From: Parcubacteria group bacterium GW2011_GWA2_48_9
GTDB lineage: Bacteria > Patescibacteriota > Patescibacteriia > UBA10025
Assembly (NCBI GenBank): GCA_001003705.1
Contig: LCPQ01000019.1
Span: forward strand, 3,268-67,267
Reading direction: 5' to 3'
Length of the DNA: 64,000 nucleotides
Shown: piece after piece, positions 1 through 64,000 of the stretch
How the letters are laid out: every line of letters starts with the position of its first letter
Numbering within the stretch: the first letter of the stretch is position 1
Program-made: the position numbers and the translations under genes
Notes under the pieces: generated by a model
Database searches by the model: none
Told to the model about the DNA's origin: nothing
The model's input: only the letters and a program-made list of their open reading frames with translations

Positions 1-1538
1 CGATAGCTATTTTACCCATGCTCTCGAAGTGGATCATGCGGATGCGCATGCCAAAGCAGGGCGCGCAGGAGATGTCAGCGGAGGATCAGGGGCTGTGGCG
101 CGCGGCGCGGTGGTTCATGTCGGTGAGCCGTAATTTACTCACCAAGAAATGGAAGCAGATTGCGACCGTCGTAGGCGCTCTCGTACTCGTGTCAGCTTCA
201 GTATCCATCATGGGTACGGGCAAAGTGCAGGTCGTACAGTTTTCAAAAGCTGACGATAACCCGTATGTTTCAGTGGACGCGAGGTTCAAGCACGGGCTGA
301 CGTTTGCCGACCGTTCGGCTGTCGGAGAGCAGATCGAACAGCTGCTGATCGAGGAAAAAGGGGTCGCGAAGTTTTTCTACTATCAACAGAGTGCTGACGG
401 CCTGTTCATCTTCGCGGAGTTAAAAGACATTTTAGAGCGCGATGACACGCAAAAGAGCAAAGAGATTGTGACCCGGCTCAAAGCAGGAACGATGGACATC
501 GCCAATATTGACGATGTCATCGTTGGTGAGCTGGGCGTGGGTCCGCCTGAGGAGGACTACCAAATTCAAGTGCAGTTGAACGACAATGATCCGGTGGTAC
601 TCGAAAAAGCCGCTACTGAGGTTGGTAATCATTTACGGTCGCTCGAACATATTACTCGCGTGGATGACGGATTTACCGGCAAGGGCGAATCGGAAGTGCG
701 CGTGGTGCTCGATCGCACAAAGGTACAGCTGGCAGGACTCTCAAGCTTTGAAATCGGCCAGCAATTAAAAGCCGTGATCGGCGAAACAACTGTTACTAAG
801 TATGCGGGCGAAGGCGGCTCCGCTGATGTCATATTGAAAAACGGCGCCCTGCCGGGAAATGTAGACGCGATACGGAGTTTGCCGCTTACCAGCCGCACAG
901 GACAGACGGTTCGCGTGAGCGATGTGGCCACTGTGGAACAGACGACGGCAGTAGGCGCCATCCAGCGCTTTGACGGACTGCGGTTCGTGAGCGTACGGGC
1001 AAGGATTGACGACAGCAAAAACTTAGTTACCGTCCAACAGAAGTTCAACGAGTATCTGACCGATGACAAGCTCGCAAGCTTGGGCATTGATAGCAGGGAT
1101 TCGCGCGGTGAGTTCGATGAGATTGCAAAGTCATTTACCCAGCTCGGGATGGCGTTGGCCGCCGCTATTATCCTTGTCTACATCTTCCTCGTATTACAAT
1201 TCAAGTCATTTACCCAGCCCCTCGTGATGCTAGTCACCGTGCCACTGTCGTTGACGGGCGTATTTCCAGCACTGTTGCTGACCGGATCGGATCTCGGTTT
1301 CCTCGAATTGCTTGGCGTTACTATCCTCGTCGGTATCGTAGTCAGTGTCGGCATCTTCCTGATGGACTATGCGAACCAGCTGGTGAAGGAGCGCGGCTAT
1401 ACGGCGAAAGAAGCGATCACTCAGGCCGTAGGCGTCCGGTTCCGTCCGATTGTCCTCACAAAATTGGTAGTCATCGGCGGGCAAGATACATGGTGCAGGC
1501 AACCACACGGTGAATTAGTCAGCGAACAACACATTTGA
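1..1538 (+). CDS. RND (AcrB/HAE1-like) efflux transporter permease, fragment: enters window mid-gene and ends right after predicted TM11
   Basis: Frame is open from nt 3. Translation shows periplasmic subdomain and TM7-TM11 motifs (GMALAAAIILVYIFLVLQF..., FRPIVLTKLVVIGG aligning to AcrB LRPILMTSLAFILG). No frame continues into a TM12 or C-terminus, so the gene looks 3'-truncated. Confidence 0.6.
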   Translation, partial: IAILPMLSKWIMRMRMPKQGAQEMSAEDQGLWRAARWFMSVSRNLLTKKWKQIATVVGALVLVSASVSIMGTGKVQVVQFSKADDNPYVSVDARFKHGLTFADRSAVGEQIEQLLIEEKGVAKFFYYQQSADGLFIFAELKDILERDDTQKSKEIVTRLKAGTMDIANIDDVIVGELGVGPPEEDYQIQVQLNDNDPVVLEKAATEVGNHLRSLEHITRVDDGFTGKGESEVRVVLDRTKVQLAGLSSFEIGQQLKAVIGETTVTKYAGEGGSADVILKNGALPGNVDAIRSLPLTSRTGQTVRVSDVATVEQTTAVGAIQRFDGLRFVSVRARIDDSKNLVTVQQKFNEYLTDDKLASLGIDSRDSRGEFDEIAKSFTQLGMALAAAIILVYIFLVLQFKSFTQPLVMLVTVPLSLTGVFPALLLTGSDLGFLELLGVTILVGIVVSVGIFLMDYANQLVKERGYTAKEAITQAVGVRFRPIVLTKLVVIGGQDTWCRQPHGELVSEQHI

Positions 1539-1547
1539 GAATTCCTC

Positions 1548-1575
1548 AAAGCCCGGTGTAACAGCCGGGCTTTTT
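1548..1575 (+). terminator. rho-independent terminator (AGCCCGG-loop-CCGGGCT followed by TTTTT)
   Basis: Perfect 7-bp GC-rich stem with T-run immediately after the stop of the RND fragment. Confidence 0.6.
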
Positions 1576-1594
1576 AAAAAAAATGAATGAATAG

Positions 1595-1628
1595 AAAAAC
1601 TCCTGCCGATCGCGAGACCAGCAGGAGT
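1595..1628 (-). terminator. rho-independent terminator for the minus-strand TPM gene (CTCCTGC-loop-GCAGGAG, T-run on minus strand)
   Basis: Hairpin with A5 on the plus side (T5 on minus), just downstream of the stop at 1653. Confidence 0.55.
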
Positions 1629-1652
1629 GTCAAGTACAGAGTGCTGAACGGC

Positions 1653-2921
1653 TCAGAAATCATTGGAGCCACCACCGCCGCCGCTGAATTGGCCACCACC
1701 ACCGAAACTGTCAACCGTGTCGGATGCGGTTTGGTCACTCTGTTGATGGCCTCCATATGACGGATGGTGAGTGGTGTTCGCGTAGTCATGGTGCTCGACG
1801 GCCCGTGAACTGTCGTCCACGATCGCATCGAGGATTGCGAACACGATGATCCAGTCGAGGATTCCCATACCACCACCGCTGCAGGCTTGGGCTCGTATTG
1901 AGCGTGCGCGGGCGTACTCCTGCTGTGCGTGGGCCAGAAGCTGGCTTGCCTCCTCGGACTGTTTGCCTCCTTTCAACTTCTTCTCGAGCCGTCGCAACTT
2001 TTCGGGGAGTTTTTCCATGAGGACAGGGCCTTCCTCGCGGGCTTTTTTGGCGTACGCTTGGTCCGACTCGTACGCGGACTCGGTATTGGATACATACCAT
2101 TCAATGCTGTTCAGCTCGTCACGAGTACTGACCCATTTCACTCCGGAAGAGTCCCTGAGCAAATCCCGTATCGGTTTGAGCCTGTCCTGAAGCTTGCGGA
2201 TACTCCTGCGCGTATTGTCGCTCATCTCAGGATCGGACATCTTGAGTGCCAGCTTGTCCAAGCGCTCTACAACTCCGTCCTTTCGTTTCAGGACTTCATT
2301 GCAGGCGCGGACTCGACGTATTGCGACGATGATGACAATGAGGAGGATGACCGCGCCGATGATGATTAAGAGAATCAAGGTGTCCTGAGTTGTCCAAGGA
2401 TGAGGTGTATGAACAGGCGCTGACTGTGCGGTACGAGCTGCGTGAATGACGTCCATGATTGCGTGGGTTCCTCGGACTACTCCGTTGGTCCAGTCGTTGG
2501 CCTTCAGAAAAGGCCTGATGACGGTCAGACGAATGTACTCGTTCTTGTCGTCGGTTACCACATTCTTGACTCCCGGCGCTGTGCGGATACACATTTTCCG
2601 CTCCGCCAATGCGATGAGGAACACGATGCCATTCAAGCTGTCCTTGTTGCCGACTTTCCACTCGTCGCCGAGGCGGACTGCGAACGTGTCGATATTTGAA
2701 CCGCCAAGGTTAGGCACGGTGACCACAGCGATCTCCACGGTGGTTTCATCCCTGAACCTTACGAGTTCGGCGTTCAGCGAATCCCGCACTTCTTGCGAGA
2801 GCAGTTTGGCAAAATCGCTGACGAAGCCTTCGGGCTGGGGAAAGGTTTGCGCGTGCACGGACGTACACGCTATCAGTGCCATAAGCAGCACTGTGGTTAT
2901 CTGCAGGAATTGCTTCTTCAT
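1653..2921 (-). CDS. TPM-domain (TLP18.3/Psb32/MOLO-1 family, YgcG-like) membrane protein with Gly-rich C-terminal tail
   Basis: Signal peptide, TPM phosphatase-like domain (FVSDFAKLLS...IVFLIALAERKMCIRT), one TM helix, C-terminal GGGGQFSGGGGG tail. Confidence 0.65.
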   Translation of the reverse strand: MKKQFLQITTVLLMALIACTSVHAQTFPQPEGFVSDFAKLLSQEVRDSLNAELVRFRDETTVEIAVVTVPNLGGSNIDTFAVRLGDEWKVGNKDSLNGIVFLIALAERKMCIRTAPGVKNVVTDDKNEYIRLTVIRPFLKANDWTNGVVRGTHAIMDVIHAARTAQSAPVHTPHPWTTQDTLILLIIIGAVILLIVIIVAIRRVRACNEVLKRKDGVVERLDKLALKMSDPEMSDNTRRSIRKLQDRLKPIRDLLRDSSGVKWVSTRDELNSIEWYVSNTESAYESDQAYAKKAREEGPVLMEKLPEKLRRLEKKLKGGKQSEEASQLLAHAQQEYARARSIRAQACSGGGMGILDWIIVFAILDAIVDDSSRAVEHHDYANTTHHPSYGGHQQSDQTASDTVDSFGGGGQFSGGGGGSNDF

Positions 2922-3112
2922 GCCTTACTCCTTCTGATATGGACCATTTGTCTAGTTTCGTGGGGATATACGTTCAGCACTTAATTGTCTAAAGAACAAA
3001 AGAACGAACTACTATAGTCTAAATACAGCATTTTGTCAATCCCGGTTAGCTGATAGGCTTTGAATTCTGATATACTTACACAATACGAGTTAAATCTTAA
3101 TAAAAAAGACCC

Positions 3113-3622
3113 ATGACGTCTTCAAAGTTATCACTGATAGTGTTCGGTGGTGCATTGGCCGTGCTGCTATCCGCCTGCACCCCTGCAACCAATAGTCCGG
3201 TAAATACGACGGTGAACACCGCCAATTCTGTCATGGCGAACGGCACGAATGTTGCGTCATCAAACACGGCTAACAGCATTGATCCCTGCTCTCTCATCAC
3301 CCAGGCCGAGGCAGCGTCAGCTTTTGGGCTGCCGGCGCAGATACCGGAGCCGAAAGGTACGGTGTGCCGCTATGACACGGTTGAGCAAAGCAAATTTTTC
3401 GACCTGACTGCGAAAGCAGGCACGAGTTCGGATTTCGAGACGATGCAAAATTTATGCAGCACCACCGAGCCGGTAGACGGCCTGGGCGAGACGTCCTGCT
3501 CCGCGAACAATACCATTGTCGTGCTGAAGAACGGCATCCTCATGACAATCATCGCCGGCGGCAACTTTGACCAGGACCAGCTCAGGGGCCTGGCGGTAAT
3601 AGCGGTCGGCCGGATTCCGTAG
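3113..3622 (+). CDS. hypothetical lipoprotein
   Basis: Signal peptide with lipobox LLSAC; no recognisable domain. Confidence 0.45.
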   Translation: MTSSKLSLIVFGGALAVLLSACTPATNSPVNTTVNTANSVMANGTNVASSNTANSIDPCSLITQAEAASAFGLPAQIPEPKGTVCRYDTVEQSKFFDLTAKAGTSSDFETMQNLCSTTEPVDGLGETSCSANNTIVVLKNGILMTIIAGGNFDQDQLRGLAVIAVGRIP

Positions 3623-3635
3623 GATTACCCAATCC

Positions 3636-4133
3636 ATGCGCGTACCTATCCGAAAACCAGGGAAGTATACTCATGACCAGCCCGACCTGCATCTGACCCG
3701 GGATAAGCTTAATGAATTAACTAACGAGTTGGAACGCTTAAGAACTGAAATCCGTCCCCGGGCGATGAAGGAGGTCAGTCGCTTGGCCGAGATGGGCGAC
3801 TTTTCGGAGAACGCCGCGTATCAGATTGCGAAAGGACGATTGCGCGGGATGAACGAGCGGATTCTCGACCTGGAAGCCGCCATAGGGAAAGTAATACTGA
3901 TCGAGCCGAAAAATAACGACCGAATCCAAATAGGGCACCGAGTCACCGTCGAAGCAAACGGGAAACAGCATACGTATCTGATACTCGGTTCCACGGAATC
4001 CAACCCCGACGAGAGCGTCATTTCGCATACATCCCCGCTCGGAGCCGCATTGATTGGGAAAGGGGTTGGGGATACCATCACCGTGAAGCTGAAAGAGAGG
4101 GAAGTAGAGTATAAAATTGTTAAGGTAGGGTAG
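3636..4133 (+). CDS. greA: transcription elongation factor GreA
   Basis: Aligns along its length to GreA (GDFSENAAY..., C-terminal FKBP-like domain ...VEYKIVKV). N-terminal roughly 18 aa look like an extension, so the true start may lie downstream. Confidence 0.8.
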   Translation: MRVPIRKPGKYTHDQPDLHLTRDKLNELTNELERLRTEIRPRAMKEVSRLAEMGDFSENAAYQIAKGRLRGMNERILDLEAAIGKVILIEPKNNDRIQIGHRVTVEANGKQHTYLILGSTESNPDESVISHTSPLGAALIGKGVGDTITVKLKEREVEYKIVKVG

Positions 4134-4260
4134 AAGGCACCCCGTTGAGTGATTGAGAAGAAACGAGTTTCTCGAAACTCCACACGCAGCTTTCCCTAGA
4201 GATTTTTGTCAGAGTTGTGCGTTTCTTTCTCGAATTGACTGGTAGTAGTATGATAATGTC

Positions 4261-4701
4261 ATGGACAATATCATCGATATTGCAGTGATAGTTGGAACCA
4301 TGGGGTTGATTGTGTATTTTTCCCGCGGGTACTTATGGAGTAGCAAACCATATTGGCTAGCCAAGTTTGAAACAATTTCCGAAAAGGCACGGAAGAAGGA
4401 AATCAGGAGCTCGCTGGTCATTGGATTACTTTTTTTGCTCGTTTCTGTTGTCGGATATGTCGATTTTTTTCGTCAGGACGACTTAAGTTTTATCTGGCCG
4501 GCGTTTTTTCTGGCTGCGATAGCTTTTCTCGGAGTGACGTTACTGGTGAATGCCTATCTGTATACCCCCAAAATGATTGATCGCCAGCTTGCGAGCCCGG
4601 AAACGTATACTCGTTGGAGAAAGTACTATTATGTGGGTTTCCTCGTTCTGCTCATGGTACTCATGATTTTGTATGCAGTGCTCTCGCAAGAAAAAAACTA
4701 A
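4261..4701 (+). CDS. hypothetical membrane protein (4 TM)
   Basis: Hydrophobic segments only. Confidence 0.4.
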   Translation: MDNIIDIAVIVGTMGLIVYFSRGYLWSSKPYWLAKFETISEKARKKEIRSSLVIGLLFLLVSVVGYVDFFRQDDLSFIWPAFFLAAIAFLGVTLLVNAYLYTPKMIDRQLASPETYTRWRKYYYVGFLVLLMVLMILYAVLSQEKN

Positions 4702-4762
4702 GTGTTTGGGATATCTGTCTGGAGGGCTTTAACGGTTGGCAAGATCAACAAGATGAGTGTAG

Positions 4763-6283
4763 GTGAGGCACAAATGCCGGGCTTTTTGGTATACTGTCTT
4801 CATGCCCCATAAAAAGCTTTACATCGTCCTTGGCGCTATTGTTTGCATTTTCCTTGCTGCTTTCCTGCCTCTCCTCGTGATGCCGTCGGTGAAAGGCGGG
4901 GTGGATGTTTCCGATAGCAGCGTGGTTTACAGTGTCCTGCAGACTGCCAGGACGCACTTCGACAATCCGTTCCAGCGGGCGCTGGCGTTCCGTTACCAGA
5001 TTATTCACCACGAAGTAGTGGATCAGAAAGACTGGTACCGTGCCGTCGGAAAGACGCTTTTTGGCGTATCGATACATACAGCGGACGTTTTCTCCGACGG
5101 GAGCACTTTTACATTCCCAAGCTTTGAAAACGATATTGTCACGCCGGGTAACGAGATCCTGAATCAAGTTCAGGATGACAACCCCGATGTCGAGTTAACC
5201 GCCGCCGACCGGGCCGGCATGACTTTAAGCGCCGGAAGGTGCGAAGGCACTGACAAGCCGAAGCTGACCCATTTGCCGATGGACATGGAGGATTTTTCCA
5301 TGATTATCCCGTACGGCATGACTGCGGGTGGACACGTTACTCCCATCGACCACCAGTATTTTTCCCCGGCTGATTACAATTCTCCGCTTGACGCGTATGA
5401 AGTATATGCCATGGCTGATTCACGGATCGTTGCTATTGGCCCGCGTCCGAGGATTGACAAGGACGGCAACCCATTCGAGGAATATCGCATGATTTTTTCT
5501 ATGAGCTGTCGTTTATTATATTATTATGATTTGGTCACAAGCCTGGCGCCGGATCTGAAAGCCGCATACGAACGCGACGGCAACAATATTAATTTCCCTG
5601 TGAAAGCCGGACAGCTCATCGGCTACATCGGCGGGCAGACACTGGACTTCGCCGTGTGGGACACCGAGAAGCCGCTTACCGGATACGTCGTTCCAGAACA
5701 CTACGAGAGCGAGGGGTGGAAAATATACACAGCTGACCCGCTGGACTATTATGCCGACGAGTTAAAGGAACAGGCGCTGTCGAAGTATATTCGTACCGCA
5801 GAGCCCCGAAGCGGCAGGATTGATCATGATATTGACGGCAAGCTCATCGGCAACTGGTTCCAGCAAAATACCGACGGTACGACTTCGGGATACAGTGACA
5901 CGGGCGGTGAGTATTGGACCACGCACGTTTCATTTTCACCCGACCATATCGATCCGACGGGGTTTATCATCTCGATAGGGAACTGGCCGGGCGGCGCTAC
6001 CCAGTTCTCAGCAAAAGGGAATACGCCCGATCCGGCCACTGTCGGCGTGGAAACGGGGCTCGTGAAATACGATTTACGGGGAGTGAATTACCGTGATAGC
6101 AACGGCAACTGGGACCGGATGTCGTTGAAGCCGCCTATCACATTCGAGCCCGGCATTGAAGCGTACGGTTGCGCACTGGTCCAGCTCACTGATTCGCGCG
6201 AACTGAAAGTAGAAGTGTTCAAAGGTTCGAATTGCAGCAGTGTGTTTGGATTTACCGACGCGGCGGTGATGTATATGAGGTAG
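4763..6283 (+). CDS. hypothetical exported protein, possibly a degenerate LytM/M23-like domain
   Basis: N-terminal TM/signal anchor. HVTPIDH (HxxxD-like) is present, but the second M23 HxH motif is replaced by LDFAVWD. True start may be the internal Met at 4804. Confidence 0.4.
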   Translation: MRHKCRAFWYTVFMPHKKLYIVLGAIVCIFLAAFLPLLVMPSVKGGVDVSDSSVVYSVLQTARTHFDNPFQRALAFRYQIIHHEVVDQKDWYRAVGKTLFGVSIHTADVFSDGSTFTFPSFENDIVTPGNEILNQVQDDNPDVELTAADRAGMTLSAGRCEGTDKPKLTHLPMDMEDFSMIIPYGMTAGGHVTPIDHQYFSPADYNSPLDAYEVYAMADSRIVAIGPRPRIDKDGNPFEEYRMIFSMSCRLLYYYDLVTSLAPDLKAAYERDGNNINFPVKAGQLIGYIGGQTLDFAVWDTEKPLTGYVVPEHYESEGWKIYTADPLDYYADELKEQALSKYIRTAEPRSGRIDHDIDGKLIGNWFQQNTDGTTSGYSDTGGEYWTTHVSFSPDHIDPTGFIISIGNWPGGATQFSAKGNTPDPATVGVETGLVKYDLRGVNYRDSNGNWDRMSLKPPITFEPGIEAYGCALVQLTDSRELKVEVFKGSNCSSVFGFTDAAVMYMR

Positions 6284-6322
6284 TAAAAAAAGAAGTTATA
6301 ATTTCAAGAAACTTATAACCTT

Positions 6323-6646
6323 ATGGATAGCAGTGGAAAACAGCCCGCAGAACAGCAGTTGATTAACCTTGGAAAAGACTTGTACCAAGTTGTCCAAAAA
6401 GTATTATTTGTCGTCGGGTGTATTTTCTCAGCGCTTATTATCATTGTGGGCTTGACAATGGACAGAGAAGGTATTCCTTCTATCGAAGGAATACCTCATA
6501 GTATTGTCAGGATTTCGATGATCTTTACAATGGTATTTTTTCTCCAGTTTCCATGGGTAATAGTCGCGTTGGTAAGAAAGTATATCCGGGACAGGGAAAA
6601 GGCCAAAAAATCCGCTGGATCGAAACAGCCGGGTGACTCTCGTTAA
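6323..6646 (+). CDS. small hypothetical membrane protein
   Basis: Two predicted TM helices. Confidence 0.35.
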   Translation: MDSSGKQPAEQQLINLGKDLYQVVQKVLFVVGCIFSALIIIVGLTMDREGIPSIEGIPHSIVRISMIFTMVFFLQFPWVIVALVRKYIRDREKAKKSAGSKQPGDSR

Positions 6647-6655
6647 AAGAACGGT

Positions 6656-6904
6656 ATGTATTCGGTGTACATTGTACGATGCGCCGACGGGACTTTTTAT
6701 ACCGGAATCACGGTTGATCTTAAACGAAGAATAATAGAACACAACTCATTGAAGCTCGGGGCGCGGTATACGCGGACACGACGGCCGGTGAAGTTGGTGT
6801 ATGCGAAAAAATATCGGACGCGATCGATGGCGTCAAAAGCCGAGGCACGGATAAAAGCGCTGCCCAGGAGAGAAAAGCTGAAGGTAATACAAAGGGGAAA
6901 ATGA
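6656..6904 (+). CDS. GIY-YIG nuclease family protein (YhbQ/UPF0213-like)
   Basis: YSVYIVRCADGTFYTGIT...RRIIEHN...YTR.RRPVKLVY matches the standalone GIY-YIG domain. Confidence 0.75.
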   Translation: MYSVYIVRCADGTFYTGITVDLKRRIIEHNSLKLGARYTRTRRPVKLVYAKKYRTRSMASKAEARIKALPRREKLKVIQRGK

Positions 6905-6995
6905 AGGAGTAATTTCGCTTTCTCTACGTTCTTTGTGGAAATAGTCCATTTTATGGGCTTTATTTAGTTATCCACAGATATAATGTAAAGTACAC

Positions 6996-7024
6996 TTGAC
7001 ATTTATATATAGGTGCGCTAGGGT
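6996..7024 (+). promoter_or_regulatory. sigma70-like promoter (TTGACA-17-TAGGGT) upstream of the XRE regulator
   Basis: Consensus -35 hexamer, 17-nt spacer, TAnnnT -10, ending 7 nt before the ATG at 7031. Confidence 0.3.
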
Positions 7025-7030
7025 TGTGAT

Positions 7031-7231
7031 ATGGAGAAAACGGCAAACAGATTACGCGAATTACGAAAGGTACGCGGCCAGACCCAGGAAGAGATGGCCA
7101 AGGATCTCGGGGTAACACGTCAGACGGTTATCTCCATCGAGAAGGGCGAATACATCCCATCGACAACACTCGCGTTGAAAATAGCCCGACTGCTCAAAAA
7201 GCCCGTAGAAGATATTTTTTGGCTCGAATAA
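7031..7231 (+). CDS. XRE-family helix-turn-helix transcriptional regulator
   Basis: Cro/C1-type HTH: LRELRKVRGQTQEEMAKDLGVTRQTVISIEKGEYIPSTTLALKIARLL. Confidence 0.8.
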   Translation: MEKTANRLRELRKVRGQTQEEMAKDLGVTRQTVISIEKGEYIPSTTLALKIARLLKKPVEDIFWLE

Positions 7232-7896
7232 TTAATCATTCACTTACAACTATGAAAAAAACATTATATCCCGTACTTTCGGTCATCACGATCCTTGCAT
7301 TTGGATTTCTTGTTATGTACATGCTGTACGGCTCAGGTGAGACTCCGATATTTATAATCATGGCAATTTTTGCCATTATTCTCGGCGCGGCAATTCTCGC
7401 ATTGGTATGGCCCCGCTTTTCCGGAACAAGCACGGTTACTCCCGGACAATCTCCGTTTCTGGTGTCCCGGGGCGTATATTTCCTGATGGTCATTGTTCTC
7501 CTTGTATCTTTTCTGTTAGAGGGCTTTAATTCGTCTTCTCCGTGGTCCTTCTTGTACCCTTCTGAAAATCCTTTCGTTCCGATATTATCGATAGCTATTA
7601 TTGTAGGTTTATACCTTGTCCTGTATCTGCGAAAGTCAGTTCGAGAAAAATATTCATTTGTTGAATTATGGACCATGAAGGCCAATGATGAGAGGGAGCA
7701 GCATATTATTGATGACGCAGCGCGCAAAACATACGGCTTCATGAGGATGCTCGTCGTAATAATGGGACTCGGTTTTTTCGCATTCCAACTGCTTGGCATG
7801 TCATTCCCCGCTTTTTCCGTGGGGTATATTTTATTTCTTTTCATTTTTGTCGCGCATGCATACTTCATGTTTCTCCTGCGGAAGATTACTGACTAG
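7219..7896 (+). CDS. DUF2178-like membrane protein (partner of the small XRE regulator)
   Basis: Multi-TM protein with a DER motif, typical pairing with the preceding HTH gene. Likely start is MKKTLYP at 7252. The antisense ORF 7236-7868 is rejected. Confidence 0.5.
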   Translation: MARIINHSLTTMKKTLYPVLSVITILAFGFLVMYMLYGSGETPIFIIMAIFAIILGAAILALVWPRFSGTSTVTPGQSPFLVSRGVYFLMVIVLLVSFLLEGFNSSSPWSFLYPSENPFVPILSIAIIVGLYLVLYLRKSVREKYSFVELWTMKANDEREQHIIDDAARKTYGFMRMLVVIMGLGFFAFQLLGMSFPAFSVGYILFLFIFVAHAYFMFLLRKITD

Positions 7897-7902
7897 TGTT
7901 CG

Positions 7903-8136
7903 ATGCGAGAGTTCATGAAGCTTTTTATTACCGCAAAAGCCGGAGCAAAAGAGGAGCGGGTCGAAAAAGTCGACGACACTCATTTTCGCGTTTGGGTGAA
8001 GGACCCCCCTGAAAAAGGAAAGGCTAATGATGCCATTACTAGAGCACTCGCCGAGCATATGGGAGTTGCCAAGTCACAGGTGGCGCTCATCTCAGGGAAA
8101 AAGTCAAAAAGGAAAATTATAGAAGTGGTGAAGTAA
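7903..8136 (+). CDS. DUF167 (YggU/UPF0235) family protein
   Basis: GKANDAITRALAEHMGVAKSQVALISGKKSKRK matches the DUF167 signature. Confidence 0.7.
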   Translation: MREFMKLFITAKAGAKEERVEKVDDTHFRVWVKDPPEKGKANDAITRALAEHMGVAKSQVALISGKKSKRKIIEVVK

Positions 8137-8205
8137 AGAAAAACGCCGTCCACTAGGGTACAATGGACGGCGTGAATGAGCGTATCGCATAGGTGCGACG
8201 GATTG

Positions 8206-8490
8206 TCAGCTGTTTTTTGCTGCATCGATGGCCGCGAAGACCATGGCCAGCCGTTCTCTCGAAATACATCGTGGGTTATCTACGAAGCTTCGTGCCTCGT
8301 CTTCGGTCAGTTCCTTTACGGTACTGCCGTCAGTCTTCAGCTCGGGCAGGTCGGCCTTTTCCAGCGGCATGACGCCGAACGGTGCGCCGTCTTTGTCGTC
8401 GCCCATCATGACGAATATACGCGCACCGCCGAGATACTCGTCGATAATGGTTTGCAAATCATCGGGAATTTCCACGTGTCTCCTTGCCAA
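8206..8490 (-). CDS. hypothetical protein
   Basis: Protein-like acidic composition. Lies in tandem with the 8516-9100 minus gene. The overlapping plus ORF 8228-9160 is low-complexity. Confidence 0.4.
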   Translation of the reverse strand: MARRHVEIPDDLQTIIDEYLGGARIFVMMGDDKDGAPFGVMPLEKADLPELKTDGSTVKELTEDEARSFVDNPRCISRERLAMVFAAIDAAKNS

Positions 8491-8515
8491 GCGTTTGGCC
8501 GGGTGGTGGGAAGGT

Positions 8516-9100
8516 TTACTTCTTCATCGGGATGAGCCGGTAATGTACTTCCATCCCGTTGAGTTGGGTGATGTGTTCCAAGTCACGGCCCGCTTTGAGC
8601 GCGTCCCAGACCTCGGGGAGCATTTCGAGCTCATCGAGGTGACCCATGATAGGTCCACGTACAGAGAGTATATAGGCGAGACGCAGGTTTTCGCCCTCTT
8701 CGTTGAGCACCTCGACAGGGTCCAGCGAACGCCAGTTTGGCGGGATGGACCTGCCAAAGAGCGGAGAGTCGTGCCGATACGCGACGTCATCCATGAAGGT
8801 CGACGGATCATAAACGGTAACGGCGATTTCATACTCATAGCCGATCGCGTCGTCGTCCTGGTAGATCCATTCAGCGGGTTGCACCGCGTACAAGGTGAAT
8901 TCAAGGCGAGTCGGCATGGACTGCTTGTACATGAGGAAACGTTGCTGAGTCGTGAATTGTTCGACCAGCTCAGTTTTCGCCTGTTCAGGTTCGTTGCCGC
9001 ACCCGACGACGAAGCATGCGATGGTGACGACAACGATGATGAGTACAAGGGCAGCGATGCTTGTGAGCACGTTGGGCCCATGCGTTTCGATTGCTTTCAA
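8516..9100 (-). CDS. hypothetical lipoprotein / membrane-anchored protein
   Basis: N-terminal TM followed by VVGCGNE (lipobox-like). Confidence 0.45.
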   Translation of the reverse strand: MKAIETHGPNVLTSIAALVLIIVVVTIACFVVGCGNEPEQAKTELVEQFTTQQRFLMYKQSMPTRLEFTLYAVQPAEWIYQDDDAIGYEYEIAVTVYDPSTFMDDVAYRHDSPLFGRSIPPNWRSLDPVEVLNEEGENLRLAYILSVRGPIMGHLDELEMLPEVWDALKAGRDLEHITQLNGMEVHYRLIPMKK

Positions 9101-9254
9101 AGGGCACCTCCAATTTTTGTGATACTGCGTTTACTTTCCCTAGTTTTTGATAATGCATAATATGTATTTTCAGGTATTTTGTCAACCCTAAAGACGTCGA
9201 TGATGAGCATCGGGGCTTGCTTTGTATGTTTTTTTCTGGTATCCTCTGTGCAAT

Positions 9255-11048
9255 ATGGAGATTAGAAACATTGCCATAATCGCCCATGTGGACCATGGGA
9301 AGACGACTTTGACTGACGCTATCATGCGGCAGACGGGCATGGTAACCGAGGAAGGCGCCACGATGGATTCGAACACGCTCGAGAAGGAGCGCGGCATTAC
9401 TATTTATGCGAAAAACGCGTCTGTCTTTTATCGCGACACGAAAATAAATATCGTCGACACTCCAGGGCACGCTGATTTTGGCTCGGAAGTTGAACGTGTC
9501 CTCCGTTCAATTGATAGTGTGGTGTTAGTCGTCGATGCGCAAGAAGGCCCGATGCCCCAGACGCGGTTTGTTTTAAAAAAATCACTTGAACTGGGCTTAA
9601 AACCCATTGTAGTATTGAACAAAATTGACAAGCCGGCGGCTGATCCTGATCTCGCGCAAGAAGAAGTGTATGAACTGTTCCTTGACCTTGGCGCAAACGA
9701 TGAACAGCTCGATTTCACGACCGTGTATGCCGTAGGCAGGGAGGGTAAGGCAATGCTGAACCTCACTGACGAAGCTATCGACTTGTCGCCTCTGCTCGAT
9801 ACTATTTTACTTAAAGTGCATCCGGCGCCCGCTGATACAGCAGCGCCATTCCGTTTCCAGCCATTTAATCTGGGCTATGATAACTATCTCGGCCGGCTTG
9901 CTATCGGAAGGATCTATGAAGGAAAGATACGGGCTGGTGAACAGCTTGTGCAAAAGAAAAATGACGGATCGCATGAAAGCGCGCGCGTTACGAAACTATT
10001 TTCATTCAAAGGGCTCCTGCGCGAAGAAGTGGTAGAAGCCGTCGCTGGTGACATAGTCATGATCGCCGGATTTCCCGGTATCGATATCGGAGAAACCCTG
10101 TGCGAGCGCGAGGACCAGCAGGCGTTGCCGGCAATCACCGTTGACGAGCCAACGATTTCACTGAATTTCTTGATCAATGATTCTCCGTTCTCAGGTAAAG
10201 ACGGCAAGTATGTCACGACGACCCAGCTGCGCGACAGGCTGAAAAAAGAGCTCGAGGTCAATGTAGGTTTGAATATTGATTTTCTTCCTGACGCGAACAA
10301 AGTCTACGGCCGCGGCGAGCTTCACGTAGCCATTTTGATTGAAAACATGCGCCGTGAAGGATATGAGGTGCAGGTCTCGCAGCCGCAGGTGATCATCAAG
10401 GAACGGGACGGAGTAAAGATGGAACCGTATGAGGAAGCTACTGTCGACGTGCCTGAGGCGTATTCGGGAATCGTCATAGAGAAGATGGGCAAAAGGAAAG
10501 GTATTATGACGACGATGGAAAATACGAGGGGACAGGTACGCATGATTTTCGAAATTCCGACTCGCGGATTGCTCGGTTACCGCGGCGAGTTTATCATCGA
10601 TACAAAAGGCGAAGGCATTCTGTGTTCGCGGGTTATCGGATTCCGACCGCACGCCGGCGGAATTCGTAAGCGCGACACCGGTTCGATGATTTCCATGGCA
10701 ACGGGTAAAGCACTGGGATTTTCGTTGGCAAATCTCCAAGAGCGCGGCATGTTATTTATCGGGCCCGGCACTGAAGTTTATGAAGGCATGGTGATAGGCA
10801 ACGCGTCGAAAGGCTTCGATATGCCGGTTAACCCCGTAAAGGGCAAGCGGCTGACCAATATGCGGGAGTCGGGAACGGACGAAGGTATCCATCTAGTAAC
10901 GCCGGTCCTCTTAACGATCGAGAGCGGACTCGAAATCATGGCGGAGGATGAATATCTCGAGGTGACGCCGAAGAGTGTCCGGCTGCGAAAGAAATATCTC
11001 ACCGAGGTAGACAGAAAACGCTCAGAGAAAGCTATACCGAAGGAGTAG
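9255..11048 (+). CDS. typA: translational GTPase TypA/BipA
   Basis: G1-G4 motifs (AHVDHGKTT, DTPGH, NKID) and full-length similarity to BipA. Start moved to MEIRNIAII. Confidence 0.9.
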   Translation: MEIRNIAIIAHVDHGKTTLTDAIMRQTGMVTEEGATMDSNTLEKERGITIYAKNASVFYRDTKINIVDTPGHADFGSEVERVLRSIDSVVLVVDAQEGPMPQTRFVLKKSLELGLKPIVVLNKIDKPAADPDLAQEEVYELFLDLGANDEQLDFTTVYAVGREGKAMLNLTDEAIDLSPLLDTILLKVHPAPADTAAPFRFQPFNLGYDNYLGRLAIGRIYEGKIRAGEQLVQKKNDGSHESARVTKLFSFKGLLREEVVEAVAGDIVMIAGFPGIDIGETLCEREDQQALPAITVDEPTISLNFLINDSPFSGKDGKYVTTTQLRDRLKKELEVNVGLNIDFLPDANKVYGRGELHVAILIENMRREGYEVQVSQPQVIIKERDGVKMEPYEEATVDVPEAYSGIVIEKMGKRKGIMTTMENTRGQVRMIFEIPTRGLLGYRGEFIIDTKGEGILCSRVIGFRPHAGGIRKRDTGSMISMATGKALGFSLANLQERGMLFIGPGTEVYEGMVIGNASKGFDMPVNPVKGKRLTNMRESGTDEGIHLVTPVLLTIESGLEIMAEDEYLEVTPKSVRLRKKYLTEVDRKRSEKAIPKE

Positions 11049-11073
11049 AGCCGCAGTTCTGTCGGTTAGGGGG

Positions 11074-11274
11074 TTGTGCTATGCTGAATGTAAAGATATG
11101 GGCGGACAGTTTGTCATCTATTTGTGCCTCTTTATCGGTTCTACGATGGGTGGGTATATTCCCACGCTATGGCATGATGATATTTTTTCGTTTTGGTCAA
11201 TTATTCTTTCCGTGATAGGCGGATTAATCGGCGTGTGGGTTGGATTTAAAATTAAACAGACTATAGAGGGTTAA
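11074..11274 (+). CDS. small membrane protein, GlsB/YeaQ/YmgE (transglycosylase-associated) family-like
   Basis: Two TM helices with a GxxxG-rich second helix (IILSVIGGLIGVWVGF). Probable start at 11098. Confidence 0.4.
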   Translation: MCYAECKDMGGQFVIYLCLFIGSTMGGYIPTLWHDDIFSFWSIILSVIGGLIGVWVGFKIKQTIEG

Positions 11275-11278
11275 GCAT

Positions 11279-11698
11279 ATGTCGTGGGTTTTATACGCAA
11301 TTCTTTCGGCCGTATGCGCATCTCTTGTCGCTATCTTCGGCAAGATTGGGGTGAAAAATCTTGATACCACCCTCGCGACGACAGTTCGGTCAGTCATCAT
11401 GGCAGTGTTTCTCATTATCACTGCGCTGGTTTTTGGAAAGGCGCCGCTGCTTTCGACTATTCACAGCAGGGCACTCCTGTATATTATTCTTTCAGGTGTT
11501 GCGGGCGCGCTTTCCTGGCTGTTTTACTTTTTTGCACTGAAAAACGGTCCCGCATCCGGCGTGGCTGCTCTCGACAGGACGAGTGTGATTTTCGTGCTGC
11601 TGTTGGCCATACTCTTCCTGGGTGAACGCCTCACTCTCAAATCGGGCATTGGTGTCGGCTTCGTTGCTGTTGGGGCGGTGCTCATGGCGATGAAATAA
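11279..11698 (+). CDS. EamA-like (DMT superfamily) small transporter
   Basis: 4-TM EamA domain (ILSGVAGALSWLFYFFAL...). Confidence 0.7.
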   Translation: MSWVLYAILSAVCASLVAIFGKIGVKNLDTTLATTVRSVIMAVFLIITALVFGKAPLLSTIHSRALLYIILSGVAGALSWLFYFFALKNGPASGVAALDRTSVIFVLLLAILFLGERLTLKSGIGVGFVAVGAVLMAMK

Positions 11699-11750
11699 TG
11701 AATACGTATTTTGTATACGTGTTGACGTCTTTATCATTAACAAAACTACT

Positions 11751-12149
11751 ATGAAAGGATTTATCCAAAATATAGAACGCATGACACTCGAGAACGATAA
11801 CTTCCGCAAAGTTCTTTACACGGCAAAGTACAGTCAGTTGGTGCTGATGAGCCTCAAGCCGGGGGAGGAGATCGGGACGGAAGTGCACCTGGACAATGAC
11901 CAGTTTTTCCGCTTTGAAAAGGGGAAAGGAAAAGTGATTATCGACGGAACTGAAAGCCTGGTGAAAGACGGCGTCGCTGTCATAATTCCTGCTGGGGCTG
12001 AGCACAATGTGATTAATACTTCTTCAGCCGAATCGTTGAAAATATATACCGTTTATTCTCCAGCGCATCATCGCGACGGCGTTGTCCACGGGACAAAGGA
12101 AGCAGCAGAGTCCGATGATGAAGAGTTTGATGGGAAAACGAGTGAATGA
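11751..12149 (+). CDS. cupin-domain protein
   Basis: Cupin motifs G(X)5HXH-like (EIGTEVHLDNDQFF...AVIIPAGAEHNV). Confidence 0.65.
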   Translation: MKGFIQNIERMTLENDNFRKVLYTAKYSQLVLMSLKPGEEIGTEVHLDNDQFFRFEKGKGKVIIDGTESLVKDGVAVIIPAGAEHNVINTSSAESLKIYTVYSPAHHRDGVVHGTKEAAESDDEEFDGKTSE

Positions 12150-12351
12150 GGGGAAAGTCGTAAGGAAACGCAGAAAAAAGACGATTATATATCCGGTTCC
12201 GTAGGTCATTGTAATCGCCTGGTGAACTATTGTCGACGCGACGCATAGTGGTTTGCTTCACGATAACGCGCATTTCCGCCATACTATGTATGTCGGTTGT
12301 TACCTTTTGCCCTCCCAATCGTTGTAGTAAGTAGAAATAACCTACGTACGT

Positions 12352-12924
12352 ATGGATGCAGCTAGGGAACGAAGCGTGCTTGAAGCGTGCCAACGGGGTG
12401 ATACGGAAATGTTCGGAGAGCTTTACGACGCATATATTGAGAAAATTTATTCGTTCATTTTTTATCGAACGAGCCATCGGGAGACGGCGGAGGATTTGAC
12501 GAGTGTGACGTTCACGAAAGCGCTGGAACATATCAGCACGTTCCGTGGCGGTTCATTCTCGTCCTGGCTCTACCGCATCGCGCGGAATACGGTGACCGAT
12601 CATTATCGGACGTCGAAGAACGTTACGTCCCTCGATGACGCTATAGCTGTGATGGCCGGGAAGTCGGACGTAGAGGACAGCGAACGCCGGCTCATTATCG
12701 AACAGGTGAAGCAGTATCTGCACACGTTGAAGCAGGAACATCAGGATGTGGTGCTGATGCGGATCTGGGACGATCTGCCCTATGAACGCATAGCGGAGAT
12801 AACGGGTAAATCAGAGGCCAACTGTAAAATGATCGTTTCCCGTTCCTTGAGCTCCATCAGGAAACAGTTCGCTATAGCTGCCGCGCTTATTCTTATTGGA
12901 CTATTATTTTTTCACCTCTTATGA
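12352..12924 (+). CDS. RNA polymerase sigma-70 factor, ECF subfamily
   Basis: Sigma-2 and sigma-4 regions (FGELYDAYIEKIYSFIFYR..., DLPYERIAEITGKSEANCKMIVSRSL). Its stop overlaps the next gene's start (ATGA). Confidence 0.85.
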   Translation: MDAARERSVLEACQRGDTEMFGELYDAYIEKIYSFIFYRTSHRETAEDLTSVTFTKALEHISTFRGGSFSSWLYRIARNTVTDHYRTSKNVTSLDDAIAVMAGKSDVEDSERRLIIEQVKQYLHTLKQEHQDVVLMRIWDDLPYERIAEITGKSEANCKMIVSRSLSSIRKQFAIAAALILIGLLFFHLL

Positions 12925-14282
12925 CCATTCATGAAAAGATCGAAAGTATTATGAAAGAACTCATCGACAACGACCCAGAACTCAAAAGTCACGAAAAGGC
13001 CGTGAGGCATATTGTTGCTTCGCTTCTGCAGGCGCGTCCGGATGCTGTCGTCGATGATACGTTTCGGGCCGAACTCAAACGGCGCCTTCTCGAAATGCCC
13101 GCTCCCTCGAGAGTTTCTCGATCGATGGGGCTATCGCGGACGTTCACACAATTTTTTAGCAATAAACTTGCTCTCGCTACTTCAGCCGCTGGCGTCGTGG
13201 CAGCGTTGCTTTTTATTACTCTCTGGATGAACTCGGGCATCCAAGACTCCTCACAGCGAACCATCCCGGTCATCCAGGGCGACGTGGAATTTTCTTTGAG
13301 CGCCCTGAATCAGGACACGCTGGGCGTCGACGCGACTAGTGCGTTTGCGCTTACCTCAAGTTTGCCGGTTGACGAAACGGCCATACGAGGAAACCTCACG
13401 ATCGAACCGGCAGTTCAATACAAACTTGAATCATCGGACTCGAATGAATTTACCATCATTCCCGAACAGACGCTCGACGCCAATACAATATACAAATTCA
13501 GCATGGTCGCCCAAAAGAGCGAAGCGGAACAGAAACGCGAATACCAATGGGCATTTCAGACCAAAGATACGTTTAAAATCATGAACACGCTTCCGCGCAA
13601 TCAGGGTACCCACGTCCCTCTGGATACCGGAATCGAGGTTACCTTTTCACATGAGAATTACGGCGCTGTAGAGGACCATTTCTCCGTTTCACCGGCTGTG
13701 AATGGCCGGTTCGAACGGTATCGGAAGACGCTCGTCTTTGTACCCGATTCGCTCCAGGCAAGCACGGTGTACACAGTCCGCGTCAGTGCCGGCGTACCGC
13801 TAGATGGCACTGATCAAACACTGGCCGAAGACTACCAGTTTCAGTTCGAAACCGATGCAACCGGAGGATATGGCGGGTACTACTCATACTTCGAGTTTAC
13901 AAAGGACTTCTTTGAGTACCCGAGTACTGAAACGCCAATCGCGACGGTATACGGCTATGACAGTCCTGGGTCAGTGCATGTCGGTGTCTATGCGTTTGGA
14001 ACGTTTGGCGAATTCCGCGACGCAATTGGTAGGCTGAACAACGTTCCGTATTGGGCTGACTATGCGCAGATGAATAACACGTTTCCCGTTGACAGCCTGG
14101 CGCTCCAGACTGAGTTCGACGCTGATGTGCGCTCGGAAGACTATCAGTATTACATCGAGTTCCCGGAAGCCCTTCCGAATGGCTACTATCTCATAGACAT
14201 TCCGGTAGACAGCTATCACGCGCAGGCCTTTCTCCAGGTCGGCAATTTGGCAGCCAGCTACCAAGCGAGCCCAGAAAGATGA
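12921..14282 (+). CDS. N-terminal part of giant anti-sigma-like / alpha-2-macroglobulin-like protein (cytoplasmic helical domain, 1 TM, SbsA-type Ig-like domain); probably continuous with 14293-18261
   Basis: About 90-aa cytoplasmic domain then TM (LALATSAAGVVAALLFITLWM). Big_5/SbsA-Ig-like stretch (FKIMNTLPRNQGTHVPLDTGIEVTF...TVYTVRVSAGV). No Cys. The downstream ORF's frame stays open upstream of its GTG start, across the 14282 stop. Confidence 0.55.
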   Translation: MTIHEKIESIMKELIDNDPELKSHEKAVRHIVASLLQARPDAVVDDTFRAELKRRLLEMPAPSRVSRSMGLSRTFTQFFSNKLALATSAAGVVAALLFITLWMNSGIQDSSQRTIPVIQGDVEFSLSALNQDTLGVDATSAFALTSSLPVDETAIRGNLTIEPAVQYKLESSDSNEFTIIPEQTLDANTIYKFSMVAQKSEAEQKREYQWAFQTKDTFKIMNTLPRNQGTHVPLDTGIEVTFSHENYGAVEDHFSVSPAVNGRFERYRKTLVFVPDSLQASTVYTVRVSAGVPLDGTDQTLAEDYQFQFETDATGGYGGYYSYFEFTKDFFEYPSTETPIATVYGYDSPGSVHVGVYAFGTFGEFRDAIGRLNNVPYWADYAQMNNTFPVDSLALQTEFDADVRSEDYQYYIEFPEALPNGYYLIDIPVDSYHAQAFLQVGNLAASYQASPER

Positions 14283-14292
14283 ATACGGTGAC

Positions 14293-17200
14293 GTGGCAGG
14301 GACGTATTACTTTTCGGTTACGGCCAATGACCAGCAACTTCTCGTGCCGGTGACTCACTATTACGGTTTCGGCGGCTATTACGGATCTACTGCGCCGAGA
14401 GACTATTGGGCGTATCTCTATACGAATCGGACTCTCTATTCTCCCGATGACAGTGTGAAGTTCTGGGGCGTGATCAAGCCGCGGTCGGGTGTCGGCGACG
14501 TCGATGAAGTAGAGGTGCGTTTCGTGAAAAGCGCCAACTACTACACCTCCAGTCAAGACGAGATCATCTCGCAGCAGCGCTTGCCCGTTTCATCGTTTCA
14601 TACTTTCCAGGGATCGATTGATTACACACATCTCACGCCAGAGGGGTACACGCTGCAGGTTCTGGTGGGGGACGAGGTGGTGATGACCTCGTACGTTTCG
14701 GTGGCTACCTACACGAAGCCGGCGTACAAGATCGACGTGACGACTCCGAAGAAAGCGATCTTCCAGGGTGAGAACGCCGTCTTCAATATCCAGTCGGTGT
14801 TTTTTGACGGGACACCCGTAGGCAACCTCGAACTCGAGTATACAGGCGCGCTCGGAGGCGGACGGGTGACTACCGATGAGAACGGTCAGGCAACCGTGAC
14901 GCTCGGTACCTCATACCAGGCTGATTCCTCTTCTCCTCGGTACGAGTACTTTTCAATTCATCCGACAAACGCGGAGCTGGCCGGCATTTATACCGATGCG
15001 TACATTTACTCATTCGGTCCGCGGTATTCCATCGAAGGATCAGCCACGGCCGAAGGGGCTCTGAGTGGATCAGTACATGCAGTCGACCTGGAACGCGTCA
15101 ATGCCGCGGGGGATGAGTTTGTCTGGGATTATGACGGCGATCCTGTCGCAGGCGCGAAGGTCACCATGACTGTATACCACGAGTACTACACCAGGACGGA
15201 AATAGGCACCCGTTATGACTTTATCAGCAAAAAGACTTACAAAACATACGATTACCAGCATCACTCAGATGAGGTACAAGAACTCACGGCATTCACAGAT
15301 GCAAATGGGGCGTATGCCGGGCAGTTCACTCCGCAAGCGGACCAGAATTATTTGATTAAGATGGAGGTGACTGATCCAGAAAGCCGGACAGCAGGAACAT
15401 CCGCCTATGTTTGGGAGGGACTTCGTTCGTACTACTTCGGCGATGGGTATGAGCGGTACTACATAGAAACTCTCGGAGGTACTGAAGGGCCGTATCGCTC
15501 CGGCGACGAGGTGACGCTTGGCCTCTTTCGCAATGAGGAGCGCCTGCCGGAGCAGAGCGGCGAGAGTATCCTGTATTTCAAAGGCCAGCGCGAGCTTTTT
15601 GACATCGCCCCCTCATCACAGTCCAGCACGACGCTCACTGTTACCGATGCGTACGCACCGAACATTTACGTGTATGCAGTATACTTCGACGGCCGTGCGT
15701 ACCACTTAGCTGATTTTTCACAGATCACGTTTGATAAGAGCGTTCGAGAGCTCTCGATCGATATAGCGCAGGACAAAGACGCCTACCGCCCAGGCGAGAA
15801 TGTGACATTGGACCTGACGGTGACTGAAGCTGACGGTGATCCCGTCGAAGCCCTGCTCAACGTTTCTGCCATCGATGAGGCTTTGGCAGTCATCCAGTGG
15901 GAAAACAGCAACGCGATCCTTGATACGCTCTACCGATCACTTCCATCTGCCGTCACCTACTCATACCAAACTCATGAGCAAGCGCTTCGCCCGATGGCTG
16001 AAGGCGGCGGGTGTTTTTCCGGGGATACTGGAGTTCTCATGTCAGATGGGACCACCAAGCCAATCTCCGAAGTGCGGATCGGCGACGAGGTGTTCACCTT
16101 TACTTCGCCAGGCGACATGACGCTCGTACCTGCTCGAGTAGTAAACACGCTCGAACATAACGTCGACAAGTACCTCGTGATCAACGGTTTACTCACCGTG
16201 ACGCCGGAACATATCGTGTGGCTCAATGACCAGTGGCAGCCGATCGGAAACGCGAGGGTCGGTGACCGCATTGTCAATGCTCATGGCGAGACTGTCCGGC
16301 TCACCAGCATTGAGCGGAATCACGAGTTGCTCACAGTCTACAATCTTCATCTCGATGGACCGCATACCTTCTTCGCGAACGGCGTCTACGTGCACAATGA
16401 AAAAGGCGGCGGCCGCCAAAACTTCCAGGACATAGCAGTATTTGAGAGTGTTGGGACTGATCGAAACGGACGCGCTACCGTCACGTTTAAGCTTCCGGAC
16501 AACGTAACCTCATGGCAGACGACGGTGCACGCGGTAACTGAAGACTTGCAAGCGGGCGCGACCCAAACAGCCGTCATCTCCACGTTGCCGTTTTTCGTTG
16601 ACGTCGCTGTCGCGTCTGATTATGTGGTGGGCGACAGGCCGCAGGTATTGGTGAGAAGCTTCGGACGCGAACTTGGCGATTCACAGATCACGTACACAGT
16701 GAGCTACCCAGACTACAGCGACGAAGAGACGACACTGACTGGTGCAGCTGGTGAAGTGACGTCTGTGGCACTTCCCGAGTTCACTGAAGGAACGTACAAA
16801 ATCCGTGTGGCTGCCAAACAGAGCGGCAATGAAGACGCAGTGATCCATAGCTTTACGTTTCATGATTCGAATATCACCCAGGGTACGGCGGGTTACTATC
16901 GCCTCGAGGAGGACATGGCCGTCGCCGGCAGCCCCGATGGCCGCACTTCTCTCGCATTCACGAATCTCGAACGCGGACAGTATTACTATGACCTCCGTGG
17001 CATGACGTGGGCGTATGGGGACAGGCTTGAGCAGCAGTTGGGGCGGCGACAAGCGCAGTCGCTTCTCAACGAGTACTTCGGAGAAAGTGCCAATGTGCCG
17101 AATATTACGTTTACCGACTATCAAGTGCCCGAGGGAGGACTCGCCATCTTGCCCTATTCGTCGGCTGAGCTGCTCCTGACAGCAAAGGCGTTCCTGGTGG

Positions 17201-18261
17201 CTCCCGACCTTTTTGACCGTATTGCCGCGCGCCAATACTTCGAAAGCGTACTGAACAATACCGGCAGCAATACCGAAGAGGTCGTCTACGCGCTCCTTGG
17301 CATGGCGGCGCTTGATGAGCCGGTGCTCACTGAGATCAACATCTTTCTGGAAAGTCATGAGCTCGAGCCGGAGTTGAAACTCTATCTCATACGTGCGGTG
17401 GCGCATCTCGGGGCGACGGAGTATGCGGCGTCCATGCTTCAGGATATTTTGGACGAGCATGCGAATGTTTCCGATCCTGTGACCGAAGTCGCGCTTGGCG
17501 AGGACCACGACGACTACGTCGAGTACACGTACCAAGCGGCAATAGTCGCAGCCGCCGTGTCTTCCGATCAGGCTCCGCTTCTGTATCGGTATGTGACGAC
17601 TACGCCGGCCACCTTCCATCTGAATGCGTTGGACCAGCTAGCGTATATCCAGACGGCATTGCCACTTTTGAGTGGAGACCCGGTGAGTTTTTCCTACACG
17701 CTCGACGGCGAATCACACGATGTAACTCTCGCGCGCGAGGATACGTTCAGACTATCGGTCGTCCCTGAACAACTCGAAAATCTTACCTTCTCTGATATCA
17801 GCGGTACTGTCGGACTCGTCGCGAGCTATGAAGAACCGGTCGATCTCGCAACCGTAGAGACAGATCCGAACCTGAGAATTAGCCGGCGCTATGAAGTGAA
17901 TAGCCGCGGGACAACCACGTTCCATGCCAATGACATCGTGAAAGTCATCCTTTCACCGAGCATCAACATAAAGGCGATAGATTCCGAATATCAGATTACC
18001 GACTACCTGCCCGCAGGATTAAAGCTGCTCACCAACCTGTCTTCGAGAGACTTGTCGTACGACCGGCTTCTCGAATTCCCCTATGAGATCAATGGCCAGG
18101 TCGTGAAATTTTGGAGCGGCAAACCGCGTAGTGCAGAGTTTTTCTACTACGCGATCGTCACCGGGAAAGGGGAATTCGTCGCTGAAGCGCCGAAAGTGCA
18201 GGGTTTCGTCGCGACAGGGAGCGTGAACTACGGGACGACCGAACGGGTCATTATCGAATAG
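14293..18261 (+). CDS. alpha-2-macroglobulin-like protein (thioester-less) carrying a Hint/intein-like domain at the bait-region position
   Basis: RQNFQDIAVFESVGTDRNGRATVTFKLPDNVTSWQTTVHAV matches the A2M R.NF.ET..F....TDENG.A.V.F.LPD.ITTW motif that follows the bait region. No CxEQ motif. Hint domain lies directly N-terminal to that motif. Confidence 0.6.
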   Translation: MAGTYYFSVTANDQQLLVPVTHYYGFGGYYGSTAPRDYWAYLYTNRTLYSPDDSVKFWGVIKPRSGVGDVDEVEVRFVKSANYYTSSQDEIISQQRLPVSSFHTFQGSIDYTHLTPEGYTLQVLVGDEVVMTSYVSVATYTKPAYKIDVTTPKKAIFQGENAVFNIQSVFFDGTPVGNLELEYTGALGGGRVTTDENGQATVTLGTSYQADSSSPRYEYFSIHPTNAELAGIYTDAYIYSFGPRYSIEGSATAEGALSGSVHAVDLERVNAAGDEFVWDYDGDPVAGAKVTMTVYHEYYTRTEIGTRYDFISKKTYKTYDYQHHSDEVQELTAFTDANGAYAGQFTPQADQNYLIKMEVTDPESRTAGTSAYVWEGLRSYYFGDGYERYYIETLGGTEGPYRSGDEVTLGLFRNEERLPEQSGESILYFKGQRELFDIAPSSQSSTTLTVTDAYAPNIYVYAVYFDGRAYHLADFSQITFDKSVRELSIDIAQDKDAYRPGENVTLDLTVTEADGDPVEALLNVSAIDEALAVIQWENSNAILDTLYRSLPSAVTYSYQTHEQALRPMAEGGGCFSGDTGVLMSDGTTKPISEVRIGDEVFTFTSPGDMTLVPARVVNTLEHNVDKYLVINGLLTVTPEHIVWLNDQWQPIGNARVGDRIVNAHGETVRLTSIERNHELLTVYNLHLDGPHTFFANGVYVHNEKGGGRQNFQDIAVFESVGTDRNGRATVTFKLPDNVTSWQTTVHAVTEDLQAGATQTAVISTLPFFVDVAVASDYVVGDRPQVLVRSFGRELGDSQITYTVSYPDYSDEETTLTGAAGEVTSVALPEFTEGTYKIRVAAKQSGNEDAVIHSFTFHDSNITQGTAGYYRLEEDMAVAGSPDGRTSLAFTNLERGQYYYDLRGMTWAYGDRLEQQLGRRQAQSLLNEYFGESANVPNITFTDYQVPEGGLAILPYSSAELLLTAKAFLVAPDLFDRIAARQYFESVLNNTGSNTEEVVYALLGMAALDEPVLTEINIFLESHELEPELKLYLIRAVAHLGATEYAASMLQDILDEHANVSDPVTEVALGEDHDDYVEYTYQAAIVAAAVSSDQAPLLYRYVTTTPATFHLNALDQLAYIQTALPLLSGDPVSFSYTLDGESHDVTLAREDTFRLSVVPEQLENLTFSDISGTVGLVASYEEPVDLATVETDPNLRISRRYEVNSRGTTTFHANDIVKVILSPSINIKAIDSEYQITDYLPAGLKLLTNLSSRDLSYDRLLEFPYEINGQVVKFWSGKPRSAEFFYYAIVTGKGEFVAEAPKVQGFVATGSVNYGTTERVIIE
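16012..16398 (+). other. Hint (intein-like / bacterial intein-like) domain, 129 aa, no endonuclease, inserted in-frame in the A2M-like protein
   Basis: Block A CFSGDTGVLMSDG (Cys1), block B TVTPEH (TxxH), blocks F and G LTVYNLHLDGPHTFFANGVYVHN. The +1 residue is Glu, not Cys/Ser/Thr. Flanked by GGG on both sides. Confidence 0.7.
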
Positions 18262-18266
18262 GAACT

Positions 18267-19175
18267 ATGCTGAAGCGCTGGTATGCGGGTCTATTGGTCA
18301 TCGCTGTCTGCGCTGTCGCTGGTGCGGTCTATTATTCGGTAGAGTCAAGCGGTGCCATCGATGTGGCCGTAACGTATGGGGATGAACCACGTGTGCTTGA
18401 CTCGAAATTCTACTTTGAGAAGCAGTTTACCCGTTCGGTAGAATCGGCAGCAACGAACGATGCGGTATTCCCGCAATCGCGTATCAGGGGCGGGATTATT
18501 CCCCACGACGTGACCCAGGGCCAGATCATTGCCCACTTTTTCCGTGAGCTGGAGAAAAATCCCCCGAAACGGATCATCCTCGTTGGCCCTAACCACTACG
18601 AACGCGGTGGAAGCATGGTGCTGACGACATCAACATCCTGGAGATCTGGGGCGGGCACGATACACGCTGATCGGGATGCGGTACGTTGGCTTGTCGACAA
18701 TCACTACGCGGTTGAAGATGATGAGGTAGCAGTTGACGAACACTCTATTGCAGGAATCACCCCGTACATTTCACACTATCTGCCTGAGGCACGAGTGATA
18801 CCGCTGATGCTGAAAGCCGAAGTTCGTCTCAACGAAATTCAGTCCATCTCGCGAGCGCTCGATGAGTTAGTTGACGACGAGACAGTCGTCATCGCCGCCG
18901 TGGACTTCTCGCATTATCTTACTGCCGATGAAGCTTCACGAAACGATATCGTGACTGAACAGGCGTTGCAGACATTTGACTATAAAAATATGCTTTCATT
19001 CGGCCCTCGCTTTAATGATTATATGGACTCACCCGGCAGTATTGCCTTGCTCCTCTACTGGTTGACGTCACAGGGTATAACGAAGTATGAACTGATTGAA
19101 CATACCAATTCCGGCATCCTTACCGGCGATATGACGAGCCCGGTAACAAGTTATTTTGAAGTCGTCTATTACTAG
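18267..19175 (+). CDS. MEMO1/AmmeMemoRadiSam-system-protein-B-like protein with N-terminal TM anchor
   Basis: MEMO family motifs: GGIIPHDV, ILVGPNHY, DEHSIAGITPYISHYLPEARVIPLML, VDFSHY. N-terminal hydrophobic segment LLVIAVCAVAGAVYY. Confidence 0.55.
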   Translation: MLKRWYAGLLVIAVCAVAGAVYYSVESSGAIDVAVTYGDEPRVLDSKFYFEKQFTRSVESAATNDAVFPQSRIRGGIIPHDVTQGQIIAHFFRELEKNPPKRIILVGPNHYERGGSMVLTTSTSWRSGAGTIHADRDAVRWLVDNHYAVEDDEVAVDEHSIAGITPYISHYLPEARVIPLMLKAEVRLNEIQSISRALDELVDDETVVIAAVDFSHYLTADEASRNDIVTEQALQTFDYKNMLSFGPRFNDYMDSPGSIALLLYWLTSQGITKYELIEHTNSGILTGDMTSPVTSYFEVVYY

Positions 19176-19235
19176 ACCGACAACTAGCTCATTACTAGAT
19201 ATTAGTTACTAGTGACTAAGTTACTTTGAAAGGGG

Positions 19236-19829
19236 GTGATATATATGCGTAAATTACTTATTCTGATCATTGCTACGTTCGTCGTATTCGGCTTTTCCGC
19301 GACCGCTCAGGCCTTCGAGTACAAGTCGATGATGCGAATGAATGGCGTCGCGGCATTTGCAGATTGGTATTCTGAAGATGAAGGAACTTCTATCTACTCA
19401 TACCTGCAGGTCGTTGAGACCAAGTCAGGTACTGATGTGATGTTCTTCACATGCACCGAATGGGTGGAGGGCGATGAGAACTTCTCGTCATGCAAAGACG
19501 GTTATCTGTTTACTACGGACGACGTCTTCTCAGTTGATAAGAAGTTAAACACAGCCACCCTCTCAGTGGCTGACCTTGAACTCTGGGACTGGAATGCCGG
19601 GACGTTTGAATTCGTGACGCTCGAAGCAGTGTGGAACGGTACTGGGGATCTCATGAAGGGAAGCTTTAAAGTAGTTGACAAATTCGACAACGTCACACAG
19701 AAGTTCAGCGACCGCTCAACGATGCGTGACGCTATGGCAAATGCTGAAGTAGGCGGAATGGATCTCGGCGACAGCGTGTATGGCGGCATCGCCCAGTTCC
19801 GCGACATGGAGATATTCATGGTGAAATAG
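19236..19829 (+). CDS. hypothetical secreted protein
   Basis: Cleavable signal peptide (…FSATAQA/FE); no domain recognised. Confidence 0.5.
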   Translation: MIYMRKLLILIIATFVVFGFSATAQAFEYKSMMRMNGVAAFADWYSEDEGTSIYSYLQVVETKSGTDVMFFTCTEWVEGDENFSSCKDGYLFTTDDVFSVDKKLNTATLSVADLELWDWNAGTFEFVTLEAVWNGTGDLMKGSFKVVDKFDNVTQKFSDRSTMRDAMANAEVGGMDLGDSVYGGIAQFRDMEIFMVK

Positions 19830-19851
19830 TGAACATCAATTGCAAACAAAG

Positions 19852-19878
19852 ACGGGGATGAACACTCCCCGTTTTTGT
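19852..19878 (+). terminator. rho-independent terminator (ACGGGGA-loop-TCCCCGT + TTTTT)
   Basis: Seen directly after the 19829 stop. Confidence 0.6.
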
Positions 19879-19937
19879 TACTAAAAGACAAAGGCGTCCC
19901 GAGAGTGGGGCGCCTGTCCGAAAACTGGAAGACGATG

Positions 19938-20276
19938 TCAGGCAGTTGCCGGCTGAACGGTGATTGACCGTGCGTTGAGATGTGGCCCAGCTCCTGTGTG
20001 CCACGTCTGTTGGGTTGCTCTACGTTCAAGCACAAGCGGAGATCCCTCAATGGTGAGAAACTCCTCTTGGCCCGTCTCGAGTCGGCTGAAACCGACTGCG
20101 ACTTCAACTACTCCCGTAAACGTGCTTCCATCGACGTTCACGATGACTCTGTCTCCCTTCTGAAAAGGGCACATAGGTACTCCTTCACTTTGGGTGTTTG
20201 TCTCGGTTAGTTCAATCGTAGTAGAGCGGGTCGGGTTCGTCAACGGTGGTATCGCCACTGCCCCAGATTCACGCAA
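19938..20276 (-). CDS. hypothetical small protein (possibly starting at the internal Met, about 78 aa)
   Basis: Convergent with the upstream gene in a locally GC-rich stretch. Contains a KGDRVIVNVDGSTFTGVV beta-rich motif. No homology recognised. Confidence 0.25.
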   Translation of the reverse strand: MRESGAVAIPPLTNPTRSTTIELTETNTQSEGVPMCPFQKGDRVIVNVDGSTFTGVVEVAVGFSRLETGQEEFLTIEGSPLVLERRATQQTWHTGAGPHLNARSITVQPATA

Positions 20277-20402
20277 TGTTCAGGTGGGAACCCCTTTTCT
20301 CATTGTGAATGATAAGTTCCCAGAAAGGTGTATCTATGCTATTCTCCATCCATAACGGTCGAACATTTTGTTTATCAAATAAGTAAGATAGGTCGTACAT
20401 AT

Positions 20403-20657
20403 ATGAAAATGAACATCCTCGATTGGATTACGTTTATCCTAGTCATTATTGGCGGTTTGAACTGGGGCCTGGTCGGTGCTGCAGACTTTGACTTGGTTGC
20501 AGAAATCTTTGGCGCTGATTCAAGCATTGCCATGGTTATCTACATCCTCGTCGGCATATCAGCACTCTACATGTTGGTCATGATGGCGATGAAGAGCAAA
20601 GGCGGAATGGAAATGAAGAAAGAGGCGCCGCCACAGCAGGGATCGCAAATGAACTAG
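20403..20657 (+). CDS. DUF378 family membrane protein
   Basis: ILVIIGGLNWGLVGAADFDLVAEIFG...IYILVGISALY matches DUF378. Start moved to MKMNILD. Confidence 0.65.
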   Translation: MKMNILDWITFILVIIGGLNWGLVGAADFDLVAEIFGADSSIAMVIYILVGISALYMLVMMAMKSKGGMEMKKEAPPQQGSQMN

Positions 20658-20689
20658 TCAGGTTTTTTGAAAAGAATACATTTCAATGG

Positions 20690-20725
20690 CCCCGGCCAAA
20701 ATCAGCCGGGGTTCATTGGTTTTCA
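20690..20725 (+). terminator. terminator-like hairpin (CCCCGGC-loop-GCCGGGG) followed by T-rich tract
   Basis: 7-bp GC stem after the DUF378 gene. Confidence 0.4.
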
Positions 20726-20763
20726 TTTATTACCTCCAAGAGCAGCCCGCGCTCGGTAGTTTA

Positions 20764-21591
20764 TTAAAACTCCACCTGTGTTACTAAGCGTTTGAGCTCG
20801 TTTTCGTCAGCGTTCACAGTCATAATCCGCTTCCATTCGTCATAGTGCACATTGCCGGTTGGGCGGTTGAAGGATTCCTGTGTGTGCGGGAAGCAGCGCT
20901 TCACGATTTTCTGGAAGTCTGTAAACGAGGGTTTCTCAAAAAGTGGGTGCCGTGATTCAAACATCTTAACAATACGAGGGAAATTTTTTTCTCTTGATGA
21001 CAGGTAGAGAGCATAATATTCAGACGGCGAGATCACGGTGCCATAGACAGGATCCTCGATTGGCGTGATAAAACTCGCGTTGCCAGCGTAGATTTCATGC
21101 AAGGCTTCGCCGAACGCGTCCATTTTATCGGCGTACTTCACCACTTGCGATTCGATGGTATTTCCCTCTTGGACTTCATGAAGTAGGTCGCGGTAGTTAA
21201 ACACACCTACAGTTTCAGGGAAACGCTTAACTGTTTCAGCAATAGCGATAAGTTCGCGTTTTGCTACATCATCAAGTTGTTCGCGCGACATGGAGTACTT
21301 GTGGCCGGCCTGGATGTCGCCAAGCACGATTTCAAAATCATCATGAACACAGGCCATTAGTGAAGTTTTTTTTGGGTTGAATACTGGTCCGAAGGAGTTT
21401 TCGGCTATCGGTATCATTTCCTCTACTAGCCAATTCACATGCCGTGAATGGGCAAGTAGATCGGATCGGTAGTACATGGGTTTGTAGATGTAATATCGCG
21501 TGACTTTCCGTAACGCCCGCTCCCTGCCATCGAAATTTTCGAATGTTTTCTGATATGCTACCGTGTTCATAGTGCTTTTGCAGTGTGGCAT
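20764..21591 (-). CDS. HD-domain phosphohydrolase (YfbR-like 5'-nucleotidase family)
   Basis: HSRHVNWLV...CVHDDFEIVLGDI (H...HD...D metal-binding pattern). Confidence 0.65.
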   Translation of the reverse strand: MPHCKSTMNTVAYQKTFENFDGRERALRKVTRYYIYKPMYYRSDLLAHSRHVNWLVEEMIPIAENSFGPVFNPKKTSLMACVHDDFEIVLGDIQAGHKYSMSREQLDDVAKRELIAIAETVKRFPETVGVFNYRDLLHEVQEGNTIESQVVKYADKMDAFGEALHEIYAGNASFITPIEDPVYGTVISPSEYYALYLSSREKNFPRIVKMFESRHPLFEKPSFTDFQKIVKRCFPHTQESFNRPTGNVHYDEWKRIMTVNADENELKRLVTQVEF

Positions 21592-21639
21592 TTATGAGCA
21601 GCGTTTTCAAGGAGGCGTTTTTTCTGTATCATTAACTGT

Positions 21640-22500
21640 ATGAAGAACAAAAATATTCACGTGGCCATTATCGCCGCATTAGTTACAGTAGCTGTCGTGG
21701 TCGTATATTTCATGCAAAACAATCAGCAGGCTGCGGATGATTCGAAGAAGGACCCCTTCATCTCACAGACACTGAACAGATGGAGTGTGACGCCGAAGGG
21801 TTCTATTCTGTTGAGCGGTTTCGACGCTCATGACCCTGATGGCGGTGATATTGCATGGTATGAGTGGAGTATCGTATCAGCACCGCCGGAGCATCAAGAC
21901 CGTTTAGCTGAAACGGTATACGCCGGAAAGGAATACCCCTCCGTTGAAATCCCAGTTACCAGTGATGATGTCGGGCAGTGGACATTTGAACTCACTATCC
22001 GTGACGATGAAGGCGCTCAGGCGATGGCGGGAGCTATTGTTACCGTCAGAGAACGTATTGATGCGATAGTGTCAGCAACATTGGTGCAAAAAGAAACGGC
22101 TGGTGAGGTCCCTCGGGACGAAATGGTAGTAGGAGTGGTAGTGGACGGTGTCGCCGCGGCGTTTCCCCGTTCGGTGATGGGCCACCATGCGATCGCAAAT
22201 GCTCTGATAAGCGGCGAACCGATAGTCGTAATATTTTGTGAATTTTGCCAGACCGGAATTGCCTATAACAGGTTTGTCAGCGGACGGGTTCTCACATTCC
22301 AGACGCTCGGGGGTACGCTCCTCGAAGATGATTATGTTGCGAAGGACTTGGAAACTGACACCACGTGGCGCATCATCGAGGGGAAAGCAACCGAAGGCGA
22401 ACTGGCAGAAATGGAATTGGATTCCATTAATCTCACCTTGGCTACGTGGGAGGGGTGGCTTGCCGAGCATCCCGATACGCTGGTGCTTGTTGACGGGTAA
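21640..22500 (+). CDS. membrane-anchored DUF3179-domain protein
   Basis: N-terminal TM. C-terminal region (VVVDGVAAAFP...IVVIFCEFCQTGIAYNR...TWEGWLAEHPDTLVL) resembles DUF3179. Confidence 0.5.
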   Translation: MKNKNIHVAIIAALVTVAVVVVYFMQNNQQAADDSKKDPFISQTLNRWSVTPKGSILLSGFDAHDPDGGDIAWYEWSIVSAPPEHQDRLAETVYAGKEYPSVEIPVTSDDVGQWTFELTIRDDEGAQAMAGAIVTVRERIDAIVSATLVQKETAGEVPRDEMVVGVVVDGVAAAFPRSVMGHHAIANALISGEPIVVIFCEFCQTGIAYNRFVSGRVLTFQTLGGTLLEDDYVAKDLETDTTWRIIEGKATEGELAEMELDSINLTLATWEGWLAEHPDTLVLVDG

Positions 22501-22569
22501 GGCGGTGCTGGAGTGCAGGGTTGCTGCCACGGTTTTTTTTAGGTATACTGTTTTTTACGTGTAAAAAGT

Positions 22570-23487
22570 ATGGAAAATATCATCGAAGTAAAGGATCTCA
22601 CGAAAAAATACGGCGATTTTACCGCTGTTGACGCTATCTCATTTACTGTTCAACGCGGTGAGACGTTCGGAATTCTAGGGCCCAATGGAGCAGGTAAGAC
22701 GACGACGCTCGAAATGATTGAAGGGCTGAAGTCGATCACTTCCGGAGAAGTGCTGGTTGACGGACATGATGTTCACAAGGATCCCCGTCTAGTGAAATCT
22801 TTAATAGGCGTCCAGCTCCAGTCGTCGTCCTTTTTCGATGGCCTGAACTTAAAAGAGTTGGTGGAAACTTTCGGGGCTCTCTACAGCCGGACCGTTGATG
22901 GAATGAAACTCCTGAAGGACGTTCAGCTGGACGAAAAATGGAAAAGCCAGGTGAAGGAATTATCCGGTGGCCAAAAGCAGCGGTTATCAATCGCTGTTGC
23001 GCTCGTGAATGATCCGAAAATCATCTTTCTCGATGAGCCGACGACAGGCTTGGATCCGCAAGCACGGCGAAATTTATGGGATTTGGTAAACGCAATTAAA
23101 TTGCAAGGGAAGACGGTTGTTTTAACCACCCACTACATGGAAGAAGCAGAGATCTTGTGCGACCGTATCGCCATCATGGACCACGCGAAGATCATCACTA
23201 TGGACAGCCCGATCAATCTTCTCAAACAGAGCGGAGTGGGGTCGCAGGTCGAATTTCACGTCGACCACCATGTCGATGAAGACAGGTTTAAAAACCTTCC
23301 TGGTGTTCAGCACGTGGTCGTCGAGGATCACGGAGTCCGCCTTACCACGAATGATCCGCAGCGCGTATTGACGAGCCTCTTCCAGCTCGAACAGTCTGCA
23401 GGGTTTAAGATTTTTGATATGCAGCTTCACCAGGCCACGCTCGAAGACGTATTTTTGAAATTAACGGGCCGCACACTGCGCGAATGA
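22570..23487 (+). CDS. ABC transporter ATP-binding protein
   Basis: Walker A GPNGAGKTT, signature LSGGQKQR, Walker B IIFLDEPTTGLD. Confidence 0.85.
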   Translation: MENIIEVKDLTKKYGDFTAVDAISFTVQRGETFGILGPNGAGKTTTLEMIEGLKSITSGEVLVDGHDVHKDPRLVKSLIGVQLQSSSFFDGLNLKELVETFGALYSRTVDGMKLLKDVQLDEKWKSQVKELSGGQKQRLSIAVALVNDPKIIFLDEPTTGLDPQARRNLWDLVNAIKLQGKTVVLTTHYMEEAEILCDRIAIMDHAKIITMDSPINLLKQSGVGSQVEFHVDHHVDEDRFKNLPGVQHVVVEDHGVRLTTNDPQRVLTSLFQLEQSAGFKIFDMQLHQATLEDVFLKLTGRTLRE

Positions 23488-24584
23488 CTATGACTACCCG
23501 CGCACTTACCATTTCAGCGATAAAAATGTTTGTCCGCAACCGGCAGGCTATGTTTTTCACGTTATTCATGCCGACTATCATTATGGGCATTTTTGGCCTG
23601 ATCGGACTCGACAAGGTTCCAAAGATCGACGTAGGTGTCGTTCTTTCGAATCCCACAGCCCAAACCCAGCAGTTCGTCGATCAGATGAAAATCATCGAAG
23701 CCTTCGATGTGAAAGTAGGAGCCGAAGCAGATGAACGTGCCGCACTTCAGGAAGGTGACAGATCAATTGTCATGCTACTCCCGGATGACCTTATCCCGGG
23801 TGGGCAGGGGGTTCCGGAGACCAAAATTGTTACTGTTCTTAAAAACGCCGGGAAAGAACAGCAGGCCCAGACAGCCATTTCAGTCGTGACTCAAATTTTA
23901 GACAAGACGACAATCGCTGTTTCACGGGCCCCAGAGCTTTTTAAGCTCAATGTGGAAGATATTAGCGCTCGTAATGTCCGCTACATAGATTTCTTGCTTC
24001 CCGGGATTGTCGCGCTATCAATCATGCAGATGGCCGTCTTCTCAGTCTCATTCGTCTTCGTTGATTACAAGGAAAAAGGTATTCTCAAACGGCTTCTCGC
24101 CACGCCCATGAAGCCATACCAGTTCGTGACTGCAAACGTCATTACCCGCTTGATAGTTGCCGTGGTGCAGTCTGCCATCCTTATCGCTATTGGCATCATT
24201 GCATTCCATACCCATGTTATTGGATCGTATTGGCTTATCCTACCAGTACTGATACTGGGCAGCATCATGTTCCTCGGCCTCGGGTTTACCATTTCCGGCA
24301 TAGCGAAGACTGTCGAAGCCGTCCCTGCTATCGCTAACCTCATCGTGTTTCCGATGTTTTTTCTCGGCGGCACGTTCTTCCCGATGGAATCCATGCCCCA
24401 TTGGCTGCAAAGTGTCGTGCAGTATATGCCGTTGACCCATTTTTCAAATGCCCTTCGTGAGGTAATGGCGAATGGCGCCGGGTGGGCGGCTATCACCACG
24501 GATATTTACTGGATGCTCGGGTGGGCGGCTGTATTGATCGTGCTTGCGAACTTCACATTCGGGTTTGAGGAGAAGAGGGTGTAG
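23484..24584 (+). CDS. ABC-2 type transporter permease
   Basis: 6-TM ABC-2 permease architecture; 4-bp overlap with the ATPase gene. Confidence 0.75.
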   Translation: MTMTTRALTISAIKMFVRNRQAMFFTLFMPTIIMGIFGLIGLDKVPKIDVGVVLSNPTAQTQQFVDQMKIIEAFDVKVGAEADERAALQEGDRSIVMLLPDDLIPGGQGVPETKIVTVLKNAGKEQQAQTAISVVTQILDKTTIAVSRAPELFKLNVEDISARNVRYIDFLLPGIVALSIMQMAVFSVSFVFVDYKEKGILKRLLATPMKPYQFVTANVITRLIVAVVQSAILIAIGIIAFHTHVIGSYWLILPVLILGSIMFLGLGFTISGIAKTVEAVPAIANLIVFPMFFLGGTFFPMESMPHWLQSVVQYMPLTHFSNALREVMANGAGWAAITTDIYWMLGWAAVLIVLANFTFGFEEKRV

Positions 24585-24846
24585 TAGGTAACTAGGTAAT
24601 TAGGAGACTAGTTAGCTGATTGAGAACGGTCGAAGCAGCTTCCTCATGTCATCCTGAATTCATTTCAGGATATCGTTAGTTAGGAGTAGATAGGCATATA
24701 TTCCTAGACAAGTTCGGAATGACAGGAAAAGAAAATTGGCCACTTCCTTTTTATCCTAGCGGGTGATGACCGAATGAGAGAGGGTTGTTCAAGGTGTTGA
24801 CACCTGCTATAGTAAGTAGGAACGATTATCATTAATTAATAGCGTT

Positions 24847-25336
24847 ATGAAACAATTTACGACGCTGACTCTCCCGTACGCCTACGATGCATTGGAGCCA
24901 TACATCGACAAAGAGACAATGACGCTCCACCATGACAAGCATCATGTCACGTACACGACGAAGTTAAATGAAGCGCTGGCGAAGCATCCTGAAATGGAAG
25001 TTGAAACCGTTGAATCGTTGCTGATGGGTCTAGACTTAGTACCGGAAGATATCCGTCCTGCCGTTCGAAACCATGGCGGCGGGCATGTGAACCATGCGAT
25101 GTTCTGGGAAATTATGGGGGGCATGGCTGTCGGTTGACGGTGGTAAGTTAATTGTTGAAAAGACCCCAAACCAGGACACGCCGATTTCGATGGGCCGTAC
25201 GCCGATACTCTGTCTCGATGTCTGGGAGCACGCGTATTATTTGAAGTACCGGAACGTCCGACCTGATTACATCAAGGCATGGTGGAATGTGGTTAACTGG
25301 AAGAACGTCGAGCAGAAGTTCAAGAAAGCAATATAA
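24847..25336 (+). pseudogene. sodA: Fe/Mn superoxide dismutase pseudogene (internal deletion plus frameshift)
   Basis: ORF 24847-25137 is the SOD N-terminal domain ([25 protein letters not shown]...[13 protein letters not shown]). ORF 25094-25336 in another frame is the C-terminal domain ([18 protein letters not shown]...[25 protein letters not shown]). About 40-45 residues between FWEIMGG and GAWLSV are missing. Confidence 0.65.
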
Positions 25337-25388
25337 ACGATCGAACCCCTGGCGACAATCCGGGGGTTTTTAGTTATGATACCCCCAT

Positions 25389-25931
25389 ATGCGCGGCTCA
25401 ACTCACGCCGTTATAGGTGCGAATACGGTTTGGATTCCCATTCTGATGGGCATGGTCATTGAGCCGTGGCTTTTTCTCATCGGCGCGTTCACCGCGCTCC
25501 TTCCCGATCTCGATGCGTCAGAATCTAAGATAAAGCACTTGAAATTCGGCGGATATATTGGAAAAACAAAAGTTACCATCAAACCCTTCATGCCGATCGC
25601 TGTTATTATCTCGGCCATCTTCGGACATCGTGGCGCCCTGCATTCGCTTGTCGCAATCGCAGTTGTTGCTGCGGGGGCGAGTTTCCTGATTCCGCATACA
25701 TCAGTGGCTTTGTGGCTCGTCGCAGTGTTAGGATATACGAGCCACCTACTCGCTGACGCATTGACGAAGTCGGGTATAGAATTCTTTTGGCCGTGGAAGC
25801 AGAACTTTGGCGCTCTTCCGAGATTTTTAAGAGTAAAAACAGGCGGACTTGTTGATACCCTCTTATTGCTTATTGGCAGTGTCAGTGTTCTGTTGTTCTT
25901 GTATCAATATGTTGGTTCCTTCGCGTTATGA
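25389..25931 (+). CDS. membrane-bound metal-dependent hydrolase (DUF457/YdjM family)
   Basis: Conserved His pattern in TM helices (HAVIGA..., GHRGALHSLV, YTSHLLADALT). Confidence 0.6.
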   Translation: MRGSTHAVIGANTVWIPILMGMVIEPWLFLIGAFTALLPDLDASESKIKHLKFGGYIGKTKVTIKPFMPIAVIISAIFGHRGALHSLVAIAVVAAGASFLIPHTSVALWLVAVLGYTSHLLADALTKSGIEFFWPWKQNFGALPRFLRVKTGGLVDTLLLLIGSVSVLLFLYQYVGSFAL

Positions 25932-26116
25932 AAAAAATCTTCATTAGTATCCTTATAGCGGGTATTGCGGGTTTTTTGCTTTGGAAATTTGTTCTTTCCC
26001 TTGAAAAAAATTCTCCGCCCACTTTCGAATCAGCAACACCGTCGATCAATAAAGACAAAACAATCTACGATGATGCCCTCCTTGACTTAGAGGATGCACG
26101 CGAGACATTGAAATAA
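25928..26116 (+). CDS. small hypothetical membrane protein
   Basis: Single TM helix; overlapping start with the upstream gene. Confidence 0.3.
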   Translation: MKKIFISILIAGIAGFLLWKFVLSLEKNSPPTFESATPSINKDKTIYDDALLDLEDARETLK

Positions 26117-26258
26117 AAAATATCAAGAACCCCACTTTCAAAGCATTGTTGACCCCGTTAGGAATTTTTCGAAAAAACTCCCAGTACTATATAAGGTGGT
26201 TTGGTAAAACTAAACTATAATTAGTCAAGATGGGATATCGGTAAAATTTTTAACGGGG

Positions 26259-26287
26259 TTGACAAATGCGTCAAAATACACTATACT
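26259..26287 (+). promoter_or_regulatory. near-consensus sigma70 promoter (TTGACA-17-TATACT)
   Basis: Perfect -35 hexamer, 17-nt spacer, TATACT -10, inside a 490-bp intergenic region. Confidence 0.35.
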
Positions 26288-26605
26288 TAAGGCAGAAAAA
26301 GTAAAAACAAAAATATGAAACGTGTAGTATTGTCAGTTTTTTTTAGATTTGCGCTGCCCGTCATAGTTATCGCCGGCAGCATCTATATTTTCGCTATTCA
26401 GGTAGGCGCGACTACGCCGTAACGAGTCGAGCGTATTCAGACAATAACATACATGTATTTCAGGAACTCTTCTTTTTAAGGGAAGGAGTTTTTTTGTTAT
26501 TCCCAATGATTGTTGAAAGTGGTTACTACCAGCATATCCATCTCTACATAGCACATTTACCACTTATTCCTTTTAAGGTATACTCACTCATATAACTAAA
26601 ACTTT

Positions 26606-29035
26606 ATGGATCCTAGACACAATGAACAGTTAGACAAATTTATTCGAGAACGAAAAAAACTCGGTCATGGTGACGTGCAAATTATGAGTGAATTGCGCCA
26701 GGCAGGTTGGAAGGAAGATGACATTAGTTCTCATGTAAGTGACGTACAGTCCAGCCCACAAAAAAGTGGAGTGGCCTGGTTTCAAGATGGGACACGTTAT
26801 GGCTTTATGGCTTTTTTTGCGCTCATCGCCGTTGCGGCGGTGTACTGGGTTTTATGGGATGCGGCAAGTGTACCGTGGGGAAGGACAATTACCAACGGGA
26901 GCGACGGCGTCATATATTCCCGGTCCGGTTCACTGGCCGAACAATTAGCTGCGCAATCGAGTCTTAAAAAATTTAATAACTACCGAGAGCTCGGCGCATT
27001 TCTCGAAGCGAACGCCGCTTCAGCGGATTCGGGATACGGGTACGATGCACTAGGTGTGTCGGGGTTTCGATCAGACGTGATGATTGAAGAAGCTCCTACA
27101 TCAACCCTGGGGCCACAATTCGGCCTCGGAACCGCGGAGTTGGATTCAGCTCAAAAATCGGATGATTACTCGACAACGAATATTCAAGTGGAGGGAGTAG
27201 ACGAAGCCGATATAGTGAAAACTGACGGAAAGTACGTATACGTCGTATCAAAGCAGAACGTGTTCATTGTCGACGCATTCCCCGCAGACAGTGCGAAGAT
27301 CCTCTCCACGATTGTCTTGGAATCTACGCCACAAGACATTTTTATTAATGGCGACTCGCTGATTATCTACGGCCAGGACGATCTTATCTATGAACAGCCG
27401 GTGTATGACCTCTTGCCGCGCCCATCGTCCTCATACACGTTTCTGAAAGTATTTGACGTATCAGATCCAGTGAATCCGACACAGGAACGCGACCTGGAAT
27501 TCGAGGGGTGGGCGACCAATGCACGGATGATCGGTGACTACGTCTATTTTGTTACATCAAATAGTGCCATCTATTACGACGATGCTCCGGTACCATTGAT
27601 TCTCGAAGATGGTAAAGCATTGTCGACTGAACCCGGCGTAGCCAGATGCAATTGCCCCGATGTTTGGTACATTGACGCGCCATATCAGAGTTATGCGTTT
27701 ACCTCCGTTGCTGCTATTAATGTGAAGGACAATGCCGAGGCGGTAGCGAGTGATGTCTATTTGACGAATTCCGCCGAGAACCTCTATATGTCGCAGGAAA
27801 ATCTCTACCTTGTCTACACAAAGTATGTCAGCGAATGGCAGCTGATGTATGAATCAATGAGAGAGGTAGCGGTGCCGATGCTGAGCGCTAAAGACCAGGA
27901 TCGCATTCGCGAGATAGATGCCGCGTCATCGACGCTTCTCAACGATGAGGAGAAACAGTCAAAAGTATACGAAATTATCGGCAGATATCTGGAGTCACTT
28001 TCAGAATCAGGCCAAGAAACGATCCAAAATCAAGTTGACGAGAAGCTACGCCAGAAATACACAGATATTTCAAAAGAGCTGGAAAAGACCGTTATCCATA
28101 AAATTTCGGTAGATGGCTCGAAATTGAATTACGAAGGCAGTGGGGAAGTTACCGGCCACGTCCTGAATCAGTTTTCCATGGACGAACGCGACGGGTATTT
28201 CCGAATTGCTACCACGAGAGGCCAGACATGGATGTGGCTTGGGACCGATGAAGCTTCACAAAAATCATACAGCAATGTCTATGTTCTTGATGGAGATTTA
28301 AATGTGGTCGGAAAAGTTGAAGGACTCGCAGAGGATGAACAAATTTACTCTGCGCGGTTCATGCAGGGACGAGTTTACCTCGTAACCTTTAGGCAGGTGG
28401 ATCCGCTGTTTGTCATCGATCTGAAAGATCCACGCAATCCGCAGGTTATCGGCCAGCTCAAGGTCCCGGGTTTCTCTTCATATCTCCATCCGTACGATGA
28501 CCAATATCTCATAGGATTCGGAAAGCAGGCTGATACTGACGGACGCGTGAAGGGCTTGAAAGTATCGCTTTTTGATGTGTCAGACCCGGACTCCATGCGT
28601 GAAGTCGATACCTATGAGATGGGTGACGCCGGCAGCACTTCGTACGCGCTTGACGACCATAAGGCATTTCTCTTTTCAAAAGAGAAAAACCTTTTGGTGG
28701 TCCCAGTCGTGCTATATGAAAGCGCTGGTGACAATATCTATGGGTCCGTCACGAAGAGCAGCGCGATGGTGTTTAGCGTAACGCCCGAAGGAATCGAATT
28801 GAAAGGGCAAATAGACCATTCTGACGGGACCGCTGATGACAATAACCGCGTGTACTGGTATGGATACGATTATTACGACACGACGGTGAAACGAAGCTTA
28901 TATATCGAAAATACACTCTATACACTATCAGATAAGTATCTGAAGATGCATGGGCTTGGTGATTTAGGTGAAACGAAATCTCTCACGCTTACAGCGTCAG
29001 GAGATGATTATACAATTATTAAGCCCAGCCGGTAA
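26606..29035 (+). CDS. large exported protein with beta-propeller-like domain (PF09826-like)
   Basis: N-terminal TM after a cytoplasmic segment, long beta-rich ectodomain. Family assignment rests on overall pattern only. Confidence 0.4.
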   Translation: MDPRHNEQLDKFIRERKKLGHGDVQIMSELRQAGWKEDDISSHVSDVQSSPQKSGVAWFQDGTRYGFMAFFALIAVAAVYWVLWDAASVPWGRTITNGSDGVIYSRSGSLAEQLAAQSSLKKFNNYRELGAFLEANAASADSGYGYDALGVSGFRSDVMIEEAPTSTLGPQFGLGTAELDSAQKSDDYSTTNIQVEGVDEADIVKTDGKYVYVVSKQNVFIVDAFPADSAKILSTIVLESTPQDIFINGDSLIIYGQDDLIYEQPVYDLLPRPSSSYTFLKVFDVSDPVNPTQERDLEFEGWATNARMIGDYVYFVTSNSAIYYDDAPVPLILEDGKALSTEPGVARCNCPDVWYIDAPYQSYAFTSVAAINVKDNAEAVASDVYLTNSAENLYMSQENLYLVYTKYVSEWQLMYESMREVAVPMLSAKDQDRIREIDAASSTLLNDEEKQSKVYEIIGRYLESLSESGQETIQNQVDEKLRQKYTDISKELEKTVIHKISVDGSKLNYEGSGEVTGHVLNQFSMDERDGYFRIATTRGQTWMWLGTDEASQKSYSNVYVLDGDLNVVGKVEGLAEDEQIYSARFMQGRVYLVTFRQVDPLFVIDLKDPRNPQVIGQLKVPGFSSYLHPYDDQYLIGFGKQADTDGRVKGLKVSLFDVSDPDSMREVDTYEMGDAGSTSYALDDHKAFLFSKEKNLLVVPVVLYESAGDNIYGSVTKSSAMVFSVTPEGIELKGQIDHSDGTADDNNRVYWYGYDYYDTTVKRSLYIENTLYTLSDKYLKMHGLGDLGETKSLTLTASGDDYTIIKPSR

Positions 29036-29181
29036 GTAGTTGACGAGGTAACGAATTGCGAATTAGCGAGTTGGTTTGTTGGAAAAAAAATCTTAGCCAT
29101 CGGCCCTGAGGGGCATCAGGCCCTGAACGGGAGCGGAGAGCGGGTCACTTCTACCCGACTTTAGCCGAGGGTTGAGCAAGT

Positions 29182-29943
29182 CTACGAGTTTGGCGGGTTG
29201 AGCGAGTTAGTCGGTTCGGACGCGGTGGCGCTCTGTGCTGACATGGCAGTACGTCTTTTCACTATCGCTCTCCAGATCCGGTAAAGAGTGCCCAAACCGG
29301 CACTCACCGCGAAGAACATCCACAAGTACTGAAGTGGCGAACCCTGGATATCAGTTCCCAGATTCCATGAGTGAATAAACACGAGGATGAACACGGCGTA
29401 GTTCGCATAGTGGAGTTTTTTCCATCGCTTTTGAAGCCAGGGGAGACGCATGAGAAGCGCCGTAGTGACGGTGACGATGAGCAAGAGCAACGCAGTCACA
29501 CCCAATAAGACAAAGATTTTTTTGTTCGGGCCAACAAACTCATACTTCAAATATGTCACCGCCCCCAATGACCCGATGAGGAGAACGGGATGTATCAGGG
29601 CGAAGATGAATGCAAAAATCCCCTCCAGACGATGGAAACGCCCGATTCCCGGGAATATTTTTTTGATAAGGGGTTTGCACGTTCCAATAATGATTTGTCC
29701 CCAGACGAGGGTAAACGCGTACAGTCCGAAGAAGGGGAATATCAGGTGCAGGAGTTGCTTGACTGTAACGCCTTCAATAAATCCTATCCCTCCGCGCTCT
29801 GAAAAGAATATGTACCCGGGGGAAATGAGAATGCAGATTGTCACGGTGATGATGAGGAAACGCGAGAGAAATTTTCCAGCTGGCGCGCTTGCGGGTTGTA
29901 ATGACGTTGATTCCATAGTATTCGTAGAGAGTGCGCGGGTCAT
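29182..29943 (-). CDS. ferric-reductase-like transmembrane domain protein (putative di-heme b membrane protein, MsrQ/YedZ-like)
   Basis: Two His-x13-His pairs inside TM helices (HRLEGIFAFIFALIH, HYANYAVFILVFIH). Confidence 0.5.
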   Translation of the reverse strand: MTRALSTNTMESTSLQPASAPAGKFLSRFLIITVTICILISPGYIFFSERGGIGFIEGVTVKQLLHLIFPFFGLYAFTLVWGQIIIGTCKPLIKKIFPGIGRFHRLEGIFAFIFALIHPVLLIGSLGAVTYLKYEFVGPNKKIFVLLGVTALLLLIVTVTTALLMRLPWLQKRWKKLHYANYAVFILVFIHSWNLGTDIQGSPLQYLWMFFAVSAGLGTLYRIWRAIVKRRTAMSAQSATASEPTNSLNPPNS

Positions 29944-29952
29944 GTACGTGCC

Positions 29953-30459
29953 CTAGCCCTTAAGTACTGAATGGTAGATTCGTTCAGACTCTTCAGAAAA
30001 AACAATAAATCGTATTTCATCGAAGCAGTCATTTTGAGCGACAAACGCATTCACGGTTTGTACGGCGATTTCTGCGGCCTCCTGCTTCGGAAAACCATAT
30101 GCACCCGTAGAAATGGCCGGAAAGGCGATAGTTTTTATCTCATGCTTTTTTGCAAGCCCCAGGCAACTTCTATAACAGTCGGCGAGTAGCGCAGCTTCAT
30201 TGGATTTACCTGCCTGCCACACGGGACCGACAGCATGAATGACATATTTTGCGGGAAGATTGTGTCCCTTTGTAATTTTCGCTTCACCAGTCCTGCAACC
30301 ACCTAGCAGGCTGCATTCCTCCAGCAGCTTTGGCCCAGCGGCACGATGAATGGCGCCATCTATCCCTCCGCCGCCCAGAAGTGAGGTATTTGCAGCGTTG
30401 ACGATTGCGTCTACGTGTTCTTTTGTGATATCACCCCTAACGATAGTGAGATTGGTCAT
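29953..30459 (-). CDS. macro-domain protein (O-acetyl-ADP-ribose deacetylase, YmdB-like)
   Basis: VRGDITKEHVDAIVNAANTSLLGGGGIDGAIHRAAGP...AFPAISTGAYGFP are canonical macro-domain motifs. Confidence 0.85.
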   Translation of the reverse strand: MTNLTIVRGDITKEHVDAIVNAANTSLLGGGGIDGAIHRAAGPKLLEECSLLGGCRTGEAKITKGHNLPAKYVIHAVGPVWQAGKSNEAALLADCYRSCLGLAKKHEIKTIAFPAISTGAYGFPKQEAAEIAVQTVNAFVAQNDCFDEIRFIVFSEESERIYHSVLKG

Positions 30460-30476
30460 GTTTCTTCGAATGTATC

Positions 30477-32273
30477 TTACGCCGTTGCAGTGGTTTCTCG
30501 CAAGTTTTTTTCCGAAGAGCTACCTTGTTCATGCTTGCTGGCGATCTGTTCCCTCCAGAGTGCTGCGTAGAGTCCCGCACGATTAATAAGTTCGGTATGC
30601 GTTCCTTGCTCGGTGATTTTTCCTTTTTCCAGAACATAGATACGGTCAGCATGAGCGACGGTAGAAAGCCTGTGCGCAACAAGAATAGTCATCAACGTGG
30701 GGCGCGATTTTTCCACGCGCTGAATTGTTTCAGTAATGGCCTTTTCAGTAATGGAGTCCAAGCTACTTGTCGCCTCGTCAAAAATAATCAGGTCGGGTTT
30801 TCGGAGGATCGCTCGCGCTATTGCCAAGCGCTGACGTTCTCCTCCTGAGAGTTTGATGCCACCTTCGCCGATAACTGTGTTTAATCCTTTACCGCCCCGC
30901 TCGAGAATATTGCTCGCTGAAGCGGCTTCGAGTGCCGCGGAGCATTCCGTATCTCTCGCGCTCGGGTTAACAAAAAGCAAGTTTTCCCTAATAGTTCCTG
31001 CGAAGAGTTGGGTGTCTTGCGAGACGAGGCCGATGCGACGACGGAAAACTTCGAGATCGATATCCCGGATATCTACACCGTTAAACGTGATCATTCCCGA
31101 CGACGGTTTATATAAGCCTGCGATCAGTTTAACAATGGTTGTTTTGCCAGATCCCGATGGTCCTACAAACGCAATAGTTTCTCCCGCATTGGCCGTTAAG
31201 TCTACCTTATCGAGAGCTGCTTTATCGGATGCAGCGTATTGGAATACAACGTTTGAAAAAATAAGCGATTCGAGCACTCCGACTTCTTTTGGATGATCTG
31301 GCATTGTTTCAGGTCGTATCCGGAGTATTTCCTCCAATTGTTCACTGCTCGCCCTCGCTTCCTGATATTGGGTAGAAATCGTTGCAATTTCGGATAACGG
31401 GTTAAATATGAAAAATGAATATATGTACAGGCTGAGAAATTCGCCGATAGTTATCATTCCCTGGAATACGAGCCAGAACATCAGTAAAAGCAGCCCGGAC
31501 CGCAGTCCATTGATCATGGTTCCCTGCCAGAAGCTTAGTTTCCTCATCAGGATAATTTTCTTGAGCTCAAGGTTGAGGATACGCTCGTTGACGCTATTTA
31601 ACCTTCCTATCTCCTGCTTCTCGAGCCCGAGACTTTTTACCAGCTCTACATTTCGAAGCGTTTCCGTGGTAGATCCTGCAAGTGAAGCGGTTTCTCGTAC
31701 GATTTCGCTTTGTGATCTTTTTATGCGTCTACTAATAATCAAGATTGTTACCGCGAGGATAGGCATCATGAGGAAATATGCGATTCCCACGAGCCAGTTG
31801 ACGTATACTGCGTATACCACGACGAGTAGGATCCCGAGTAGTGAGAGAAACACGACGCTGATGAGACTCTTTATCAGTCCCTGCGCGTCATTCCTGGCTT
31901 TCTGCAGTTTCTGTAAAAGTTCACCAGACCGCTGGTCCTCGAAAATGCTGTAGGGCAGTGAGAAAGAATGTTCAACGCTACGGGCGTACATGCGCGCGCC
32001 GAGGCGCTGAACAACGACGTTAACGAAGTAATCCTGAAAATTTTTCGCGATGCGCGAGATAAGTGCCGTTACGACGTATGCAAGCAAGAGAAGTACCACC
32101 CCGCGCAAAAAAACATCACGGGAAAGCACGAGTGCTTTTGTCGCGTAGTTATCGATTAGTAGCCGGAAGATCTGGGGATCGAGCAGTGAGAAAAATTGAT
32201 TGACCGCTGCAAGGGCGAGCGCACCAACCAGCGTTTTCTTGTAGTCACGGAGATATTTCCAAATAAGACGCAT
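30477..32273 (-). CDS. ABC exporter, fused permease/ATP-binding (MsbA-like)
   Basis: 6-TM N-domain plus Walker A GPSGSGKTT, signature LSGGERQR, Walker B IIFDEATSSLD. Confidence 0.85.
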   Translation of the reverse strand: MRLIWKYLRDYKKTLVGALALAAVNQFFSLLDPQIFRLLIDNYATKALVLSRDVFLRGVVLLLLAYVVTALISRIAKNFQDYFVNVVVQRLGARMYARSVEHSFSLPYSIFEDQRSGELLQKLQKARNDAQGLIKSLISVVFLSLLGILLVVVYAVYVNWLVGIAYFLMMPILAVTILIISRRIKRSQSEIVRETASLAGSTTETLRNVELVKSLGLEKQEIGRLNSVNERILNLELKKIILMRKLSFWQGTMINGLRSGLLLLMFWLVFQGMITIGEFLSLYIYSFFIFNPLSEIATISTQYQEARASSEQLEEILRIRPETMPDHPKEVGVLESLIFSNVVFQYAASDKAALDKVDLTANAGETIAFVGPSGSGKTTIVKLIAGLYKPSSGMITFNGVDIRDIDLEVFRRRIGLVSQDTQLFAGTIRENLLFVNPSARDTECSAALEAASASNILERGGKGLNTVIGEGGIKLSGGERQRLAIARAILRKPDLIIFDEATSSLDSITEKAITETIQRVEKSRPTLMTILVAHRLSTVAHADRIYVLEKGKITEQGTHTELINRAGLYAALWREQIASKHEQGSSSEKNLRETTATA

Positions 32274-32316
32274 AGTGGAGGTAGTATGTCATTTTTACAG
32301 GCTTTTATCTAGCTGA

Positions 32317-33372
32317 TTGGTTTACGCACCATTGAATATTCACCAGTACTTCTTGTATCATGTATTCATGACACCCGAATCGTATCTTCGTGAACTTCTT
32401 GCAACATGCGGAGCGTATGCACTATCCGAGCACGATCGTGAGTTGCTTATACATGATACGGAGGGGTCTATCTACACTCAGTTGGTCCGTAAGTCATTTC
32501 GCAAATGGAGTATCGATGATGAGACGCGAGAACATGTGAAAAAGGCGATTCACGCTCATTTAGCATCTGGTACGCCACTCCATTTTACTTTTCCATTTGG
32601 TGCATACAAACGCTGGAATCTCCCTTCCGCACCGTGGGTAGACTGGGCAGAAGTGTTTTCACTTGCCTATTATGCGGCGTACATGGCCCCGATCGCCGCC
32701 GCGTACGCGCCCGGCTGTGAATTTTCATTCGTTGGCGATGATGTCATTGTGCCGCGCCTGAACAACTATCCGGTAGAAGAAGTAAAAAAATGGTCTGAGT
32801 CATTTGAACAGCTTATTGAAGTTTTTCGTCGTTATCTTCCTTCGAACATGCGTTTTAGGTTGCTCCATGTCCGCGACTTTTACTCTCCGGGGGAATTTGA
32901 ACAAGAACTGGACGCAAAGTATGCGGGAGGCAAAGCAGAGTGGGATTCTTGGGATGAGGTGACTCGCCAAGCCCATATCGCAAGTTCACGGCATAATATC
33001 AAATGGAAAGGAATCCATGACTGGACAGGTTTGTCTGACGAAGAGAAGAAGGCAAAGATTCTCGAAGCGGCAATTCTTCATAACGTCTATCGCCAACTGC
33101 CGAGACGAAAAGCATTCACACGCGGTGATGACAAAATCTGCATTTTCCCGCGAAAGATTTCAAACGCCATCCCGCTCGGAACTACAAAAAATTCGTCAGT
33201 CTTTTTCTGGGTCGGAACGGGAGTACTTGAACGCCGGGGCGAAACCTGGCAGGAGCGGATCCTGTCCTATGAGCAATGGCAGGAACGGAAGCATGAACTT
33301 CGAAATACGACAGTTTCTCTCGATGGATTCCCACTAACGTCCATTCAAGTTGATTCACGGGTCGACTCGTGA
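32317..33372 (+). CDS. hypothetical protein
   Basis: No domain recognised; likely start at the internal Met (MTPESYL, 32368). Confidence 0.4.
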   Translation: MVYAPLNIHQYFLYHVFMTPESYLRELLATCGAYALSEHDRELLIHDTEGSIYTQLVRKSFRKWSIDDETREHVKKAIHAHLASGTPLHFTFPFGAYKRWNLPSAPWVDWAEVFSLAYYAAYMAPIAAAYAPGCEFSFVGDDVIVPRLNNYPVEEVKKWSESFEQLIEVFRRYLPSNMRFRLLHVRDFYSPGEFEQELDAKYAGGKAEWDSWDEVTRQAHIASSRHNIKWKGIHDWTGLSDEEKKAKILEAAILHNVYRQLPRRKAFTRGDDKICIFPRKISNAIPLGTTKNSSVFFWVGTGVLERRGETWQERILSYEQWQERKHELRNTTVSLDGFPLTSIQVDSRVDS

Positions 33373-33658
33373 GATACTGTCCATATCTATGGATCATCAA
33401 GCCGCACTCGTTCGTTATGTAAAAAGCCGTCGGAAAGACGGTGCATCAGTCGAGTTGATTATTAGTGGCCTCGTTCTTAATGGTTGGTCGTTTGCTGATG
33501 CCCAAAACGCGGTGGCGTCCGTTTTCCGTGAGCTTGCACGCAAGAGTTCACAGACACGACCGGTCATAATCATCTTTATAGTAGTATTCGCGCTTTTGGT
33601 TACTGTCCTAGTGTATGCATTAACGACAGGCAAATCACTCGACACTCTGCTCCCATAA
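33350..33658 (+). CDS. small hypothetical membrane protein
   Basis: C-terminal TM helix; may start at MDHQAAL. Confidence 0.3.
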   Translation: MIHGSTREILSISMDHQAALVRYVKSRRKDGASVELIISGLVLNGWSFADAQNAVASVFRELARKSSQTRPVIIIFIVVFALLVTVLVYALTTGKSLDTLLP

Positions 33659-33667
33659 TTGAAATAC

Positions 33668-33700
33668 CAAAAAAGACCGACTTTCTTTCGGTCTTTTTTG
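33668..33700. terminator. bidirectional rho-independent terminator (A6-AGACCGA-loop-TCGGTCT-T6)
   Basis: Perfect hairpin flanked by an A-run and a T-run between convergent genes (33658 plus, hup minus). Confidence 0.6.
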
Positions 33701-33723
33701 TTTGTTGGTTTTGAAAACCAGGT

Positions 33724-34008
33724 TTAGAGGACGGTGTCCTTCACAACCTTGGCAACCCGGAACTTCACGACCGTCTTGGCTGGGATCTGAATCGTCTGCC
33801 CAGTCGCTGGGTTGCGGCCTTGACGCGCGGCTCGGTGCTTTTTGACAAGCTTACCGAAACCGGGGAGGCTGAACTCTCCCGAAGTCTTGACCTCGCTGTA
33901 GGCCATTTGGGCCACTGTATCAAGGAAGTTTGCGACATCCTTGCGGGACATTCCCGTCTTTTCAGCGAGGCTCCCTATAAGCTGGGACTTACTCATTCCT
34001 TTTGCCAT
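33724..34008 (-). CDS. hup: HU family DNA-binding protein
   Basis: MAKGMSKSQLIGSLAEKTGMSRKDV...RNPATGQTIQIPAKTVVKFRVAK is the canonical HU/IHF fold sequence. Confidence 0.9.
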   Translation of the reverse strand: MAKGMSKSQLIGSLAEKTGMSRKDVANFLDTVAQMAYSEVKTSGEFSLPGFGKLVKKHRAARQGRNPATGQTIQIPAKTVVKFRVAKVVKDTVL

Positions 34009-34200
34009 AGAGCCTTTTGCAGGTTACTTTATAAATCCAGCTGGAAGTATAGCAAATACGGGGGAAATGTGAAAGGAGGGGTCAAAAATCGAGATTTCCA
34101 TAGGGTACTTTGGCTGGTCAAGTATGCGATTTATTAACAAATCAGGTAAGCGTCGCCTACTTAGACCGTTTTCTGCCCGGGCCGTGATATACTGATTATT

Positions 34201-34899
34201 ATGGAAAAACAATCGATTTTCTCACAATCAGTGGTATTTCGAATGTGGCGTGGGAGCATCGTGTTGGCAATGGGATGCTTCGCGGTCTTGTCGGTATATG
34301 TTTACATCTATGATGGTGTGATGACTTTAGCCACGGTGAGCAAAGCCGTGGCGGGAACGGCAGCGCTGATGATTGGCGCTTCATTTGTCATGAGCGGATT
34401 TGCTTATTATTTTGATTTTCTTGATACAAAAATCGGCTATCGGAAATACTTCGGTCTCGTCGGATTCTGGCTCGCGCTTCTCTATAGTGTCATGCTGCTT
34501 TTTATCGATCCCGACAGGTACTTCTATGGTTTTTTTGAGAATATCGGGACCGCAGATTTCATTTTTGGATTGTCATCTATGGCAATTCTCACTGTAATGG
34601 CAATCATATCAAACGCACCGATGATGCGTTGGCTAGGAACACAGAGGTGGCGACAACTTCTCCGGCTAGGCTATCTTGCGTATACTCTATTGATTGTTCG
34701 CGCGATTGCCGTAGAATGGGATAGTTGGAGTGAATGGTGGCGTGATCCGAACGGCTTGCCACCGCCACGACTAGCGATATCAGTTATAGCAACGCTCATT
34801 ATTCTGTTTCGAGGATCTATGATAGTCGTTTCATGGAATAGGCGCCGCTCTAAACCGTCCGGCACTACCCCGGTTGTTACACCGATCAGCACTTCATAA
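34201..34899 (+). CDS. hypothetical polytopic membrane protein (ferric-reductase-TM-like topology, lacks the His ligands)
   Basis: 6 TM helices; RWLGTQRWRQLLRLGYLAYTLL resembles Ferric_reduct helix 3 but the conserved His pairs are absent. Confidence 0.4.
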   Translation: MEKQSIFSQSVVFRMWRGSIVLAMGCFAVLSVYVYIYDGVMTLATVSKAVAGTAALMIGASFVMSGFAYYFDFLDTKIGYRKYFGLVGFWLALLYSVMLLFIDPDRYFYGFFENIGTADFIFGLSSMAILTVMAIISNAPMMRWLGTQRWRQLLRLGYLAYTLLIVRAIAVEWDSWSEWWRDPNGLPPPRLAISVIATLIILFRGSMIVVSWNRRRSKPSGTTPVVTPISTS

Positions 34900-34997
34900 A
34901 CACTAAGCGCACGTATATGAATAAGAAACGAAAAGTCGCGATAAAAAAGCATCGCAAAAAAGCAAAGAAACAGATTTTTTCTCTGCGCCATCGTTAG

Positions 34998-36200
34998 ATG
35001 AGGAAGGTATTCGCAATCTGTATTCTTCTTTGGGCTACCGTGTTTGTTGCTGCTCCCGTGAGAGCGGCGGTTATCGACCATACCGCCGGCATGATTGTGT
35101 TGCAAATAGAATCGCACGGTGAAGCATGGTACGTAGATCCTGTTTTGAGACAGCGGATCTATCTAGGGCGGCCGACAGACGCCTTTGATATCATGCGGGA
35201 ACGCGGACTGGGCATCACAAATACAGACCTGGCGCAAATCCCGGTGGCTGGCAGCACGGAGCCCGGCAATGTGGGGATGCGCTTACGGCTCGCGGGGCGG
35301 ATTCTCCTACAAGTCGAAGAGAACGGTGAAGCGTGGTATGTGTATCCAAAGGATACCCATCGATACTATTTGGGCCGTCCGGATGATGCATTCCAGATAA
35401 TGAAAAGTCTCGGCCTTGGTATTTCAAACGCAAACTTAGCACTGATTTCAGCCGTCGGCGCTCCGTTGAATACTTACGAACACCGCATCATTGATACTGC
35501 ACGCGGCAGTTTTGGTATCCATATCACTACGATTGACCTTTCGAATTCCCTTCTCGAGGTCGTGACGGACACAGCCAATGAATCAAATTGTACTGATAAC
35601 TGTCCGGCTAAATCACTCGCAGACTATATTCAAACCCACCAGGGGATTGCTGGAATGCACGGTACCTATTTTTGTCCGCCTGATTATGCCGCCTGCGCGA
35701 ATGAGACAAATTCATATCTGTGGCCAGTGTATAATTCCCGAATTAATCGTTTTATTAACGAAGAGCGCCTGGCGTATACCACCGGTCCCATCATGATTTT
35801 CGATACGAACAACACGCCGTATTTCTTTTACCGCACAAATGACTTCTGGAGTGTTGAACAGTTTGAATCACGATACAGTACGAAAATCCAGGCAGCAATA
35901 TCGAATGGTCCGGCACTTATTTTAAATGGGACGAACGTTGTCAATCTCGAACCCATGGATGATAAGCAGAGAAATACGAAAGGGAACCGCGGAGGCATCG
36001 GTGTCAAAGGACTGACACTCTATATGGTTATCGCCCAGAGCACTACAGTGCCCGATTTGGCAGCCATATTCGAGGCATTAGACGTAGATCACGCCATGAA
36101 TTTAGATGGCGGGGGAACTAGCGCCATGTATTTTGACGGCGCGTACCAGGTAGGGCCGGGGAGACTACTGCCAAACGCATTTTTAGTGCACGCGAGATGA
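34998..36200 (+). CDS. phosphodiester glycosidase (DUF2233/NAGPA-like) family protein with two N-terminal about 55-aa tandem repeats
   Basis: Signal peptide. Repeats GEAWYV.P...R.YLGRP.DAF.IM...GLGI.N..LA.I occur twice. C-terminal GGIGVKGLTLYMVIAQ...DVDHAMNLDGGGTSAMYFDG matches phosphodiester glycosidase. Confidence 0.6.
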   Translation: MRKVFAICILLWATVFVAAPVRAAVIDHTAGMIVLQIESHGEAWYVDPVLRQRIYLGRPTDAFDIMRERGLGITNTDLAQIPVAGSTEPGNVGMRLRLAGRILLQVEENGEAWYVYPKDTHRYYLGRPDDAFQIMKSLGLGISNANLALISAVGAPLNTYEHRIIDTARGSFGIHITTIDLSNSLLEVVTDTANESNCTDNCPAKSLADYIQTHQGIAGMHGTYFCPPDYAACANETNSYLWPVYNSRINRFINEERLAYTTGPIMIFDTNNTPYFFYRTNDFWSVEQFESRYSTKIQAAISNGPALILNGTNVVNLEPMDDKQRNTKGNRGGIGVKGLTLYMVIAQSTTVPDLAAIFEALDVDHAMNLDGGGTSAMYFDGAYQVGPGRLLPNAFLVHAR

Positions 36201-36277
36201 CCCTCACCGTCGGCTGGATATCGTTCATCGGCCGTTTTGCGTTACGTGGTAAATTGACAAATACGGATAAGAAACAT

Positions 36278-36301
36278 CCGGCTCCTCCCCCCTGGAGCCG
36301 G
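36278..36301. terminator. GC-rich hairpin (CCGGCTCC-loop-GGAGCCGG) between convergent genes; no U-tract
   Basis: Perfect 8-bp stem. A second hairpin GTCGGATT-cccc-AATCCGAC lies at 36317-36336. Confidence 0.3.
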
Positions 36302-36339
36302 ATGTATTGCCACCACGTCGGATTCCCCAATCCGACATT

Positions 36340-36516
36340 TCACACTGCGCCGGTTTTCCCGGCAAACTCATGACGAGTTCCAAGCTTCCAATATAGGTAG
36401 AAGAACACTATCTGGATTGTCCATGGAATAGCCATGACAGTCCAGAAAACAAGTAAGCCCACCATCATGATTGGATAGCCGATCACCACCAAAAGGCAAA
36501 CAACCCAGAAACGCAT
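36340..36516 (-). CDS. unannotated small Trp-rich membrane protein (58 aa)
   Basis: ATG preceded by strong SD AAGGAGGGA (plus-strand TCCCTCCTT at 36521-36529). Translation MRFWVVCLLVVIGYPIMMVGLLVFWTVMAIPWTIQIVFFYLYWKLGTRHEFAGKTGAV has two TM helices. Below the 60-aa ORF-track cutoff. Confidence 0.4.
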   Translation of the reverse strand: MRFWVVCLLVVIGYPIMMVGLLVFWTVMAIPWTIQIVFFYLYWKLGTRHEFAGKTGAV

Positions 36517-36799
36517 TTGAGTCCCTCCTTAGGTACGGAGCAGTTTTATTACTTACATTTTACTCCCAACACAATTTTGCTAAAAGTGGATAAGTCCGTA
36601 AATGTAGGAGAGTTCGTCGACGAGAACTCGCGAACCAATTTTTGGTGCGCGCAAGGCACGAGATTCTTCAATTTCGCCCCGCGACAGCGGGGCTTCGCTC
36701 AGGATGACAAATAAGAAAGATCGACACTATACATGTCATCACAGGCAGGGACGCCCGTGCTGTACGTTTAAATCCCGTTTTGCTACACTGTTCACGCTT

Positions 36800-37804
36800 A
36801 TGAAGGTTATTCTCGCTAAACCAAGAGGTTTTTGCGCCGGCGTTGATCGGGCTATCGATGTCGTTGAATTAGCGCTGCAGGTCTATGGAAAGCCGGTCTA
36901 CGTAAAACACGCCATCGTTCATAATGACCACGTTGTTCGGGATCTCGAACAGAAGGGCACCATCTTTATTGAATCAGTCGATGAGATTCCGGAGGGCGCG
37001 CACGCCGTCTTTAGCGCGCACGGCAGTCCGCCCTCGGATTACGAAAAGGCCAAGGCGCGCAAATTAAACCTCATAGATGCAACGTGCCCGTTGGTGACAA
37101 AAGTTCATCTCGAGGCGAAACGGTTCGGGAAAGAGGGTTACATGATTATTTTGGTCGGGCACAAGGGGCATGTCGAACTCCGCGGTACGAGCGGCGAGGC
37201 CCCAGACCATACCATGATTGTCGAAACGGTTGAAGATGTTGATGCATTGAAGTTGCCTGTGCAGGAAAAAATTGCTGTCCTGACGCAGACAACGTTGTCC
37301 GTGGATGATACGAAGACAGTCCTCGACGTAATCAGGAAGAAATACCCCGGGGCGCTGTTTCCTCCTTCATCCGACATTTGTTACGCGACGACAAACCGCC
37401 AGCGCGCTGTGAAAGAACTTGCCAAACACGTACAGTTAGTTTTGGTTGTTGGTTCACACGCGAGCTCCAATACGAACCGTCTTGTTGAAGTGGCGAAGAA
37501 CCAAGGCGTGCCCGCTTACCGGATTAATTCCGCGAATGACATTGAAACATCTTGGCTGAAGGGTGTTGAGGTAGTGGGCCTGACGTCGGGCGCGTCGGCA
37601 CCCGAAGAGCTGGTCCAATCGGTAATCGAATTTCTCCGCAAGCACGGCGCTGACGAAGTCGAAGAACTTGAAGTACTCCAGGAGCGAGTCTGGTTTAACC
37701 TGCCCATGGAGATACGCGAGGCGGCAAAAGCGCGCGGTATCGATGCTTCATTAATTCAAAAACACCATATAGCACGTGGCGTGAAGATGTCTGTAAAGGA
37801 ATAG
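36800..37804 (+). CDS. ispH: 4-hydroxy-3-methylbut-2-enyl diphosphate reductase (IspH/LytB)
   Basis: MKVILAKPRGFCAGVDRAI...HNDHVV...SAHGSP...ATCPLVTKVH...TQTTLS...SSNTNRL: full-length IspH motifs including three Cys ligands. Start moved to MKVIL. Confidence 0.9.
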   Translation: MKVILAKPRGFCAGVDRAIDVVELALQVYGKPVYVKHAIVHNDHVVRDLEQKGTIFIESVDEIPEGAHAVFSAHGSPPSDYEKAKARKLNLIDATCPLVTKVHLEAKRFGKEGYMIILVGHKGHVELRGTSGEAPDHTMIVETVEDVDALKLPVQEKIAVLTQTTLSVDDTKTVLDVIRKKYPGALFPPSSDICYATTNRQRAVKELAKHVQLVLVVGSHASSNTNRLVEVAKNQGVPAYRINSANDIETSWLKGVEVVGLTSGASAPEELVQSVIEFLRKHGADEVEELEVLQERVWFNLPMEIREAAKARGIDASLIQKHHIARGVKMSVKE

Positions 37805-37878
37805 AGCAAGCCAGTATGTTCGCAAGCCGGCAAGCCCGTATTTTTATTCTACGGGCCGTGATTTCTGTCTATTCAAGG

Positions 37879-38517
37879 CTACTCGGCTGGTCCGTATGTT
37901 GCTTCCTCGTCAAGTTCAGTGACGGCTATATAGCGTTTCAGCGCCGTTCCGATTGGGTATGAAGTTTGCAACGTCAGCATGGTCCGTTCGTTGTTGTATT
38001 GATCGAGGACGGAAGTATCCTTCGGGCCCACTACTTTCGTTTCAATCACTTTATAGATAAAAAGTTCGCCTTTATCGTTGGTAATGCGTACTTCTGTTTC
38101 GAGGGGAATGTCCACGAGAGGGGCGAAAACTTTTTTGTAGTCCCCCGGCTTCCAGAAATAGTCCGACGAATGGCCAAAGATGTACGGATTGCCCGGTTCA
38201 CCCGGATTCGGCGTTTCGGGATAATGGACGACACCTCGGGACAGCGCTTCCTGGAATACAGGTTCACTGACTTCATCCACATAGATCACTGGAGCCTCTA
38301 TCTCACGGTCCTGAATGCTAATGTGGTTAGGTTCACCCGTTCCGAGAGGGATTCTGGGTGTTGGGAGTTGCCCGTTAACATTCAGTGAAAGATTCACATT
38401 TGACACTTGAAGTACTTCTGTGGATCCCCGCCATAGCACAAATATGACAGTACCCCCGATGGCGAGGAGAAAAAGGATTCCCAGTGTGATTAGTCGTACC
38501 TGTTTCGTTTTCTTCAT
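37879..38517 (-). CDS. sortase-family protein with Ser in place of the catalytic Cys (TLQTS instead of TLxTC)
   Basis: N-terminal TM anchor, sortase beta-barrel pattern (GVVHYPETPNPGEPGNPYIFGHSS...GD...ELFIYKVIETKVVGP...MLTLQTSYP...LKRYIAV). His and Arg are conserved. The Cys position reads TCA (Ser) on the plus strand (TGA at 37948-37950). Confidence 0.6.
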   Translation of the reverse strand: MKKTKQVRLITLGILFLLAIGGTVIFVLWRGSTEVLQVSNVNLSLNVNGQLPTPRIPLGTGEPNHISIQDREIEAPVIYVDEVSEPVFQEALSRGVVHYPETPNPGEPGNPYIFGHSSDYFWKPGDYKKVFAPLVDIPLETEVRITNDKGELFIYKVIETKVVGPKDTSVLDQYNNERTMLTLQTSYPIGTALKRYIAVTELDEEATYGPAE

Positions 38518-38852
38518 ATCAAAATGATTGTATCAGGAGGTCGCCCACTCATCAAGAGGTTTCATGACCGCGGACTTTAGTATATACTTTTACTAGGCGC
38601 CAATTTTCCCCGTTGACCTCTTGAGGCGTCATTTGCTCATTCGTGGCGGTTCATCCTGTCACACAGGAGGAACACATGAAAAGTCGATGTTACACAAACC
38701 AGCGCAGTCGGAGTCCCGAGATGGTGGACTATCCGAATCCGAGGGTTGTGAACACCGAGCCGTGTCGCGGTTCAACTTGGTCTATGGTGGCCAACGAATC
38801 CGCGACGAAGATGTGGGTCGGCGACGGCGGTTAGCAAGCTGCTACTACCGAG

Positions 38853-39512
38853 TTGCCGGTACGACCTGGGGGTGGATCCAATCCGCCCCCGTTTTCTTTT
38901 ATTGAAACCGCATCGCAGGCACAGAGCGTTGAGGTTGTCGCGGCAAAAGGACACGACCCGTTTTGCATTCTCATTTCGACGATGTTGAGTCTGCGCACGA
39001 AGGATGCAACGACGGCTGCGGCGTCGAAAAGGTTGTTTCGCGTTGCGGACACGCCTCGCAAGATTGTCGCCCTTTCCCATTCACGCATTGAAAAACTGAT
39101 TTACCCGGTGGGGTTTTACCATACGAAAGCGCGTAGTATGAAAAAAACCGCCCAGGTATTGCTCGAGAAGTATAGGGGAAAGGTACCAGACACCATAGAG
39201 AAGCTCGTCGAATTGCCGGGTGTTGGCCGCAAGACGGCAAACTTGGTGGTGAGCTTGGGTTTCGGCAAAGACGGCATATGCGTAGATACGCATGTTCACC
39301 GTATTTCAAACCGCTTGGGATACGTACGAACCAAAACCCCGCATGAAACTGAATTTGCCCTACGGAAGAAACTTCCTAGAAAGTATTGGCAGGACATAAA
39401 TGTGTTATTGGTCACCTGGGGCCAGAACGTTTGTGCACCGATTTCACCCCGCTGTTCTGTTTGTGCGATCAGACCGTGGTGTAAGAGGGTAGGGGTGGGG
39501 AAGTCGAGATAA
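38853..39512 (+). CDS. nth: endonuclease III (Nth), HhH-GPD with 4Fe-4S cluster; N-terminal boundary uncertain
   Basis: PFCILISTMLSLRTKD, HhH LVELPGVGRKTANLVVS, catalytic D in GICVDTHVHRISNRLG, C-x6-C-x2-C-x5-C (CAPISPRCSVCAIRPWC). The ORF-track start is a TTG that reads through a terminator-like hairpin. Confidence 0.75.
   Translation: MPVRPGGGSNPPPFSFIETASQAQSVEVVAAKGHDPFCILISTMLSLRTKDATTAAASKRLFRVADTPRKIVALSHSRIEKLIYPVGFYHTKARSMKKTAQVLLEKYRGKVPDTIEKLVELPGVGRKTANLVVSLGFGKDGICVDTHVHRISNRLGYVRTKTPHETEFALRKKLPRKYWQDINVLLVTWGQNVCAPISPRCSVCAIRPWCKRVGVGKSR
38869..38900 (+). terminator. terminator-like hairpin (GGGGGTGGAT-cca-ATCCGCCCCC) followed by TTTTCTTTT
   Basis: 10-bp stem with one G:U pair plus a T-tract. 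It lies inside the N-terminal extension of the predicted nth ORF. Confidence 0.45.
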
Positions 39513-39637
39513 AGAAAGTTAATTAGTCGATTAGTTAACCGGGTTGAGCGAGTCAGCACGTCAGCAAGCTAGCGAGCCAGCAGGATTACGACACCCTTGG
39601 AGATTGCAAAAAAACAGTTTATACTACATTCAACCCT

Positions 39638-40561
39638 ATGTCCCGAGAAGTAGTTACAATCAACAAACTGACATGGATGCACGTCGAGCAGGTCAACGAA
39701 GATGACGCGAAGTTTTTGCGCGAGCATTATAAGTTCCACCCTTTGGACATAAAGGACTGTCTCGGAGTTACCCAGCGGCCGAAACTTGATATCTATCCGC
39801 GTTACATTTTTCTCGTTTTTCATTTCCCTTATCTCGATGAAGGAAAGCGCAAAGTCCGTGTGCATGAACTGATGGTATTCGCAGGGAGACACTATCTTAT
39901 CACCGTGACGAATGAAGTGTTACCCTCCCTGAAGAAATACTGGACGAGCTTCGTATCGAAGAGTAAACGAGCCGTCGCATACGATCCTTTAAAGAATAAT
40001 TCGGGCTACCTGCTCTACAAAATCCTCGATACGATGTTTAGGGAGTCGCTCCCAATAGTTGATGCCATGGGTGAAAAGGTATCCGATCTCGAGGAGCAAG
40101 TGTACGCTGATCAGGGAAGAGACACTGTTTATAATCTCGCGTATTTGCGACGGAAGATTTTTAAGCTCCGTAGAATTCTCGAACCACAAGCGCAGATTGT
40201 CGGCAAACTGGTAGTAAACCGGCAGGAATTTTTCTCGAGGGATTTGGAAGCTTACTTCGATGACGTGCATGATTTGGTGGAGAAATCGGTCGTAGCGGTA
40301 GAATCCTTCCGAGACACACTGGAGGGGCTCCATGAGACGAACCAGTCGCTGATTTCCCAGCGGACGAATGATACTATTAAGACGCTGACGGTCATTTCTG
40401 TCGCACTGCTCCCACTCTCGGTCATCACGGGATACTACGGCATGAATGTTGTCGGTTTGCCGTTTGCGAGTCACCCGATAGGTTTGCTGATCATTACGGT
40501 CGTGCTGGTGGCAATGTTTCTGGGTGTCATAGGTATTGCACGCCAACGGCGGCTGATGTAG
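39638..40561 (+). CDS. corA: magnesium/cobalt transporter CorA
   Basis: Cytoplasmic domain plus two C-terminal TM helices with the GMN motif (YYGMNV). Confidence 0.85.
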   Translation: MSREVVTINKLTWMHVEQVNEDDAKFLREHYKFHPLDIKDCLGVTQRPKLDIYPRYIFLVFHFPYLDEGKRKVRVHELMVFAGRHYLITVTNEVLPSLKKYWTSFVSKSKRAVAYDPLKNNSGYLLYKILDTMFRESLPIVDAMGEKVSDLEEQVYADQGRDTVYNLAYLRRKIFKLRRILEPQAQIVGKLVVNRQEFFSRDLEAYFDDVHDLVEKSVVAVESFRDTLEGLHETNQSLISQRTNDTIKTLTVISVALLPLSVITGYYGMNVVGLPFASHPIGLLIITVVLVAMFLGVIGIARQRRLM

Positions 40562-40574
40562 AGAGACATTCTCT

Positions 40575-42080
40575 ATGTCACTTTTTCTTCGCGCAAAGAA
40601 ACTAGATTTCTCATCAGACAGTCATCCACCCATCGTTGTTCTTCGAGAAGAAGAGGGCGGCATTTTTGGTATCCAGCTTGGTGACCTCGTTGAGCTTGTA
40701 CTAGGCGGCGAGCGCGTCATTGCCCGCGCTTTTTTTAGCAAGAGAAAAGTCAACGCAGGCCAAATCGGTCTCTTCAGAGATTTGTGGAAGCAAAAGGGCA
40801 AGAAAGTCGCAAATGGTGATGCAGTAGAAATTCGTGAGATGTCCCGGCCTCCGTCCATCCAAGCAATAAAGAAAAAACTGCTCGGTAAAAGGTTGAGCTA
40901 TGAAGAGATACACTCGATAGTCCGTGATATTGTCGACAACCGGTTGAGCCGGATTGAATTGACCTACTTTGTGGCATCGAGCTTCATGAACCGTTATACG
41001 GATCACGAGCTGTATTTTCTTACCAAGGCGATCGCGGAAACAGGAAAGCAAATCCGTTTCCCCGCCCGCATTGTATGCGATAAGCATTCGGTTGGCGGTC
41101 TCGCCGGGAATAGGACCACGATGGTCGTCATCCCGATTGTCGCCGCCGCAGGGTTGACAATTCCAAAGACGTCTTCAAGGGCCATCACATCTCCTTCTGG
41201 AACTGCAGACACGATGGAAGTGCTCGCTCCTGTCAGCTTCCAAACTGACCAAATTAAACGAATCGTTCAAAAGACAAAAGCCTGTATGGTATGGGGAGGC
41301 GGACTTGATCTGGCGCCCGCAGACGATGAGATTATCCACGTTTCTCGTCCCATCTCCATGGAGCCATATACGAAAATGCTGGTGTCCATCATGGCCAAGA
41401 AGGTTGCGATGGGAATAACGCACGTCGTCATCGATGTGCCGTGGGGACCGACAGCCAAGATAGATACATTACACGATGCTCGTTGGGTTGCTTCAAAGTT
41501 CCGTTATCTCGGACGACGGTTTGGTATAACCATGAAGGTGGTAATTTCACACTCGAGCGAGCCGATCGGGCGCGGCATGGGCCCGGCACTTGAGGCGCGT
41601 GACGTCCTGCGCGTATTACAGCAGAAAGAGTGGCGGCCGAAGGACTTGGAAGACAAAGCAATCAGTCTTGCAGGATCAATTTTTGAGCTAACCAGACTTG
41701 CGAAGAAGGGGACGGGTTCCTCTCTCGCTCGTGACATTTTACTTTCAGGACGCGCATGGAAGAAGATGCAGGAAATCATCAAAGTGCAAGGCGGCGATGC
41801 GCATGTCGATTCCGAGGACGTCACGGTAGGCGTCAAGCGATACCGTGTACGCGCAGGTATCCCTGGCATTGTGAGTAAAATGAACAATCATGCAATAAAC
41901 GACGTCGCACGGGTATTGGGCGCTCCCTACGATAAGAAGGCGGGGTTGTTTCTCAATAAGCGTCTCGGAGAGCGATGTAGGGCGGGGGATCGTCTCTTTA
42001 CCCTCTATGCATCCAGCTCGAACCGCATCAAACTCGCATTGGAAGCGCTTCAACATACCCATATTTACTCGATTCAGTAA
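40575..42080 (+). CDS. AMP phosphorylase (archaeal-type, thymidine-phosphorylase family with about 80-aa N-terminal extension)
   Basis: Very close to characterised archaeal AMPpase over the whole length: IVRDIVD, KHSVGGLAGNRTT, VIPIVAAAGLTIPKTSSRAITSPSGTADTMEV, ACMVWGGGLDLAPADD, MGPALEARDVL. Length 501 aa. Confidence 0.75.
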   Translation: MSLFLRAKKLDFSSDSHPPIVVLREEEGGIFGIQLGDLVELVLGGERVIARAFFSKRKVNAGQIGLFRDLWKQKGKKVANGDAVEIREMSRPPSIQAIKKKLLGKRLSYEEIHSIVRDIVDNRLSRIELTYFVASSFMNRYTDHELYFLTKAIAETGKQIRFPARIVCDKHSVGGLAGNRTTMVVIPIVAAAGLTIPKTSSRAITSPSGTADTMEVLAPVSFQTDQIKRIVQKTKACMVWGGGLDLAPADDEIIHVSRPISMEPYTKMLVSIMAKKVAMGITHVVIDVPWGPTAKIDTLHDARWVASKFRYLGRRFGITMKVVISHSSEPIGRGMGPALEARDVLRVLQQKEWRPKDLEDKAISLAGSIFELTRLAKKGTGSSLARDILLSGRAWKKMQEIIKVQGGDAHVDSEDVTVGVKRYRVRAGIPGIVSKMNNHAINDVARVLGAPYDKKAGLFLNKRLGERCRAGDRLFTLYASSSNRIKLALEALQHTHIYSIQ

Positions 42081-42090
42081 GGACTTCTTG

Positions 42091-42125
42091 ACTATTAGGA
42101 GTCATTTCTGGTAAGGTGAGGTGGT
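42091..42125 (+). promoter_or_regulatory. putative promoter of the fur-family gene (TTGACT-17-TGgTAAGGT extended -10)
   Basis: Hexamer spacing read from sequence. Confidence 0.3.
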
Positions 42126-42138
42126 GAGAATCATTCTC
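42126..42138 (+). promoter_or_regulatory. Fur/PerR-box-like palindrome GAGAAT-c-ATTCTC
   Basis: Perfect 6-1-6 inverted repeat resembling half-sites of the GATAAT-N-ATTATC Fur-box family. Lies between the -10 and the start codon of the fur-family gene. Confidence 0.35.
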
Positions 42139-42152
42139 AATCTGCTTAGCAT

Positions 42153-42707
42153 ATGGTAAAGAATGAGAAAAAACCACTCAGTCAATTTCGTACCAGCAAT
42201 CAACGCCGGGTAATTTTGGAACACCTTCGGTCTGTCGATCGCCATCTCACAGCAGAGGAAATCTATCAGAGGGTGAAATCAAAACTACCTTCGGTTGGTC
42301 TCGGTACGGTATATCGTAATTTGAAGTTTTTGACACTGCACGGCTATATCGAAGAAATGGTCCCACCGGATCATGTAGCGCGTTATAGCAGCCACACGCA
42401 TTCACATCTTCATTTCAGATGTGATCGATGTGGGAGGATTGAAGATTTTGACCTGCCCGAAGAGTTTGCTCGACAGCGTGAGAGTCTTTCAACACAGGGG
42501 TATGCCGTTCGTAACACTATGGTGGAGTTTTCAGGTATCTGCCGGTCCTGTCGGAAAGAACAGGATACCACAAAAGTGCTTCCAGAAATTCTCTGTCATG
42601 CGCATCAGGAATTTTCTCTACGAGTCCCACTCTCTGTCGCGGAATGCGCACGGTGCATGTTTCGTGATACGTGCATCTACTTTGATCCATCCTTGGTCAA
42701 TAAATAA
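42153..42707 (+). CDS. Fur-family transcriptional regulator (Fur/PerR/Zur type)
   Basis: Winged-helix N-domain (LTAEEIYQRVKSKLPSVGLGTVYRNLKFL) and metal-binding HxH...CxxC motifs (HTHSHLHFRCDRCG). Confidence 0.8.
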   Translation: MVKNEKKPLSQFRTSNQRRVILEHLRSVDRHLTAEEIYQRVKSKLPSVGLGTVYRNLKFLTLHGYIEEMVPPDHVARYSSHTHSHLHFRCDRCGRIEDFDLPEEFARQRESLSTQGYAVRNTMVEFSGICRSCRKEQDTTKVLPEILCHAHQEFSLRVPLSVAECARCMFRDTCIYFDPSLVNK

Positions 42708-42719
42708 TAAAAAATATAC

Positions 42720-42944
42720 ATGACTATGAAAATACATGTCGAACGCGATCTCTGTATAGGTGCCGCCAGCTGTATAGCTGTGGCGCCTGATGTGTACGAA
42801 CTCGATGACGAAAATAAGGCCATCATCAAGAACCCGAAAGGTGCTGATGACCAGACTCTTCTCGATTCTGCAAAAGCCTGCCCCACGCAGGCAATTATCG
42901 TCCTCGACGATAACGGGAACCAGGTCTATCCGGAGAAAAAGTAA
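42720..42944 (+). CDS. ferredoxin (single-cluster 3Fe/4Fe-4S type)
   Basis: CIGAASCIAVAP...ACPTQAI is the CxxAxxC...CP single-cluster ferredoxin pattern. Confidence 0.7.
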   Translation: MTMKIHVERDLCIGAASCIAVAPDVYELDDENKAIIKNPKGADDQTLLDSAKACPTQAIIVLDDNGNQVYPEKK

Positions 42945-42954
42945 CATCGTAGGG

Positions 42955-43404
42955 ATGATGGGTGTCCACGTCGGAGATCCCGCTCCGCTTTTTTCACTCG
43001 CTGACGAACAGGGAGGTATGGTTGCTTTGAAGAACTACTATGGGGTAAAACCCGTAGTGCTTATCTTTTATCCCGGAGACGACACACCCGGATGTACGAA
43101 ACAGCTATGTGCCATCCGTGATAATTGGAAAACATTTATGAAAACCGGAGCCGCTGTGTTTGGTGTCAACCATGCGGATGCGGAAAGTCACGCTCATTTT
43201 TCTGCGAAGCACCAGTTGACGGTGCCGTTACTCATTGACACTGATAAAAAGGTGGCAAAAAGTTACGGGGCCATTAAGAAGTTTTTTTCAACAGAAGTTA
43301 TTAAACGTACCGTAGTTGTCATAGGTAGAGACGGCCTCATCGCATATTACCGGTCAGGGATGCCTTCGAATGAAGAAATCCTATCAGCTATCCACACATC
43401 ATGA
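42955..43404 (+). CDS. bcp: peroxiredoxin, Bcp-type thiol peroxidase (AhpC/TSA family)
   Basis: PAPLFSL...VVLIFYPGDDTPGCTKQLCAIRD (peroxidatic Cys in the T-P-G-C-T motif). Start moved to MMGVHVG. Confidence 0.8.
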   Translation: MMGVHVGDPAPLFSLADEQGGMVALKNYYGVKPVVLIFYPGDDTPGCTKQLCAIRDNWKTFMKTGAAVFGVNHADAESHAHFSAKHQLTVPLLIDTDKKVAKSYGAIKKFFSTEVIKRTVVVIGRDGLIAYYRSGMPSNEEILSAIHTS

Positions 43405-44138
43405 AAACACTTACGATAGACAATCTTCACGTTTCAATCGAAGAAAAAGAAATTCTCCGGGGCATATCGCTTCAGGTGAAACAGGGAGAAGTGCATGCTC
43501 TCATGGGTCCTAACGGGTCCGGTAAATCAACACTCGCCTCTACGCTGATGGGGCATCCCCGCTATGAGGTTACCGAGGGCACCATGCAGCTCGGAGACGT
43601 CAGACTGAACAAACTCGGGCCTGACAAGCGCGCGAAAGAGGGAATATTTCTCTCTTTTCAGTATCCATCAGAAATTTCAGGCGTCAGTCTTCAGAATTTT
43701 CTTCGCACCGCTTACAATAATTTGAAACGGGAAAAAGGCAAACCAGTACCGGTACTCGAATTCCGAAAAATACTTGAAGAAAAAATGAAACTCCTGGGCA
43801 TGAACCCCCTACTCGCTAAAAGGTCAGTGAACGAAGGATTCTCCGGCGGTGAGAAAAAACGTTCAGAAATTCTTCAGCTCGCGATTATTGAGCCTACTAT
43901 CGCCATATTAGATGAAACAGATTCGGGACTCGACGTTGACGCGTTAAAAGCCGTTGCCCAAGGCATCAATGCGCTCCGAGGCCCGGAGATAGGCATCGTG
44001 CTCATTACTCACTACTCACGGATTTTGAAATACATTACTCCCGATCATGTGCACATATTAGTGGGCGGAAAAATCGTAAGGTCTGGTGGAGCGGAATTGG
44101 CGCATCAGATTGAGGAAACGGGGTATGAGGGAATATAA
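43401..44138 (+). CDS. sufC: Fe-S cluster assembly ATPase SufC
   Basis: Walker [10 protein letters not shown], SufC-specific regions ([27 protein letters not shown]). Confidence 0.9.
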
Positions 44139-44161
44139 GGCCGCTACCTACATCACATAGC

Positions 44162-45571
44162 ATGTCTACCAACGTCAAACAACCTGAAATAAAGGATATC
44201 GCATCCCAACAATCCGGCGCCGACCCGATCAATTATTCGTTTATGTCCGAACCCGGCATTTCAAAGAAGGTGGTCGAGCAGATTTCACATTACAAAAATG
44301 AACCCGCGTGGATGCTTGATCAACGCTTACGCGCGTTGGATATTTTCTTTGCGAAGAAGCAGCCGACGTGGGGAGCTGATCTTTCCGACATCGACTATAG
44401 TAGTATCTATTATTACCTCCGACCCACAGATAAAGTACAGAACAAATGGGAAGACCTCCCCGAGTCGATTCGAAAAACGTATGACCGCATCGGCATTCCG
44501 CAGGCTGAACGGAAGTTCCTCGCCGGAGTCATGGCCCAGTATGAGAGCGAAGCTGTCTACCATTCATTGAAGAAACAGCTGGAAGATCTGGGTGTCGTTT
44601 TTCTCGATATGGACTCCGGGTTGCGGAAGCATCCCGACATGGTTAAACAATACTTCGGGACGGTGATTCCTGCAGGCGATAACAAGCTCGCGGCGTTGAA
44701 CTCTGCCGTGTGGTCTGGTGGCAGTTTTGTATACATACCCGCAGGCGTGAGGGTTGAAATTCCGCTGCAAGCGTATTTCCGCATCAACGCCGAGCGCGCC
44801 GGCCAATTCGAACGTACGCTCATCGTTGCCGAAGAAGGCAGCTATGTCCACTACATTGAAGGATGCACGGCGCCGATATACACGACGAATTCTCTGCACT
44901 CAGCAGTCGTTGAGATAATTGTGAAAAAAGGCGCTCGTGTCCGGTACACCACGGTACAAAACTGGTCAAAGAATGTTTACAATCTCGTTACCAAACGGAC
45001 ATTCGTCCATGAGGAAGGAATGATGGAGTGGGTGGACGGGAATTTCGGAAGCAAGGTGACAATGAAGTATCCCTCAGTGTTTTTGCTCGGCAAGGGTGCG
45101 AAGGGAGATATTCTTTCTCTCGCGTTCGCCGGTGAGGGCCAGCACCAAGACGCTGGCGGCAAAGCGTTTCATGGCGCGCCCTATACCAGTTCAAAGATTG
45201 TCTCTAAATCTATCTCCAAGCTTTCCGGCCATACCTCATATCGCGGCATGGTTACCATCCCTCATGGCATGAAGGGGTGTAAGTCTACGGTCATTTGTGA
45301 TGCGCTGCTTTTGGATGAACACTCACGATCTGATACGTATCCGACGATGGACATCCGCGAGTCGGATACGCAAATCCAACACGAGGCAACTGTCGGAAAA
45401 ATCGGCGAAGAACAGCTTTTTTACCTCATGTCGCGCGGCCTCTCCCAAGCCGAAGCGATGAGCATGGTCGTATCCGGTTTCATCGAGCCCATCGCGAAAG
45501 AAATTCCTCTCGAGTATGCCGTTGAAATGAACCGGCTTATTGAGATGGAGATGGAGGGGAGTGTTGGCTAA
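44162..45571 (+). CDS. sufB: Fe-S cluster assembly protein SufB
   Basis: Full-length SufB similarity including the C-terminal beta-helix. Confidence 0.9.
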
Positions 45572-45676
45572 AAGTTAACAGTTTGCGAGTTGCCGAGTTA
45601 CGGGTTCATTTTTCATTATACTAACTCGCGGAACACGCATAACTCGCAAACTGGGGACTGTCGAAAACACGTAACG

Positions 45677-46483
45677 ATGAATATATTCAAAACAACTTCC
45701 CGACCAAAGAAAGATCCATTGCGGCAATTTCCGGACGATCTCCTCGCGTTGAAGACGATAACGAAAACATTTTCTCAGGGGAGCAAGGAAACTGTCGAAT
45801 ACCATGCTGAAACAGGGGACCAGGATATTTTTATTACCTGCGCAGAGGGTTCACAGGTGAATGTGATGCTTATCGCAAAGGGTACAGCAGAGCAATTTTC
45901 TCGTGTCCGCATTCATGGTATTCTGGAGAAAGACGCGCATTTGCATGTTATCAGCGACGTAACAGGCGGGGCCCGAATCGAAACAGACGTGTGGATCGAG
46001 TTGAAAGGCGGCGGCGCATCAGCAATGGTATCGAGTATATTTTACGGAACCAGAGAAGCGCACCACGGGTTTCATGTCGTTATGGACCATGTGGCACCGT
46101 CTACCACAGGGGATATTTTTCTCCGCGGGGTATATCGGGACCAGTCACGCGGTGTGTTCACCGGGCTCATCCGGGTGGGCAAAGATGCCCAACAGACCAA
46201 TTCGTATTTTAAAGACGATGTACTTCTCTTCGATGGCGCGCTTGCCGAGTCGCTACCCACGCTGGAAATCCTCGCAAACGATGTAAAAGCATCGCATGGA
46301 TCGACAACAGGGAAGATAAATGATGAACAGCTTTTTTACCTCATGTCGCGGGGACTATCGAAGGAACAGGCGAGTGAGATGATTATTGGAGGATTTTTGG
46401 AGAAGGTGATGGAAAGAGTACCAGAGGTCGCGAGAGTTAGACTAACAAGACATTCCGAACTTGATTCGGAATCCCGAGGTTGA
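45677..46483 (+). CDS. sufD: Fe-S cluster assembly protein SufD
   Basis: SufB/SufD beta-helix family, shorter paralog directly after sufB ([27 protein letters not shown]). Start moved to MNIFK. Confidence 0.75.
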   Translation: MNIFKTTSRPKKDPLRQFPDDLLALKTITKTFSQGSKETVEYHAETGDQDIFITCAEGSQVNVMLIAKGTAEQFSRVRIHGILEKDAHLHVISDVTGGARIETDVWIELKGGGASAMVSSIFYGTREAHHGFHVVMDHVAPSTTGDIFLRGVYRDQSRGVFTGLIRVGKDAQQTNSYFKDDVLLFDGALAESLPTLEILANDVKASHGSTTGKINDEQLFYLMSRGLSKEQASEMIIGGFLEKVMERVPEVARVRLTRHSELDSESRG

Positions 46484-46511
46484 TAACACGAGATCCTGAA
46501 TTGAGTTCAGG

Positions 46512-47756
46512 ATGGATACAGAGAAAATTATGCTAGATGTAGAAAAAATCAGAAAAGATTTTCCGATTCTCTCCCGTATAGTCCACGGCAAACCGATGGC
46601 CTATTTAGACTCTGCGGCGACGAGCCAGAAACCGCTCGCCATGATCGAAGCCACCGACGGATATTACCGTGAGTATAATGCGAACGTCCACCGTGGCATT
46701 TATGTTATATCGGAAGAGGCAACGACGGCGTATGAAGCCGCCCGTGAGAAGGTGAGGGGGTTTATTAACGCCAGCTCGGTTGAAGAAATCATCTACACGC
46801 GCAATGCGACAGAATCTCTCAACCTCATTCGTTTCACTTGGGGCAGGCAATACGTCGGCAAGGGCGATGTGATTATCGTCAGTGAAATGGAGCATCACTC
46901 TAATATGGTGCCTTGGCAAATGCTCGCTAAAGAAGTCGGTGCCGAACTCCTCTATATTCCCATTAACACCGAAACAGGTCGTCTCGATCAGGGTGCCTAC
47001 CAGAAGTTATTGGAGCGGAAACCGAAACTTGTCGGTATTGTCCACATGTCAAACGCGATGGGCACACTGAACCCCATGAAGGAGATGACGCGATTAGCCC
47101 ACGAAGCGGGCGCGGTGGTTGTTATTGACGGCTGCCAATCGACGCCGCACATGCCTGTTGATGTCCAAGATTTGGATGCGGACTTCTTCGCCTTCTCGGG
47201 CCACAAAATGCTCGGTCCCACAGGGATTGGCATTTTGTATGGTAAGAAAAAGATTCTTGAATCAATGCAGCCCTTTATGGGAGGTGGCGATATGATAAAG
47301 GAAGTAACGAAAGAAGGAGCTACATGGAATGATTTGCCCTACAAGTTTGAAGCTGGCACGCCGAACGTCGCGGGGGCGATTGGTCTAGGGGCTGCGGTTG
47401 ATTATCTCAATAAAGTTGGCATGGCGAACATCTGGGAACATGAGCAAGAAATGGCGAAGTACGTGCTGGGGAAATTACGGGCTATTGAGGGTGTCCGGAT
47501 CGTTGGACCAAAAGAGCCGGTAGACCGCGGCGCGGCTATTTCATTCGTACTGAAAGGTGCACATCCCCACGATATGGCGTCAATTTTCGATGATGCGGGA
47601 ATAGCCATCCGCGCAGGACACTTGTGCGCACAGCCAGCACTCACCGCACATGGTGTAGATGCCGTTGCCCGGGCAAGTTTCTATCTTTACAACACGAAAG
47701 AAGAGGCTGATAGGTTTTTGGAAACAGTGTTGAAGGTGAAGGAGATATTTGGGTGA
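46512..47756 (+). CDS. sufS: cysteine desulfurase SufS (class V aminotransferase, group II)
   Basis: PLP Lys motif FSGHKMLGPTGIGILYG and active-site Cys loop RAGHLCAQP. Confidence 0.85.
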   Translation: MDTEKIMLDVEKIRKDFPILSRIVHGKPMAYLDSAATSQKPLAMIEATDGYYREYNANVHRGIYVISEEATTAYEAAREKVRGFINASSVEEIIYTRNATESLNLIRFTWGRQYVGKGDVIIVSEMEHHSNMVPWQMLAKEVGAELLYIPINTETGRLDQGAYQKLLERKPKLVGIVHMSNAMGTLNPMKEMTRLAHEAGAVVVIDGCQSTPHMPVDVQDLDADFFAFSGHKMLGPTGIGILYGKKKILESMQPFMGGGDMIKEVTKEGATWNDLPYKFEAGTPNVAGAIGLGAAVDYLNKVGMANIWEHEQEMAKYVLGKLRAIEGVRIVGPKEPVDRGAAISFVLKGAHPHDMASIFDDAGIAIRAGHLCAQPALTAHGVDAVARASFYLYNTKEEADRFLETVLKVKEIFG

Positions 47757-47779
47757 GTGCGGCGTTATGACTGGAAGCT

Positions 47780-48145
47780 ATGGAAAACAATAGTACAATA
47801 ACTCAAGGCCCAGGAAATACATCTGAGGCAAAAGACACAGCCACCCGGGTTGTTAAGTATTTAGTAGACCTGCTCATTTTCCTCGGATTTGTCTACTTGC
47901 TATTATTCACTGCGAATATTCCAGAGTGGATCAGGTGGTGCATATATGTTGTCGGAGCTTCAATCATTGTGGCCATTGCTATCGTTTCCTACCAGGTTCT
48001 TTTTCAGAAAGAGAAGCTTAGCAAAAAAGAATGGCCCATGGATGTGGGAAAAGTACTGCGATTGATCATTCGTATTCTCATAGTACTCACTATTCTGGGA
48101 ATTGCGTTTATCGTGTACAAGTACCCTGGCCAGAATTTATTTTGA
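47780..48145 (+). CDS. hypothetical membrane protein
   Basis: Three TM helices; embedded in the suf cluster. Confidence 0.4.
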   Translation: MENNSTITQGPGNTSEAKDTATRVVKYLVDLLIFLGFVYLLLFTANIPEWIRWCIYVVGASIIVAIAIVSYQVLFQKEKLSKKEWPMDVGKVLRLIIRILIVLTILGIAFIVYKYPGQNLF

Positions 48146-48155
48146 CGAACCAGTA

Positions 48156-48521
48156 ATGGACATGTACCAGGAAAATATCCTCGACCACTACAAACACCCT
48201 CGCAACAAGGGAAAGATTGAGGGCGCGGACTTTCAGCATCGTGAACCGAACCCGTTATGTGGAGATGTGGTTGAAATCTATGTTAAAATGGCCGACGGGA
48301 AGGTCGTAGATTTGAAGTGGGAGGGCTCGGGGTGCGCTATCAGTCAGGCATCAGCGTCGATTTTGTATGAAAACCTTCTTGGCAAAACCGAGGACGAGCT
48401 GAATGTATTGAATGTTGAAAAGGTGCTGGAACTTCTTCAGACGGAAGTAAATCCGGCCCGCATGAAATGCGCGACACTCGGGCTCGTCGCTTTACAAAAA
48501 GCACTGCAAGGACAAAAATAA
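48156..48521 (+). CDS. sufU: SUF system Fe-S scaffold/sulfurtransferase SufU (IscU/NifU-like)
   Basis: ILDHYKHPRNKG...NPLCGDVVEIYVK...GSGCAISQASASIL. Start moved to MDMYQEN. Confidence 0.8.
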   Translation: MDMYQENILDHYKHPRNKGKIEGADFQHREPNPLCGDVVEIYVKMADGKVVDLKWEGSGCAISQASASILYENLLGKTEDELNVLNVEKVLELLQTEVNPARMKCATLGLVALQKALQGQK

Positions 48522-48527
48522 GAACAT

Positions 48528-49259
48528 ATGCCGATAGAATTGCCACCACTCGAACACCGCGAACCGCCACTGATCCTCCATTGGTGGTTTTTAGCCATCA
48601 TTTTTTCCTTTGTTTTTATCATCGCATCGTTTGCCATACTGGTAATACGGAATTACCAAACGCTTCACAGCGGCAATGTCAATGCGATTGCACAGCTGCA
48701 GCTGACGGTCGATCCGACCGTTCAGGCACGCAATGTAGAGTCGGCGAACGTTCTCACAGCCGACGACCCGAGTCTTGGACCAGTTGACGCGCCAGTAACA
48801 ATTGTTGAATTCGGGGATTTCGAGTGCCCATTCTGCCTCGAGTCGTTTCCAGTTATTCGAGAGGTAATGACCAAGTACGGTGACCGAGTACGTTTTCAGT
48901 GGCGCGACTTTCCTGTTAGCTCGCAACACACGCATGCACTCGATGCCGCTCTTGCCGGCGAATGTGTTGCTGAACAAAGCGTCGAAAAGTTCTGGGCATT
49001 CCACGACCAAGTCTTTATCAATCAGAGCGATCTGAGCCGCGATGCCCTGGCAAGGTACGCTACACAAATTGGGGCCGATATGAACGCCTTCACCGCTTGT
49101 ATGGAGGCAGGTAGCTTGTTGGATGAAATTTCCCAAGATTATAATGCAGGAGTAGAGGCAGGAGTGACCGGTACTCCGACTTTTTTCATTAACAACAGGC
49201 GTGTTCCGGGGGTAGTGCCCTTCTCAGTTTTTGAGGACATTATCGAATTGACGCAATAA
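48528..49259 (+). CDS. DsbA-like thioredoxin-fold protein, N-terminal TM anchor
   Basis: TM helix then the thioredoxin domain with FECPFC active site. Confidence 0.75.
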   Translation: MPIELPPLEHREPPLILHWWFLAIIFSFVFIIASFAILVIRNYQTLHSGNVNAIAQLQLTVDPTVQARNVESANVLTADDPSLGPVDAPVTIVEFGDFECPFCLESFPVIREVMTKYGDRVRFQWRDFPVSSQHTHALDAALAGECVAEQSVEKFWAFHDQVFINQSDLSRDALARYATQIGADMNAFTACMEAGSLLDEISQDYNAGVEAGVTGTPTFFINNRRVPGVVPFSVFEDIIELTQ

Positions 49260-49485
49260 AGGACTCCTTGCCTCTTGACATGCTCCAGTATCCTTGTATA
49301 CTACTAAGACAAAATTAACTTAAACGAACTCATATGAAAGAAGAAGGCAGCTCATCGCCGGAGAACGGCATCTTCAACGCCTCCCCAAAGGCAACGTTTT
49401 TCATGGGACTGATGACCGGCATCGCGGTGGTCAGTATCATTGGTTTGTCTCTGACGTTCTCGATGCTCCGTGACGGGAAGTTGAA

Positions 49486-49995
49486 GTGAAAGATACCGAT
49501 CATATCCGCGGCAATACTGATGCGAAGGTCAAGTTAATAGAGTACTCGGATTTTGAGTGCCCATTTTGTGCACGCGTACAACCGACGGTAAAACAGGTCA
49601 CGGATACGTACGGTGACGACGTGGCAGTCATTTACCGCCATTATCCATTGTCATTCCACCCACAGGCACAAAAAGCTGCTGAGGCTTCAGAATGTGCGGC
49701 TGAACAGGGTAAATTCTGGGAAATGCACGATAAGTTATTTGAACTCAATGATGCTGGCCAGCTAAGTCTCGCGAGCTTCAAGAGTGCAGCGGGTGAAATC
49801 GGATTGAAGCAGAGCCAGTTCGATGATTGTCTCGACACAGGAAAATATGCAGACAAGATTGCGAGTGACACGGCTGAAGGGACACAAATTGGTGTTCAGG
49901 GAACGCCGGCGACATTCGTCAACGGTACTCTCGTATCAGGAGCGGTACCTTTCGAGCAATTTGCTTCAGTGATTGACGCTGAACTGGCCAAGTAA
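49486..49995 (+). CDS. DsbA-like thioredoxin-fold protein (catalytic domain); its TM anchor appears to be encoded in another frame upstream (49333-49491)
   Basis: FECPFC active site, paralog of 48528-49259. A 52-codon ORF encoding a TM helix ends at a TGA overlapping this ORF's GTG start. Confidence 0.65.
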   Translation: MKDTDHIRGNTDAKVKLIEYSDFECPFCARVQPTVKQVTDTYGDDVAVIYRHYPLSFHPQAQKAAEASECAAEQGKFWEMHDKLFELNDAGQLSLASFKSAAGEIGLKQSQFDDCLDTGKYADKIASDTAEGTQIGVQGTPATFVNGTLVSGAVPFEQFASVIDAELAK

Positions 49996-50004
49996 GTCGT
50001 TAAC

Positions 50005-50799
50005 ATGTTTTTTGGAAGCGCCTACCCGGATCCCATCGTACTCCAGGCAGGCGCTTTTGGTATTCACTGGTATAGTTTACTGCTTGTAGTTGCTATTGGA
50101 GCGGGGTTGTTGGTGACTTTGCATGTCGCCCGCAAGAAAAATATTCCCGAAACGGCCATATGGGATTTTTCATTTCTTGCGGTTATTCTAAGTATCGTAT
50201 TTGGGCGTTTTGTTTTTGTTGTAAGTTATCTCCATTCGTTTAGCAGTCTTGTCGAAACGGTGAAAGTCTGGGAAGGTGGGATATCAAGCCATGGAGTCCT
50301 CACCGGAGGGCTACTAGCAGCATTTCTCACCATGAGGCGACACAAGATGTCATTCTGGGCATTCACCGATGTGGTAATCCCTGGAGCGGCATTAGCGCAG
50401 GCAATCGGGCGATGGGGAAATTATTTCAATCAGGAAGTACTCGGATCTCCGAGTAATGCATGGTGGGCAGTGCCAATTGACCTGGCGCACCGCCCAGAAG
50501 CATTTATGCAAGCACTGTATTTTCACCCGATTTGGCTGTATGAGTCGCTTTGGTGTTTATTGCTATTTTTTTGTGTGTATTCTTTTCAAAAAAAGTTCAC
50601 TCCGCACCCCGGGGTCGTGACGTTGATGTATTTTTCCCTGTATTATCTTATCCGGTTCGTCCTTGATTTTTTTCGTAATGACGCCCTCTCATTCGGAGCG
50701 CTCACAGGGACGCAAACCATTGCCATCGGAGTGTGGATAGTAGCGGTAGTGTTTGTTGTACTCACGAAGCGGAGATCAGAACCGAGCACCACTCAATAG
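50005..50799 (+). CDS. lgt: prolipoprotein diacylglyceryl transferase
   Basis: Lgt signature GRWGNYFNQE and 7-TM topology. Confidence 0.85.
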   Translation: MFFGSAYPDPIVLQAGAFGIHWYSLLLVVAIGAGLLVTLHVARKKNIPETAIWDFSFLAVILSIVFGRFVFVVSYLHSFSSLVETVKVWEGGISSHGVLTGGLLAAFLTMRRHKMSFWAFTDVVIPGAALAQAIGRWGNYFNQEVLGSPSNAWWAVPIDLAHRPEAFMQALYFHPIWLYESLWCLLLFFCVYSFQKKFTPHPGVVTLMYFSLYYLIRFVLDFFRNDALSFGALTGTQTIAIGVWIVAVVFVVLTKRRSEPSTTQ

Positions 50800-50817
50800 G
50801 CCGTACAGAAATTAATA

Positions 50818-50896
50818 CATTGATTGCCTGGTAGCAGGGGTGGGGATCCGCTTCGCGCCTGGGCGCTGCACTTGCTCGCGCCCTTCGATCCCCACA
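50818..50896. repeat. tRNA-3'-end-like direct repeat copy 1 (29-31 bp identical to the 3' end of the tRNA-Met-like gene) with palindromic GC-rich insert
   Basis: TTGATTGCCTGGTAGCAGGGGTGGGGATC identical to 51118-51146. GTGGGGATC...GATCCCCAC inverted repeat encloses a 43-nt GC-rich insert. Confidence 0.55.
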
Positions 50897-50956
50897 TGTG
50901 AAAACACCCTTAACTTTTAGATATAGGGTCTTGGTAGTTATTTTCTAGCGTGCTTA

Positions 50957-51065
50957 TAGCAGGGGTGGGGATCCTCCCCGGGCAGCGCCGAATGCTGCGC
51001 ACGCTCGCATTCGTCGGCGCTCACTTTCGTTACACTCGGGTTCGCTGCTGCCCTTCGATTCCCAC
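50957..51065. repeat. tRNA-3'-end-like direct repeat copy 2 (17 bp TAGCAGGGGTGGGGATC) with longer GC-rich insert
   Basis: Same core as copy 1 and the tRNA. GTGGGGATC...GATTCCCAC inverted repeat around an 83-nt insert. Confidence 0.5.
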
Positions 51066-51126
51066 TAGAAAAATTAACCTTACTTGCCACTGGGTAGGTC
51101 TCGAGGAAATTAAAAAGTTGATTGCC

Positions 51127-51203
51127 TGGTAGCAGGGGTGGGGATCGAACCCACGACCTTGGGCTTATGAGTCCCACGCTCTAACCAGCTGAGCTACCCG
51201 AAT
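51127..51203 (-). tRNA. tRNA-Met/Ile2-like (anticodon CAT), possible pseudo- or chimeric tRNA: acceptor stem pairs at only 5 of 7 positions (3 G-C, 1 A-T, 1 G-T)
   Basis: Reverse complement gives ATTCGGG-TA-GCTCAGCTGGTTAGAGC-G-TGGGA-CTCATAA-GCCCA-AGGTC-GTGGG-TTCGATC-CCCAC-CCCTGCT-A-CCA. D, anticodon and T arms are canonical. The 5' acceptor strand ATTCGGG is not complementary to the 3' strand CCCTGCT. Confidence 0.5.
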
Positions 51204-51461
51204 CGAAGGAAAAGGTCAAGCCATCATTCTGTGGTGCAGTCTAGTGGAAGCTATTCGAACCTTTGTCATGCAGGAGCAGATGCGAACATCCAGAATGGCA
51301 ATGAACCCAGCGTAGCGTTGACCACGGAGTGCGTCAGTGGCCGGGGGCGGGTATGGCTAGCATATCGCGACGTGAACGAGCACTCACCTAAAAGAAAGCT
51401 CCCGCGCGAGACAAGCTCACGCGGGAGGTACGGAAACATAGGTATTTCTGAGTACAGGGTG

Positions 51462-51989
51462 TTACTTCTTCGGGACACCCGCGAACCAGAGTCGACCTCT
51501 CCGACTCCATCTCGAAATGGTCGCCCTGCCTTCCCTACTCGAACGAAGAAAAGTGATCCAAATAGGGTAGTCGTTCTTTACCCGCTCGTCGATGTTGTGC
51601 CAAAAGGTGCAGTTTGGGTGCTTGGACGAAAATGTCCAGTCGTCTGTATTCGCCTGAATTAGCGAATATGGATCGGCTGGCTCGAGATTACCCGTACAGT
51701 TGCGCGTGAGACCATTCTCAACCGTTGGAACATCTATTGTCAAATGGAAATAGCGCGCGGCGGAGAGCATCTCCTTAGGGGTACGACTGCGATCGACCCT
51801 TACCCGCTTTTTGATGATCGTGGTCATTCGTTTTACATCTAAAGCCACTGCGTTTGCGAACCTTCTGGCGAGCTCTTCCCCCATGTAGTCGAGAGTTGCA
51901 ACGCCAGGGCCGTCCGGCAAGTTGCGTCTGCGAAGCGCATCTTCGATCAGTGCCTGCGCCTTAAGGATTGCAGGTGTTTTTTCAGTCAC
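51462..51989 (-). CDS. hypothetical protein (Arg-rich C-terminal tail may be read-through)
   Basis: Protein-like N-terminal 140 aa with no recognisable domain. Sits between two tRNA genes next to att-like repeats. Confidence 0.3.
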   Translation of the reverse strand: MTEKTPAILKAQALIEDALRRRNLPDGPGVATLDYMGEELARRFANAVALDVKRMTTIIKKRVRVDRSRTPKEMLSAARYFHLTIDVPTVENGLTRNCTGNLEPADPYSLIQANTDDWTFSSKHPNCTFWHNIDERVKNDYPIWITFLRSSREGRATISRWSRRGRLWFAGVPKK

Positions 51990-52293
51990 GTCATCCTCCT
52001 CACATGGTGTTTTTGGTTTGGGAACATTCCTCCGGCAATCTCAACGAGAGGTAATGATCTTGACGAAAGGCTGTCCCCAAACTCTCGAGGTATGACTTTG
52101 CTAGCTTGTTTTTGATGGAAAGGTGCAAGTTAGAACAACCTAGGCTATCACGAAGTTGCCATTCTGTCAACTGCTCGGGATTTGAGATATCAAAATGCTC
52201 CAGAGGTCCGGTTCTACTGGGCTTCTTGAGGATTAAGTTTTATTTACGCTGGTTGTGCCTTCGTCCAGAAAAACATGGCCGGAGGCGACCATA

Positions 52294-52377
52294 TGCCGCG
52301 GGAGAGAATCGAACTCTCATGAGGTCGCCCTCGCAGGATTTTGAGTCCTGTGCGTCTGCCAATTCCGCCACCGCGGC
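52294..52377 (-). tRNA. tRNA-Leu (anticodon CAA), class II with long variable arm; CCA not encoded
   Basis: Reverse complement GCCGCGG-TG-GCGG-AATTGGCAGA-CGC...CAGGA-CTCAAAA-TCCTG-long arm-AGAGTTCGATTCTCT-CCGCGGC-A. All stems pair. Confidence 0.85.
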
Positions 52378-52473
52378 ACGAAAGTACATCGCATTGTACT
52401 GATTGTAGCCTCGTTTGTCAAAGCATGCTCTATTCGGTATACTATTGATATATTTTCATACTGAAGACACGAT

Positions 52474-53247
52474 ATGTCTCGCATTATTTCTGTAGCGAAT
52501 CAAAAGGGTGGAGTCGGTAAAACGACGACATCTATAAATGTTGCTGCCTCCCTAGCTTCGTTTGGTAACCGAGTATTGTTAGTGGACATCGACCCTCAGG
52601 GGAACGCTTCCTCCGGGCTCGGGATCAATATCAAAGAAATCCCGTATGGGATCTATGAAGCTCTTGCCGGGAAAGCTCGCTTGCCAGATGTCATCTATCC
52701 CCATAGCGTTGACGGGCTGCATGTTGCTCCGGCAACAGTCGATCTCGCAGGAGCGACAGTTGAACTCGTGCAGGTGGCAGAGAGGGAATTCCGGCTTCAA
52801 CACGTACTCGAGGATGTCGTCGACAGTTTTGACTATATTATTATCGATTGTCCGCCATCGCTCGGATTGCTCACGGTGAACGGCATCGTTGCTTCATCCG
52901 AAGTGCTGATTCCAGTCCAGACAGAGTACTATGCGTTGGAAGGATTAAGCCAGCTTCTCGAAACTATCGAGCTTATCAAGGAAAACTTAAAGCCGGACAT
53001 CCAAGTGCTTGGCGCAGTGATGACCATGTTTGATGAACGATATCGGCTGTCTCAGGCTGTCTTTCACGACCTGCACAAAAATTTCCCGAACAGAGTGTTC
53101 CGTGTCGTAGTACCGCGCAATGTCCGACTTGCCGAGGCGCCCAGTCACGGTAAAACGGTATTTCAGTACGATCCTGTGTCACCTGGCGCAAATGCGTACC
53201 GACGCCTCGCACAAGATATTCATATGCACCCGCCGTCCTATGTCTGA
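52474..53247 (+). CDS. parA: chromosome partitioning ATPase ParA/Soj
   Basis: Deviant Walker A KGGVGKTT and full-length ParA similarity. Confidence 0.9.
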   Translation: MSRIISVANQKGGVGKTTTSINVAASLASFGNRVLLVDIDPQGNASSGLGINIKEIPYGIYEALAGKARLPDVIYPHSVDGLHVAPATVDLAGATVELVQVAEREFRLQHVLEDVVDSFDYIIIDCPPSLGLLTVNGIVASSEVLIPVQTEYYALEGLSQLLETIELIKENLKPDIQVLGAVMTMFDERYRLSQAVFHDLHKNFPNRVFRVVVPRNVRLAEAPSHGKTVFQYDPVSPGANAYRRLAQDIHMHPPSYV

Positions 53248-54112
53248 TGCATACGCCGGCCTCGGCAAAGGTCTCGAAGCCCTGATTCCGCGGAAAATCT
53301 CCGCAGAAAAAATTGGGGTAAGCAAAAAAATTCTCGGTCCGCAGGAGAGAATTGACTATGTTGATCCTGTAACTGTCACGTCAAATCCGCATCAACCCCG
53401 CAAACATTTCGAACATGATGCAATCGAAGACCTCGTCAACTCTATCCGCGAACATGGTATTTTGCAGCCGTTAATAGTTAGTAAGACAGACAGCGATTAC
53501 CAGCTCATTTCGGGAGAACGACGTCTGCGCGCGGCCATCATCATGGGATTGAAAGAAGTTCCCGTGATTATTCGTGAAGCATCGGAGCAGGAGAAGCTTG
53601 CACTTGCCTTAATTGAAAATATTCAACGCGAGAATTTGAATCCTATCGAGCGCGCGTGGGGATATGCACGGCTCATACAGGAGTTCAATCTTACGCAGGA
53701 AGAGGCGGCGAAGAAAGTGGGGCAGCCGCGTGCCAGTCTGACGAATTCCTTGCGCTTACTCAAGCTTCCTGAAGAAATGCAGAAGGCAGTAATTGATGGG
53801 TTGATTAGCGAGGGACACGCGAAAGTGCTGCTCGGCATTACCGATCAAAAGGAGCTGATGCACCTTTTTCGCAAGATAATCCACGAGGAGCTCTCCGTGC
53901 GAACCGCTGAACACCACGCCCGACCGCACCGAAAGGCATCCTATCGAAAAGCACCGCGCGATCCCAATATTACCGAACTCGAGGATCAACTGCGCAGCGC
54001 TCTCGGAACAAAAGTTGAAATAGTCCGAAATGGTGAACAGGGGACCATTACTATCCGCTGTTACTCCGAAGAGGAGTTTCGGGCACTTATAGAAAAACTT
54101 ACTCGTAAGTAA
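53240..54112 (+). CDS. parB: chromosome partitioning protein ParB/Spo0J
   Basis: GLGKGLEALI N-terminal motif, ParB box (ISGERRLRAA), HTH (LTQEEAAKKVGQPRASLTNSLRLL). Start moved to MSDAYAG, overlapping the parA end. Confidence 0.85.
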   Translation: MSDAYAGLGKGLEALIPRKISAEKIGVSKKILGPQERIDYVDPVTVTSNPHQPRKHFEHDAIEDLVNSIREHGILQPLIVSKTDSDYQLISGERRLRAAIIMGLKEVPVIIREASEQEKLALALIENIQRENLNPIERAWGYARLIQEFNLTQEEAAKKVGQPRASLTNSLRLLKLPEEMQKAVIDGLISEGHAKVLLGITDQKELMHLFRKIIHEELSVRTAEHHARPHRKASYRKAPRDPNITELEDQLRSALGTKVEIVRNGEQGTITIRCYSEEEFRALIEKLTRK

Positions 54113-54129
54113 CACTGGAAACGAAGGCT

Positions 54130-56424
54130 ATGTCTCCATTCATCAAGTACATTTTAAAAGTGATTCCGAAAAGCGTCGATGAGGGCATGCGGGCGTTATT
54201 AGCCGCCGCAGTTTTTTTGGTTCCCGCAAGTTTTTACCCCGCGCTTCCCGATCCATATGGCCTCCCGAAAGTATTCTTCTTTTCTTCATTCGTACTGATT
54301 GCGTTCACTCTGTGGTGTTGGGGCCGCATGCGCGGGAAAACGGCGCAAACTCGCTGGACATCTTTACTCACTTCAGTTGTTGTTTTTACAACGATGGGAA
54401 TCATCAGCTCTGTATTTTCAATCGGACCGCTGAGAAGTTTTATTGGTACTGCCGGTGGGCATGCCATGGTTCTTCCCGCTATGATTTCCGGTGCATTATT
54501 TGTCTTTCTTTTTACACAGGTCGTTACCGACTTAAAACAACGTTTATGTGTCATTGACAGTTTCCTCGCAGGATCTGGCCTAGTTGCGGTTATCAGCCTG
54601 CTGCAAATCAGCGGAGTGAATCTTTTTCCTTGGGAAGGCGCTCATACCTACTGGTTTCAGCCGCTTTCATCATCTCCCCGCTCAGTCGCGCTTTTTTTTA
54701 GCGGCACGTCGCTCCTCTGTCTCTATCGATTCATGTGTTCATCAGATCGTCGAAGCCGTATCTTTTCAGCAGCTTGCCTTCTCCTCTCAATCGTCTTACT
54801 AATCGTATACGACATATCTGATGGATGGATTGTTTTGTTAGTCGGACTGACTGTTTTTATAATGTTATCTGCGTTACAATCGTCACTGTTTTATCGACAG
54901 CGGGAGATGAGAATATTTTTTGCGGTCTTTCTTATTTCACTTATTGCTCTAGTGATACCGATCACTTCCTGGACGCAACGCATACCTCCACAGGAATTGA
55001 CCATGGATACAGCCACTTCATGGCAATTTGCTTCCGAGACTCTCGCTGTCCGCCCGCTTTTTGGAACGGGTCCCGAGACATTTACTGACGTTTTCAGCAG
55101 ATTTCGACCTGGTGAGTTTAATGAAAGTGTTCTTTGGCAGGCGAGTTTTGCGCATTCTCAGAGTCTGTGGTTGGAGATGCTTATCACATTAGGGGTGACA
55201 GGATTAGCCGCATTCCTGACACTTATCGGATTCCACGCTGTAAAAATAACACGTTTCGTTCTCCAGAGTACGGATTCGAATAAAGAAAAAATTGACGTAC
55301 TTCTCTTTGCTGGCTGGATAGCGTTGACATTTACGGCTTGTATAGCCGTATGGGAGATCTCACTATGGGTGTTGTGGTGGTTACTGTTGGCACTTATGAC
55401 GCCTGAAATTTCGCACCCTCAAACATTTATGCGCAGAATACAATCGTTTTTTTCACATCATGAGCGTCCCATTATGGGTTTTATTACCGCATTTGCCGTT
55501 TTGTGCTCTCTTATTATTGTTGTTCAGGGAGTCCGTGTGTGGAATGGGAGTCGCTTGCGAGTGATTACTATAGAAAAGTCCCTCGATGGCTCGACAACAC
55601 CCGCAGAGATTCGCGCGCTCGCGGAACGAAGTGTACGTTGGGATTCGTTTACCTCCGAACCGGAGCTTATCCTTGCTGGCGCATATGCCCTCGAAGCCCT
55701 CACAGCAGCGGCTAATGGTACGAATGTGGATTTAGCAGCTGTGAAGGCATCAGGTGATGCGATCATCGAACATATTGGGCGCGCTATTGAAAAAGATCCC
55801 CATAATGCACGCGTCTACCAGTCCTCCGCTGAAGTCTATCAACTGCTCATTCCCATCATTCCGGATAGCGAACTCAAAGTAGCCAGACTCTATGAACAGT
55901 CAACGCAGTACAATACTCGCAATCCCCTCGTGTACCTTGCAATTGGACAGTCATATCTCGCGTATGCCCAGAATGCTGAAGGGACCGACGTCGGAGAAGT
56001 GCTCACCAATGCTAAGCAGGCTCTCATAAAGTCGCTTGCGCTCAAAGCTGACTTACTTGAAGCACTTATCTCTATTGCACTGGTGGATGAAGTACAGGGA
56101 AATACTGATACCGCCGTTTCGTCACTGGCGACACTCCACGAACGTTACCCAAACGTAACACAAATTACCCTGACACTCGCAGGAGTGTACGAACGTCAAG
56201 ACAAACGAGATGAGGCGGTTACGCTTCTCGCGGAGGCATCGTCGCAAGCTCAACAGAATCTGGAAGCGCATCTCGGCATTGCGAGTGTGTATGAACAGCT
56301 CCAGATGTCTGCAGAAGCACTTGCAGAATATCGGGTGGTGCTGACAATAGATCCGGCTAACACGTTCGCTCAGCAAAAAGCAGCGGAGCTTTCCGATAGT
56401 GTACCTGGCACACCCAGTGAGTAG
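54130..56424 (+). CDS. polytopic membrane protein with O-antigen-ligase/polymerase-like core and C-terminal TPR repeats
   Basis: About 12 TM helices with a Wzy_C-like periplasmic loop, then about 300 aa of TPR-like helical repeats. Confidence 0.5.
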   Translation: MSPFIKYILKVIPKSVDEGMRALLAAAVFLVPASFYPALPDPYGLPKVFFFSSFVLIAFTLWCWGRMRGKTAQTRWTSLLTSVVVFTTMGIISSVFSIGPLRSFIGTAGGHAMVLPAMISGALFVFLFTQVVTDLKQRLCVIDSFLAGSGLVAVISLLQISGVNLFPWEGAHTYWFQPLSSSPRSVALFFSGTSLLCLYRFMCSSDRRSRIFSAACLLLSIVLLIVYDISDGWIVLLVGLTVFIMLSALQSSLFYRQREMRIFFAVFLISLIALVIPITSWTQRIPPQELTMDTATSWQFASETLAVRPLFGTGPETFTDVFSRFRPGEFNESVLWQASFAHSQSLWLEMLITLGVTGLAAFLTLIGFHAVKITRFVLQSTDSNKEKIDVLLFAGWIALTFTACIAVWEISLWVLWWLLLALMTPEISHPQTFMRRIQSFFSHHERPIMGFITAFAVLCSLIIVVQGVRVWNGSRLRVITIEKSLDGSTTPAEIRALAERSVRWDSFTSEPELILAGAYALEALTAAANGTNVDLAAVKASGDAIIEHIGRAIEKDPHNARVYQSSAEVYQLLIPIIPDSELKVARLYEQSTQYNTRNPLVYLAIGQSYLAYAQNAEGTDVGEVLTNAKQALIKSLALKADLLEALISIALVDEVQGNTDTAVSSLATLHERYPNVTQITLTLAGVYERQDKRDEAVTLLAEASSQAQQNLEAHLGIASVYEQLQMSAEALAEYRVVLTIDPANTFAQQKAAELSDSVPGTPSE

Positions 56425-56443
56425 GGACTGCCTTATTCACCAC

Positions 56444-57883
56444 TTACTGTTGCTTTCGTAACCAGCCATTGATAGCACTTCGCGCTTTTTCGGTCTGTAC
56501 GAACGGCAGCCAGTCACGTGCCGGTCCTTTTCGGTGTTTATCTTCGATAATTTCTACAATATCGCCATTTTGCAGCGAAGCCGTTAGTTTAGATATTTTC
56601 TCATTGATTTTTGCCTGGCTCGCGTGATTGCCTAAATCTGTGTGAATTTCATAGGCGAAGTCCAGTGCTGTTGCGTTTTCAGGAAGATCGATGACGTCAC
56701 CGCCAGGAGTGAAAATAAAGATTCGGTTACGGAAAACATCTATCCTTAAACCTTGAATGTATTTGTCGTTGTCTTGCATGCTCTTTTGCCACTGAATCAA
56801 ATCATGTATCCACTCAAGCCGTTTTTTCACCGGTGTACCTTTTTTTGGCTTTCCCGTCTCGACATAATGCCAGTGTGCGGCAATACCGTATTCAGCTGCA
56901 TGGTGCATCTCTGAATCGCGAATCTGGATTTCCACTATCTTATTGTCGAGTCCAAAAATATCGGTATGCAGGGAACGGTATCCATTTGGTTTCGGCTGGG
57001 CGATATAGTCCTTGATTCTACCTTTAATGGGGGTGAATTCTCCATGAATTGCCCCGAGCGCCATGTAGCATGAGGCCACGTCGGGAACGACGATCCGGAC
57101 AGCCACTAGATCATGAATTCGGGAAAGGTCATGGTCGTACTTCTGAAGTTTTTTATAAAGACTGTAGAGTTTCTTTGCTCGGCCGTGGATGTCGACGACA
57201 GTGATGCCCGCATCATTAAGAAGTTTTTTAAGATAGGGGATGATTTTCTTAACATATTTTTGCTGTTGCTCGTATGTTTCCGAAACCGTTTCCTTGAGTC
57301 GCTGGTAGTCCTTTTCAAATGCAATGGGAAAAGCAAGGTCTTCCAACTGTCCACGCACTTCACCCATTCCGAGGCGATTAGCAATTGAAGCGTAAATTTC
57401 CAGAGTTTCGCGTGCAATCCGAGTGCGCTTCTCCTTGTTAAATACACTAACCGTTTTGATATTATCCAGGCGGTCGGCGAGTTTAATCATAATCACGCGG
57501 ACATCCGATGACATAGCTATAAAAAGTTTACGGAGAGACTCGGCGTACCGTTCGCGACCCTGGTATACGAGCCTGCCGAGTTTGGTCACACCCTCGACAA
57601 GGAATGTCACGTTTTTACCAAATTCTTTGCGGATATCCTCCGCTTGAAAGTCCGAATCTTCTATGACATCGTGGAGTATGCCCGCAATGATCGTTTCCGA
57701 ATCAAGTTTCCAGTCTGCTAAAATAAGCGCTATCCGCAGCGGATGCTCAACATACTCTTCCCCGGTCAAACGACGATGGCCGCTATGCGCCTTTTCAGCG
57801 AACGCGACAGCTTTCTCGATGTCCGGCATGCGGTCTCGCGGAATAGCCTGCTCGATTTGACGGAAGAATTCGATACGATCCAT
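56444..57883 (-). CDS. RelA/SpoT-family (p)ppGpp synthetase/hydrolase
   Basis: HD hydrolase domain (HSGHRRLTGEEYVEHPLRIA...LHDVIEDS) plus synthetase domain (RAKKLYSLYKK..., DLVAVRIVV, YRSLHT) and a TGS-like C-terminus. Confidence 0.85.
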   Translation of the reverse strand: MDRIEFFRQIEQAIPRDRMPDIEKAVAFAEKAHSGHRRLTGEEYVEHPLRIALILADWKLDSETIIAGILHDVIEDSDFQAEDIRKEFGKNVTFLVEGVTKLGRLVYQGRERYAESLRKLFIAMSSDVRVIMIKLADRLDNIKTVSVFNKEKRTRIARETLEIYASIANRLGMGEVRGQLEDLAFPIAFEKDYQRLKETVSETYEQQQKYVKKIIPYLKKLLNDAGITVVDIHGRAKKLYSLYKKLQKYDHDLSRIHDLVAVRIVVPDVASCYMALGAIHGEFTPIKGRIKDYIAQPKPNGYRSLHTDIFGLDNKIVEIQIRDSEMHHAAEYGIAAHWHYVETGKPKKGTPVKKRLEWIHDLIQWQKSMQDNDKYIQGLRIDVFRNRIFIFTPGGDVIDLPENATALDFAYEIHTDLGNHASQAKINEKISKLTASLQNGDIVEIIEDKHRKGPARDWLPFVQTEKARSAINGWLRKQQ

Positions 57884-57996
57884 AGTGCCCCCTATTGTAC
57901 CCCAGAATATACCAAGAGTTCAATTATTGATTTTTTCCCTTTTTTACCGTATGCTGAGAAGGAGAATGAGTTTTCGCGTATTTAGTATCATCATCT

Positions 57997-58941
57997 ATGT
58001 CGCATGAAAAACATTTCGACCTCGTCATAGTCGGGGGAGGAGCTGCGGGGTTATCAGCTGGCATGTATGCCGGTCGTTATTTACTCAAAGTCGCCGTTAT
58101 TAGAGGAAAAGAGCCGGGAGGTGAAACGGCCACCGCTTCGATTATTGAAAATTGGCCGGGTACCATCGCTATCGACGGTTTCGACCTGATCCAGAACATG
58201 GAAGCGCATGCAAAGGAATCAGGTGCTGAACTTTTTAACGGGGAAGTAGCGAAAATCGAGAAAAGAAAAGATTGTTTCTACTCTACGGTCGGAGACGACA
58301 TATTTGTGTCGAAGGCGGTCATTCTCGGAGTAGGATCGGCTCGTAAGAAGTTAGGATTGCCGAACGAGGATCATCTCCGCGGCAAAGGGATTTCATACTG
58401 TTCGACCTGTGATGCGCCTCTCTATAAGGGTAAGACCATTGCAATCGTCGGCGGCGGCGATTCGTCAGCTAAGGGAGCGAATCTTGCGGCACGATTTGCG
58501 AAAAAGGTTTACTTACTTATTCGTGGTGATAAGCTGGTCGGAGAGCCGATGAATCTCGATCAGTTAAAAAATAAGGATAACGTTGAAGTTGTTTATCATA
58601 CTGCAGTGCAGGAAATCATTGGCGATGCGAAACTTGAAAAGGTGGTTTTATCGAAACCGTTAAACGGATCCGTTGAGCTTCCATTAGAAGGCATGTTTGT
58701 CGAAATTGGCGCTACACCGCGGACGGAACTGTCAAAGATGCTGGGATTGCATCTGGATGAAAAGGGGTACATCCACGTCAATCAATTTATGCACACGAAT
58801 ATCCCAGGCGTGTATGCGGCGGGTGATATTACTGACGGGGCGGGGGATTTTCGCCAAGATATTACAGCAGCGGCGCAGGGGTCAATGGCGGCGACGTCGG
58901 CGTATAAGTATATCGGAGCGCATAAGGATATTATTTGCTAA
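57997..58941 (+). CDS. trxB: thioredoxin-disulfide reductase
   Basis: FAD motif VIVGGGAAG, redox-active CSTCD, NADPH motif IVGGGDSS. Confidence 0.85.
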   Translation: MSHEKHFDLVIVGGGAAGLSAGMYAGRYLLKVAVIRGKEPGGETATASIIENWPGTIAIDGFDLIQNMEAHAKESGAELFNGEVAKIEKRKDCFYSTVGDDIFVSKAVILGVGSARKKLGLPNEDHLRGKGISYCSTCDAPLYKGKTIAIVGGGDSSAKGANLAARFAKKVYLLIRGDKLVGEPMNLDQLKNKDNVEVVYHTAVQEIIGDAKLEKVVLSKPLNGSVELPLEGMFVEIGATPRTELSKMLGLHLDEKGYIHVNQFMHTNIPGVYAAGDITDGAGDFRQDITAAAQGSMAATSAYKYIGAHKDIIC

Positions 58942-59001
58942 TTAGCAGGTTTGTCCCTCGGCAAGCTCGGAGCGTTTTCTTGTAGACATTCAATTTTATT
59001 A

Positions 59002-59030
59002 TTGACAGTAACTGTTACGAGTGATAGATT
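59002..59030 (+). promoter_or_regulatory. sigma70-like promoter (TTGACA-17-TAGATT)
   Basis: Consensus -35 hexamer, 17-nt spacer, upstream of the secreted-protein gene at 59216. Confidence 0.3.
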
Positions 59031-59215
59031 CATAGTATTAATTTGTACATTGATTTATCACGTACGAGCCAACTTCACAATTCTGGCCGTTAGAATTCAT
59101 TGAAACGGCGAGAAAGTCACTTATGAGGTGGCAAAGGAGGGAACAAGCCCAAAGTGACCCGCAAAGAGTCGTGAATTCGTGTAGTTGAACCAATCACATT
59201 CGGAGGGTAAAACAG

Positions 59216-59782
59216 ATGAGCAAGAAGCCCATCTCCACGCTGCTGGCGATCGCAGTCTTGTTGGTCGCCACTGGTATGTACTTCGCTGTTTCCCCGGTTC
59301 TGGCAACGAACAATCCCGCGGTCACCACACAGACGACCACAGCCATCATCCCGATGCAGGCCATGAAGAACGTGGGGACTCCGGCGAGTACGACGTGCAA
59401 TGGCGAACTGTGCTGTTTGGTGATCAAGAAGGTGACCGAGAGCACAGTGGATTCCGCGATGACGACGACTACATGCTACGCAAACACGGCCAACGCGATG
59501 ACGAATGGTCCGAATTACGTGGCGACTACGATGAATACCGAGAAGATGTTTACGTCAAACGACGCGACCTATGGAACAAATACGGCCGAGAACCCCTGGA
59601 TGCGGAGCATGACGAGCGTGGCAGGTCTCGACGCCGGCAATGGATGCTGCCCGATGCCGTATAGTGGACAGAATGCGACCGTCAATTCCGGCCAGGTGTC
59701 GACATCGACGTGTTGTCCGTGGGCAGTCGTGGAGTATACCGCCTATCCCAATCCGTTCATCACGGGTTCGTACGTCACCTAG
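59216..59782 (+). CDS. secreted Thr/Asn-rich protein with paired cysteines
   Basis: GGAGGG SD 8 nt upstream, signal peptide (…VSPVLA/TN), low-complexity T/N/A-rich mature region with CC and C..C pairs. Confidence 0.55.
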   Translation: MSKKPISTLLAIAVLLVATGMYFAVSPVLATNNPAVTTQTTTAIIPMQAMKNVGTPASTTCNGELCCLVIKKVTESTVDSAMTTTTCYANTANAMTNGPNYVATTMNTEKMFTSNDATYGTNTAENPWMRSMTSVAGLDAGNGCCPMPYSGQNATVNSGQVSTSTCCPWAVVEYTAYPNPFITGSYVT

Positions 59783-59835
59783 CGCACACCCGCGCTAACC
59801 TCTCATCCCGCACTTTCATCTTGGAGCAATATTTT

Positions 59836-59868
59836 CCCCGCACGCATCCGCGCGCGGGGATTTTCCTT
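59836..59868 (+). terminator. rho-independent terminator (CCCCGCaCGC-atcc-GCGCGCGGGG + T-tract)
   Basis: 10-bp GC stem with one mismatch, followed by ATTTTCCTTT. Confidence 0.55.
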
Positions 59869-60120
59869 TATAGGGATTGACAAAAAAAGCAAGATATAAT
59901 AGCATGATTCGAGTCACGTTCTTTGAACTTACATTAGCTGCTGTCATCATTTTGACGTCACCGGTCCTGACCGTCTGATGTCCGATCCCGCTGTAGCGCA
60001 TTAATTGGCCGCAGTCACCTGCGCGTGAGGGTCACTTTCATTGGCTCAATCGCGTTCACCCTGTGGCTCTACCCGCCCGTTGTTTTTTCCAAGAAATAGG
60101 GTAGGCCACAAAAAGCCCTC

Positions 60121-60171
60121 GGTTCGCGTTTTGTTCTTTGCGGACCGAGGGTGCTTTTTTATATCCAGCGA
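60121..60171. terminator. bidirectional terminator (A5-GCCCTCGG...CCGAGGGTGC-T6) immediately downstream of topA
   Basis: Hairpin flanked by an A-run and a T-run, adjacent to the topA stop at 60173. Confidence 0.55.
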
Positions 60172-60172
60172 A

Positions 60173-62398
60173 TTAGGCATCAACGGTTTTCTCAAACTTA
60201 CATTCTTTACTGGAACACCTTACCTTGCCTTTTGCCGCATACACGAGCAGATCTCCTGATTCCGGACATTTTTCCCCTGTGGGTTTAGACCAGAGAGCGA
60301 ACTTGCACTCCGGATAACGATTACATGAGTAGAATATCCGGCCGCGGCGGCTGCGTTTTTCTACAATGTCGCCCTTATTGCACTGCGGGCAGGTAACGCC
60401 CGTTTTCTTTTCGATATTTTTTATGAATTTGCATTCCGGGTATCCAGTGCATCCGAAAAACTCTCCAAAGCGTCCGCGTTTCACCGCCAGCGGCTTGCCG
60501 CACGTTGGGCACTTTTCATCTGTTACCTTGGGCTGCTGTGGTGTACCGTCGTCACCAAGCGGTTTCGTATTCTTGCATTCCGGGTAGCCAGTGCAGGCCA
60601 AAAACTTTCCGAAACGGCCCATCTTGATTATCATTGGACGGCCGCATTTCTCACATATATGTTCAGTCGCTTCCTCAGTTAGTTCTTTTTTGGTCAGAGT
60701 TTTATCCTTGTGCATCAGATTTTCCTTAAATGGCCCGTAGAATTCTTTAATCACCGGCACCCATTCCTTTTGGCCCTGGGCAACCTCATCGAGATCGTCT
60801 TCCATGTGCGCAGTAAATTTGAAATCAACAATAGTCGGAAAATGTTCTACGAGGAGGTCATTCACTAACATGCCGATATCGGAGGGTTTCAGGCGTTTTT
60901 CATCCCTCATGACGTATCCGCGGTCCAAGATGGTGCTGATGATCGACGCATACGTAGAAGGACGGCCAATGTCGTCTTCCTCAAGTGCCTTCACGAGGCC
61001 CGCTTCAGAATATCGCGCGGGCGGCTCGGTAAAATGTTGTACTGGTTTAATTTCTTTTGCTGTCACCGAGTCGTGTTCCTTTACATCAGGTAGCTGATTT
61101 TCTTTCACACTATCGGGGTACACTTTTAAGAACCCGTCGAAAGTGACTATCGATCCCGTCGCGCGGAATGTATGCGCATCGTTGTCCGTATTGATATCGA
61201 TAGTTGTCGAATCCATTATTGCCTGTGGCATCTGTGACGCGACAGCGCGGTTCCAAATAAGCATGTAGAGTTTAAATTGGTCCGGTGCCAAGTATTGTTG
61301 CACTGCCGCCATATCATTCACCACTTCTGTGGGGCGAATAGCCTCATGGGCTTCCTGGGCCAGGCGGGATTTTGCCTTGTACATTCTGGGTTCCGGCAGG
61401 ACATAATTGTTGCCGAACGTTTTCTCTAAATATCCGCGGGCTTCCGTAAGAAATTTATTCGAAAGATTAAGCGAATCAGTACGCATGTATGTAATGAGGC
61501 CAAGTGATCCCTGGCTACCTAGCTCGACGCCCTCATAGAGCTGCTGTGCAAGCCGCATGGTCTTTTTTGCTGAGTATCCAAGCTTACGGTTCGCTTCTTG
61601 TTGGAGCGTCGACGTGGTAAACGGCGGCAGGGGGGATCGCTTGACCTCTCGCCTGGTTACGGACGCTACGCGGTATTTCGCGCCCTCGAGTGCTGAAAGA
61701 ATCTCGTGCGCCTGCTTTTCGTTCTCGATGGCAAGTTTATCGATTTTTTCACCGTTTCGTGAAAATAATTTTGTAGATATCGCTGGTGACACACCCTCTT
61801 TTTCAAATACAGCTTCGATAGTCCAGAATTCTTGCGCTTTAAATGCCTGGATTTCTCTTTCACGTTCGACGATAAGCCTGACCGCAACTGATTGAACGCG
61901 ACCAGCTGAAAGACCTCGAGCGACTTTTCTCCACAAAAAAGGTGACAACTCATATCCGACGAGCCGATCCAGAACCCTTCGGGCCTGCTGGGCGTTTACG
62001 AGATGCGGATCTATGTTGCGGGGAGTCTTTAGCGCTTCTTCGATGGCCTCTTTTGTGATCTCATGGAATACAATTCGTTTAATCTTGCTCTTCTCGGGCT
62101 GTATGATTTCTGTGAGATGCCAAGCTATAGCCTCTCCTTCGCGGTCTTCGTCAGTAGCGAAGTAGATTATTTCCGCATCCTTGGCTAATTTCTTAAGCTT
62201 TATGATGGTTTTTTGGCTGTCTTTCGGAACTACATAAGTGGGTGCGAAATCCTTCTTGATGTCGACACCCATTTTACTTTTCGGCAGGTCGCGAATGTGC
62301 CCGTAGGAAGACTCGATGTGGTAATGTTTGGAGCCCAAAAATCTGCCAATCGTTTTGGCTTTTGTAGGGGATTCGACTATGACGAGATTTTTTCCCAT
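60173..62398 (-). CDS. topA: DNA topoisomerase I with C-terminal zinc-ribbon repeats
   Basis: TOPRIM N-terminus (LVIVESPTKAKTI), active-site Tyr region, three or four C4 zinc ribbons (CEKCGRPM...CTGYPEC). Confidence 0.9.
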   Translation of the reverse strand: MGKNLVIVESPTKAKTIGRFLGSKHYHIESSYGHIRDLPKSKMGVDIKKDFAPTYVVPKDSQKTIIKLKKLAKDAEIIYFATDEDREGEAIAWHLTEIIQPEKSKIKRIVFHEITKEAIEEALKTPRNIDPHLVNAQQARRVLDRLVGYELSPFLWRKVARGLSAGRVQSVAVRLIVEREREIQAFKAQEFWTIEAVFEKEGVSPAISTKLFSRNGEKIDKLAIENEKQAHEILSALEGAKYRVASVTRREVKRSPLPPFTTSTLQQEANRKLGYSAKKTMRLAQQLYEGVELGSQGSLGLITYMRTDSLNLSNKFLTEARGYLEKTFGNNYVLPEPRMYKAKSRLAQEAHEAIRPTEVVNDMAAVQQYLAPDQFKLYMLIWNRAVASQMPQAIMDSTTIDINTDNDAHTFRATGSIVTFDGFLKVYPDSVKENQLPDVKEHDSVTAKEIKPVQHFTEPPARYSEAGLVKALEEDDIGRPSTYASIISTILDRGYVMRDEKRLKPSDIGMLVNDLLVEHFPTIVDFKFTAHMEDDLDEVAQGQKEWVPVIKEFYGPFKENLMHKDKTLTKKELTEEATEHICEKCGRPMIIKMGRFGKFLACTGYPECKNTKPLGDDGTPQQPKVTDEKCPTCGKPLAVKRGRFGEFFGCTGYPECKFIKNIEKKTGVTCPQCNKGDIVEKRSRRGRIFYSCNRYPECKFALWSKPTGEKCPESGDLLVYAAKGKVRCSSKECKFEKTVDA

Positions 62399-62404
62399 GA
62401 AAGT

Positions 62405-63664
62405 TTAGATAATACGAATATACTTCATTCCGCCAAGCTGTTTGACGAGCCCGCGCATTTCCATCATGGAAAGCGTTGAATTCACAATACTGACTTGCAG
62501 TTTACTCATCTTCACGATTTCGTCAATGTGTTTCGGTTCGCGTTCGAGTACAGAGAGCAACGCTTTTTCATTGTCAGTCAGTTGTGTATGTTGTTGATTG
62601 TTATCGAACGTCGCTGGCTTGTCAACCCCCGTATGCCTCTCTTTAAAATGTTCGAGATACAATGCATCGAGAATATCGTCAACGCATGTTATAGGTCGAG
62701 CTCCCGCTTTTAGAAGGTCATTCGTACCGGTCGAAGCTGTTCTCAGGATATCTCCCGGCACTGCCATCACTTCACGGTTATAGTCAAGTCCGAGGCGCGC
62801 AGTAATGAGCGACCCCGAGTCCTTGTTTCCTTCGACTACCACAATACCGAGTGAAAGGCCGGCAATAATGCGATTTCTGACGGGGAAATGAAACTTTTGT
62901 GCCTGGACGCCCAGCGCGAATTCAGATATGAGACAACCACCCGTTTCCACGATGCGGCGTGCAAGCTGAGCGTTAGCTACGGGATACACGTGATCAAGGC
63001 CCGATCCGAGGACAGCTGTCGTATGGCCCAATGCGTCCACAGCACTTTCATGAGCAGTAGCGTCGATTCCAAGCGCCAGACCTGAGATGATACTGATACC
63101 GCGTATTGCAAGTTCATGACTCATGCGCCTCGCTACTTCACGGCCATAGTCAGTCGCTTTTCGCGTACCAACTATGGCAACAGTAGGGCGGATACCCGGC
63201 AAGTTGCCTCGACAGTACAGAAGTTGGGGTGAGTCAGGTATTTCACGGAGAAGATGGGGGTACGCGGGATCGTCAATAGCAATAGGGTTAATGCCCGCTT
63301 GTCTCACTTTTTCTAGTTCTTCGGATGGAACCAAGTGTTTGGTCGCATCAGCGAGTAGCATCGCTGATTTTTCTGGTACTCCCGCTCTTTGATATTCCCT
63401 GGCTGGAGCGTTCCACGCTTCTTCGAACGTTTTAAAAAATGAACGAAGCCGAACGATAGTGGCCGCTCCGATAGATGGGATGGTTGAAAATGCTATCAGA
63501 TAGGGAAGATCAGTAGTTGACATAGGGGATAGTGTGACAGTATGGTAGTCTTGAGAAACAAATATTGGTACCTCAAACACAAGGGGGCGTCGATGGGATT
63601 CATACTCCCTAAAGACGAGCTTGTCCAACAAATACTTCTCACCGCTATTCGTCGTACCCCGCAC
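62405..63664 (-). CDS. dprA: DNA processing protein DprA (Smf)
   Basis: Rossmann-like DprA core (IVGTRKATDYG...ISGLALGIDATAHESAV...VLGSGLDHVYP) plus C-terminal winged-helix. True start probably MSTTDLP at 63523. Confidence 0.8.
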   Translation of the reverse strand: MRGTTNSGEKYLLDKLVFREYESHRRPLVFEVPIFVSQDYHTVTLSPMSTTDLPYLIAFSTIPSIGAATIVRLRSFFKTFEEAWNAPAREYQRAGVPEKSAMLLADATKHLVPSEELEKVRQAGINPIAIDDPAYPHLLREIPDSPQLLYCRGNLPGIRPTVAIVGTRKATDYGREVARRMSHELAIRGISIISGLALGIDATAHESAVDALGHTTAVLGSGLDHVYPVANAQLARRIVETGGCLISEFALGVQAQKFHFPVRNRIIAGLSLGIVVVEGNKDSGSLITARLGLDYNREVMAVPGDILRTASTGTNDLLKAGARPITCVDDILDALYLEHFKERHTGVDKPATFDNNQQHTQLTDNEKALLSVLEREPKHIDEIVKMSKLQVSIVNSTLSMMEMRGLVKQLGGMKYIRII

Positions 63665-63848
63665 GTCAAGCTGACGAAAACGGGTGTATCACTCGTTCCA
63701 CATGGAGTTTTATGGGGACGCTGGCTGTCGTGCCTGGCTAACACGCACGAGGGACGCGCGGATGAATTTTTGCGCTGGCTCGCAGTAGAAATACCGCGGC
63801 TTCGAGAAGAACACAAACAAGCTCGCAAACGGAAAAGTTGCTCGTAAC

Positions 63849-64000
63849 TTATGTGCGGGCAGCTTTTTTCTCATGTACAGCTGTCGTTTGGCGCTCGAGC
63901 TGCCACAGCCGTATTTCTTCTTTGAGTACTTGTAACCATGCGTCACCAAGCGTTTCGAGGTCTATCTTTATCTGATTTTGGGTAAACTGCCAGTGAGAAT
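63849..64000 (-). CDS. C-terminal fragment of a hypothetical protein; gene continues beyond the window end
   Basis: Open minus-strand frame running from the window edge to a TAA at 63849-63851 (...LGDAWLQVLKEEIRLWQLERQTTAVHEKKAART*). Confidence 0.3.
   Translation of the reverse strand, partial: SHWQFTQNQIKIDLETLGDAWLQVLKEEIRLWQLERQTTAVHEKKAART

Follow-up and report, generated by a model that had tools for sequence, protein, structure and literature searches.

The gene of an ECF sigma factor overlaps that of a giant surface protein related to alpha-2-macroglobulin (A2M). The pair lies in the window analysed here, a 64,000-nucleotide stretch of DNA, and a preliminary description had proposed that the large protein acts as a membrane anti-sigma factor that senses proteases with a macroglobulin trap. 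The locus is best explained as an envelope operon with three genes, in which the ECF sigma factor is followed by the A2M-like surface protein and an extracytoplasmic MEMO protein (Table 1); the bacterium is a Parcubacteria-like member of the CPR with a tiny genome. All the elements first listed were found where they had been placed. The intergenic gaps are -4, 5 and 60 nt, no strong + strand terminator was found within the locus, and a search for a sigma-dependent promoter identified none.

Table 1. Features of the sigma/A2M/MEMO locus, in positions of the window.
Feature	Position	Strand	Basis
ECF (group 4) sigma-70 factor, 190 aa	12352..12924	+	Sigma70_r2, r4_2 (Pfam), TIGR02937
Cytoplasmic N-domain of A2M-like protein, aa 1-83, putative anti-sigma domain	12921..13169	+	ATGA overlap, AF2, N-terminal matches, co-occurrence with sigma
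Single transmembrane (TM) helix, signal anchor, N-in	13170..13232	+	Hydropathy, AF2
N-terminal ectodomain with Big_5 Ig-like domains and first MG-like domain, up to the break	13233..14265	+	Big_5 (E 3.7e-15), alignment with intact orthologues
Assembly junction, ~150 nt missing, encoding roughly '(AS)PVNSFIWLHDLTTGRPVGGADISFSHNQSFSAQTDGDGLAVFTSPSEI'	14265..14271	.	Comparison with L084; P0001 intact here
Rest of A2M-like gene, in a frame open from 14206 onwards (ORF as listed, 14293-18261)	14206..18261	+	Pfam, AF2, Foldseek, profile matches
A2M_BRD	15487-15885	+	Pfam
Hint domain, 129 aa, bacterial-intein-like type A, in Gly-rich bait linker (…AEGGG, then C…VHN, then EKGGG…)	16012..16398	+	Pfam, TIGR01443, alignment
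A2M/MG7 region	16450-16647	+	Pfam
TED-like helical domain without thioester	16972..17667	+	AF2 helices, motif conservation
C-terminal MG8-like domain	17683-18258	+	Part of rest of A2M-like gene
TM-anchored extracytoplasmic MEMO-family protein, start 5 nt past A2M stop	18267..19175	+	Pfam Memo, TIGR04336
Small secreted protein, 197 aa, signal-like N-terminus	19236-19829	+	ORF, N-terminus

The downstream gene that had been read as encoding a TM-anchored MEMO-like protein indeed matches PF01875 (Memo; E 1e-28, 100.7 bits with the cut-off at 27) and TIGR04336 (121.4 bits against 26), and its product begins with a hydrophobic segment. MEMO is a conserved partner of the A2M-like gene, lying directly downstream of it in 57 of 84 related loci and sometimes fused to a CapA/PGA_cap-like domain, while AMMECR1 and radical SAM partners are absent among the genes called around the locus in L084, L002 and L003. 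The small secreted protein noted further downstream is present with its signal-like N-terminus, but none of 83 related loci has an equivalent, and its gene falls outside the conserved module.

The ectodomain and the Hint domain in its bait linker

The large protein is a genuine homologue of the A2M/TEP fold, with the MG ring, BRD, MG7, TED and MG8 that define it. The motif from which the A2M body had been recognised lies inside the PF00207 match, where LPDN[ILV]TSW is a family signature, and Pfam finds A2M_BRD (E 1.3e-15) and A2M (E 2e-9) in the large open reading frame. With an AF2 model of the last 1193 aa (pLDDT 87.4) as query, Foldseek retrieves E. coli A2M, Salmonella A2M, human A2M, C3/C4/C5 and CD109 (E ~1e-42 to 1e-27; ECAM at 5e-42). 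The best 50 matches, at E 5e-42 to 2e-27, are all A2M, complement, TEP or CD109, and profile matches extend to the ECAM C-terminus, TEP1 and A2M. The SbsA/Big_5-like Ig domain described earlier is likewise there (Pfam Big_5, aa 218-311, nt 13572-13853, E 3.7e-15, in two stretches). Within the TED-like domain, whose helices span 765-996 of the AF2 fragment, an invariant G-x-R-[LIV]-[ED]-Q stands about 17 residues in (GDRLEQ at 17017-17034 in the window) and its Arg is present in 71 of 71 aligned sequences; by its position, this site may be equivalent to the thioester site. A sequence scan found no CxEQ thioester in the protein, whose sole cysteine is Cys1 of the Hint domain.

E. coli ECAM/YfhM and Salmonella A2M share this MG/BRD/TED/MG8 architecture and fold as well as surface or membrane attachment. 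Unlike these bacterial A2Ms, the protein has an N-terminal TM helix as its anchor instead of a lipobox, carries extra Big_5 domains and a Hint domain in the bait region, and is partnered by MEMO rather than by PBP1C or a yfa/mag operon; the family occurs in monoderm or CPR lineages, with a cytoplasmic sigma-linked domain in about half of it. The protein is without thioester and the bait linker of its Hint-less relatives is short and Gly-rich, and protease trapping is a putative function in this clade. It is possible, if unlikely, that the ectodomain, for all its A2M fold, traps no proteases and instead has a structural, adhesive or shielding function at the surface; the sigma/anti-sigma pair would then report on the general state of the envelope or of attachment, not on attack by proteases. 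The absence of CxEQ, the very short bait linker of the Hint-less relatives (only ~25 residues) and the N-terminal Big_5 domains would fit such a role, as would the MEMO partner, whose occasional CapA/PGA_cap-like fusion hints at surface-polymer chemistry; moreover, a defensive role in CPR bacteria has merely been speculated on (PMC8080830). However, the full A2M set including BRD, TED-like domain and MG8 is retained with high model confidence. Bacterial A2Ms of the YfaS/MagD type, which lack the CxEQ thioester as this protein does, are also still considered protease-binding.

The preliminary description overlooked a Hint/BIL autoprocessing domain that fills the bait position, and this changes the mechanistic picture. 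The region matches Pfam Hint, Vint and PT-HINT as well as TIGR01443 intein_Cterm (22 bits, cut-off 15.6), and alignment with Hint-less relatives places the insertion exactly between AE(K/G)GG and EGG of the linker. Among 76 orthologues, C1, T64xxH67 and H128N129 are invariant and the length is a constant 129 aa, so that the domain has the nucleophile at its N-terminus, the TxxH of block B and the final HN that canonical class 1 inteins show. Their +1 Cys, Ser or Thr is missing from the protein of the window, which has Glu, and the +1 residue across the 76 orthologues (E30, D27, A7, Q6, N3, S2, I1) is never Cys or Thr. Among solved structures, the Hint profile is closest to 6y75/6tmm, a toxin Hint, and to the BIL 2lwy; this last PDB entry, named 'bacterial intein-like domain', is retrieved at E 2.7e-15, whereas mini-inteins follow at 3e-9. 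Type A BILs have an intein-like N-terminal Cys and C-terminal His-Asn without a +1 nucleophile (PMC4031507), and judged by these residues the domain is a BIL of this type. It also shares block B, a length of ~130 aa and an extracytoplasmic host with type A BIL/PT-HINT domains. Known BILs and PT-HINTs precede and release variable C-terminal toxin or hypervariable regions, whereas this one is fixed at a single internal site, the A2M bait linker of a conserved multidomain protein, across many CPR lineages. Since its catalytic residues are invariant and its Cys is the only one in the protein, the domain is probably catalytically intact and would cleave itself or splice.

A functionally neutral splicing element that has become fixed is conceivable too, though we think it rather improbable; Hint would then excise itself efficiently and leave a mature protein equal to the Hint-less Firmicute form, without contributing to maturation, trapping or signalling. 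The flanks AEGGG and EKGGG would rejoin as the Gly-rich linker of Hint-less relatives (AEKGG and EGGGE), and the linkage to sigma is independent of Hint, as loci L076 and L080 have it without a Hint domain. Type A BILs are indeed able to splice, by aminolysis, but their cleavage products outweigh splicing (PMC4031507). Nor does the conservation resemble that of a neutral element, of which sporadic loss would be expected: a single site is kept in 76 of the loci analysed, at constant length and without an endonuclease, and the domain is more conserved than its host (45% against 33% pairwise identity), with which it co-diverges (Pearson r = 0.69). In addition, it resides in a flexible linker (low-pLDDT flanks in AF2) and not in a conserved active site.

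The sigma factor and the cytoplasmic N-domain

The sigma protein consists of sigma-2 and sigma-4 domains only, as expected of ECF group 4 (Sigma70_r2 at aa 24-89, E 5e-16; r4_2 at aa 117-166, E 5e-9). Its match to TIGR02937 (sigma70-ECF) reaches 82.6 bits, with the cut-off at 42.9, and equivalog models all stay below theirs. The C-terminal 18 residues of the protein are hydrophobic. Its stop codon does overlap the start of the A2M-like gene by ATGA (...TTATGACC), and an orthologue holds the same position in locus L001. Coupling of the pair extends to related genomes of CPR lineages and Firmicutes. In 38 of 80 loci, a sigma gene immediately precedes the A2M-like gene, whose start lies at -16 to +6 nt relative to the sigma stop in 28 of these 38 pairs.

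The N-terminus of the large protein has the build reported for it, a cytoplasmic helical domain of ~83 residues (AF2 helices 3-17, 19-38 and 46-58, pLDDT 74-84) followed by one TM helix (Kyte-Doolittle score 2.26 in a 19-residue window; AF2 helix 88-105). Overlapping stop and start codons together with an N-in single-pass topology are the canonical layout of an ECF anti-sigma factor, and the A2M-like gene, co-oriented directly downstream of sigma, has this layout with a helical cytoplasmic domain. The proposal of a membrane anti-sigma factor is supported as regards topology and genomic behaviour, but not as regards known families or structures. An HMM search brought no Pfam anti-sigma match: 20 N-domains compared with Pfam gave nothing beyond noise at E <= 10, the N-domain has neither a sequence nor a fold match in the PDB (Foldseek), and the Cys/His zinc motif of class I anti-sigma domains is absent from it.

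Comparative genomics nevertheless supports well that the N-domain could be the cognate anti-sigma module, because N-domain and sigma are inherited together. Orthologues linked to sigma have 36 aa or more of cytoplasmic N-extension in 38/38 cases, unlinked ones in 5/42 (Mann-Whitney p = 7e-14). The N-domain of the window has 82 significant matches at the N-termini of other proteins, and it heads unrelated single-pass ectodomains (an unknown ~400-aa domain, Beta_propel, DUF7282). In a ~500-aa family with the same N-domain, the three members looked up all sit directly behind an ECF sigma, and these sigmas are 39-49% identical to that of the window, whereas identity falls to 29% for the sigma that adjoins a closer A2M orthologue. 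An improbable alternative is that sigma merely transcribes the operon, with the N-extension serving as a tail for localisation or stability; any genuine anti-sigma factor would then be encoded elsewhere. The lack of homology to known anti-sigma domains speaks for such a tail, as does the division of orthologue N-domains into at least three dissimilar types. It would account neither for the co-occurrence of N-extension and sigma, nor for the canonical layout, nor for an N-domain that moves with closely related sigmas onto unrelated ectodomains. Since about half of the orthologues are without sigma and without N-domain, signalling appears to be an add-on rather than the core function.

The break in the large gene

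In the window, the A2M-like gene is split into two open reading frames, and comparison with other records identifies this split as an assembly artefact. The sister scaffold L084 is 100.000% identical on both sides of 14265-14271 but has 10 N and 121 nt inserted there, P0001 is intact across the region, an orthologue of 80% identity is a single 1822-aa protein, and intact orthologues measure 1750-1870 aa. The loss of ~150 nt at the junction produces both the shift in frame and the false stop at 14280-14282; a simple frameshift is ruled out, as these nucleotides are absent relative to L084. The two frames had been joined before into one protein of about 1775 aa, and while there is one gene, the missing stretch brings its product to ~1827 aa. 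A real pseudogene, broken in the source organism, would also show the stop and frame change of the window, but it is hardly credible given that the break falls exactly on the scaffold gap of the otherwise identical L084, that another 121-nt piece absent from the SOD gene at 25119 points to a technical cause, and that both gene halves are full-length and conserved.

A proposed signalling pathway

How might these parts work together? We consider it probable, though by no wide measure, that the operon of ECF sigma, Hint-bearing A2M-like protein and MEMO works as follows. The A2M-like protein would be both a putative anti-sigma factor and a cell-surface macroglobulin in one polypeptide, its three-helix N-domain retaining the co-translated sigma at the membrane and its ectodomain (Big_5, MG domains, BRD, MG7, TED-like domain, MG8) forming a thioester-less macroglobulin body on the cell surface. 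By the chemistry known for its family, Hint, seated in the flexible bait linker between the two parts of MG6, would form a Gly-Cys thioester through an N-S acyl shift and cleave at its C-terminal Asn, and it would either cut the protein into two chains held together via MG6, like processed C3/C4, or excise itself. In the structure of complement C3, two-chain cleavage likewise falls in the linker interrupting MG6 and the chains stay associated; the cleavage site of C3/C4 is topologically that of Hint, but it is cut by furin, whereas autocatalytic processing is proposed here, for a protein that has neither anaphylatoxin domain nor thioester. Damage to the ectodomain, or a change in its conformation, would then lead to removal of the anti-sigma domain, most likely upon attack by a foreign protease and by way of regulated intramembrane proteolysis, and the module may in this way sense proteases. 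By analogy with RsiV, RsiW, RseA and RsgI, the freed sigma would raise expression of its own operon and restock macroglobulin and MEMO.

The locus resembles RsiV-SigV, RsiW-SigW, RseA-RpoE and RsgI-SigI in having a sigma gene followed by an overlapping gene for a single-pass N-in protein that combines a sensory ectodomain with a short helical domain in the cytoplasm. It differs from these membrane anti-sigma factors in an N-domain that belongs to no known anti-sigma family and in an ectodomain that is an A2M-type machine of ~1,700 aa, a type of sensor absent from the literature searched. That literature likewise bears out the first impression that no system of this architecture had been described, as it yielded no paper on it, neither on a sigma-inhibitor-like tip on an A2M relative nor on a self-cleaving intein-like domain in the bait loop. 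Autoproteolytic anti-sigma ectodomains have precedents, and RsgI also bears such a module (PMC10328401, PMC10556640), but there it is the juxtamembrane SEAL, whereas Hint lies ~940 residues from the membrane. At this distance, Hint cleavage alone cannot produce the short stub that site-2 proteases require.

A bolder and doubtful scenario is that Hint replaces the lost CxEQ as a built-in chemical switch, the reactive Cys1 thioester in the bait loop being resolved by a nucleophile or by conditional self-cleavage and the event being relayed to the anti-sigma domain in sigma-linked forms. If so, an incoming nucleophile might covalently tether the membrane-anchored N-fragment to the attacking protein, for which the transfer of Hedgehog to cholesterol provides a parallel; alternatively, conditional self-cleavage might arm or trigger the conformational change of the macroglobulin. 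Such a switch would make the module an ECF pathway that cleaves itself and senses proteases or nucleophiles at the surface of a CPR episymbiont.

Layout of the locus and the break in the A2M-like gene

The genes for the ECF sigma factor, the A2M-like protein (ORF1 and ORF2), the MEMO-family protein and a small protein are tightly packed on the plus strand, and the TGA of the sigma gene overlaps the ATG of ORF1 (…CTCTTATGACC…). From the gene calls, the domain matches, this overlap and the N-terminal anchors and signals it follows that the preliminary description was correct in its observations, namely a sigma stop overlapping the next start, an N-terminus of about 90 aa followed by one transmembrane (TM) helix, a Big_5-like domain with an A2M-like body, and an anchored MEMO-like protein and a small secreted protein downstream on the same strand. 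The sigma factor scores above the cut-off of the NCBIfam sigma70-ECF superfamily and below every equivalog cut-off. No clear ECF-type -35/-10 elements emerged from a promoter and terminator scan, or from comparing the sequence in front of the sigma gene with its almost identical counterpart in the related locus L001.

Features of the sigma, A2M-like and MEMO genes in the window
Feature	Position	Strand	Content
ECF sigma factor, 190 aa	12352-12924	+	Sigma70_r2 and r4_2
ORF1	12921-14282	+	~83 hydrophilic residues, one hydrophobic helix, then Big_5 Ig-like domains
ORF2	14293-18261	+	A2M_BRD, Hint/intein-like segment, A2M domain; frame differs from ORF1
Hint domain, 129 aa	16012-16398	+	between the A2M_BRD and A2M matches
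MEMO-family gene	18267-19175	+	protein with N-terminal membrane anchor
Small-protein gene, 197 aa	19236-19829	+	signal-like N-terminus

ORF1 and ORF2 had been proposed to form one protein of about 1775 aa. The joined translation matches single proteins of 1750-1870 aa, including P0001 from a Parcubacteria MAG (1822 aa, 80% identity), whose gene is preceded by an orthologous sigma gene and likewise overlaps it by 4 nt. The near-identical public scaffold L084 (ENA ERZ28564302, 104 kb) is 100.000% identical to the window over 4302-14265, 14271-25119 and 25119-28139, and exactly where ORF1 and ORF2 meet, its sequence has 10 N and then 121 nt absent from the window. These extra bases encode …HDLTTGRPVGGADISFSHNQSFSAQTDGDGLAVFTSPSEI…, colinear with P0001. 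ORF2 is called from a different start in the public record and was matched via protein P0002 and L084. We conclude from this comparison that the proposal of a single gene holds, that the true gene encodes about 1827 aa instead, and that the stop at 14280 is an artefact of assembly or gap closing. A real pseudogene is effectively excluded, since the otherwise identical L084 has its gap and 121 nt exactly at the break. A second 121-nt piece (L084 20945-21065) is absent at window 25119, within an Fe/Mn superoxide dismutase gene; that it has the same size as the piece at the A2M junction suggests a systematic assembly or gap-closing artefact.

A macroglobulin fold with a Hint domain in its bait linker

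The A2M-like protein is a genuine macroglobulin in which the thioester is absent. HMM searches for A2M domains, as the assignment of an A2M body would predict, returned A2M_BRD and A2M matches in ORF2, and the family profile matches the C-terminus of the E. coli A2M (ECAM), TEP1 and human A2M by sequence. An AlphaFold2 (AF2) model of the last 1193 residues (window 14680-18258), built on 63 aligned sequences, has a mean pLDDT of 87.4, and the 50 top-ranking Foldseek matches of the model among PDB structures belong without exception to A2M, complement, TEP or CD109, headed by ECAM (E 5e-42) and Salmonella A2M. The model is closer to protease-activated ECAM (4ziq, TMq 0.53) than to native ECAM (5a42, TMq 0.26), and active CD109 (TMq 0.45) also scores better than native ECAM; the likeness to activated ECAM may be a modelling bias.

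The thioester motif of A2M and C3 is G-C-x-E-Q. The CxEQ motif is absent from the 1780 residues of the A2M-like protein that were checked, which hold one cysteine only. About 17 residues into the helical domain resembling the thioester-bearing domain (TED) lies GDRLEQ (17017-17034), an instance of a motif G-x-R-[LIV]-[ED]-Q whose Arg is present in 71/71 aligned family members. Judged by its position, which is where A2M and C3 have G-C-x-E-Q, GDRLEQ may be a remnant of the thioester motif, a Cys-to-Arg fossil.

While the preliminary description recognised the A2M body, it overlooked the Hint domain, an intein-like autoprocessing domain, in the bait linker. Alignment with Hint-less Firmicutes relatives places the insertion precisely within a Gly-rich linker, which reads …GGAEKGG/EGGGERKDF… in the Hint-less proteins and …MAEGGG/C-Hint-HN/EKGGGRQNF… in the window protein (slashes mark the junctions), and around the Hint domain the AF2 model is of low confidence at the two junctions only. 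The domain is 129 aa long in 68 of 76 orthologues, a constancy that leaves no endonuclease in it. Conservation among these orthologues is complete or 99% for Cys1, for Thr-x-x-His of block B and for the His-Asn at the end. Position -1 is Gly in 74 of them, and position +1 is occupied by E, D, A, Q, N, S or I, and never by Cys or Thr. The window protein has Cys1 as its sole cysteine, and so do 15 of 37 homologues with Hint among the 120 best matches. The best solved relative of the Hint profile is the toxin Hint 6y75/6tmm (E 2.5e-17), and both this structure and 2lwy, deposited as a 'bacterial intein-like domain' (E 2.7e-15), outrank mini-inteins. By sequence, the domain fits the definition of a type A bacterial intein-like (BIL) domain. 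Type A BILs form an N-terminal thioester and cleave at their C-terminal Asn; splicing by aminolysis is possible, but cleavage products predominate (PMC4031507).

The Hint domain is more conserved than its flanks (mean pairwise identity 45% vs 33%) and its divergence tracks theirs (Pearson r = 0.69), so that it is old, vertically inherited and selected rather than a mobile intein. A canonical mobile intein is rejected on several counts, as there is neither a +1 nucleophile nor an endonuclease, the insertion is in a linker and inheritance is vertical. It is possible that the Hint domain is neutral and simply splices itself out. Loci that seemed to hold a double Hint (spans of ~800-1000 aa) reflect spurious second partial matches, because their total ORF lengths are normal.

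Sigma factor, N-domain and MEMO in related genomes

Relatives of the A2M-like protein occur in at least 573 species genomes (one genome scanned per species), and the architecture is widespread, not a one-off. The best 80 loci are mostly from CPR bacteria (Parcu-, Uhr-, Magasanik-, Falkow-, Peregrini-, Gracili-, Doudna- and Collierbacteria, and others), with a few from Firmicutes and Chloroflexi that lack Hint. The Hint-bearing orthologue of L016 is labelled candidate division WOR-1, and 'uncultured Gammaproteobacteria/Pseudomonadales' is the label of many others, from TPA assemblies; such names look like taxonomic misassignments of CPR-type bins, not true host range.

Of 80 loci whose 5' end is intact, 38 have a co-oriented ECF sigma gene as the immediate upstream neighbour in an ORF and phmmer analysis, Hint-less loci of Clostridia and Peptococcia included. 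The A2M-like start lies -16 to +6 nt from the sigma stop in 28 of these 38 pairs, and the co-orientation and close coupling of the two genes thus extend to relatives. The cytoplasmic extension that precedes the TM helix is longer with sigma (median 65 aa) than without (15.5 aa), and reaches at least 36 aa in 38/38 sigma-linked vs 5/42 unlinked loci (Mann-Whitney p = 7e-14).

The N-domain (aa 1-83), whose layout had been likened to that of a membrane anti-sigma factor, has no match beyond noise in Pfam, a PDB profile search or Foldseek, so that HMMs place it in none of the known anti-sigma families of Pfam. In an AF2 model of residues 1-110, three helices are followed by a disordered linker and the TM helix, an arrangement that would suit an anti-sigma domain but does not identify one. 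A word-indexed protein search with the 83-aa N-domain gave no match, and an exhaustive phmmer search against 1.84 billion representatives gave 82 significant matches, nearly all at residues ~3-65 of other proteins. The N-domain motif is I..I...L...DP.L..HE..l…LL.a(R/K)Pd…D..F…L(R/K)..L, then the TM helix. Most N-domain-bearing proteins are ~500 aa long with an ectodomain absent from Pfam, while one has a Beta_propel ectodomain and one DUF7282. An ECF sigma gene lies immediately upstream in 3/3 members of the ~500-aa family that were looked up, the sigmas sharing 49, 47 and 39% identity with that of the window; the sigma beside P0004, a closer A2M orthologue with a different type of N-domain, is 29% identical. 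Since related sigmas go with a shared N-domain on unrelated ectodomains, sigma and N-domain are inherited as a cassette that became attached to various ectodomains, which is the way in which sigma/anti-sigma pairs evolve. Another role of the N-extension is conceivable, yet we hold an anti-sigma role of the N-domain to be quite probable on these comparisons.

The ~500-aa family (L085 4001-5527, P0203; L086 4001-5524, P0207; L087 4001-5569, P0210; also P0122-P0133) is widespread in CPR, single-pass and endowed with a conserved ~400-aa ectodomain, and represents an uncharacterised putative anti-sigma family. The Beta_propel relative with a sigma-linked N-domain, P0129, is found elsewhere; the window has its own 809-aa Beta_propel (PF09826) membrane protein at 26606-29035, whose N-terminus differs and whose gene has no sigma next to it. 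The surroundings of A2M loci also contain, at a distance of a few kb, additional ECF sigma genes that are each paired with a single-pass protein (L003 20536-22207; L086 6180-7482; the downstream regions of L022, L029, L039 and L064); the partners are of the DUF5667 type or multi-TM proteins starting M..IS..I..KIK…KP(I/L)P.W.F, and such pairs are dense in the small genomes that carry A2M loci. The window sigma ends in an 18-residue hydrophobic tail, FAIAAALILIGLLFFHLL (12868-12921). Comparable tails are confined to the sigmas of L001 and L082, with a weaker one in L038. Tail anchoring would be uncommon for a sigma factor, and the window tail may alternatively be a by-product of the overlapping gene start.

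Downstream, a MEMO gene directly follows the A2M-like gene in 57/84 loci. No third gene recurs after MEMO among the related loci, the largest cluster comprising two loci, and the 197-aa protein has no Pfam or NCBIfam match and no homologue in 83 related loci; its gene is therefore lineage-specific and outside the module. As read from gene order, the conserved module is an ECF sigma with or without the N-domain, the A2M-like protein with or without Hint, and MEMO. The short intergenic gaps (-4, 5 and 60 nt) and the lack of a strong plus-strand terminator in the locus scan fit one transcript. No AMMECR1 or radical-SAM partners of MEMO are among the genes called around the locus (L084, L002, L003). 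In several lineages MEMO is fused to a C-terminal CapA/PGA_cap-like metallophosphatase domain, recognised by eye from the motif LLFGGDVMLGR…GHHPHV (L016 11102-12889; L033 11160-12902; L038 11540-13492; L045 9339-11138), which hints that MEMO may act on a surface polymer.

A candidate macroglobulin sensor for ECF signalling

Bacteria signal across the membrane in a single step mainly through ECF sigma/anti-sigma pairs, and the signals perceived by the ectodomains of such pairs are mostly unknown. Here the putative sensor is a recognisable machine of the A2M protease-trap type, and a concrete hypothesis can therefore be proposed, namely that protease attack switches on the sigma regulon. Alongside the observed architecture and fold, the conserved catalytic residues of Hint and the genomic coupling of sigma and N-domain, we picture the N-domain sequestering sigma while Hint would autoprocess the bait linker. 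The two chains would remain associated after this cleavage because the bait linker interrupts MG6, much as the chains of C3 and C4 are held together after processing by furin. RsgI carries a juxtamembrane autoproteolytic SEAL domain (PMC10328401, PMC10556640), whereas Hint lies ~940 residues from the membrane here, and because of this distance its cut cannot be the site-1 event. The trigger would be proteolytic or mechanical damage to the exposed macroglobulin, after which further trimming and a site-2 protease would probably follow, the anti-sigma domain would be lost and the operon induced. Alternatively, the A2M fold of the ectodomain may serve structure or adhesion instead of trapping, a reading favoured by the missing thioester and the very short bait of Hint-less relatives.

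By analogy, the locus would work like a membrane ECF sigma/anti-sigma pair combined with a bacterial A2M. It differs from membrane anti-sigma families in having no known anti-sigma domain, from thioester-bearing A2Ms in the loss of that group, from canonical inteins in the +1 position of Hint, which holds no nucleophile, and from AMMECR1- or radical-SAM-linked MEMO in having neither partner. The preliminary description named no known system with this architecture, and the literature searched on macroglobulins with Hint/BIL, with anti-sigma or ECF factors and in CPR bacteria, the coverage of which is incomplete so that a prior description is possible, contains no account of it. The only related text found states that large A2M-domain membrane proteins of Vampirococcus, a CPR bacterium, 'may play a defensive role' (PMC8080830).

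In our view the locus combines a putative sensor of a new type for ECF signalling with a new, predicted self-processing architecture of the A2M family, including the first Hint/BIL domain, as far as we have found, to be fixed in a macroglobulin bait loop. Cleavage at the bait position controls the whole family, from bacterial A2M to complement, and a Hint domain in the A2M bait links two classic thioester chemistries; a natural A2M predicted to cleave itself may be of use for structural studies and for engineering. CPR/Patescibacteria, in which the family dominates, are poorly understood in their cell-surface biology and their interaction with hosts, and family members are currently annotated only as 'Ig-like domain-containing' or 'polymorphic toxin-type HINT domain-containing'. 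Also defined here are an anti-sigma-like N-domain, new and modular, and the conserved pairing of A2M and MEMO genes.

Follow-up and report, generated by a model that had tools for sequence, protein, structure and literature searches.

An open reading frame (ORF) in the window (the whole stretch of 64,000 nucleotides analysed here) encodes an A2M-like protein with an intein-like Hint domain in the place of the bait region, and raises the question of what a self-processing domain does there. To our knowledge, the bait or activation loop of every A2M/complement-type protein studied so far is cut by an external protease. We show here that the insert is an A-type BIL-like, PT-HINT-like Hint domain, and that it occupies the Gly-rich bait loop of a large A2M-like surface protein that lacks the thioester and is anchored in the membrane of an uncultured Patescibacteria (CPR) bacterium. 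The domain and its catalytic residues are encoded as follows:

16012..16398, + strand: mini-Hint (A-type BIL-like), 129 aa (profile matches, AF2, PDB matches, translation)
16012-16014, + strand: Cys1 of the mini-Hint (translation)
16201-16212, + strand: block B TPEH of the mini-Hint (translation)
16393-16398, + strand: terminal His-Asn (CAC AAT) of the mini-Hint (translation)

By profile and predicted fold, the product of 16012-16398 is a member of the Hint superfamily. Its translation, CFSGDTG...TPEH...HTFFANGVYVHN, corresponds to residues 574-702 of ORF 14293..18261; AEGGG directly precedes Cys1, and EKGGGR directly follows the His-Asn. The match to Pfam Hint scored 30.3 bits (cut-off 29.7), that to Pfam Vint 29.9 bits (cut-off 27) and that to NCBIfam TIGR01443 (intein_Cterm) 22 bits (cut-off 15.6); PT-HINT reached 30.8 bits (cut-off 27.7) when the mini-Hint was scanned alone. 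The AF2 model of the domain had a core pLDDT of 95-98 and disordered flanks. An earlier note on this DNA had described a complete mini-Hint at 16012-16398 and proposed its alignment to Hint models; the Hint and Vint scores above threshold, the PT-HINT score of the isolated domain and the core pLDDT >95 bear out that description. When the PDB was searched with phmmer, the best sequence match was BIL2 of Tetrahymena BUBL (6TMM/6Y75; E 3.5e-7). Foldseek matched the domain to two BIL domains in the PDB with E 9e-13 and TM 0.78-0.85: C. thermocellum BIL 2LWY (TMt 0.85, rmsd 1.7) and BIL2 6TMM/6Y75 (TM 0.78-0.81, identity ~26%). Sixty-five PDB matches had E <= 1e-3; the 50 listed were BIL, intein, Hedgehog or Vint structures only, and among these Hedgehog structures ranked under BILs and inteins. 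BILs being closest by both sequence and structure, these results agree with the earlier view of a BIL-like domain that has Glu at +1 and no +1 nucleophile.

Other identities of the domain were considered. A classical class 1 intein was rejected because of the Glu at +1; in 112 relatives this position is Ser or Thr in six cases and Cys in none. A Hedgehog/Hog autoprocessing domain was rejected on account of the His-Asn terminus, which is followed after ~17 residues by an A2M MG domain. A pretoxin-HINT domain of a polymorphic toxin was rejected because the C-terminal half of the A2M fold lies downstream; no toxin family was detected, and A2M/MG, TED-like and C-terminal MG domains follow the Hint. 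Several homologues are named 'polymorphic toxin-type HINT domain-containing protein' at NCBI, which is an automatic label and carries no functional assignment. Recent insertion of a mobile element was not supported: GC and GC3 of the mini-Hint equal those of the host gene, its 129 aa leave no room for an endonuclease and contain no homing endonuclease domain, and Hint and host identities co-vary among relatives (means 46% and 39%, the Hint being no less conserved than the host; r = 0.76, in a crude comparison).

The host is a member of the A2M/thioester-protein superfamily by Pfam, profile and AF2/Foldseek. Its large ORF is organized as follows:

14293..18261, + strand: remainder of the A2M-like gene, 1322 codons as listed (Pfam, family profile, AF2/Foldseek)
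15487..15885, + strand: Pfam A2M_BRD (bait-region domain), residues 399-531 (Pfam, 1.3e-15)
15958..16011, + strand: disordered N-side bait linker YSYQTHEQALRPMAEGGG, ending in Gly573 (-1) (pLDDT <50, model residues 187-204)
16399..16416, + strand: C-side junction EKGGGR, with Glu703 (+1) and Lys704 (+2; 16402-16404) (translation)
16450..16647, + strand: Pfam A2M, residues 720-785, MG domain after the bait region (Pfam, 2.1e-9)
16972..17667, + strand: TED-like all-helical domain, residues ~894-1125 (AF2 secondary structure)
17683..18258, + strand: C-terminal beta-sandwich, MG/MG10 counterpart (AF2 strands, model residues 762-952)

The domain order is MG, bait-region, Hint, A2M/MG, TED-like helical and C-terminal MG. 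The A2M segment (residues 720-785) was aligned to Xenopus A2M 7S62 by phmmer, and PF17973 (bMG10) was matched by some homologues of the protein. The family profile matched E. coli ECAM (5A42) with E 2e-133 over ~1500 positions, and ECAM was the best Foldseek match (E 1.4e-31) of an AF2 model of residues 370-1322 (pLDDT 89), in which the sole disordered stretches are the linkers on both sides of the Hint. This model had higher TM-scores against activated A2M structures than against native ones, a difference given no weight because the model covers part of the protein and its domain packing is uncertain (pTM 0.69).

The Hint sits between A2M_BRD and A2M, and the profile alignment placed the insertion opposite ECAM residues ~948-957, with moderate confidence across the Gly-rich loop. 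The ECAM bait region includes Arg923-Leu942 and Arg956/Gly958/Asn963 (PMC4498604), and the insertion point falls between these two groups of residues. Occupation of the A2M bait loop by the Hint is supported by this moderate-confidence alignment and by the two flanking domains, in keeping with the bait position given in the earlier note and with the A2M motif that it had seen after the Hint (Pfam A2M at residues 720-785). A bait-homologous loop is present and predicted to be disordered, with the folded Hint within it.

The protein had also been taken for a single contiguous chain of ~1775 residues. This did not hold for the window, in which two ORFs, 12921..14282 and 14293..18261, lie in different frames:

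12921..14282, + strand: 5' part of the A2M-like gene (ORF, Big_5 match)
14266..14292, no strand: mis-joined scaffold gap (ENA scaffold L001, P0001/P0002 comparison, reading frames)

The product of 12921..14282 is predicted to consist of a ~80-aa cytoplasmic N-extension, one transmembrane helix and Big_5 Ig-like domains. The frame break falls exactly at a run of N in the ENA scaffold of the same organism (L001), which reads NNNNNNNNNN plus 126 further bases at the gap. The gap misses ~143 nt, or ~47 codons (VNSFIW...SPSEI in P0002, an 83% identical homologue), and the frame is shifted. In homologues P0002-P0020, the 5' part is fused to the remainder of the protein. The true protein has ~1820 aa, as in P0002, and the split in the window is an assembly error; a real frameshift or pseudogene was rejected because the break coincides with the scaffold gap in the ENA copy.

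An exhaustive homologue search, with relatives selected on Hint similarity, gave 112 A2M-Hint proteins (protein clusters); only 7 small PT-HINT proteins, and none of the A2M family, came from a word-indexed search with the Hint alone. Genome loci were located using Hint-plus-flank alignment segments, and at least 74 were found in representative genomes of species, almost all of them with the label Patescibacteria. All 112 proteins keep Cys1 and the terminal His-Asn (xHN), even where the host flanks have diverged to 20-30% identity, and the Thr and His of block B are invariant in a 34-sequence alignment. Gly is found at -1 in 110/112 and at -2 in 104/112. The +1 residue is D in 48 proteins, E in 31, Q in 18, S in 5, N in 4, A in 3, G in 2 and T in 1, and is no conserved nucleophile. 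Lys occupies +2 in 105/112; in the nearest non-A2M relatives it occupies +1 in 121 of ~160 Hint units. In many relatives, no cysteines other than the catalytic ones are present. From conservation alone, we infer that the Hint is probably catalytically active across the family; equal conservation of the catalytic residues would be expected of a purely selfish, cleanly splicing intein-like element.

In relatives preselected on Hint similarity, Hint identity stays at ~46% while that of the host flanks falls to 23%; this difference was set aside as evidence of lateral transfer because of that selection. Comparison of orthologues, as advised in the earlier note, showed that relatives lacking the Hint have, at precisely its site, a short loop rich in Gly (AEGGG-GGD..R), which aligns with the columns of AEGGG/C...HN/xKGGG..R (slashes mark the junctions). 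Hint-bearing and Hint-less proteins are patchily spread on a crude NJ tree.

Cys574 is the one cysteine of the 1322-aa ORF, and the upstream 453-aa piece has none; the single Cys claimed previously thus holds over both ORF pieces. At the mean Cys content of the window ORFs (0.72%), ~13 Cys would be expected in the protein. The site of the thioester was located in the TED-like domain:

17011-17037, + strand: degenerate thioester motif AYGDRLEQQ (alignment to YPYGC[VT]EQ)
17023-17025, + strand: Arg911, replacing the thioester Cys (column-for-column alignment)

AYGDRLEQQ, suspected from the start to be the degenerate site, aligned with YPYGC[VT]EQ with Arg in place of Cys. A motif search for CxEQ found none in the A2M-like protein or in P0001-P0062; Arg is invariant at the thioester-Cys column, and the aligned motif is GDR[LVI][DE]Q. 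Thioester-less members of the A2M superfamily are known, so the absence of CxEQ leaves superfamily membership intact. The link between missing thioester and Hint that the earlier note implied fails generally: the canonical YPYGCxEQ is kept in 21 of the 112 A2M-Hint proteins, with the Hint at the same site, and many thioester-less relatives have no Hint. A Hint thioester as the replacement of a lost CxEQ was rejected as a general explanation on the basis of the same 21 proteins.

With A-type BIL domains, reportedly described by Amitai et al. in 2003 and Dassa et al. in 2004, the insert shares the mini-Hint fold, N-terminal Cys, block B TxxH and C-terminal His-Asn, the lack of a +1 Cys/Ser/Thr and of an endonuclease, and the location in an exposed, variable part of a protein exported by bacteria. 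It differs from them in its A2M host and bait-loop site, for which no description was found in the literature searched, and in its strongly conserved flanks (GG/C ... HN/xK-GG); whereas A-type BILs are sporadic, the A2M-Hint is conserved at a single site over many CPR lineages. In that literature, which covered sources other than subscription journals, no relevant paper was found on Hint or intein with macroglobulin or on macroglobulin in CPR bacteria. Like BIL2 of Tetrahymena thermophila BUBL, the insert has an N-extein Gly-Gly before Cys1; the thioester acceptor of BIL2 is a Lys amine, and A2M-Hints have a near-invariant Lys beside the junction. BIL2, unlike the A2M Hint, is eukaryotic, cytosolic and flanked by ubiquitin-like domains, and the isopeptide that BIL2 forms would be a prediction for the A2M Hint. 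PF07591 (pretoxin-HINT) is the best or near-best Pfam Hint model for the A2M-Hint family; unlike in pretoxin-HINT proteins, no toxin domain follows.

The host resembles bacterial A2Ms (E. coli ECAM/YfhM and Salmonella SaA2M; the thioester-less YfaS/MagD type) in its MG body, bait-region, TED-like and C-terminal MG domains and in its anchoring to the cytoplasmic membrane. Unlike them, it has an invariant Arg for the thioester Cys (GDRx[DE]Q), a Hint in the bait loop, N-terminal Big_5 domains plus a TM helix instead of a lipoprotein anchor, and an ECF sigma factor gene and a Memo-like gene as neighbours. The partners described for known bacterial A2M types are pbpC and yfaP-T, and none of these was seen beside the A2M-like gene. 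The neighbouring genes are:

12352..12924, + strand: ECF-type sigma-70 factor gene (Pfam Sigma70_r2 5e-16, Sigma70_r4_2 5e-9)
18267..19175, + strand: gene for a Memo-like protein (PF01875) with an N-terminal hydrophobic segment (Pfam Memo 1.1e-28)

The stop of the sigma gene overlaps the start of the A2M-like gene by 4 nt (ATGA), as it also does in L004, and an ECF sigma gene adjoins the A2M-like gene upstream in L006 and the P0027 locus too. Among the assessable genome loci, ECF sigma is directly upstream in 30/66, about half having no sigma gene; the Memo-like gene is downstream in 33/70 and in L002-L006. An N-extension (35-95 aa) plus hydrophobic TM helix is present in 45/98 full-length relatives. 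Locus position and topology resemble those of an anti-sigma factor and suggest an anti-sigma-type sensor. Pfam and NCBIfam scans of the N-extension gave no match to an anti-sigma domain model, so the anti-sigma proposal is based on topology and gene order. Autoproteolysis has precedents among anti-sigma factors, in RsgI (PMC10328401) and in those with SEAL domains (PMC10556640). The protein is predicted to be like RsgI, SEAL, FecR-type and GAIN/SEA proteins in that it is single-pass, lies beside an ECF sigma gene and has an extracytoplasmic self-cleaving module. It differs from RsgI/SEAL/GAIN/SEA in that the module is a Hint, with thioester and Asn-cyclisation chemistry, and the anti-sigma role is deduced from position and topology.

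From the conserved residues and by analogy with known BILs, we consider it probable that the Hint removes itself from the bait loop, with both junctions catalytically active, resulting in protease-independent scission or remodelling. Once the protein has been exported and folded, an N-S acyl shift, in which Cys574 attacks the carbonyl of Gly573 with the help of the Thr and His of TPEH, would give a Gly573 thioester. Asn702, with His701, would cyclise and break the Asn702-Glu703 bond, so that the Hint would leave the loop without any protease. Because +1 is not Cys, Ser or Thr, resolution of the thioester would have to use water or an amine. Water would give a nicked two-chain protein whose chains end in ...AEGGG and start with EKGGGR...; with an amine, the two halves would be joined again, through a peptide bond if the Glu703 alpha-amine attacked and through an isopeptide bond if the Lys704 epsilon-amine did. 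The nicked form is most likely to predominate, because A-type BILs, with their His-Asn and no nucleophile at +1, splice through attack by an amine, and those examined to date mainly yield cleavage products (PMC4031507). For BIL2, K(epsilon-NH2)-C-terminus isopeptides are described, as is the attachment of its N-extein to other proteins (PMC8616854). Re-ligation via the +1 alpha-amine or Lys +2 would fit the data equally as well as the autocatalytic firing of the trap that the earlier note had put forward. In the 21 relatives with CxEQ, constitutive self-nicking would apparently waste the thioester, which favours re-ligation or a regulated reaction there. Given the ECF sigma overlap, the cytoplasmic N-extension and the single TM helix, one may speculate that a surface sensor here uses self-cleavage as its own maturation or 'site-1' step, in place of simple protease trapping.

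A different outcome, which we regard as rather unlikely, is that the Hint is a benign passenger that splices via the +1 alpha-amine to leave an AEGGG-EKGGGR loop in a conventional protease-triggered A2M, and has no adaptive role. The joined flanks would closely resemble the Hint-less loop AEGGG-GGD..R, Gly at -1 is ideal for ligation, and A-type BILs can dispense with a nucleophilic side chain in ligation (PMC4031507), 2LWY being among the top fold matches. Clean splicing would also suit the 21 relatives with an intact thioester beside the Hint, in which premature nicking would be harmful, and the patchy presence and absence of the Hint on the tree is reminiscent of an element that is gained and lost. 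However, there is no homing endonuclease to account for spread or persistence, the composition shows complete amelioration, and Hint and host co-vary. A disordered loop should tolerate an inactive Hint, yet Cys1/His-Asn have been lost in 0/112; A-type BILs in vitro yield mainly cleavage products; and the near-invariant Lys +2, absent in Hint-less loops, is left unexplained. This Lys (+2 in 105/112, and +1 in 121 of the ~160 non-A2M Hint units) is a point in favour of another possibility, which nevertheless seems quite improbable to us: the Gly573 thioester would be passed to a Lys epsilon-amine in the manner of BIL2, either to Lys704 in cis (isopeptide re-ligation) or to another protein. In the trans version, the membrane-anchored N-terminal fragment would be conjugated to a target such as a surface protein of a host cell or an attacking protease, and the Hint would act as a counterpart of the A2M thioester. 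No solved structure is closer in sequence and fold than that of BIL2, which forms isopeptides (PMC8616854), and the three glycines that end the N-flank recall a ubiquitin-type C-terminus. BIL2 and the insert share just ~26% identity, however, and GGG and KGGG may be mere flexible linkers; the terminal Asn would be unneeded for pure trans-conjugation, yet it is invariant, and relatives that keep CxEQ would bear two covalent warheads.

That the Hint is a catalytically dead structural insert (a folded plug or bait that undergoes no processing) or an ordinary class 1 mobile intein is scarcely credible. Pfam scores barely over threshold and weak matches to intein-containing families would fit such an origin, but all catalytic residues are kept in 112 diverged homologues. 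The class 1 mechanism is excluded by +1, which is Glu here, Ser/Thr in 6/112 and never Cys; the 129-aa domain has no endonuclease, and BILs outrank inteins among the best structural matches listed. Self-removal of the Hint from the bait loop is the reading that we prefer. A more elaborate proposal, of which we are very doubtful, is that the protein is a transmembrane anti-sigma factor with an A2M-like ectodomain, in which the Hint-made Gly thioester of the bait loop would act as a protease- and ATP-independent conjugation device, much like the 'ubiquitin dispenser' of Tetrahymena BUBL. An isopeptide bond would tie the membrane-anchored N-terminal half to Lys704, or to lysines that belong to a foreign protease or a protein of the host-cell surface, and the conjugation, or the self-scission that accompanies it, would free the ECF sigma factor.

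A self-processing domain inside the bait loop suggests protease-independent switching or maturing of the A2M fold. The layout is conserved in >100 protein clusters and at least 74 species-level genomes across Patescibacteria lineages, and joins three previously unconnected areas: BIL/Hint chemistry, the A2M conformational trap and ECF sigma/anti-sigma signalling. The Gly-Gly/Cys ... His-Asn/x-Lys junction may serve as a protein-ligation or isopeptide-forming tool. The biology of the CPR cell surface is almost unknown, and the A2M-Hint provides a functional handle on one of the largest CPR surface proteins; if the conjugation device were true, it would be a new covalent contact or protease sensor on episymbiotic ultra-small bacteria.

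Several independent tests (profiles, phmmer, AlphaFold2 and Foldseek) agreed that residues 574-702 of the 1322-aa ORF 14293..18261 form a Hint domain, an intein-like self-processing fold, inside an A2M-like host protein. The features concerned are as follows.

12352-12924: gene for a 190-aa ECF sigma factor (Sigma70_r2 and r4), with a 4-nt overlap into the beginning of the A2M-like gene
12921..14282: 5' piece of the A2M-like gene, in a different frame from 14293..18261
14266-14292: apparent mis-closed scaffold gap (compare 5965-6100 of L001, an ENA scaffold of the same organism)
16012-16398, + strand: Hint domain of 129 residues, starting with CFSGDTG, with TPEH inside and ending in HTFFANGVYVHN
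17011-17037: degenerate thioester site AYGDRLEQQ, with Arg911 (17023-17025) in place of Cys
18267-19175: Memo-like gene (PF01875 at 1e-28), following the A2M-like gene
residues 399-531: A2M_BRD (Pfam)
residues 720-785: A2M domain (Pfam)

AEGGG precedes the Hint and EKGGGR follows it, so that Glu comes directly after the terminal His-Asn. Alignment to Hint models gave scores above cut-off for Pfam Hint (30.3 bits; cut-off 29.7), Vint (29.9; cut-off 27) and, when the isolated domain was scanned, PT-HINT (30.8 bits; cut-off 27.7), and NCBIfam TIGR01443 intein_Cterm scored 22 bits (cut-off 15.6). The PDB match by phmmer was the Tetrahymena BUBL BIL2 (E 3.5e-7), followed by Hedgehog, Vint and RecA mini-intein. 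For the Hint modelled together with its flanks, AlphaFold2 gave pLDDT 95-98 across the domain and <50 in the flanks. Foldseek against the PDB placed two bacterial intein-like (BIL) domains at the top and classical inteins and Hedgehog lower; 6Y75/6TMM matched with E about 1e-12 and TM 0.78-0.81, and the C. thermocellum BIL 2LWY with TMt 0.85 and rmsd 1.7. These results bear out the complete mini-Hint described in the earlier note. The statement that its Cys is the only one in the protein was also correct: the 1322-aa ORF contains one cysteine and the upstream 453-aa piece none, whereas Cys averages 0.72% in window ORFs of at least 200 aa and ~13 would be expected for the A2M-like protein.

The nearest characterised relatives of the window Hint are BIL domains, and at every sequence-level feature tested it agreed with A-type BILs. 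Both a +1 nucleophile and an endonuclease are absent. It thus differs from class 1 inteins, which have a +1 nucleophile; from Hedgehog/Hog domains, in that it ends in His-Asn and lacks an adduct-recognition region; and from pretoxin-HINT domains, for which a toxin is expected downstream and none was found.

The host had been described as one ORF of about 1775 residues; the window instead holds two ORFs in different frames. At the break, ten consecutive N, NNNNNNNNNN, and 126 additional bases stand in L001, whose protein P0001 is 100% identical, and the 83%-identical homologue P0002 has ~47 extra codons. The two frames thus result from misassembly, and the true length of the A2M-like protein is ~1820 aa. 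The missing piece is flanked by short GAGCCC repeats.

Within the host, the Hint falls between the Pfam A2M_BRD and A2M domain. Across 59 aligned members of the family, those with a Hint read ...AEGGG/C...HN/xKGGG.R..F.D... (slashes mark the Hint boundaries), and relatives without the insert read ...AEGGG-GGD..R..F.D... in the same columns, keeping a short Gly-rich loop. The Hint has thus been inserted cleanly into this loop. A profile built from Hint-less proteins and canonical bacterial A2Ms matched E. coli A2M (ECAM, PDB 5A42) at E 2e-133, with the loop opposite ECAM ...AALRF-GGDGDELKRGG.... With an offset of chain index +38, fixed on residues named in PMC4498604, this alignment places the insertion point at ECAM residues about 948-957, within the bait region. 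In ECAM, Arg923-Leu942 are disordered after cleavage, and Arg956, Gly958 and Asn963 lie in the 'cleaved bait region' (PMC4498604). An AF2 model of residues 370-1322 had pLDDT 89, and its sole internal stretches with pLDDT <50 were the two Hint linkers, residues 556-573 and 704-706. Its best PDB matches were ECAM, Salmonella A2M, eukaryotic A2M, C3 and CD109. Pfam order, the ECAM profile and the AF2 linkers thus support the proposal that the Hint sits where the bait region should be, the Gly-rich-loop alignment being of moderate confidence. The same model superposed better on protease- or methylamine-activated A2Ms (4ZIQ, 0.44; 7S64, 0.47; 6TAV, 0.44) than on native structures (5A42, 0.29; 4U48, 0.26); this better fit could be an artefact of the partial model.

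Although it belongs to the A2M superfamily, the host has no thioester, and it differs from the two described bacterial A2M types in its membrane anchor, N-terminal domains and neighbouring genes. Throughout its clade, in Hint-bearing and Hint-less proteins alike, canonical YPYGC[VT]EQ aligns opposite GDR[LVI][DE]Q. AYGDRLEQQ, where an all-helical TED-like domain begins, is thus a degenerate thioester site, as had been proposed. Arg replaces the thioester Cys in every aligned member of the thioester-less clade and the motif GDRx[DE]Q is conserved, a pattern that suggests another role for the site, such as a salt bridge, rather than simple decay.

An exhaustive phmmer search with the Hint (1.84 billion cluster representatives, E <= 1e-3) matched 10,801 relatives; among the best 150 of these, 87 were A2M-like proteins with a single Hint. 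Pooling the best 150 with the first homologue search gave 112 A2M-Hint proteins. All 112 have Cys1 and the terminal His-Asn, and the block B Thr and His were invariant in 34 aligned sequences. Gly occupies -1 in 110/112 and -2 in 104/112, and Lys occupies +2 in 105; the +1 residue is D (48), E (31), Q (18), S (5), N (4), A (3), G (2) or T (1). A different, canonical subfamily (MG2, A2M_BRD, Hint, A2M, TED_complement, bMG10) accounts for 21 of the 112 and keeps YPYGCxEQ ~225 residues after the Hint. These thioester-bearing A2Ms (P0163-P0240 range, e.g. P0164 and P0170) carry the same Hint in the same loop, several having exactly two cysteines, Hint Cys1 and the thioester Cys. The bait-loop Hint is therefore independent of thioester loss. 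Autocatalytic firing had been linked to the lack of a thioester, a proposal that is only partly supported: the thioester is indeed missing from the window protein, but the tie between Hint and thioester loss does not hold in general.

With each GTDB species represented by one genome, a scan revealed 78 loci, 74 of them A2M-Hint genes, in Parcubacteria, Kerfeld-, Peregrini-/Peri-, Gracili-, Magasanik-, Uhr-, Pace-, Sacchari-, Portnoy-, Shapiro-, Levyi- and Amesbacteria. Several related loci (L010, L014-L016, L018, L019, L034, L040 and others) were titled 'uncultured Gammaproteobacteria' or 'Pseudomonadales', and one 'Candidatus Nanoarchaeia archaeon'. Such MAGs, with a typically Patescibacteria gene, may have been mislabelled or wrongly binned; gene transfer into a DPANN archaeon is less likely.

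Pairwise identities of Hint and host co-vary (r = 0.76), the Hint is at least as conserved as the host (46% vs 39% identity), and Hint and host gene have equal GC and GC3. In a crude NJ tree, the proteins with a Hint were paraphyletic, with Hint-less ones interleaved, indicating losses or repeated gains of the Hint. The GC content of the A2M-like gene (14293-18261) was 54.5%, vs 49.3% across all 64 kb of the window. Outside the A2M-like proteins, the nearest relatives of the Hint have 2-5 (up to about 9) tandem Hints per protein (P0063, P0098, P0100, P0103, P0117 and about 60 others), spaced by KG, KGG or KGGG alone (HN/KGGG/CF), with Lys at +1 in 121 of ~160 units. Tim44-like domains follow the arrays in the five proteins with Pfam data. 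We know of no description of such arrays.

The A2M-like gene belongs to a recurrent three-gene cassette encoding an ECF sigma factor, the membrane-anchored A2M-like protein and a Memo-like protein whose N-terminal part includes a hydrophobic segment. The sigma gene also lies upstream in L004, the P0027 locus and Hint-less L006, and the Memo-like gene downstream in L002-L006; the cassette is found with a Hint-less relative (L006) too. Across the 74 genome loci, a sigma ORF was directly upstream in 30 of 66 assessable cases and a Memo-like ORF directly downstream in 33 of 70. An N-terminal extension of 35-95 aa precedes the single hydrophobic helix in 45 of 98 full-length proteins; the remainder begin with the helix. 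Among seven Hint-bearing loci checked by hand, all three extension-bearing proteins had a sigma neighbour, the three shortest N-termini had none, and P0035, with 11 residues before the helix, also had none. Because no anti-sigma domain model matched the extension, it is from gene position and topology that we infer a transmembrane anti-sigma factor.

The window Hint has all residues for both Hint half-reactions, and these are conserved even between hosts that have diverged widely. In A-type BILs, which have His-Asn and no +1 nucleophile, a thioester forms at the N-terminal junction, Asn cyclisation cuts the C-terminal one, and attack by an amine can rejoin the flanks; cleavage products predominate (PMC4031507). 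After export, an N-S acyl shift at Gly573-Cys574 would be followed by cyclisation of Asn702 and exit of the Hint from the loop; the halves would remain nicked, or re-join via the Glu703 alpha-amine or the Lys704 epsilon-amine. We consider that the Hint probably self-excises without a protease, most likely giving a nicked two-chain protein as the main product. A benign passenger, whose clean splicing would leave a normal bait loop behind, would fit the co-occurrence with intact thioesters and the native-like loop after joining; it is rather unlikely, as the Hint shows no decay although the loop should tolerate a dead insert, and Lys at +2 is left unexplained. BIL2 resolves its thioester on a lysine epsilon-amine, giving an isopeptide, and is able to attach its N-extein covalently to other proteins (PMC8616854). 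That the window Hint forms isopeptides or acts as a covalent hook in the manner of BUBL is a still more doubtful reading. A dead insert or classical intein is extremely improbable, being ruled out by residue conservation and the +1 residue.

The A2M conformational change is set off when the bait region becomes untethered (PMC4498604); self-nicking might therefore, speculatively, switch the ectodomain without a protease. In sigma-linked genes, such nicking might provide an intrinsic 'site-1' or maturation cut, on the model of the anti-sigma factors RsgI and those with SEAL domains; this too is speculative.

The NCBI pipeline names some homologues 'polymorphic toxin-type HINT domain-containing protein' or 'Ig-like domain-containing protein', so the Hint match itself is already visible in databases. 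In the literature outside most subscription journals, no paper was found on a Hint, intein or BIL in a macroglobulin, or on macroglobulins in CPR bacteria. What is new is a BIL-type Hint in a new, mechanistically suggestive host site. The BIL-type, bait-loop reading was largely right, with BIL domains as nearest structures and insertion in the equivalent of the ECAM bait region, and the finding is larger than the earlier note reported: A2M-Hint is a conserved CPR-wide architecture, often sigma-coupled and present also in thioester-bearing A2Ms.

What the first reader, a model, noticed from the sequence alone, without database searches (positions are those of the whole stretch)
37879..38517. 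Sortase homologue with serine replacing the catalytic cysteine
The protein has the sortase layout: N-terminal TM anchor, conserved His in IFGHSS, beta-barrel core, and Arg in LKRYIAV. The canonical TLxTC catalytic motif reads TLQTS. The codon is TCA, two substitutions away from any Cys codon, so a single base-call error is unlikely. All characterised sortases use Cys as nucleophile. This could be an inactive pseudo-sortase, a sorting-signal binder, or a Ser-based transpeptidase. No LPXTG-type substrate is visible in this window.
Basis: partly seen in the sequence, partly recalled or inferred. Interest (0 to 1): 0.6.

Follow-up and report, generated by a model that had tools for sequence, protein, structure and literature searches.

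The report
Serine-for-cysteine sortase family in Patescibacteria
This gene encodes a membrane-anchored sortase whose universally conserved catalytic cysteine is a serine. It belongs to a large, strictly conserved clade of such enzymes in Patescibacteria (CPR bacteria) that usually sit next to, or are fused to, LPRTG-tagged surface proteins, so it is probably an undescribed serine-based version of a textbook cysteine enzyme.

Summary
Window 37879..38517 (- strand) encodes a 212-aa protein with no cysteine, an N-terminal membrane helix and a confident sortase fold. His116 and Arg195 occupy the catalytic positions, and Ser186 (codon TCA) sits exactly where every described sortase has Cys.

It is not an error or a decaying gene. 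All 233 members of the clade that I aligned have Ser there, encoded by all six Ser codons, with His and Arg invariant. One tree branch separates them from their nearest Cys-sortase relatives, which are also patescibacterial. The switch comes with further clade-specific changes: Gln184, Tyr112, Ala192 and a near-fixed Asp119.

In 49 of 61 evaluable, more distant loci the gene just upstream, on the same strand, is a large SpaA/SdrD-type surface protein. It ends in VLGAxxE-LPRTG, a hydrophobic stretch and a basic tail. Four proteins are in-frame substrate-LPRTG-sortase fusions.

The window's own subclade stands alone among housekeeping genes, with no LPXTG substrate in the window or within 10 kb in 14 relatives.

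Best reading (about 0.58): an active serine-nucleophile sortase for LPRTG proteins. Rivals are a dead signal binder or a hydrolase. I found no description of natural Ser sortases. Biochemistry is needed.

The parts
37879..38517 (-). Ser-sortase gene, 212 aa including the stop codon at 37879..37881; no Cys codon
   Evidence: ORF list and sequence; Pfam PF04203 at E=1.2e-18; 100% identical to Kerfeldbacteria protein A2898_00560
38425..38505 (-). N-terminal signal-anchor helix (residues 5-31), preceded by the basic MKKTKQVR; this places the catalytic domain outside the membrane
   Evidence: AF2/DSSP helix at residues 5-31 with high pLDDT; topology inferred from the positive-inside rule
37912..38319 (-). 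Sortase beta-barrel catalytic domain (residues 67-202)
   Evidence: Extent of the Pfam match; AF2 pLDDT above 90 over the domain; Foldseek top hits 4d70, 3rcc, 5hu4, 7s4o and others are all sortases
38170..38172 (-). His116 codon (CAT) in the FGHSSD motif, equivalent to SaSrtA His120
   Evidence: Invariant in 266/266 aligned sequences; hhalign to SaSrtA
37960..37962 (-). Ser186 codon (TCA) in TLQTS, at the position of the catalytic Cys (SaSrtA Cys184)
   Evidence: Alignments; Ser in 233 and Cys in 31 sequences of the same column; codon usage across 81 genes TCT22/TCC21/TCA18/TCG18/AGT1/AGC1
37933..37935 (-). Arg195 codon (CGC) in LKRYI, equivalent to SaSrtA Arg197
   Evidence: Arg in 263 of 266 sequences; the other 3 are truncated; hhalign
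37966..37968 (-). Gln184 codon, specific to the Ser clade: Q in 232/233, against M/I/V/F in the Cys sister sortases; two residues before the nucleophile, equivalent to SaSrtA Ile182
   Evidence: Column comparison
38161..38163 (-). Asp119 codon (GHSSD), 97% Asp in the Ser clade against 29% in the Cys sisters; candidate third member of a Ser-His-Asp triad (inference only)
   Evidence: Column comparison; geometry not tested
38182..38184 (-). Tyr112 codon, specific to the Ser clade (Y/F, against V/F in the Cys sisters), four residues before His on strand beta4
   Evidence: Column comparison
38527..38555 (-). Promoter-like site TTGATG-17-TACAAT with a TG extension, ending 9 nt before the ATG; this suggests the gene has its own promoter and a near-leaderless mRNA
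   Evidence: Consensus scan; the number of such sites in the region is not above chance, so this is positional evidence only

Best explanation
The gene encodes a membrane-anchored, extracytoplasmic sortase-fold enzyme in which serine has replaced cysteine as the nucleophile. I propose that it recognises C-terminal sorting signals of the LPRTG type (extended consensus P-x-V-L-G-A-x-[T/D]-E-L-P-R-T-G, then a hydrophobic segment and a basic tail). It would cleave after Thr through a Ser186 acyl-ester intermediate. His116 would act as general base and acid, and Arg195 would hold the substrate and oxyanion. The intermediate would then be resolved by an amine of the cell envelope, so the enzyme acts as a transpeptidase. 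The clade-specific residues Gln184, Tyr112, Ala192 and the near-fixed Asp119 are proposed to be the second-shell changes that make a serine workable: base orientation or a Ser-His-Asp triad, and an oxyanion hole. The window's subclade stands alone among housekeeping genes. It probably acts as a general, housekeeping-type enzyme on unlinked substrates, whereas most other clade members are dedicated to the adjacent surface protein. Shown: homology, fold, residue positions, clade-wide invariance, and linkage and fusion to LPRTG proteins in relatives. Inferred: catalysis by Ser, the roles of Gln184, Tyr112 and Asp119, transpeptidation rather than hydrolysis, the acceptor, and the existence of LPRTG substrates in this particular genome.
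For: (1) Ser186 aligns to the catalytic Cys, with His and Arg in place, in a confident sortase fold.
(2) There are 120/120 Ser among the closest homologues and 233 Ser sequences in all. About 115 of the top 150 50%-identity cluster representatives are Ser-type. His is 266/266 and Arg 263/266, against a mean column identity of only 36%.
(3) All six Ser codons are used, with the four TCN codons about equally frequent. This shows old, amino-acid-level selection for Ser.
(4) A single NJ-tree edge separates 232 Ser from 31 Cys sequences. The Cys sisters share GHSS, xPxGT and R and are also patescibacterial (Saccharimonadales, Berkelbacteria). This fits one derived Cys-to-Ser switch.
(5) Co-substitutions specific to the Ser clade lie next to the catalytic residues in sequence: Q184, Y112, A192 and D119.
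(6) 182 of 233 Ser-type catalytic domains have no Cys, and where Cys occurs it is at scattered positions, so there is no alternative thiol nucleophile.
(7) In 49 of 61 evaluable loci (L015-L080) the co-directional upstream gene ends in LP[R47/K2/V1]TG plus a hydrophobic stretch and a basic tail. The median gap is 52 nt and the median ORF about 800 aa. These proteins carry SpaA_2/SdrD_B adhesin or pilin-type domains.
(8) There are in-frame fusions of substrate, LPRTG, TM, RRLKK, sortase TM and Ser-sortase domain in P0130, P0139 and P0151, verified at DNA level in L044 8876..10429.
(9) No Cys-type sortase lies in the roughly 1.5 Mb of DNA held around Ser-sortases or in the 64-kb window.
(10) From general knowledge: serine acyl-enzymes carry out cell-wall transpeptidation in penicillin-binding proteins, and Cys/Ser nucleophile exchange occurs in other protease clans.
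Against: There is no biochemical evidence. In S. aureus SrtA a simple C184S replacement 'decreased dramatically' the activity (PMC4827206, citing earlier work), so serine alone does not work in the canonical active site. The window and 14 close relatives have no LPXTG-type ORF within about 10 kb. I could not search the rest of this genome, so a substrate for this particular protein is not shown. Whether the same genomes also encode a Cys sortase elsewhere could not be tested. The positions of Asp119, Gln184 and Tyr112 relative to Ser186 and His116 in 3D were not measured, because the tools give no model coordinates.
Confidence: 0.58

Rival explanations
1. Catalytically dead pseudo-sortase. It still binds LPRTG sorting signals and acts as a chaperone, a retention or positioning factor, or a regulator, while a true Cys sortase elsewhere in the genome does the chemistry.
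For: SaSrtA C184S is nearly inactive (PMC4827206). His and Arg also contribute to substrate binding in canonical sortases (general knowledge), so their conservation alone does not prove catalysis. Cys-type sister sortases exist in the same superphylum. Whether they co-occur in the same genomes was not tested.
Against: Absolute invariance of Ser (never Ala, Gly, Thr or Cys) over 233 diverged sequences, with all six codons, is more than a binding role usually demands. The coordinated clade-specific changes next to the catalytic residues look like active-site retuning, not decay. The only sortase gene linked to the LPRTG substrates is the Ser type, including tandem pairs and in-frame fusions, where a dead binder fused to its own ligand makes little sense.
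Confidence: 0.2
2. Active serine enzyme, but a hydrolase rather than a transpeptidase. It would clip LPRTG proteins off their membrane anchor and release them as a sheddase or maturation protease.
For: All the evidence for catalysis applies equally. An oxy-ester intermediate is intrinsically less prone to aminolysis than a thioester (general chemistry). The cell-envelope acceptor in these bacteria is unknown.
Against: The substrates keep the full tripartite sorting signal typical of wall-anchored proteins, and their SpaA/SdrD domains are typical of anchored adhesins and pilins. Serine acyl-enzymes do transpeptidate efficiently in PBPs (general knowledge). Sequence cannot decide between the two outcomes.
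Confidence: 0.17
3. Artefact or dying gene: a sequencing or assembly error, or a recent inactivating mutation in one genome.
For: None, beyond the a priori rarity of Ser at this position.
Against: The codon is two substitutions from Cys. The identical protein occurs in 23 contigs from independent assemblies. Hundreds of homologues have Ser. The ORF is intact, with strong conservation.
Confidence: 0.01

Closest known systems
Patescibacterial Cys sortases of the 'GHSS ... TL[I/M]TC[W/T/Y]PxGT ... R' type (named class D or class E sortase by NCBI; for example Berkelbacteria P0346 and Saccharibacteria P0350)
   Same: They are the nearest relatives by profile score and tree. They share length, N-terminal anchor, the GHSS motif, the PxGT motif and the catalytic His and Arg, and they occur in the same superphylum.
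   Different: They have Cys as nucleophile and Met/Ile instead of Gln at -2. The residue after GHSS is variable, and Val/Phe replaces Tyr112. The four I examined sit beside housekeeping or cell-wall genes (ribosomal L10/L12, MurA, MreB, Wzy, WecG), without an adjacent LPXTG gene.
Canonical sortases, classes A-F (MEROPS C60, Pfam PF04203), for example S. aureus SrtA, C. perfringens SrtD (4d70) and S. agalactiae SrtA (3rcc)
   Same: Same fold and membrane anchor. His, nucleophile and Arg are at equivalent positions, and the cognate signal in relatives is of the LPXTG type.
   Different: All are cysteine transpeptidases, and this one has Ser. It scores far below every NCBIfam class model: class D 44 against 165 bits, class E 37 against 160, and generic TIGR01076 34.5 against 39.35.
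S. aureus SrtA C184S laboratory mutant
   Same: The same single replacement at the nucleophile position.
   Different: The mutant is nearly inactive (PMC4827206) and is used as a 'cys-less' background (PMC5578623). The natural clade carries additional fixed changes around the active site and is under strong purifying selection.
Penicillin-binding proteins (Ser DD-transpeptidases) compared with L,D-transpeptidases (Cys)
   Same: A functional analogy from general knowledge: cell-wall transpeptidation can run through either a Ser ester or a Cys thioester acyl-enzyme.
   Different: The folds are unrelated to each other in that pair. Here the Ser and Cys versions are homologues within one fold.
Rhombosortase / GlyGly-CTERM, exosortase and archaeosortase systems
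   Same: C-terminal sorting-signal processing enzymes paired with their substrates; rhombosortase uses a serine nucleophile (PMC3237569, listed).
   Different: These are polytopic intramembrane enzymes of unrelated fold, with different signals.

Membership tests
Sortase superfamily (Pfam PF04203 / MEROPS C60 fold) | Sequence match to the family HMM above the curated threshold | tested here: met
   PF04203 67.5 bits against a cut-off of 26.6, E=1.2e-18, profile positions 2-124 of 125
Sortase superfamily (Pfam PF04203 / MEROPS C60 fold) | Eight-stranded sortase beta-barrel fold | tested here: met
   AF2 mean pLDDT 90.1; the 50 listed Foldseek PDB hits are all sortases (E down to 4e-10, probability 1.00)
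Sortase superfamily (Pfam PF04203 / MEROPS C60 fold) | Catalytic His and Arg at the conserved positions | tested here: met
   His116 and Arg195 align to SaSrtA His120 and Arg197 and are invariant in the clade
Sortases as cysteine transpeptidases (functional definition, TLxTC motif) | Catalytic cysteine nucleophile | tested here: not met
   Ser186 (TCA) occupies the Cys column; the protein has no Cys
Sortases as cysteine transpeptidases (functional definition, TLxTC motif) | N-terminal membrane anchor with an extracytoplasmic catalytic domain | tested here: met
   Helix at residues 5-31 after a basic N-terminus; topology inferred
Sortases as cysteine transpeptidases (functional definition, TLxTC motif) | Cognate substrates with a tripartite C-terminal sorting signal (LPXTG-like motif, hydrophobic segment, basic tail) | tested here: inconclusive
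   Met for the clade: 49 of 61 evaluable distant loci plus fusions. Not met in this window or within about 10 kb in 14 close relatives. The rest of the genome could not be searched.
Sortases as cysteine transpeptidases (functional definition, TLxTC motif) | Cleavage after Thr and transpeptidation to a cell-wall amine | not testable with these tools
   Requires biochemistry
Defined sortase classes A-F (NCBIfam class models) | Score above the class-specific cut-off | tested here: not met
   Class D 44.4 against 165; SrtD 41.9 against 140; class E 37.4 against 160; class C 24.8 against 160; class F 23.5 against 166; TIGR01076 34.5 against 39.35
Pseudoenzyme (non-peptidase homologue of C60) | Relaxed constraint on the remaining catalytic residues and on the former nucleophile position | tested here: not met
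   His, Ser and Arg are invariant across 233 diverged sequences; synonymous sites at the Ser codon are saturated

The most novel reading that the evidence does not exclude
A large natural clade of sortase-fold enzymes in Patescibacteria uses serine instead of cysteine as the acyl-enzyme nucleophile. The switch would be enabled by fixed second-shell changes (Gln at -2, Tyr on beta4, Asp after GHSS, possibly forming a Ser-His-Asp triad). These enzymes would anchor or polymerise LPRTG-tagged SpaA/SdrD-type surface proteins. They would be the first serine sortases, including self-processing substrate-sortase fusion proteins.
Probability: 0.55. Interest if true: 0.82.

Novelty: new variant of a known kind. 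Interest (0 to 1): 0.72.

Why it matters
Sortases are defined in reviews and current papers as cysteine transpeptidases, in six classes that all use Cys. The catalytic thiol underlies their mechanism (a thiolate-imidazolium pair and a thioester intermediate), their inhibitors and their use in protein engineering (sortagging).

A conserved natural serine version, with a recognisable LPRTG signal, would show that the sortase fold can run ester chemistry. It would also give a natural experiment on which second-shell residues are needed to convert a Cys enzyme into a Ser enzyme. It might yield oxidation- and thiol-reagent-insensitive ligases.

It also bears on how the little-understood cell envelopes of Patescibacteria (CPR), which live as episymbionts, display adhesins. 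The hypothesis is directly testable with a recombinant ectodomain and a peptide.

Tried and rejected
1. Sequencing error or pseudogene: rejected.
2. An alternative Cys nucleophile elsewhere in the domain: rejected. The protein has no Cys, and 182 of 233 clade members have none in the catalytic domain.
3. An LPXTG or looser [LIVM][PA]x[TSA][GASN] sorting signal in the window, in about 18 kb of extra flank from the same genome, and in 14 close relatives: none found. The only pattern hits are the CorA C-terminus and non-coding frames.
4. I tried to retrieve the 4553-aa DUF2341 giant protein just beyond the window, to inspect its C-terminus for a sorting signal. A search with its 136-aa N-terminus found nothing, so that search was wasted.
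5. Two look-ups with window-end ORFs failed because my start codons did not match the recorded gene calls.
6. Assignment to a defined sortase class: all NCBIfam class models score far below their cut-offs.
7. Literature: searches for sortase with Patescibacteria or CPR, catalytic serine, C184S, pseudo-sortase or serine sortase, 'cysteine is replaced', LPRTG, and TLQTS or TLXTS found no description of natural Ser sortases or of this signal in CPR. The library is not exhaustive.
8. A link to the TasA/SipW-like genes seen in some related loci: not consistent across loci, so it is treated as incidental.
9. 3D geometry of Asp119, Gln184 and Tyr112: not possible, because model coordinates are not exposed by the tools.

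Full report
**1. The observation**

Window 37879..38517 holds a 212-aa ORF on the minus strand. Its translation contains IFGHSS (His116), TLQTS (Ser186, codon TCA at 37960..37962) and LKRYIAV (Arg195). It has no cysteine anywhere.

- Pfam's Sortase model matches residues 67-202 (E=1.2e-18, 67.5 bits against a cut-off of 26.6).
- phmmer against PDB sequences aligns LTLQTS with LTLVTC of S. agalactiae SrtA.
- An AlphaFold2 model built on 120 homologues has mean pLDDT 90.1, an N-terminal helix (residues 5-31) and a beta-barrel. Every top Foldseek hit in PDB is a sortase.

The identical protein is recorded on 23 contigs from independent assemblies, including GenBank GCA_001818285.1, Candidatus Kerfeldbacteria.

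**2. It is a family trait, not a single-gene oddity**

All 120 best homologues in the 5.8-billion-protein collection (44-100% identity, nearly all labelled Patescibacteria/CPR) have Ser in this column, with His and Arg invariant.

A profile search of 1.84 billion cluster representatives found 695 proteins at E<=1e-30. Among the top 150 representatives about 115 are Ser-type, with the motif TLQTSYP[ILV]GT. The first Cys-type sortases appear at about 174 bits and lower, with TL[M/I]TC[W/T/Y]PxGT and the same GHSS motif.

A scan of one genome per GTDB species found 463 loci encoding relatives. They come from Kerfeld-, Doudna-, Uhr-, Yanofsky- and Veblenbacteria, Kazan and unnamed Patescibacteria.

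- At the Ser column, 81 genes use TCT 22, TCC 21, TCA 18, TCG 18, AGT 1 and AGC 1. Synonymous positions are saturated while the amino acid is fixed.
- In a neighbour-joining tree of 264 catalytic domains, one edge separates all 31 Cys sequences from all 232 Ser sequences.
- The wider sortase family is Cys-based, and the Cys sisters are themselves patescibacterial (Saccharimonadales, Berkelbacteria). The simplest history is one Cys-to-Ser switch inside a patescibacterial sortase lineage.

**3. The switch is accompanied by other fixed changes**

I compared 233 Ser-type with 31 Cys-type sequences column by column.

| Position | Ser clade | Cys sisters |
|---|---|---|
| 184 (two before the nucleophile) | Gln in 232/233 | Met, Ile, Val or Phe |
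| 112 (four before His) | Tyr or Phe, mostly Tyr | Val or Phe |
| 192 | Ala | Asn, Ser, Asp or Thr |
| 119 (after GHSS) | Asp in 97% | Asp in 29% |

Position 184 corresponds to SaSrtA Ile182. From published SrtA-substrate structures, as I recall them, that residue lines the sorting-signal groove on the same face as the nucleophile.

182 of the 233 Ser-type catalytic domains contain no Cys. Where Cys occurs it is at scattered, non-conserved positions. This pattern looks like retuning of an active site, not loss of one. The idea that Asp119 completes a Ser-His-Asp triad is my inference.

**4. Substrates**

The same holds for about 18 kb of extra flank from the same genome and for +-10 kb around the 14 closest relatives, L001-L014. 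In that subclade the gene stands alone among housekeeping genes (IspH, Nth, CorA, RuvB), much like a housekeeping sortase.

The more distant Ser-sortases differ:

- In 49 of 61 loci with enough upstream sequence, the gene immediately upstream on the same strand ends in LPxTG plus a hydrophobic stretch and a basic tail. The median gap is 52 nt and the median ORF about 800 aa. Over the 50 adjacent signals aligned, x is Arg in 47, Lys in 2 and Val in 1. The extended consensus is P-x-V-L-G-A-x-[T/D]-E-LPRTG.
- These proteins carry SpaA_2 and SdrD_B prealbumin-like domains typical of Gram-positive adhesins and pilins.
- L024 has two substrate-sortase pairs in tandem.
- Three cluster representatives (P0130, P0139, P0151) and locus L044 (ORF 8876..10429, checked at DNA level) are in-frame fusions. 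Their order is surface protein, LPRTG, TM, RRLKK, sortase TM, Ser-sortase domain.
- No Cys-type sortase occurs in the roughly 1.5 Mb of DNA held around Ser-sortases or in the window.

**5. Mechanism**

The best-supported reading is an active serine-nucleophile sortase for LPRTG-type signals. His116 would act as general base and acid, Arg195 would position the substrate and oxyanion, and the ester acyl-enzyme would be resolved by a cell-envelope amine.

Shown:
- homology, fold and residue positions;
- clade-wide purifying selection on Ser, His and Arg;
- genomic coupling and fusion to LPRTG proteins in relatives.

Inferred:
- catalysis itself, and the roles of Gln184, Tyr112 and Asp119;
- transpeptidation rather than hydrolysis, and the identity of the acceptor;
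- the existence of unlinked LPRTG substrates in this genome.

The main counter-argument is that C184S in S. aureus SrtA 'decreased dramatically' the activity (PMC4827206). This is why the co-substitutions matter.

The rivals are a dead sorting-signal binder (about 0.2) and a serine hydrolase or sheddase (about 0.17). An artefact is excluded. I could not test whether Ser-sortase genomes also carry Cys sortases elsewhere. That census would separate the first rival from the rest.

**6. Comparison with what is known**

By homology and fold this is a member of the sortase superfamily (Pfam threshold met, fold met, His and Arg met). It fails the defining functional feature of sortases as 'cysteine transpeptidases'. 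It also falls below every NCBIfam class A-F cut-off and the generic TIGR01076 cut-off.

Its nearest relatives are patescibacterial Cys sortases annotated as class D or E. The four I inspected lie next to housekeeping or cell-wall genes, and one locus has a second Cys sortase.

Recent literature in the searchable library uniformly defines sortases as cysteine enzymes with six classes. Nine of the ten permitted full-text searches found no mention of natural Ser sortases, of a TLQTS motif, or of LPRTG signals in CPR. The CPR protein-family survey notes only that a sortase family is present in more than half of CPR genomes (PMC6744442). The library is incomplete, so 'undescribed' is provisional. 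Databases already hold these sequences, labelled simply 'sortase'.

**7. Verdict**

The finding is confirmed and becomes more interesting on inspection. It is one member of a large, old, strictly conserved serine-for-cysteine sortase clade with identifiable LPRTG substrates. I rate it a new variant of a known kind, with interest 0.72. The hypothesis is cheaply testable with a recombinant ectodomain, an LPRTG peptide and Ser-directed against Cys-directed probes.

Noticed in passing
window ~38926/38927 (compare L084 9533..9650): The window lacks 115 bp that are present in GenBank GCA_001818285.1 (MHKE01000016.1); two other metagenome assemblies carry the start of this stretch too. The missing stretch holds the upstream region and first ~24 codons (MPIPRMEKIIPVLKREVKKFHTPI) of the endonuclease III (nth) gene. 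In the window nth is therefore 5'-truncated, or restarts at a TTG (38853).
   Followed up: partly
window 38600..38900 (+): The spacer between the sortase and nth folds more stably than shuffles (z=-2.9). It ends in a strong terminator hairpin (38867..38891) with a T-run. It contains a 52-aa ORF (ATG at 38676) behind an AGGAGG Shine-Dalgarno site. There is no Rfam match, and one related assembly (L086) has a 10-bp deletion inside it. It may be an unannotated small gene or ncRNA.
   Followed up: partly
L044 8876..10429; proteins P0130, P0139, P0151: In-frame fusions of an LPRTG-tagged surface protein, its sorting-signal TM and basic tail, and a complete Ser-sortase. These may be self-processing polyproteins.
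   Followed up: partly
L051 438..2544; L056 689..1417 and 4430..4885; L081 1..278 and 838..1986: Several patescibacterial loci carry TasA/camelysin-like secreted proteins with the signal-peptide motif A[FY]EAHV[VI]NVTA. L056 also holds a SipW-like signal peptidase ORF and L081 a weak Peptidase_S24 hit nearby. These genes are not consistently linked to the sortase.
   Followed up: no
L090 1..408 and 708..2186 (about 8.5 kb beyond the window's right end): A 4553-aa DUF2341 giant protein gene and an LCP-family (LytR_cpsA_psr) gene lie just outside the window. The giant protein's C-terminus, a possible sortase substrate, could not be retrieved.
   Followed up: partly
L024 8672..11980; L042 9827..11075: L024 has two substrate-sortase pairs in tandem, and L042 has two adjacent Ser-sortase genes. 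The arrangement is reminiscent of Gram-positive pilus islands.
   Followed up: no
window 38527..38555 (-): The sortase's promoter-like site (TTGATG-17-TACAAT, TG-extended) ends 9 nt before the ATG, and no Shine-Dalgarno sequence is visible. This suggests a leaderless or near-leaderless mRNA.
   Followed up: no
window 37836..37858: An inverted repeat GCCCGTA-N9-TACGGGC lies between the convergent ispH (ends 37804) and sortase (ends 37879) genes. It is a likely shared terminator. I read it from the sequence; the terminator scan did not report it because the loop exceeds 8 nt.
   Followed up: no
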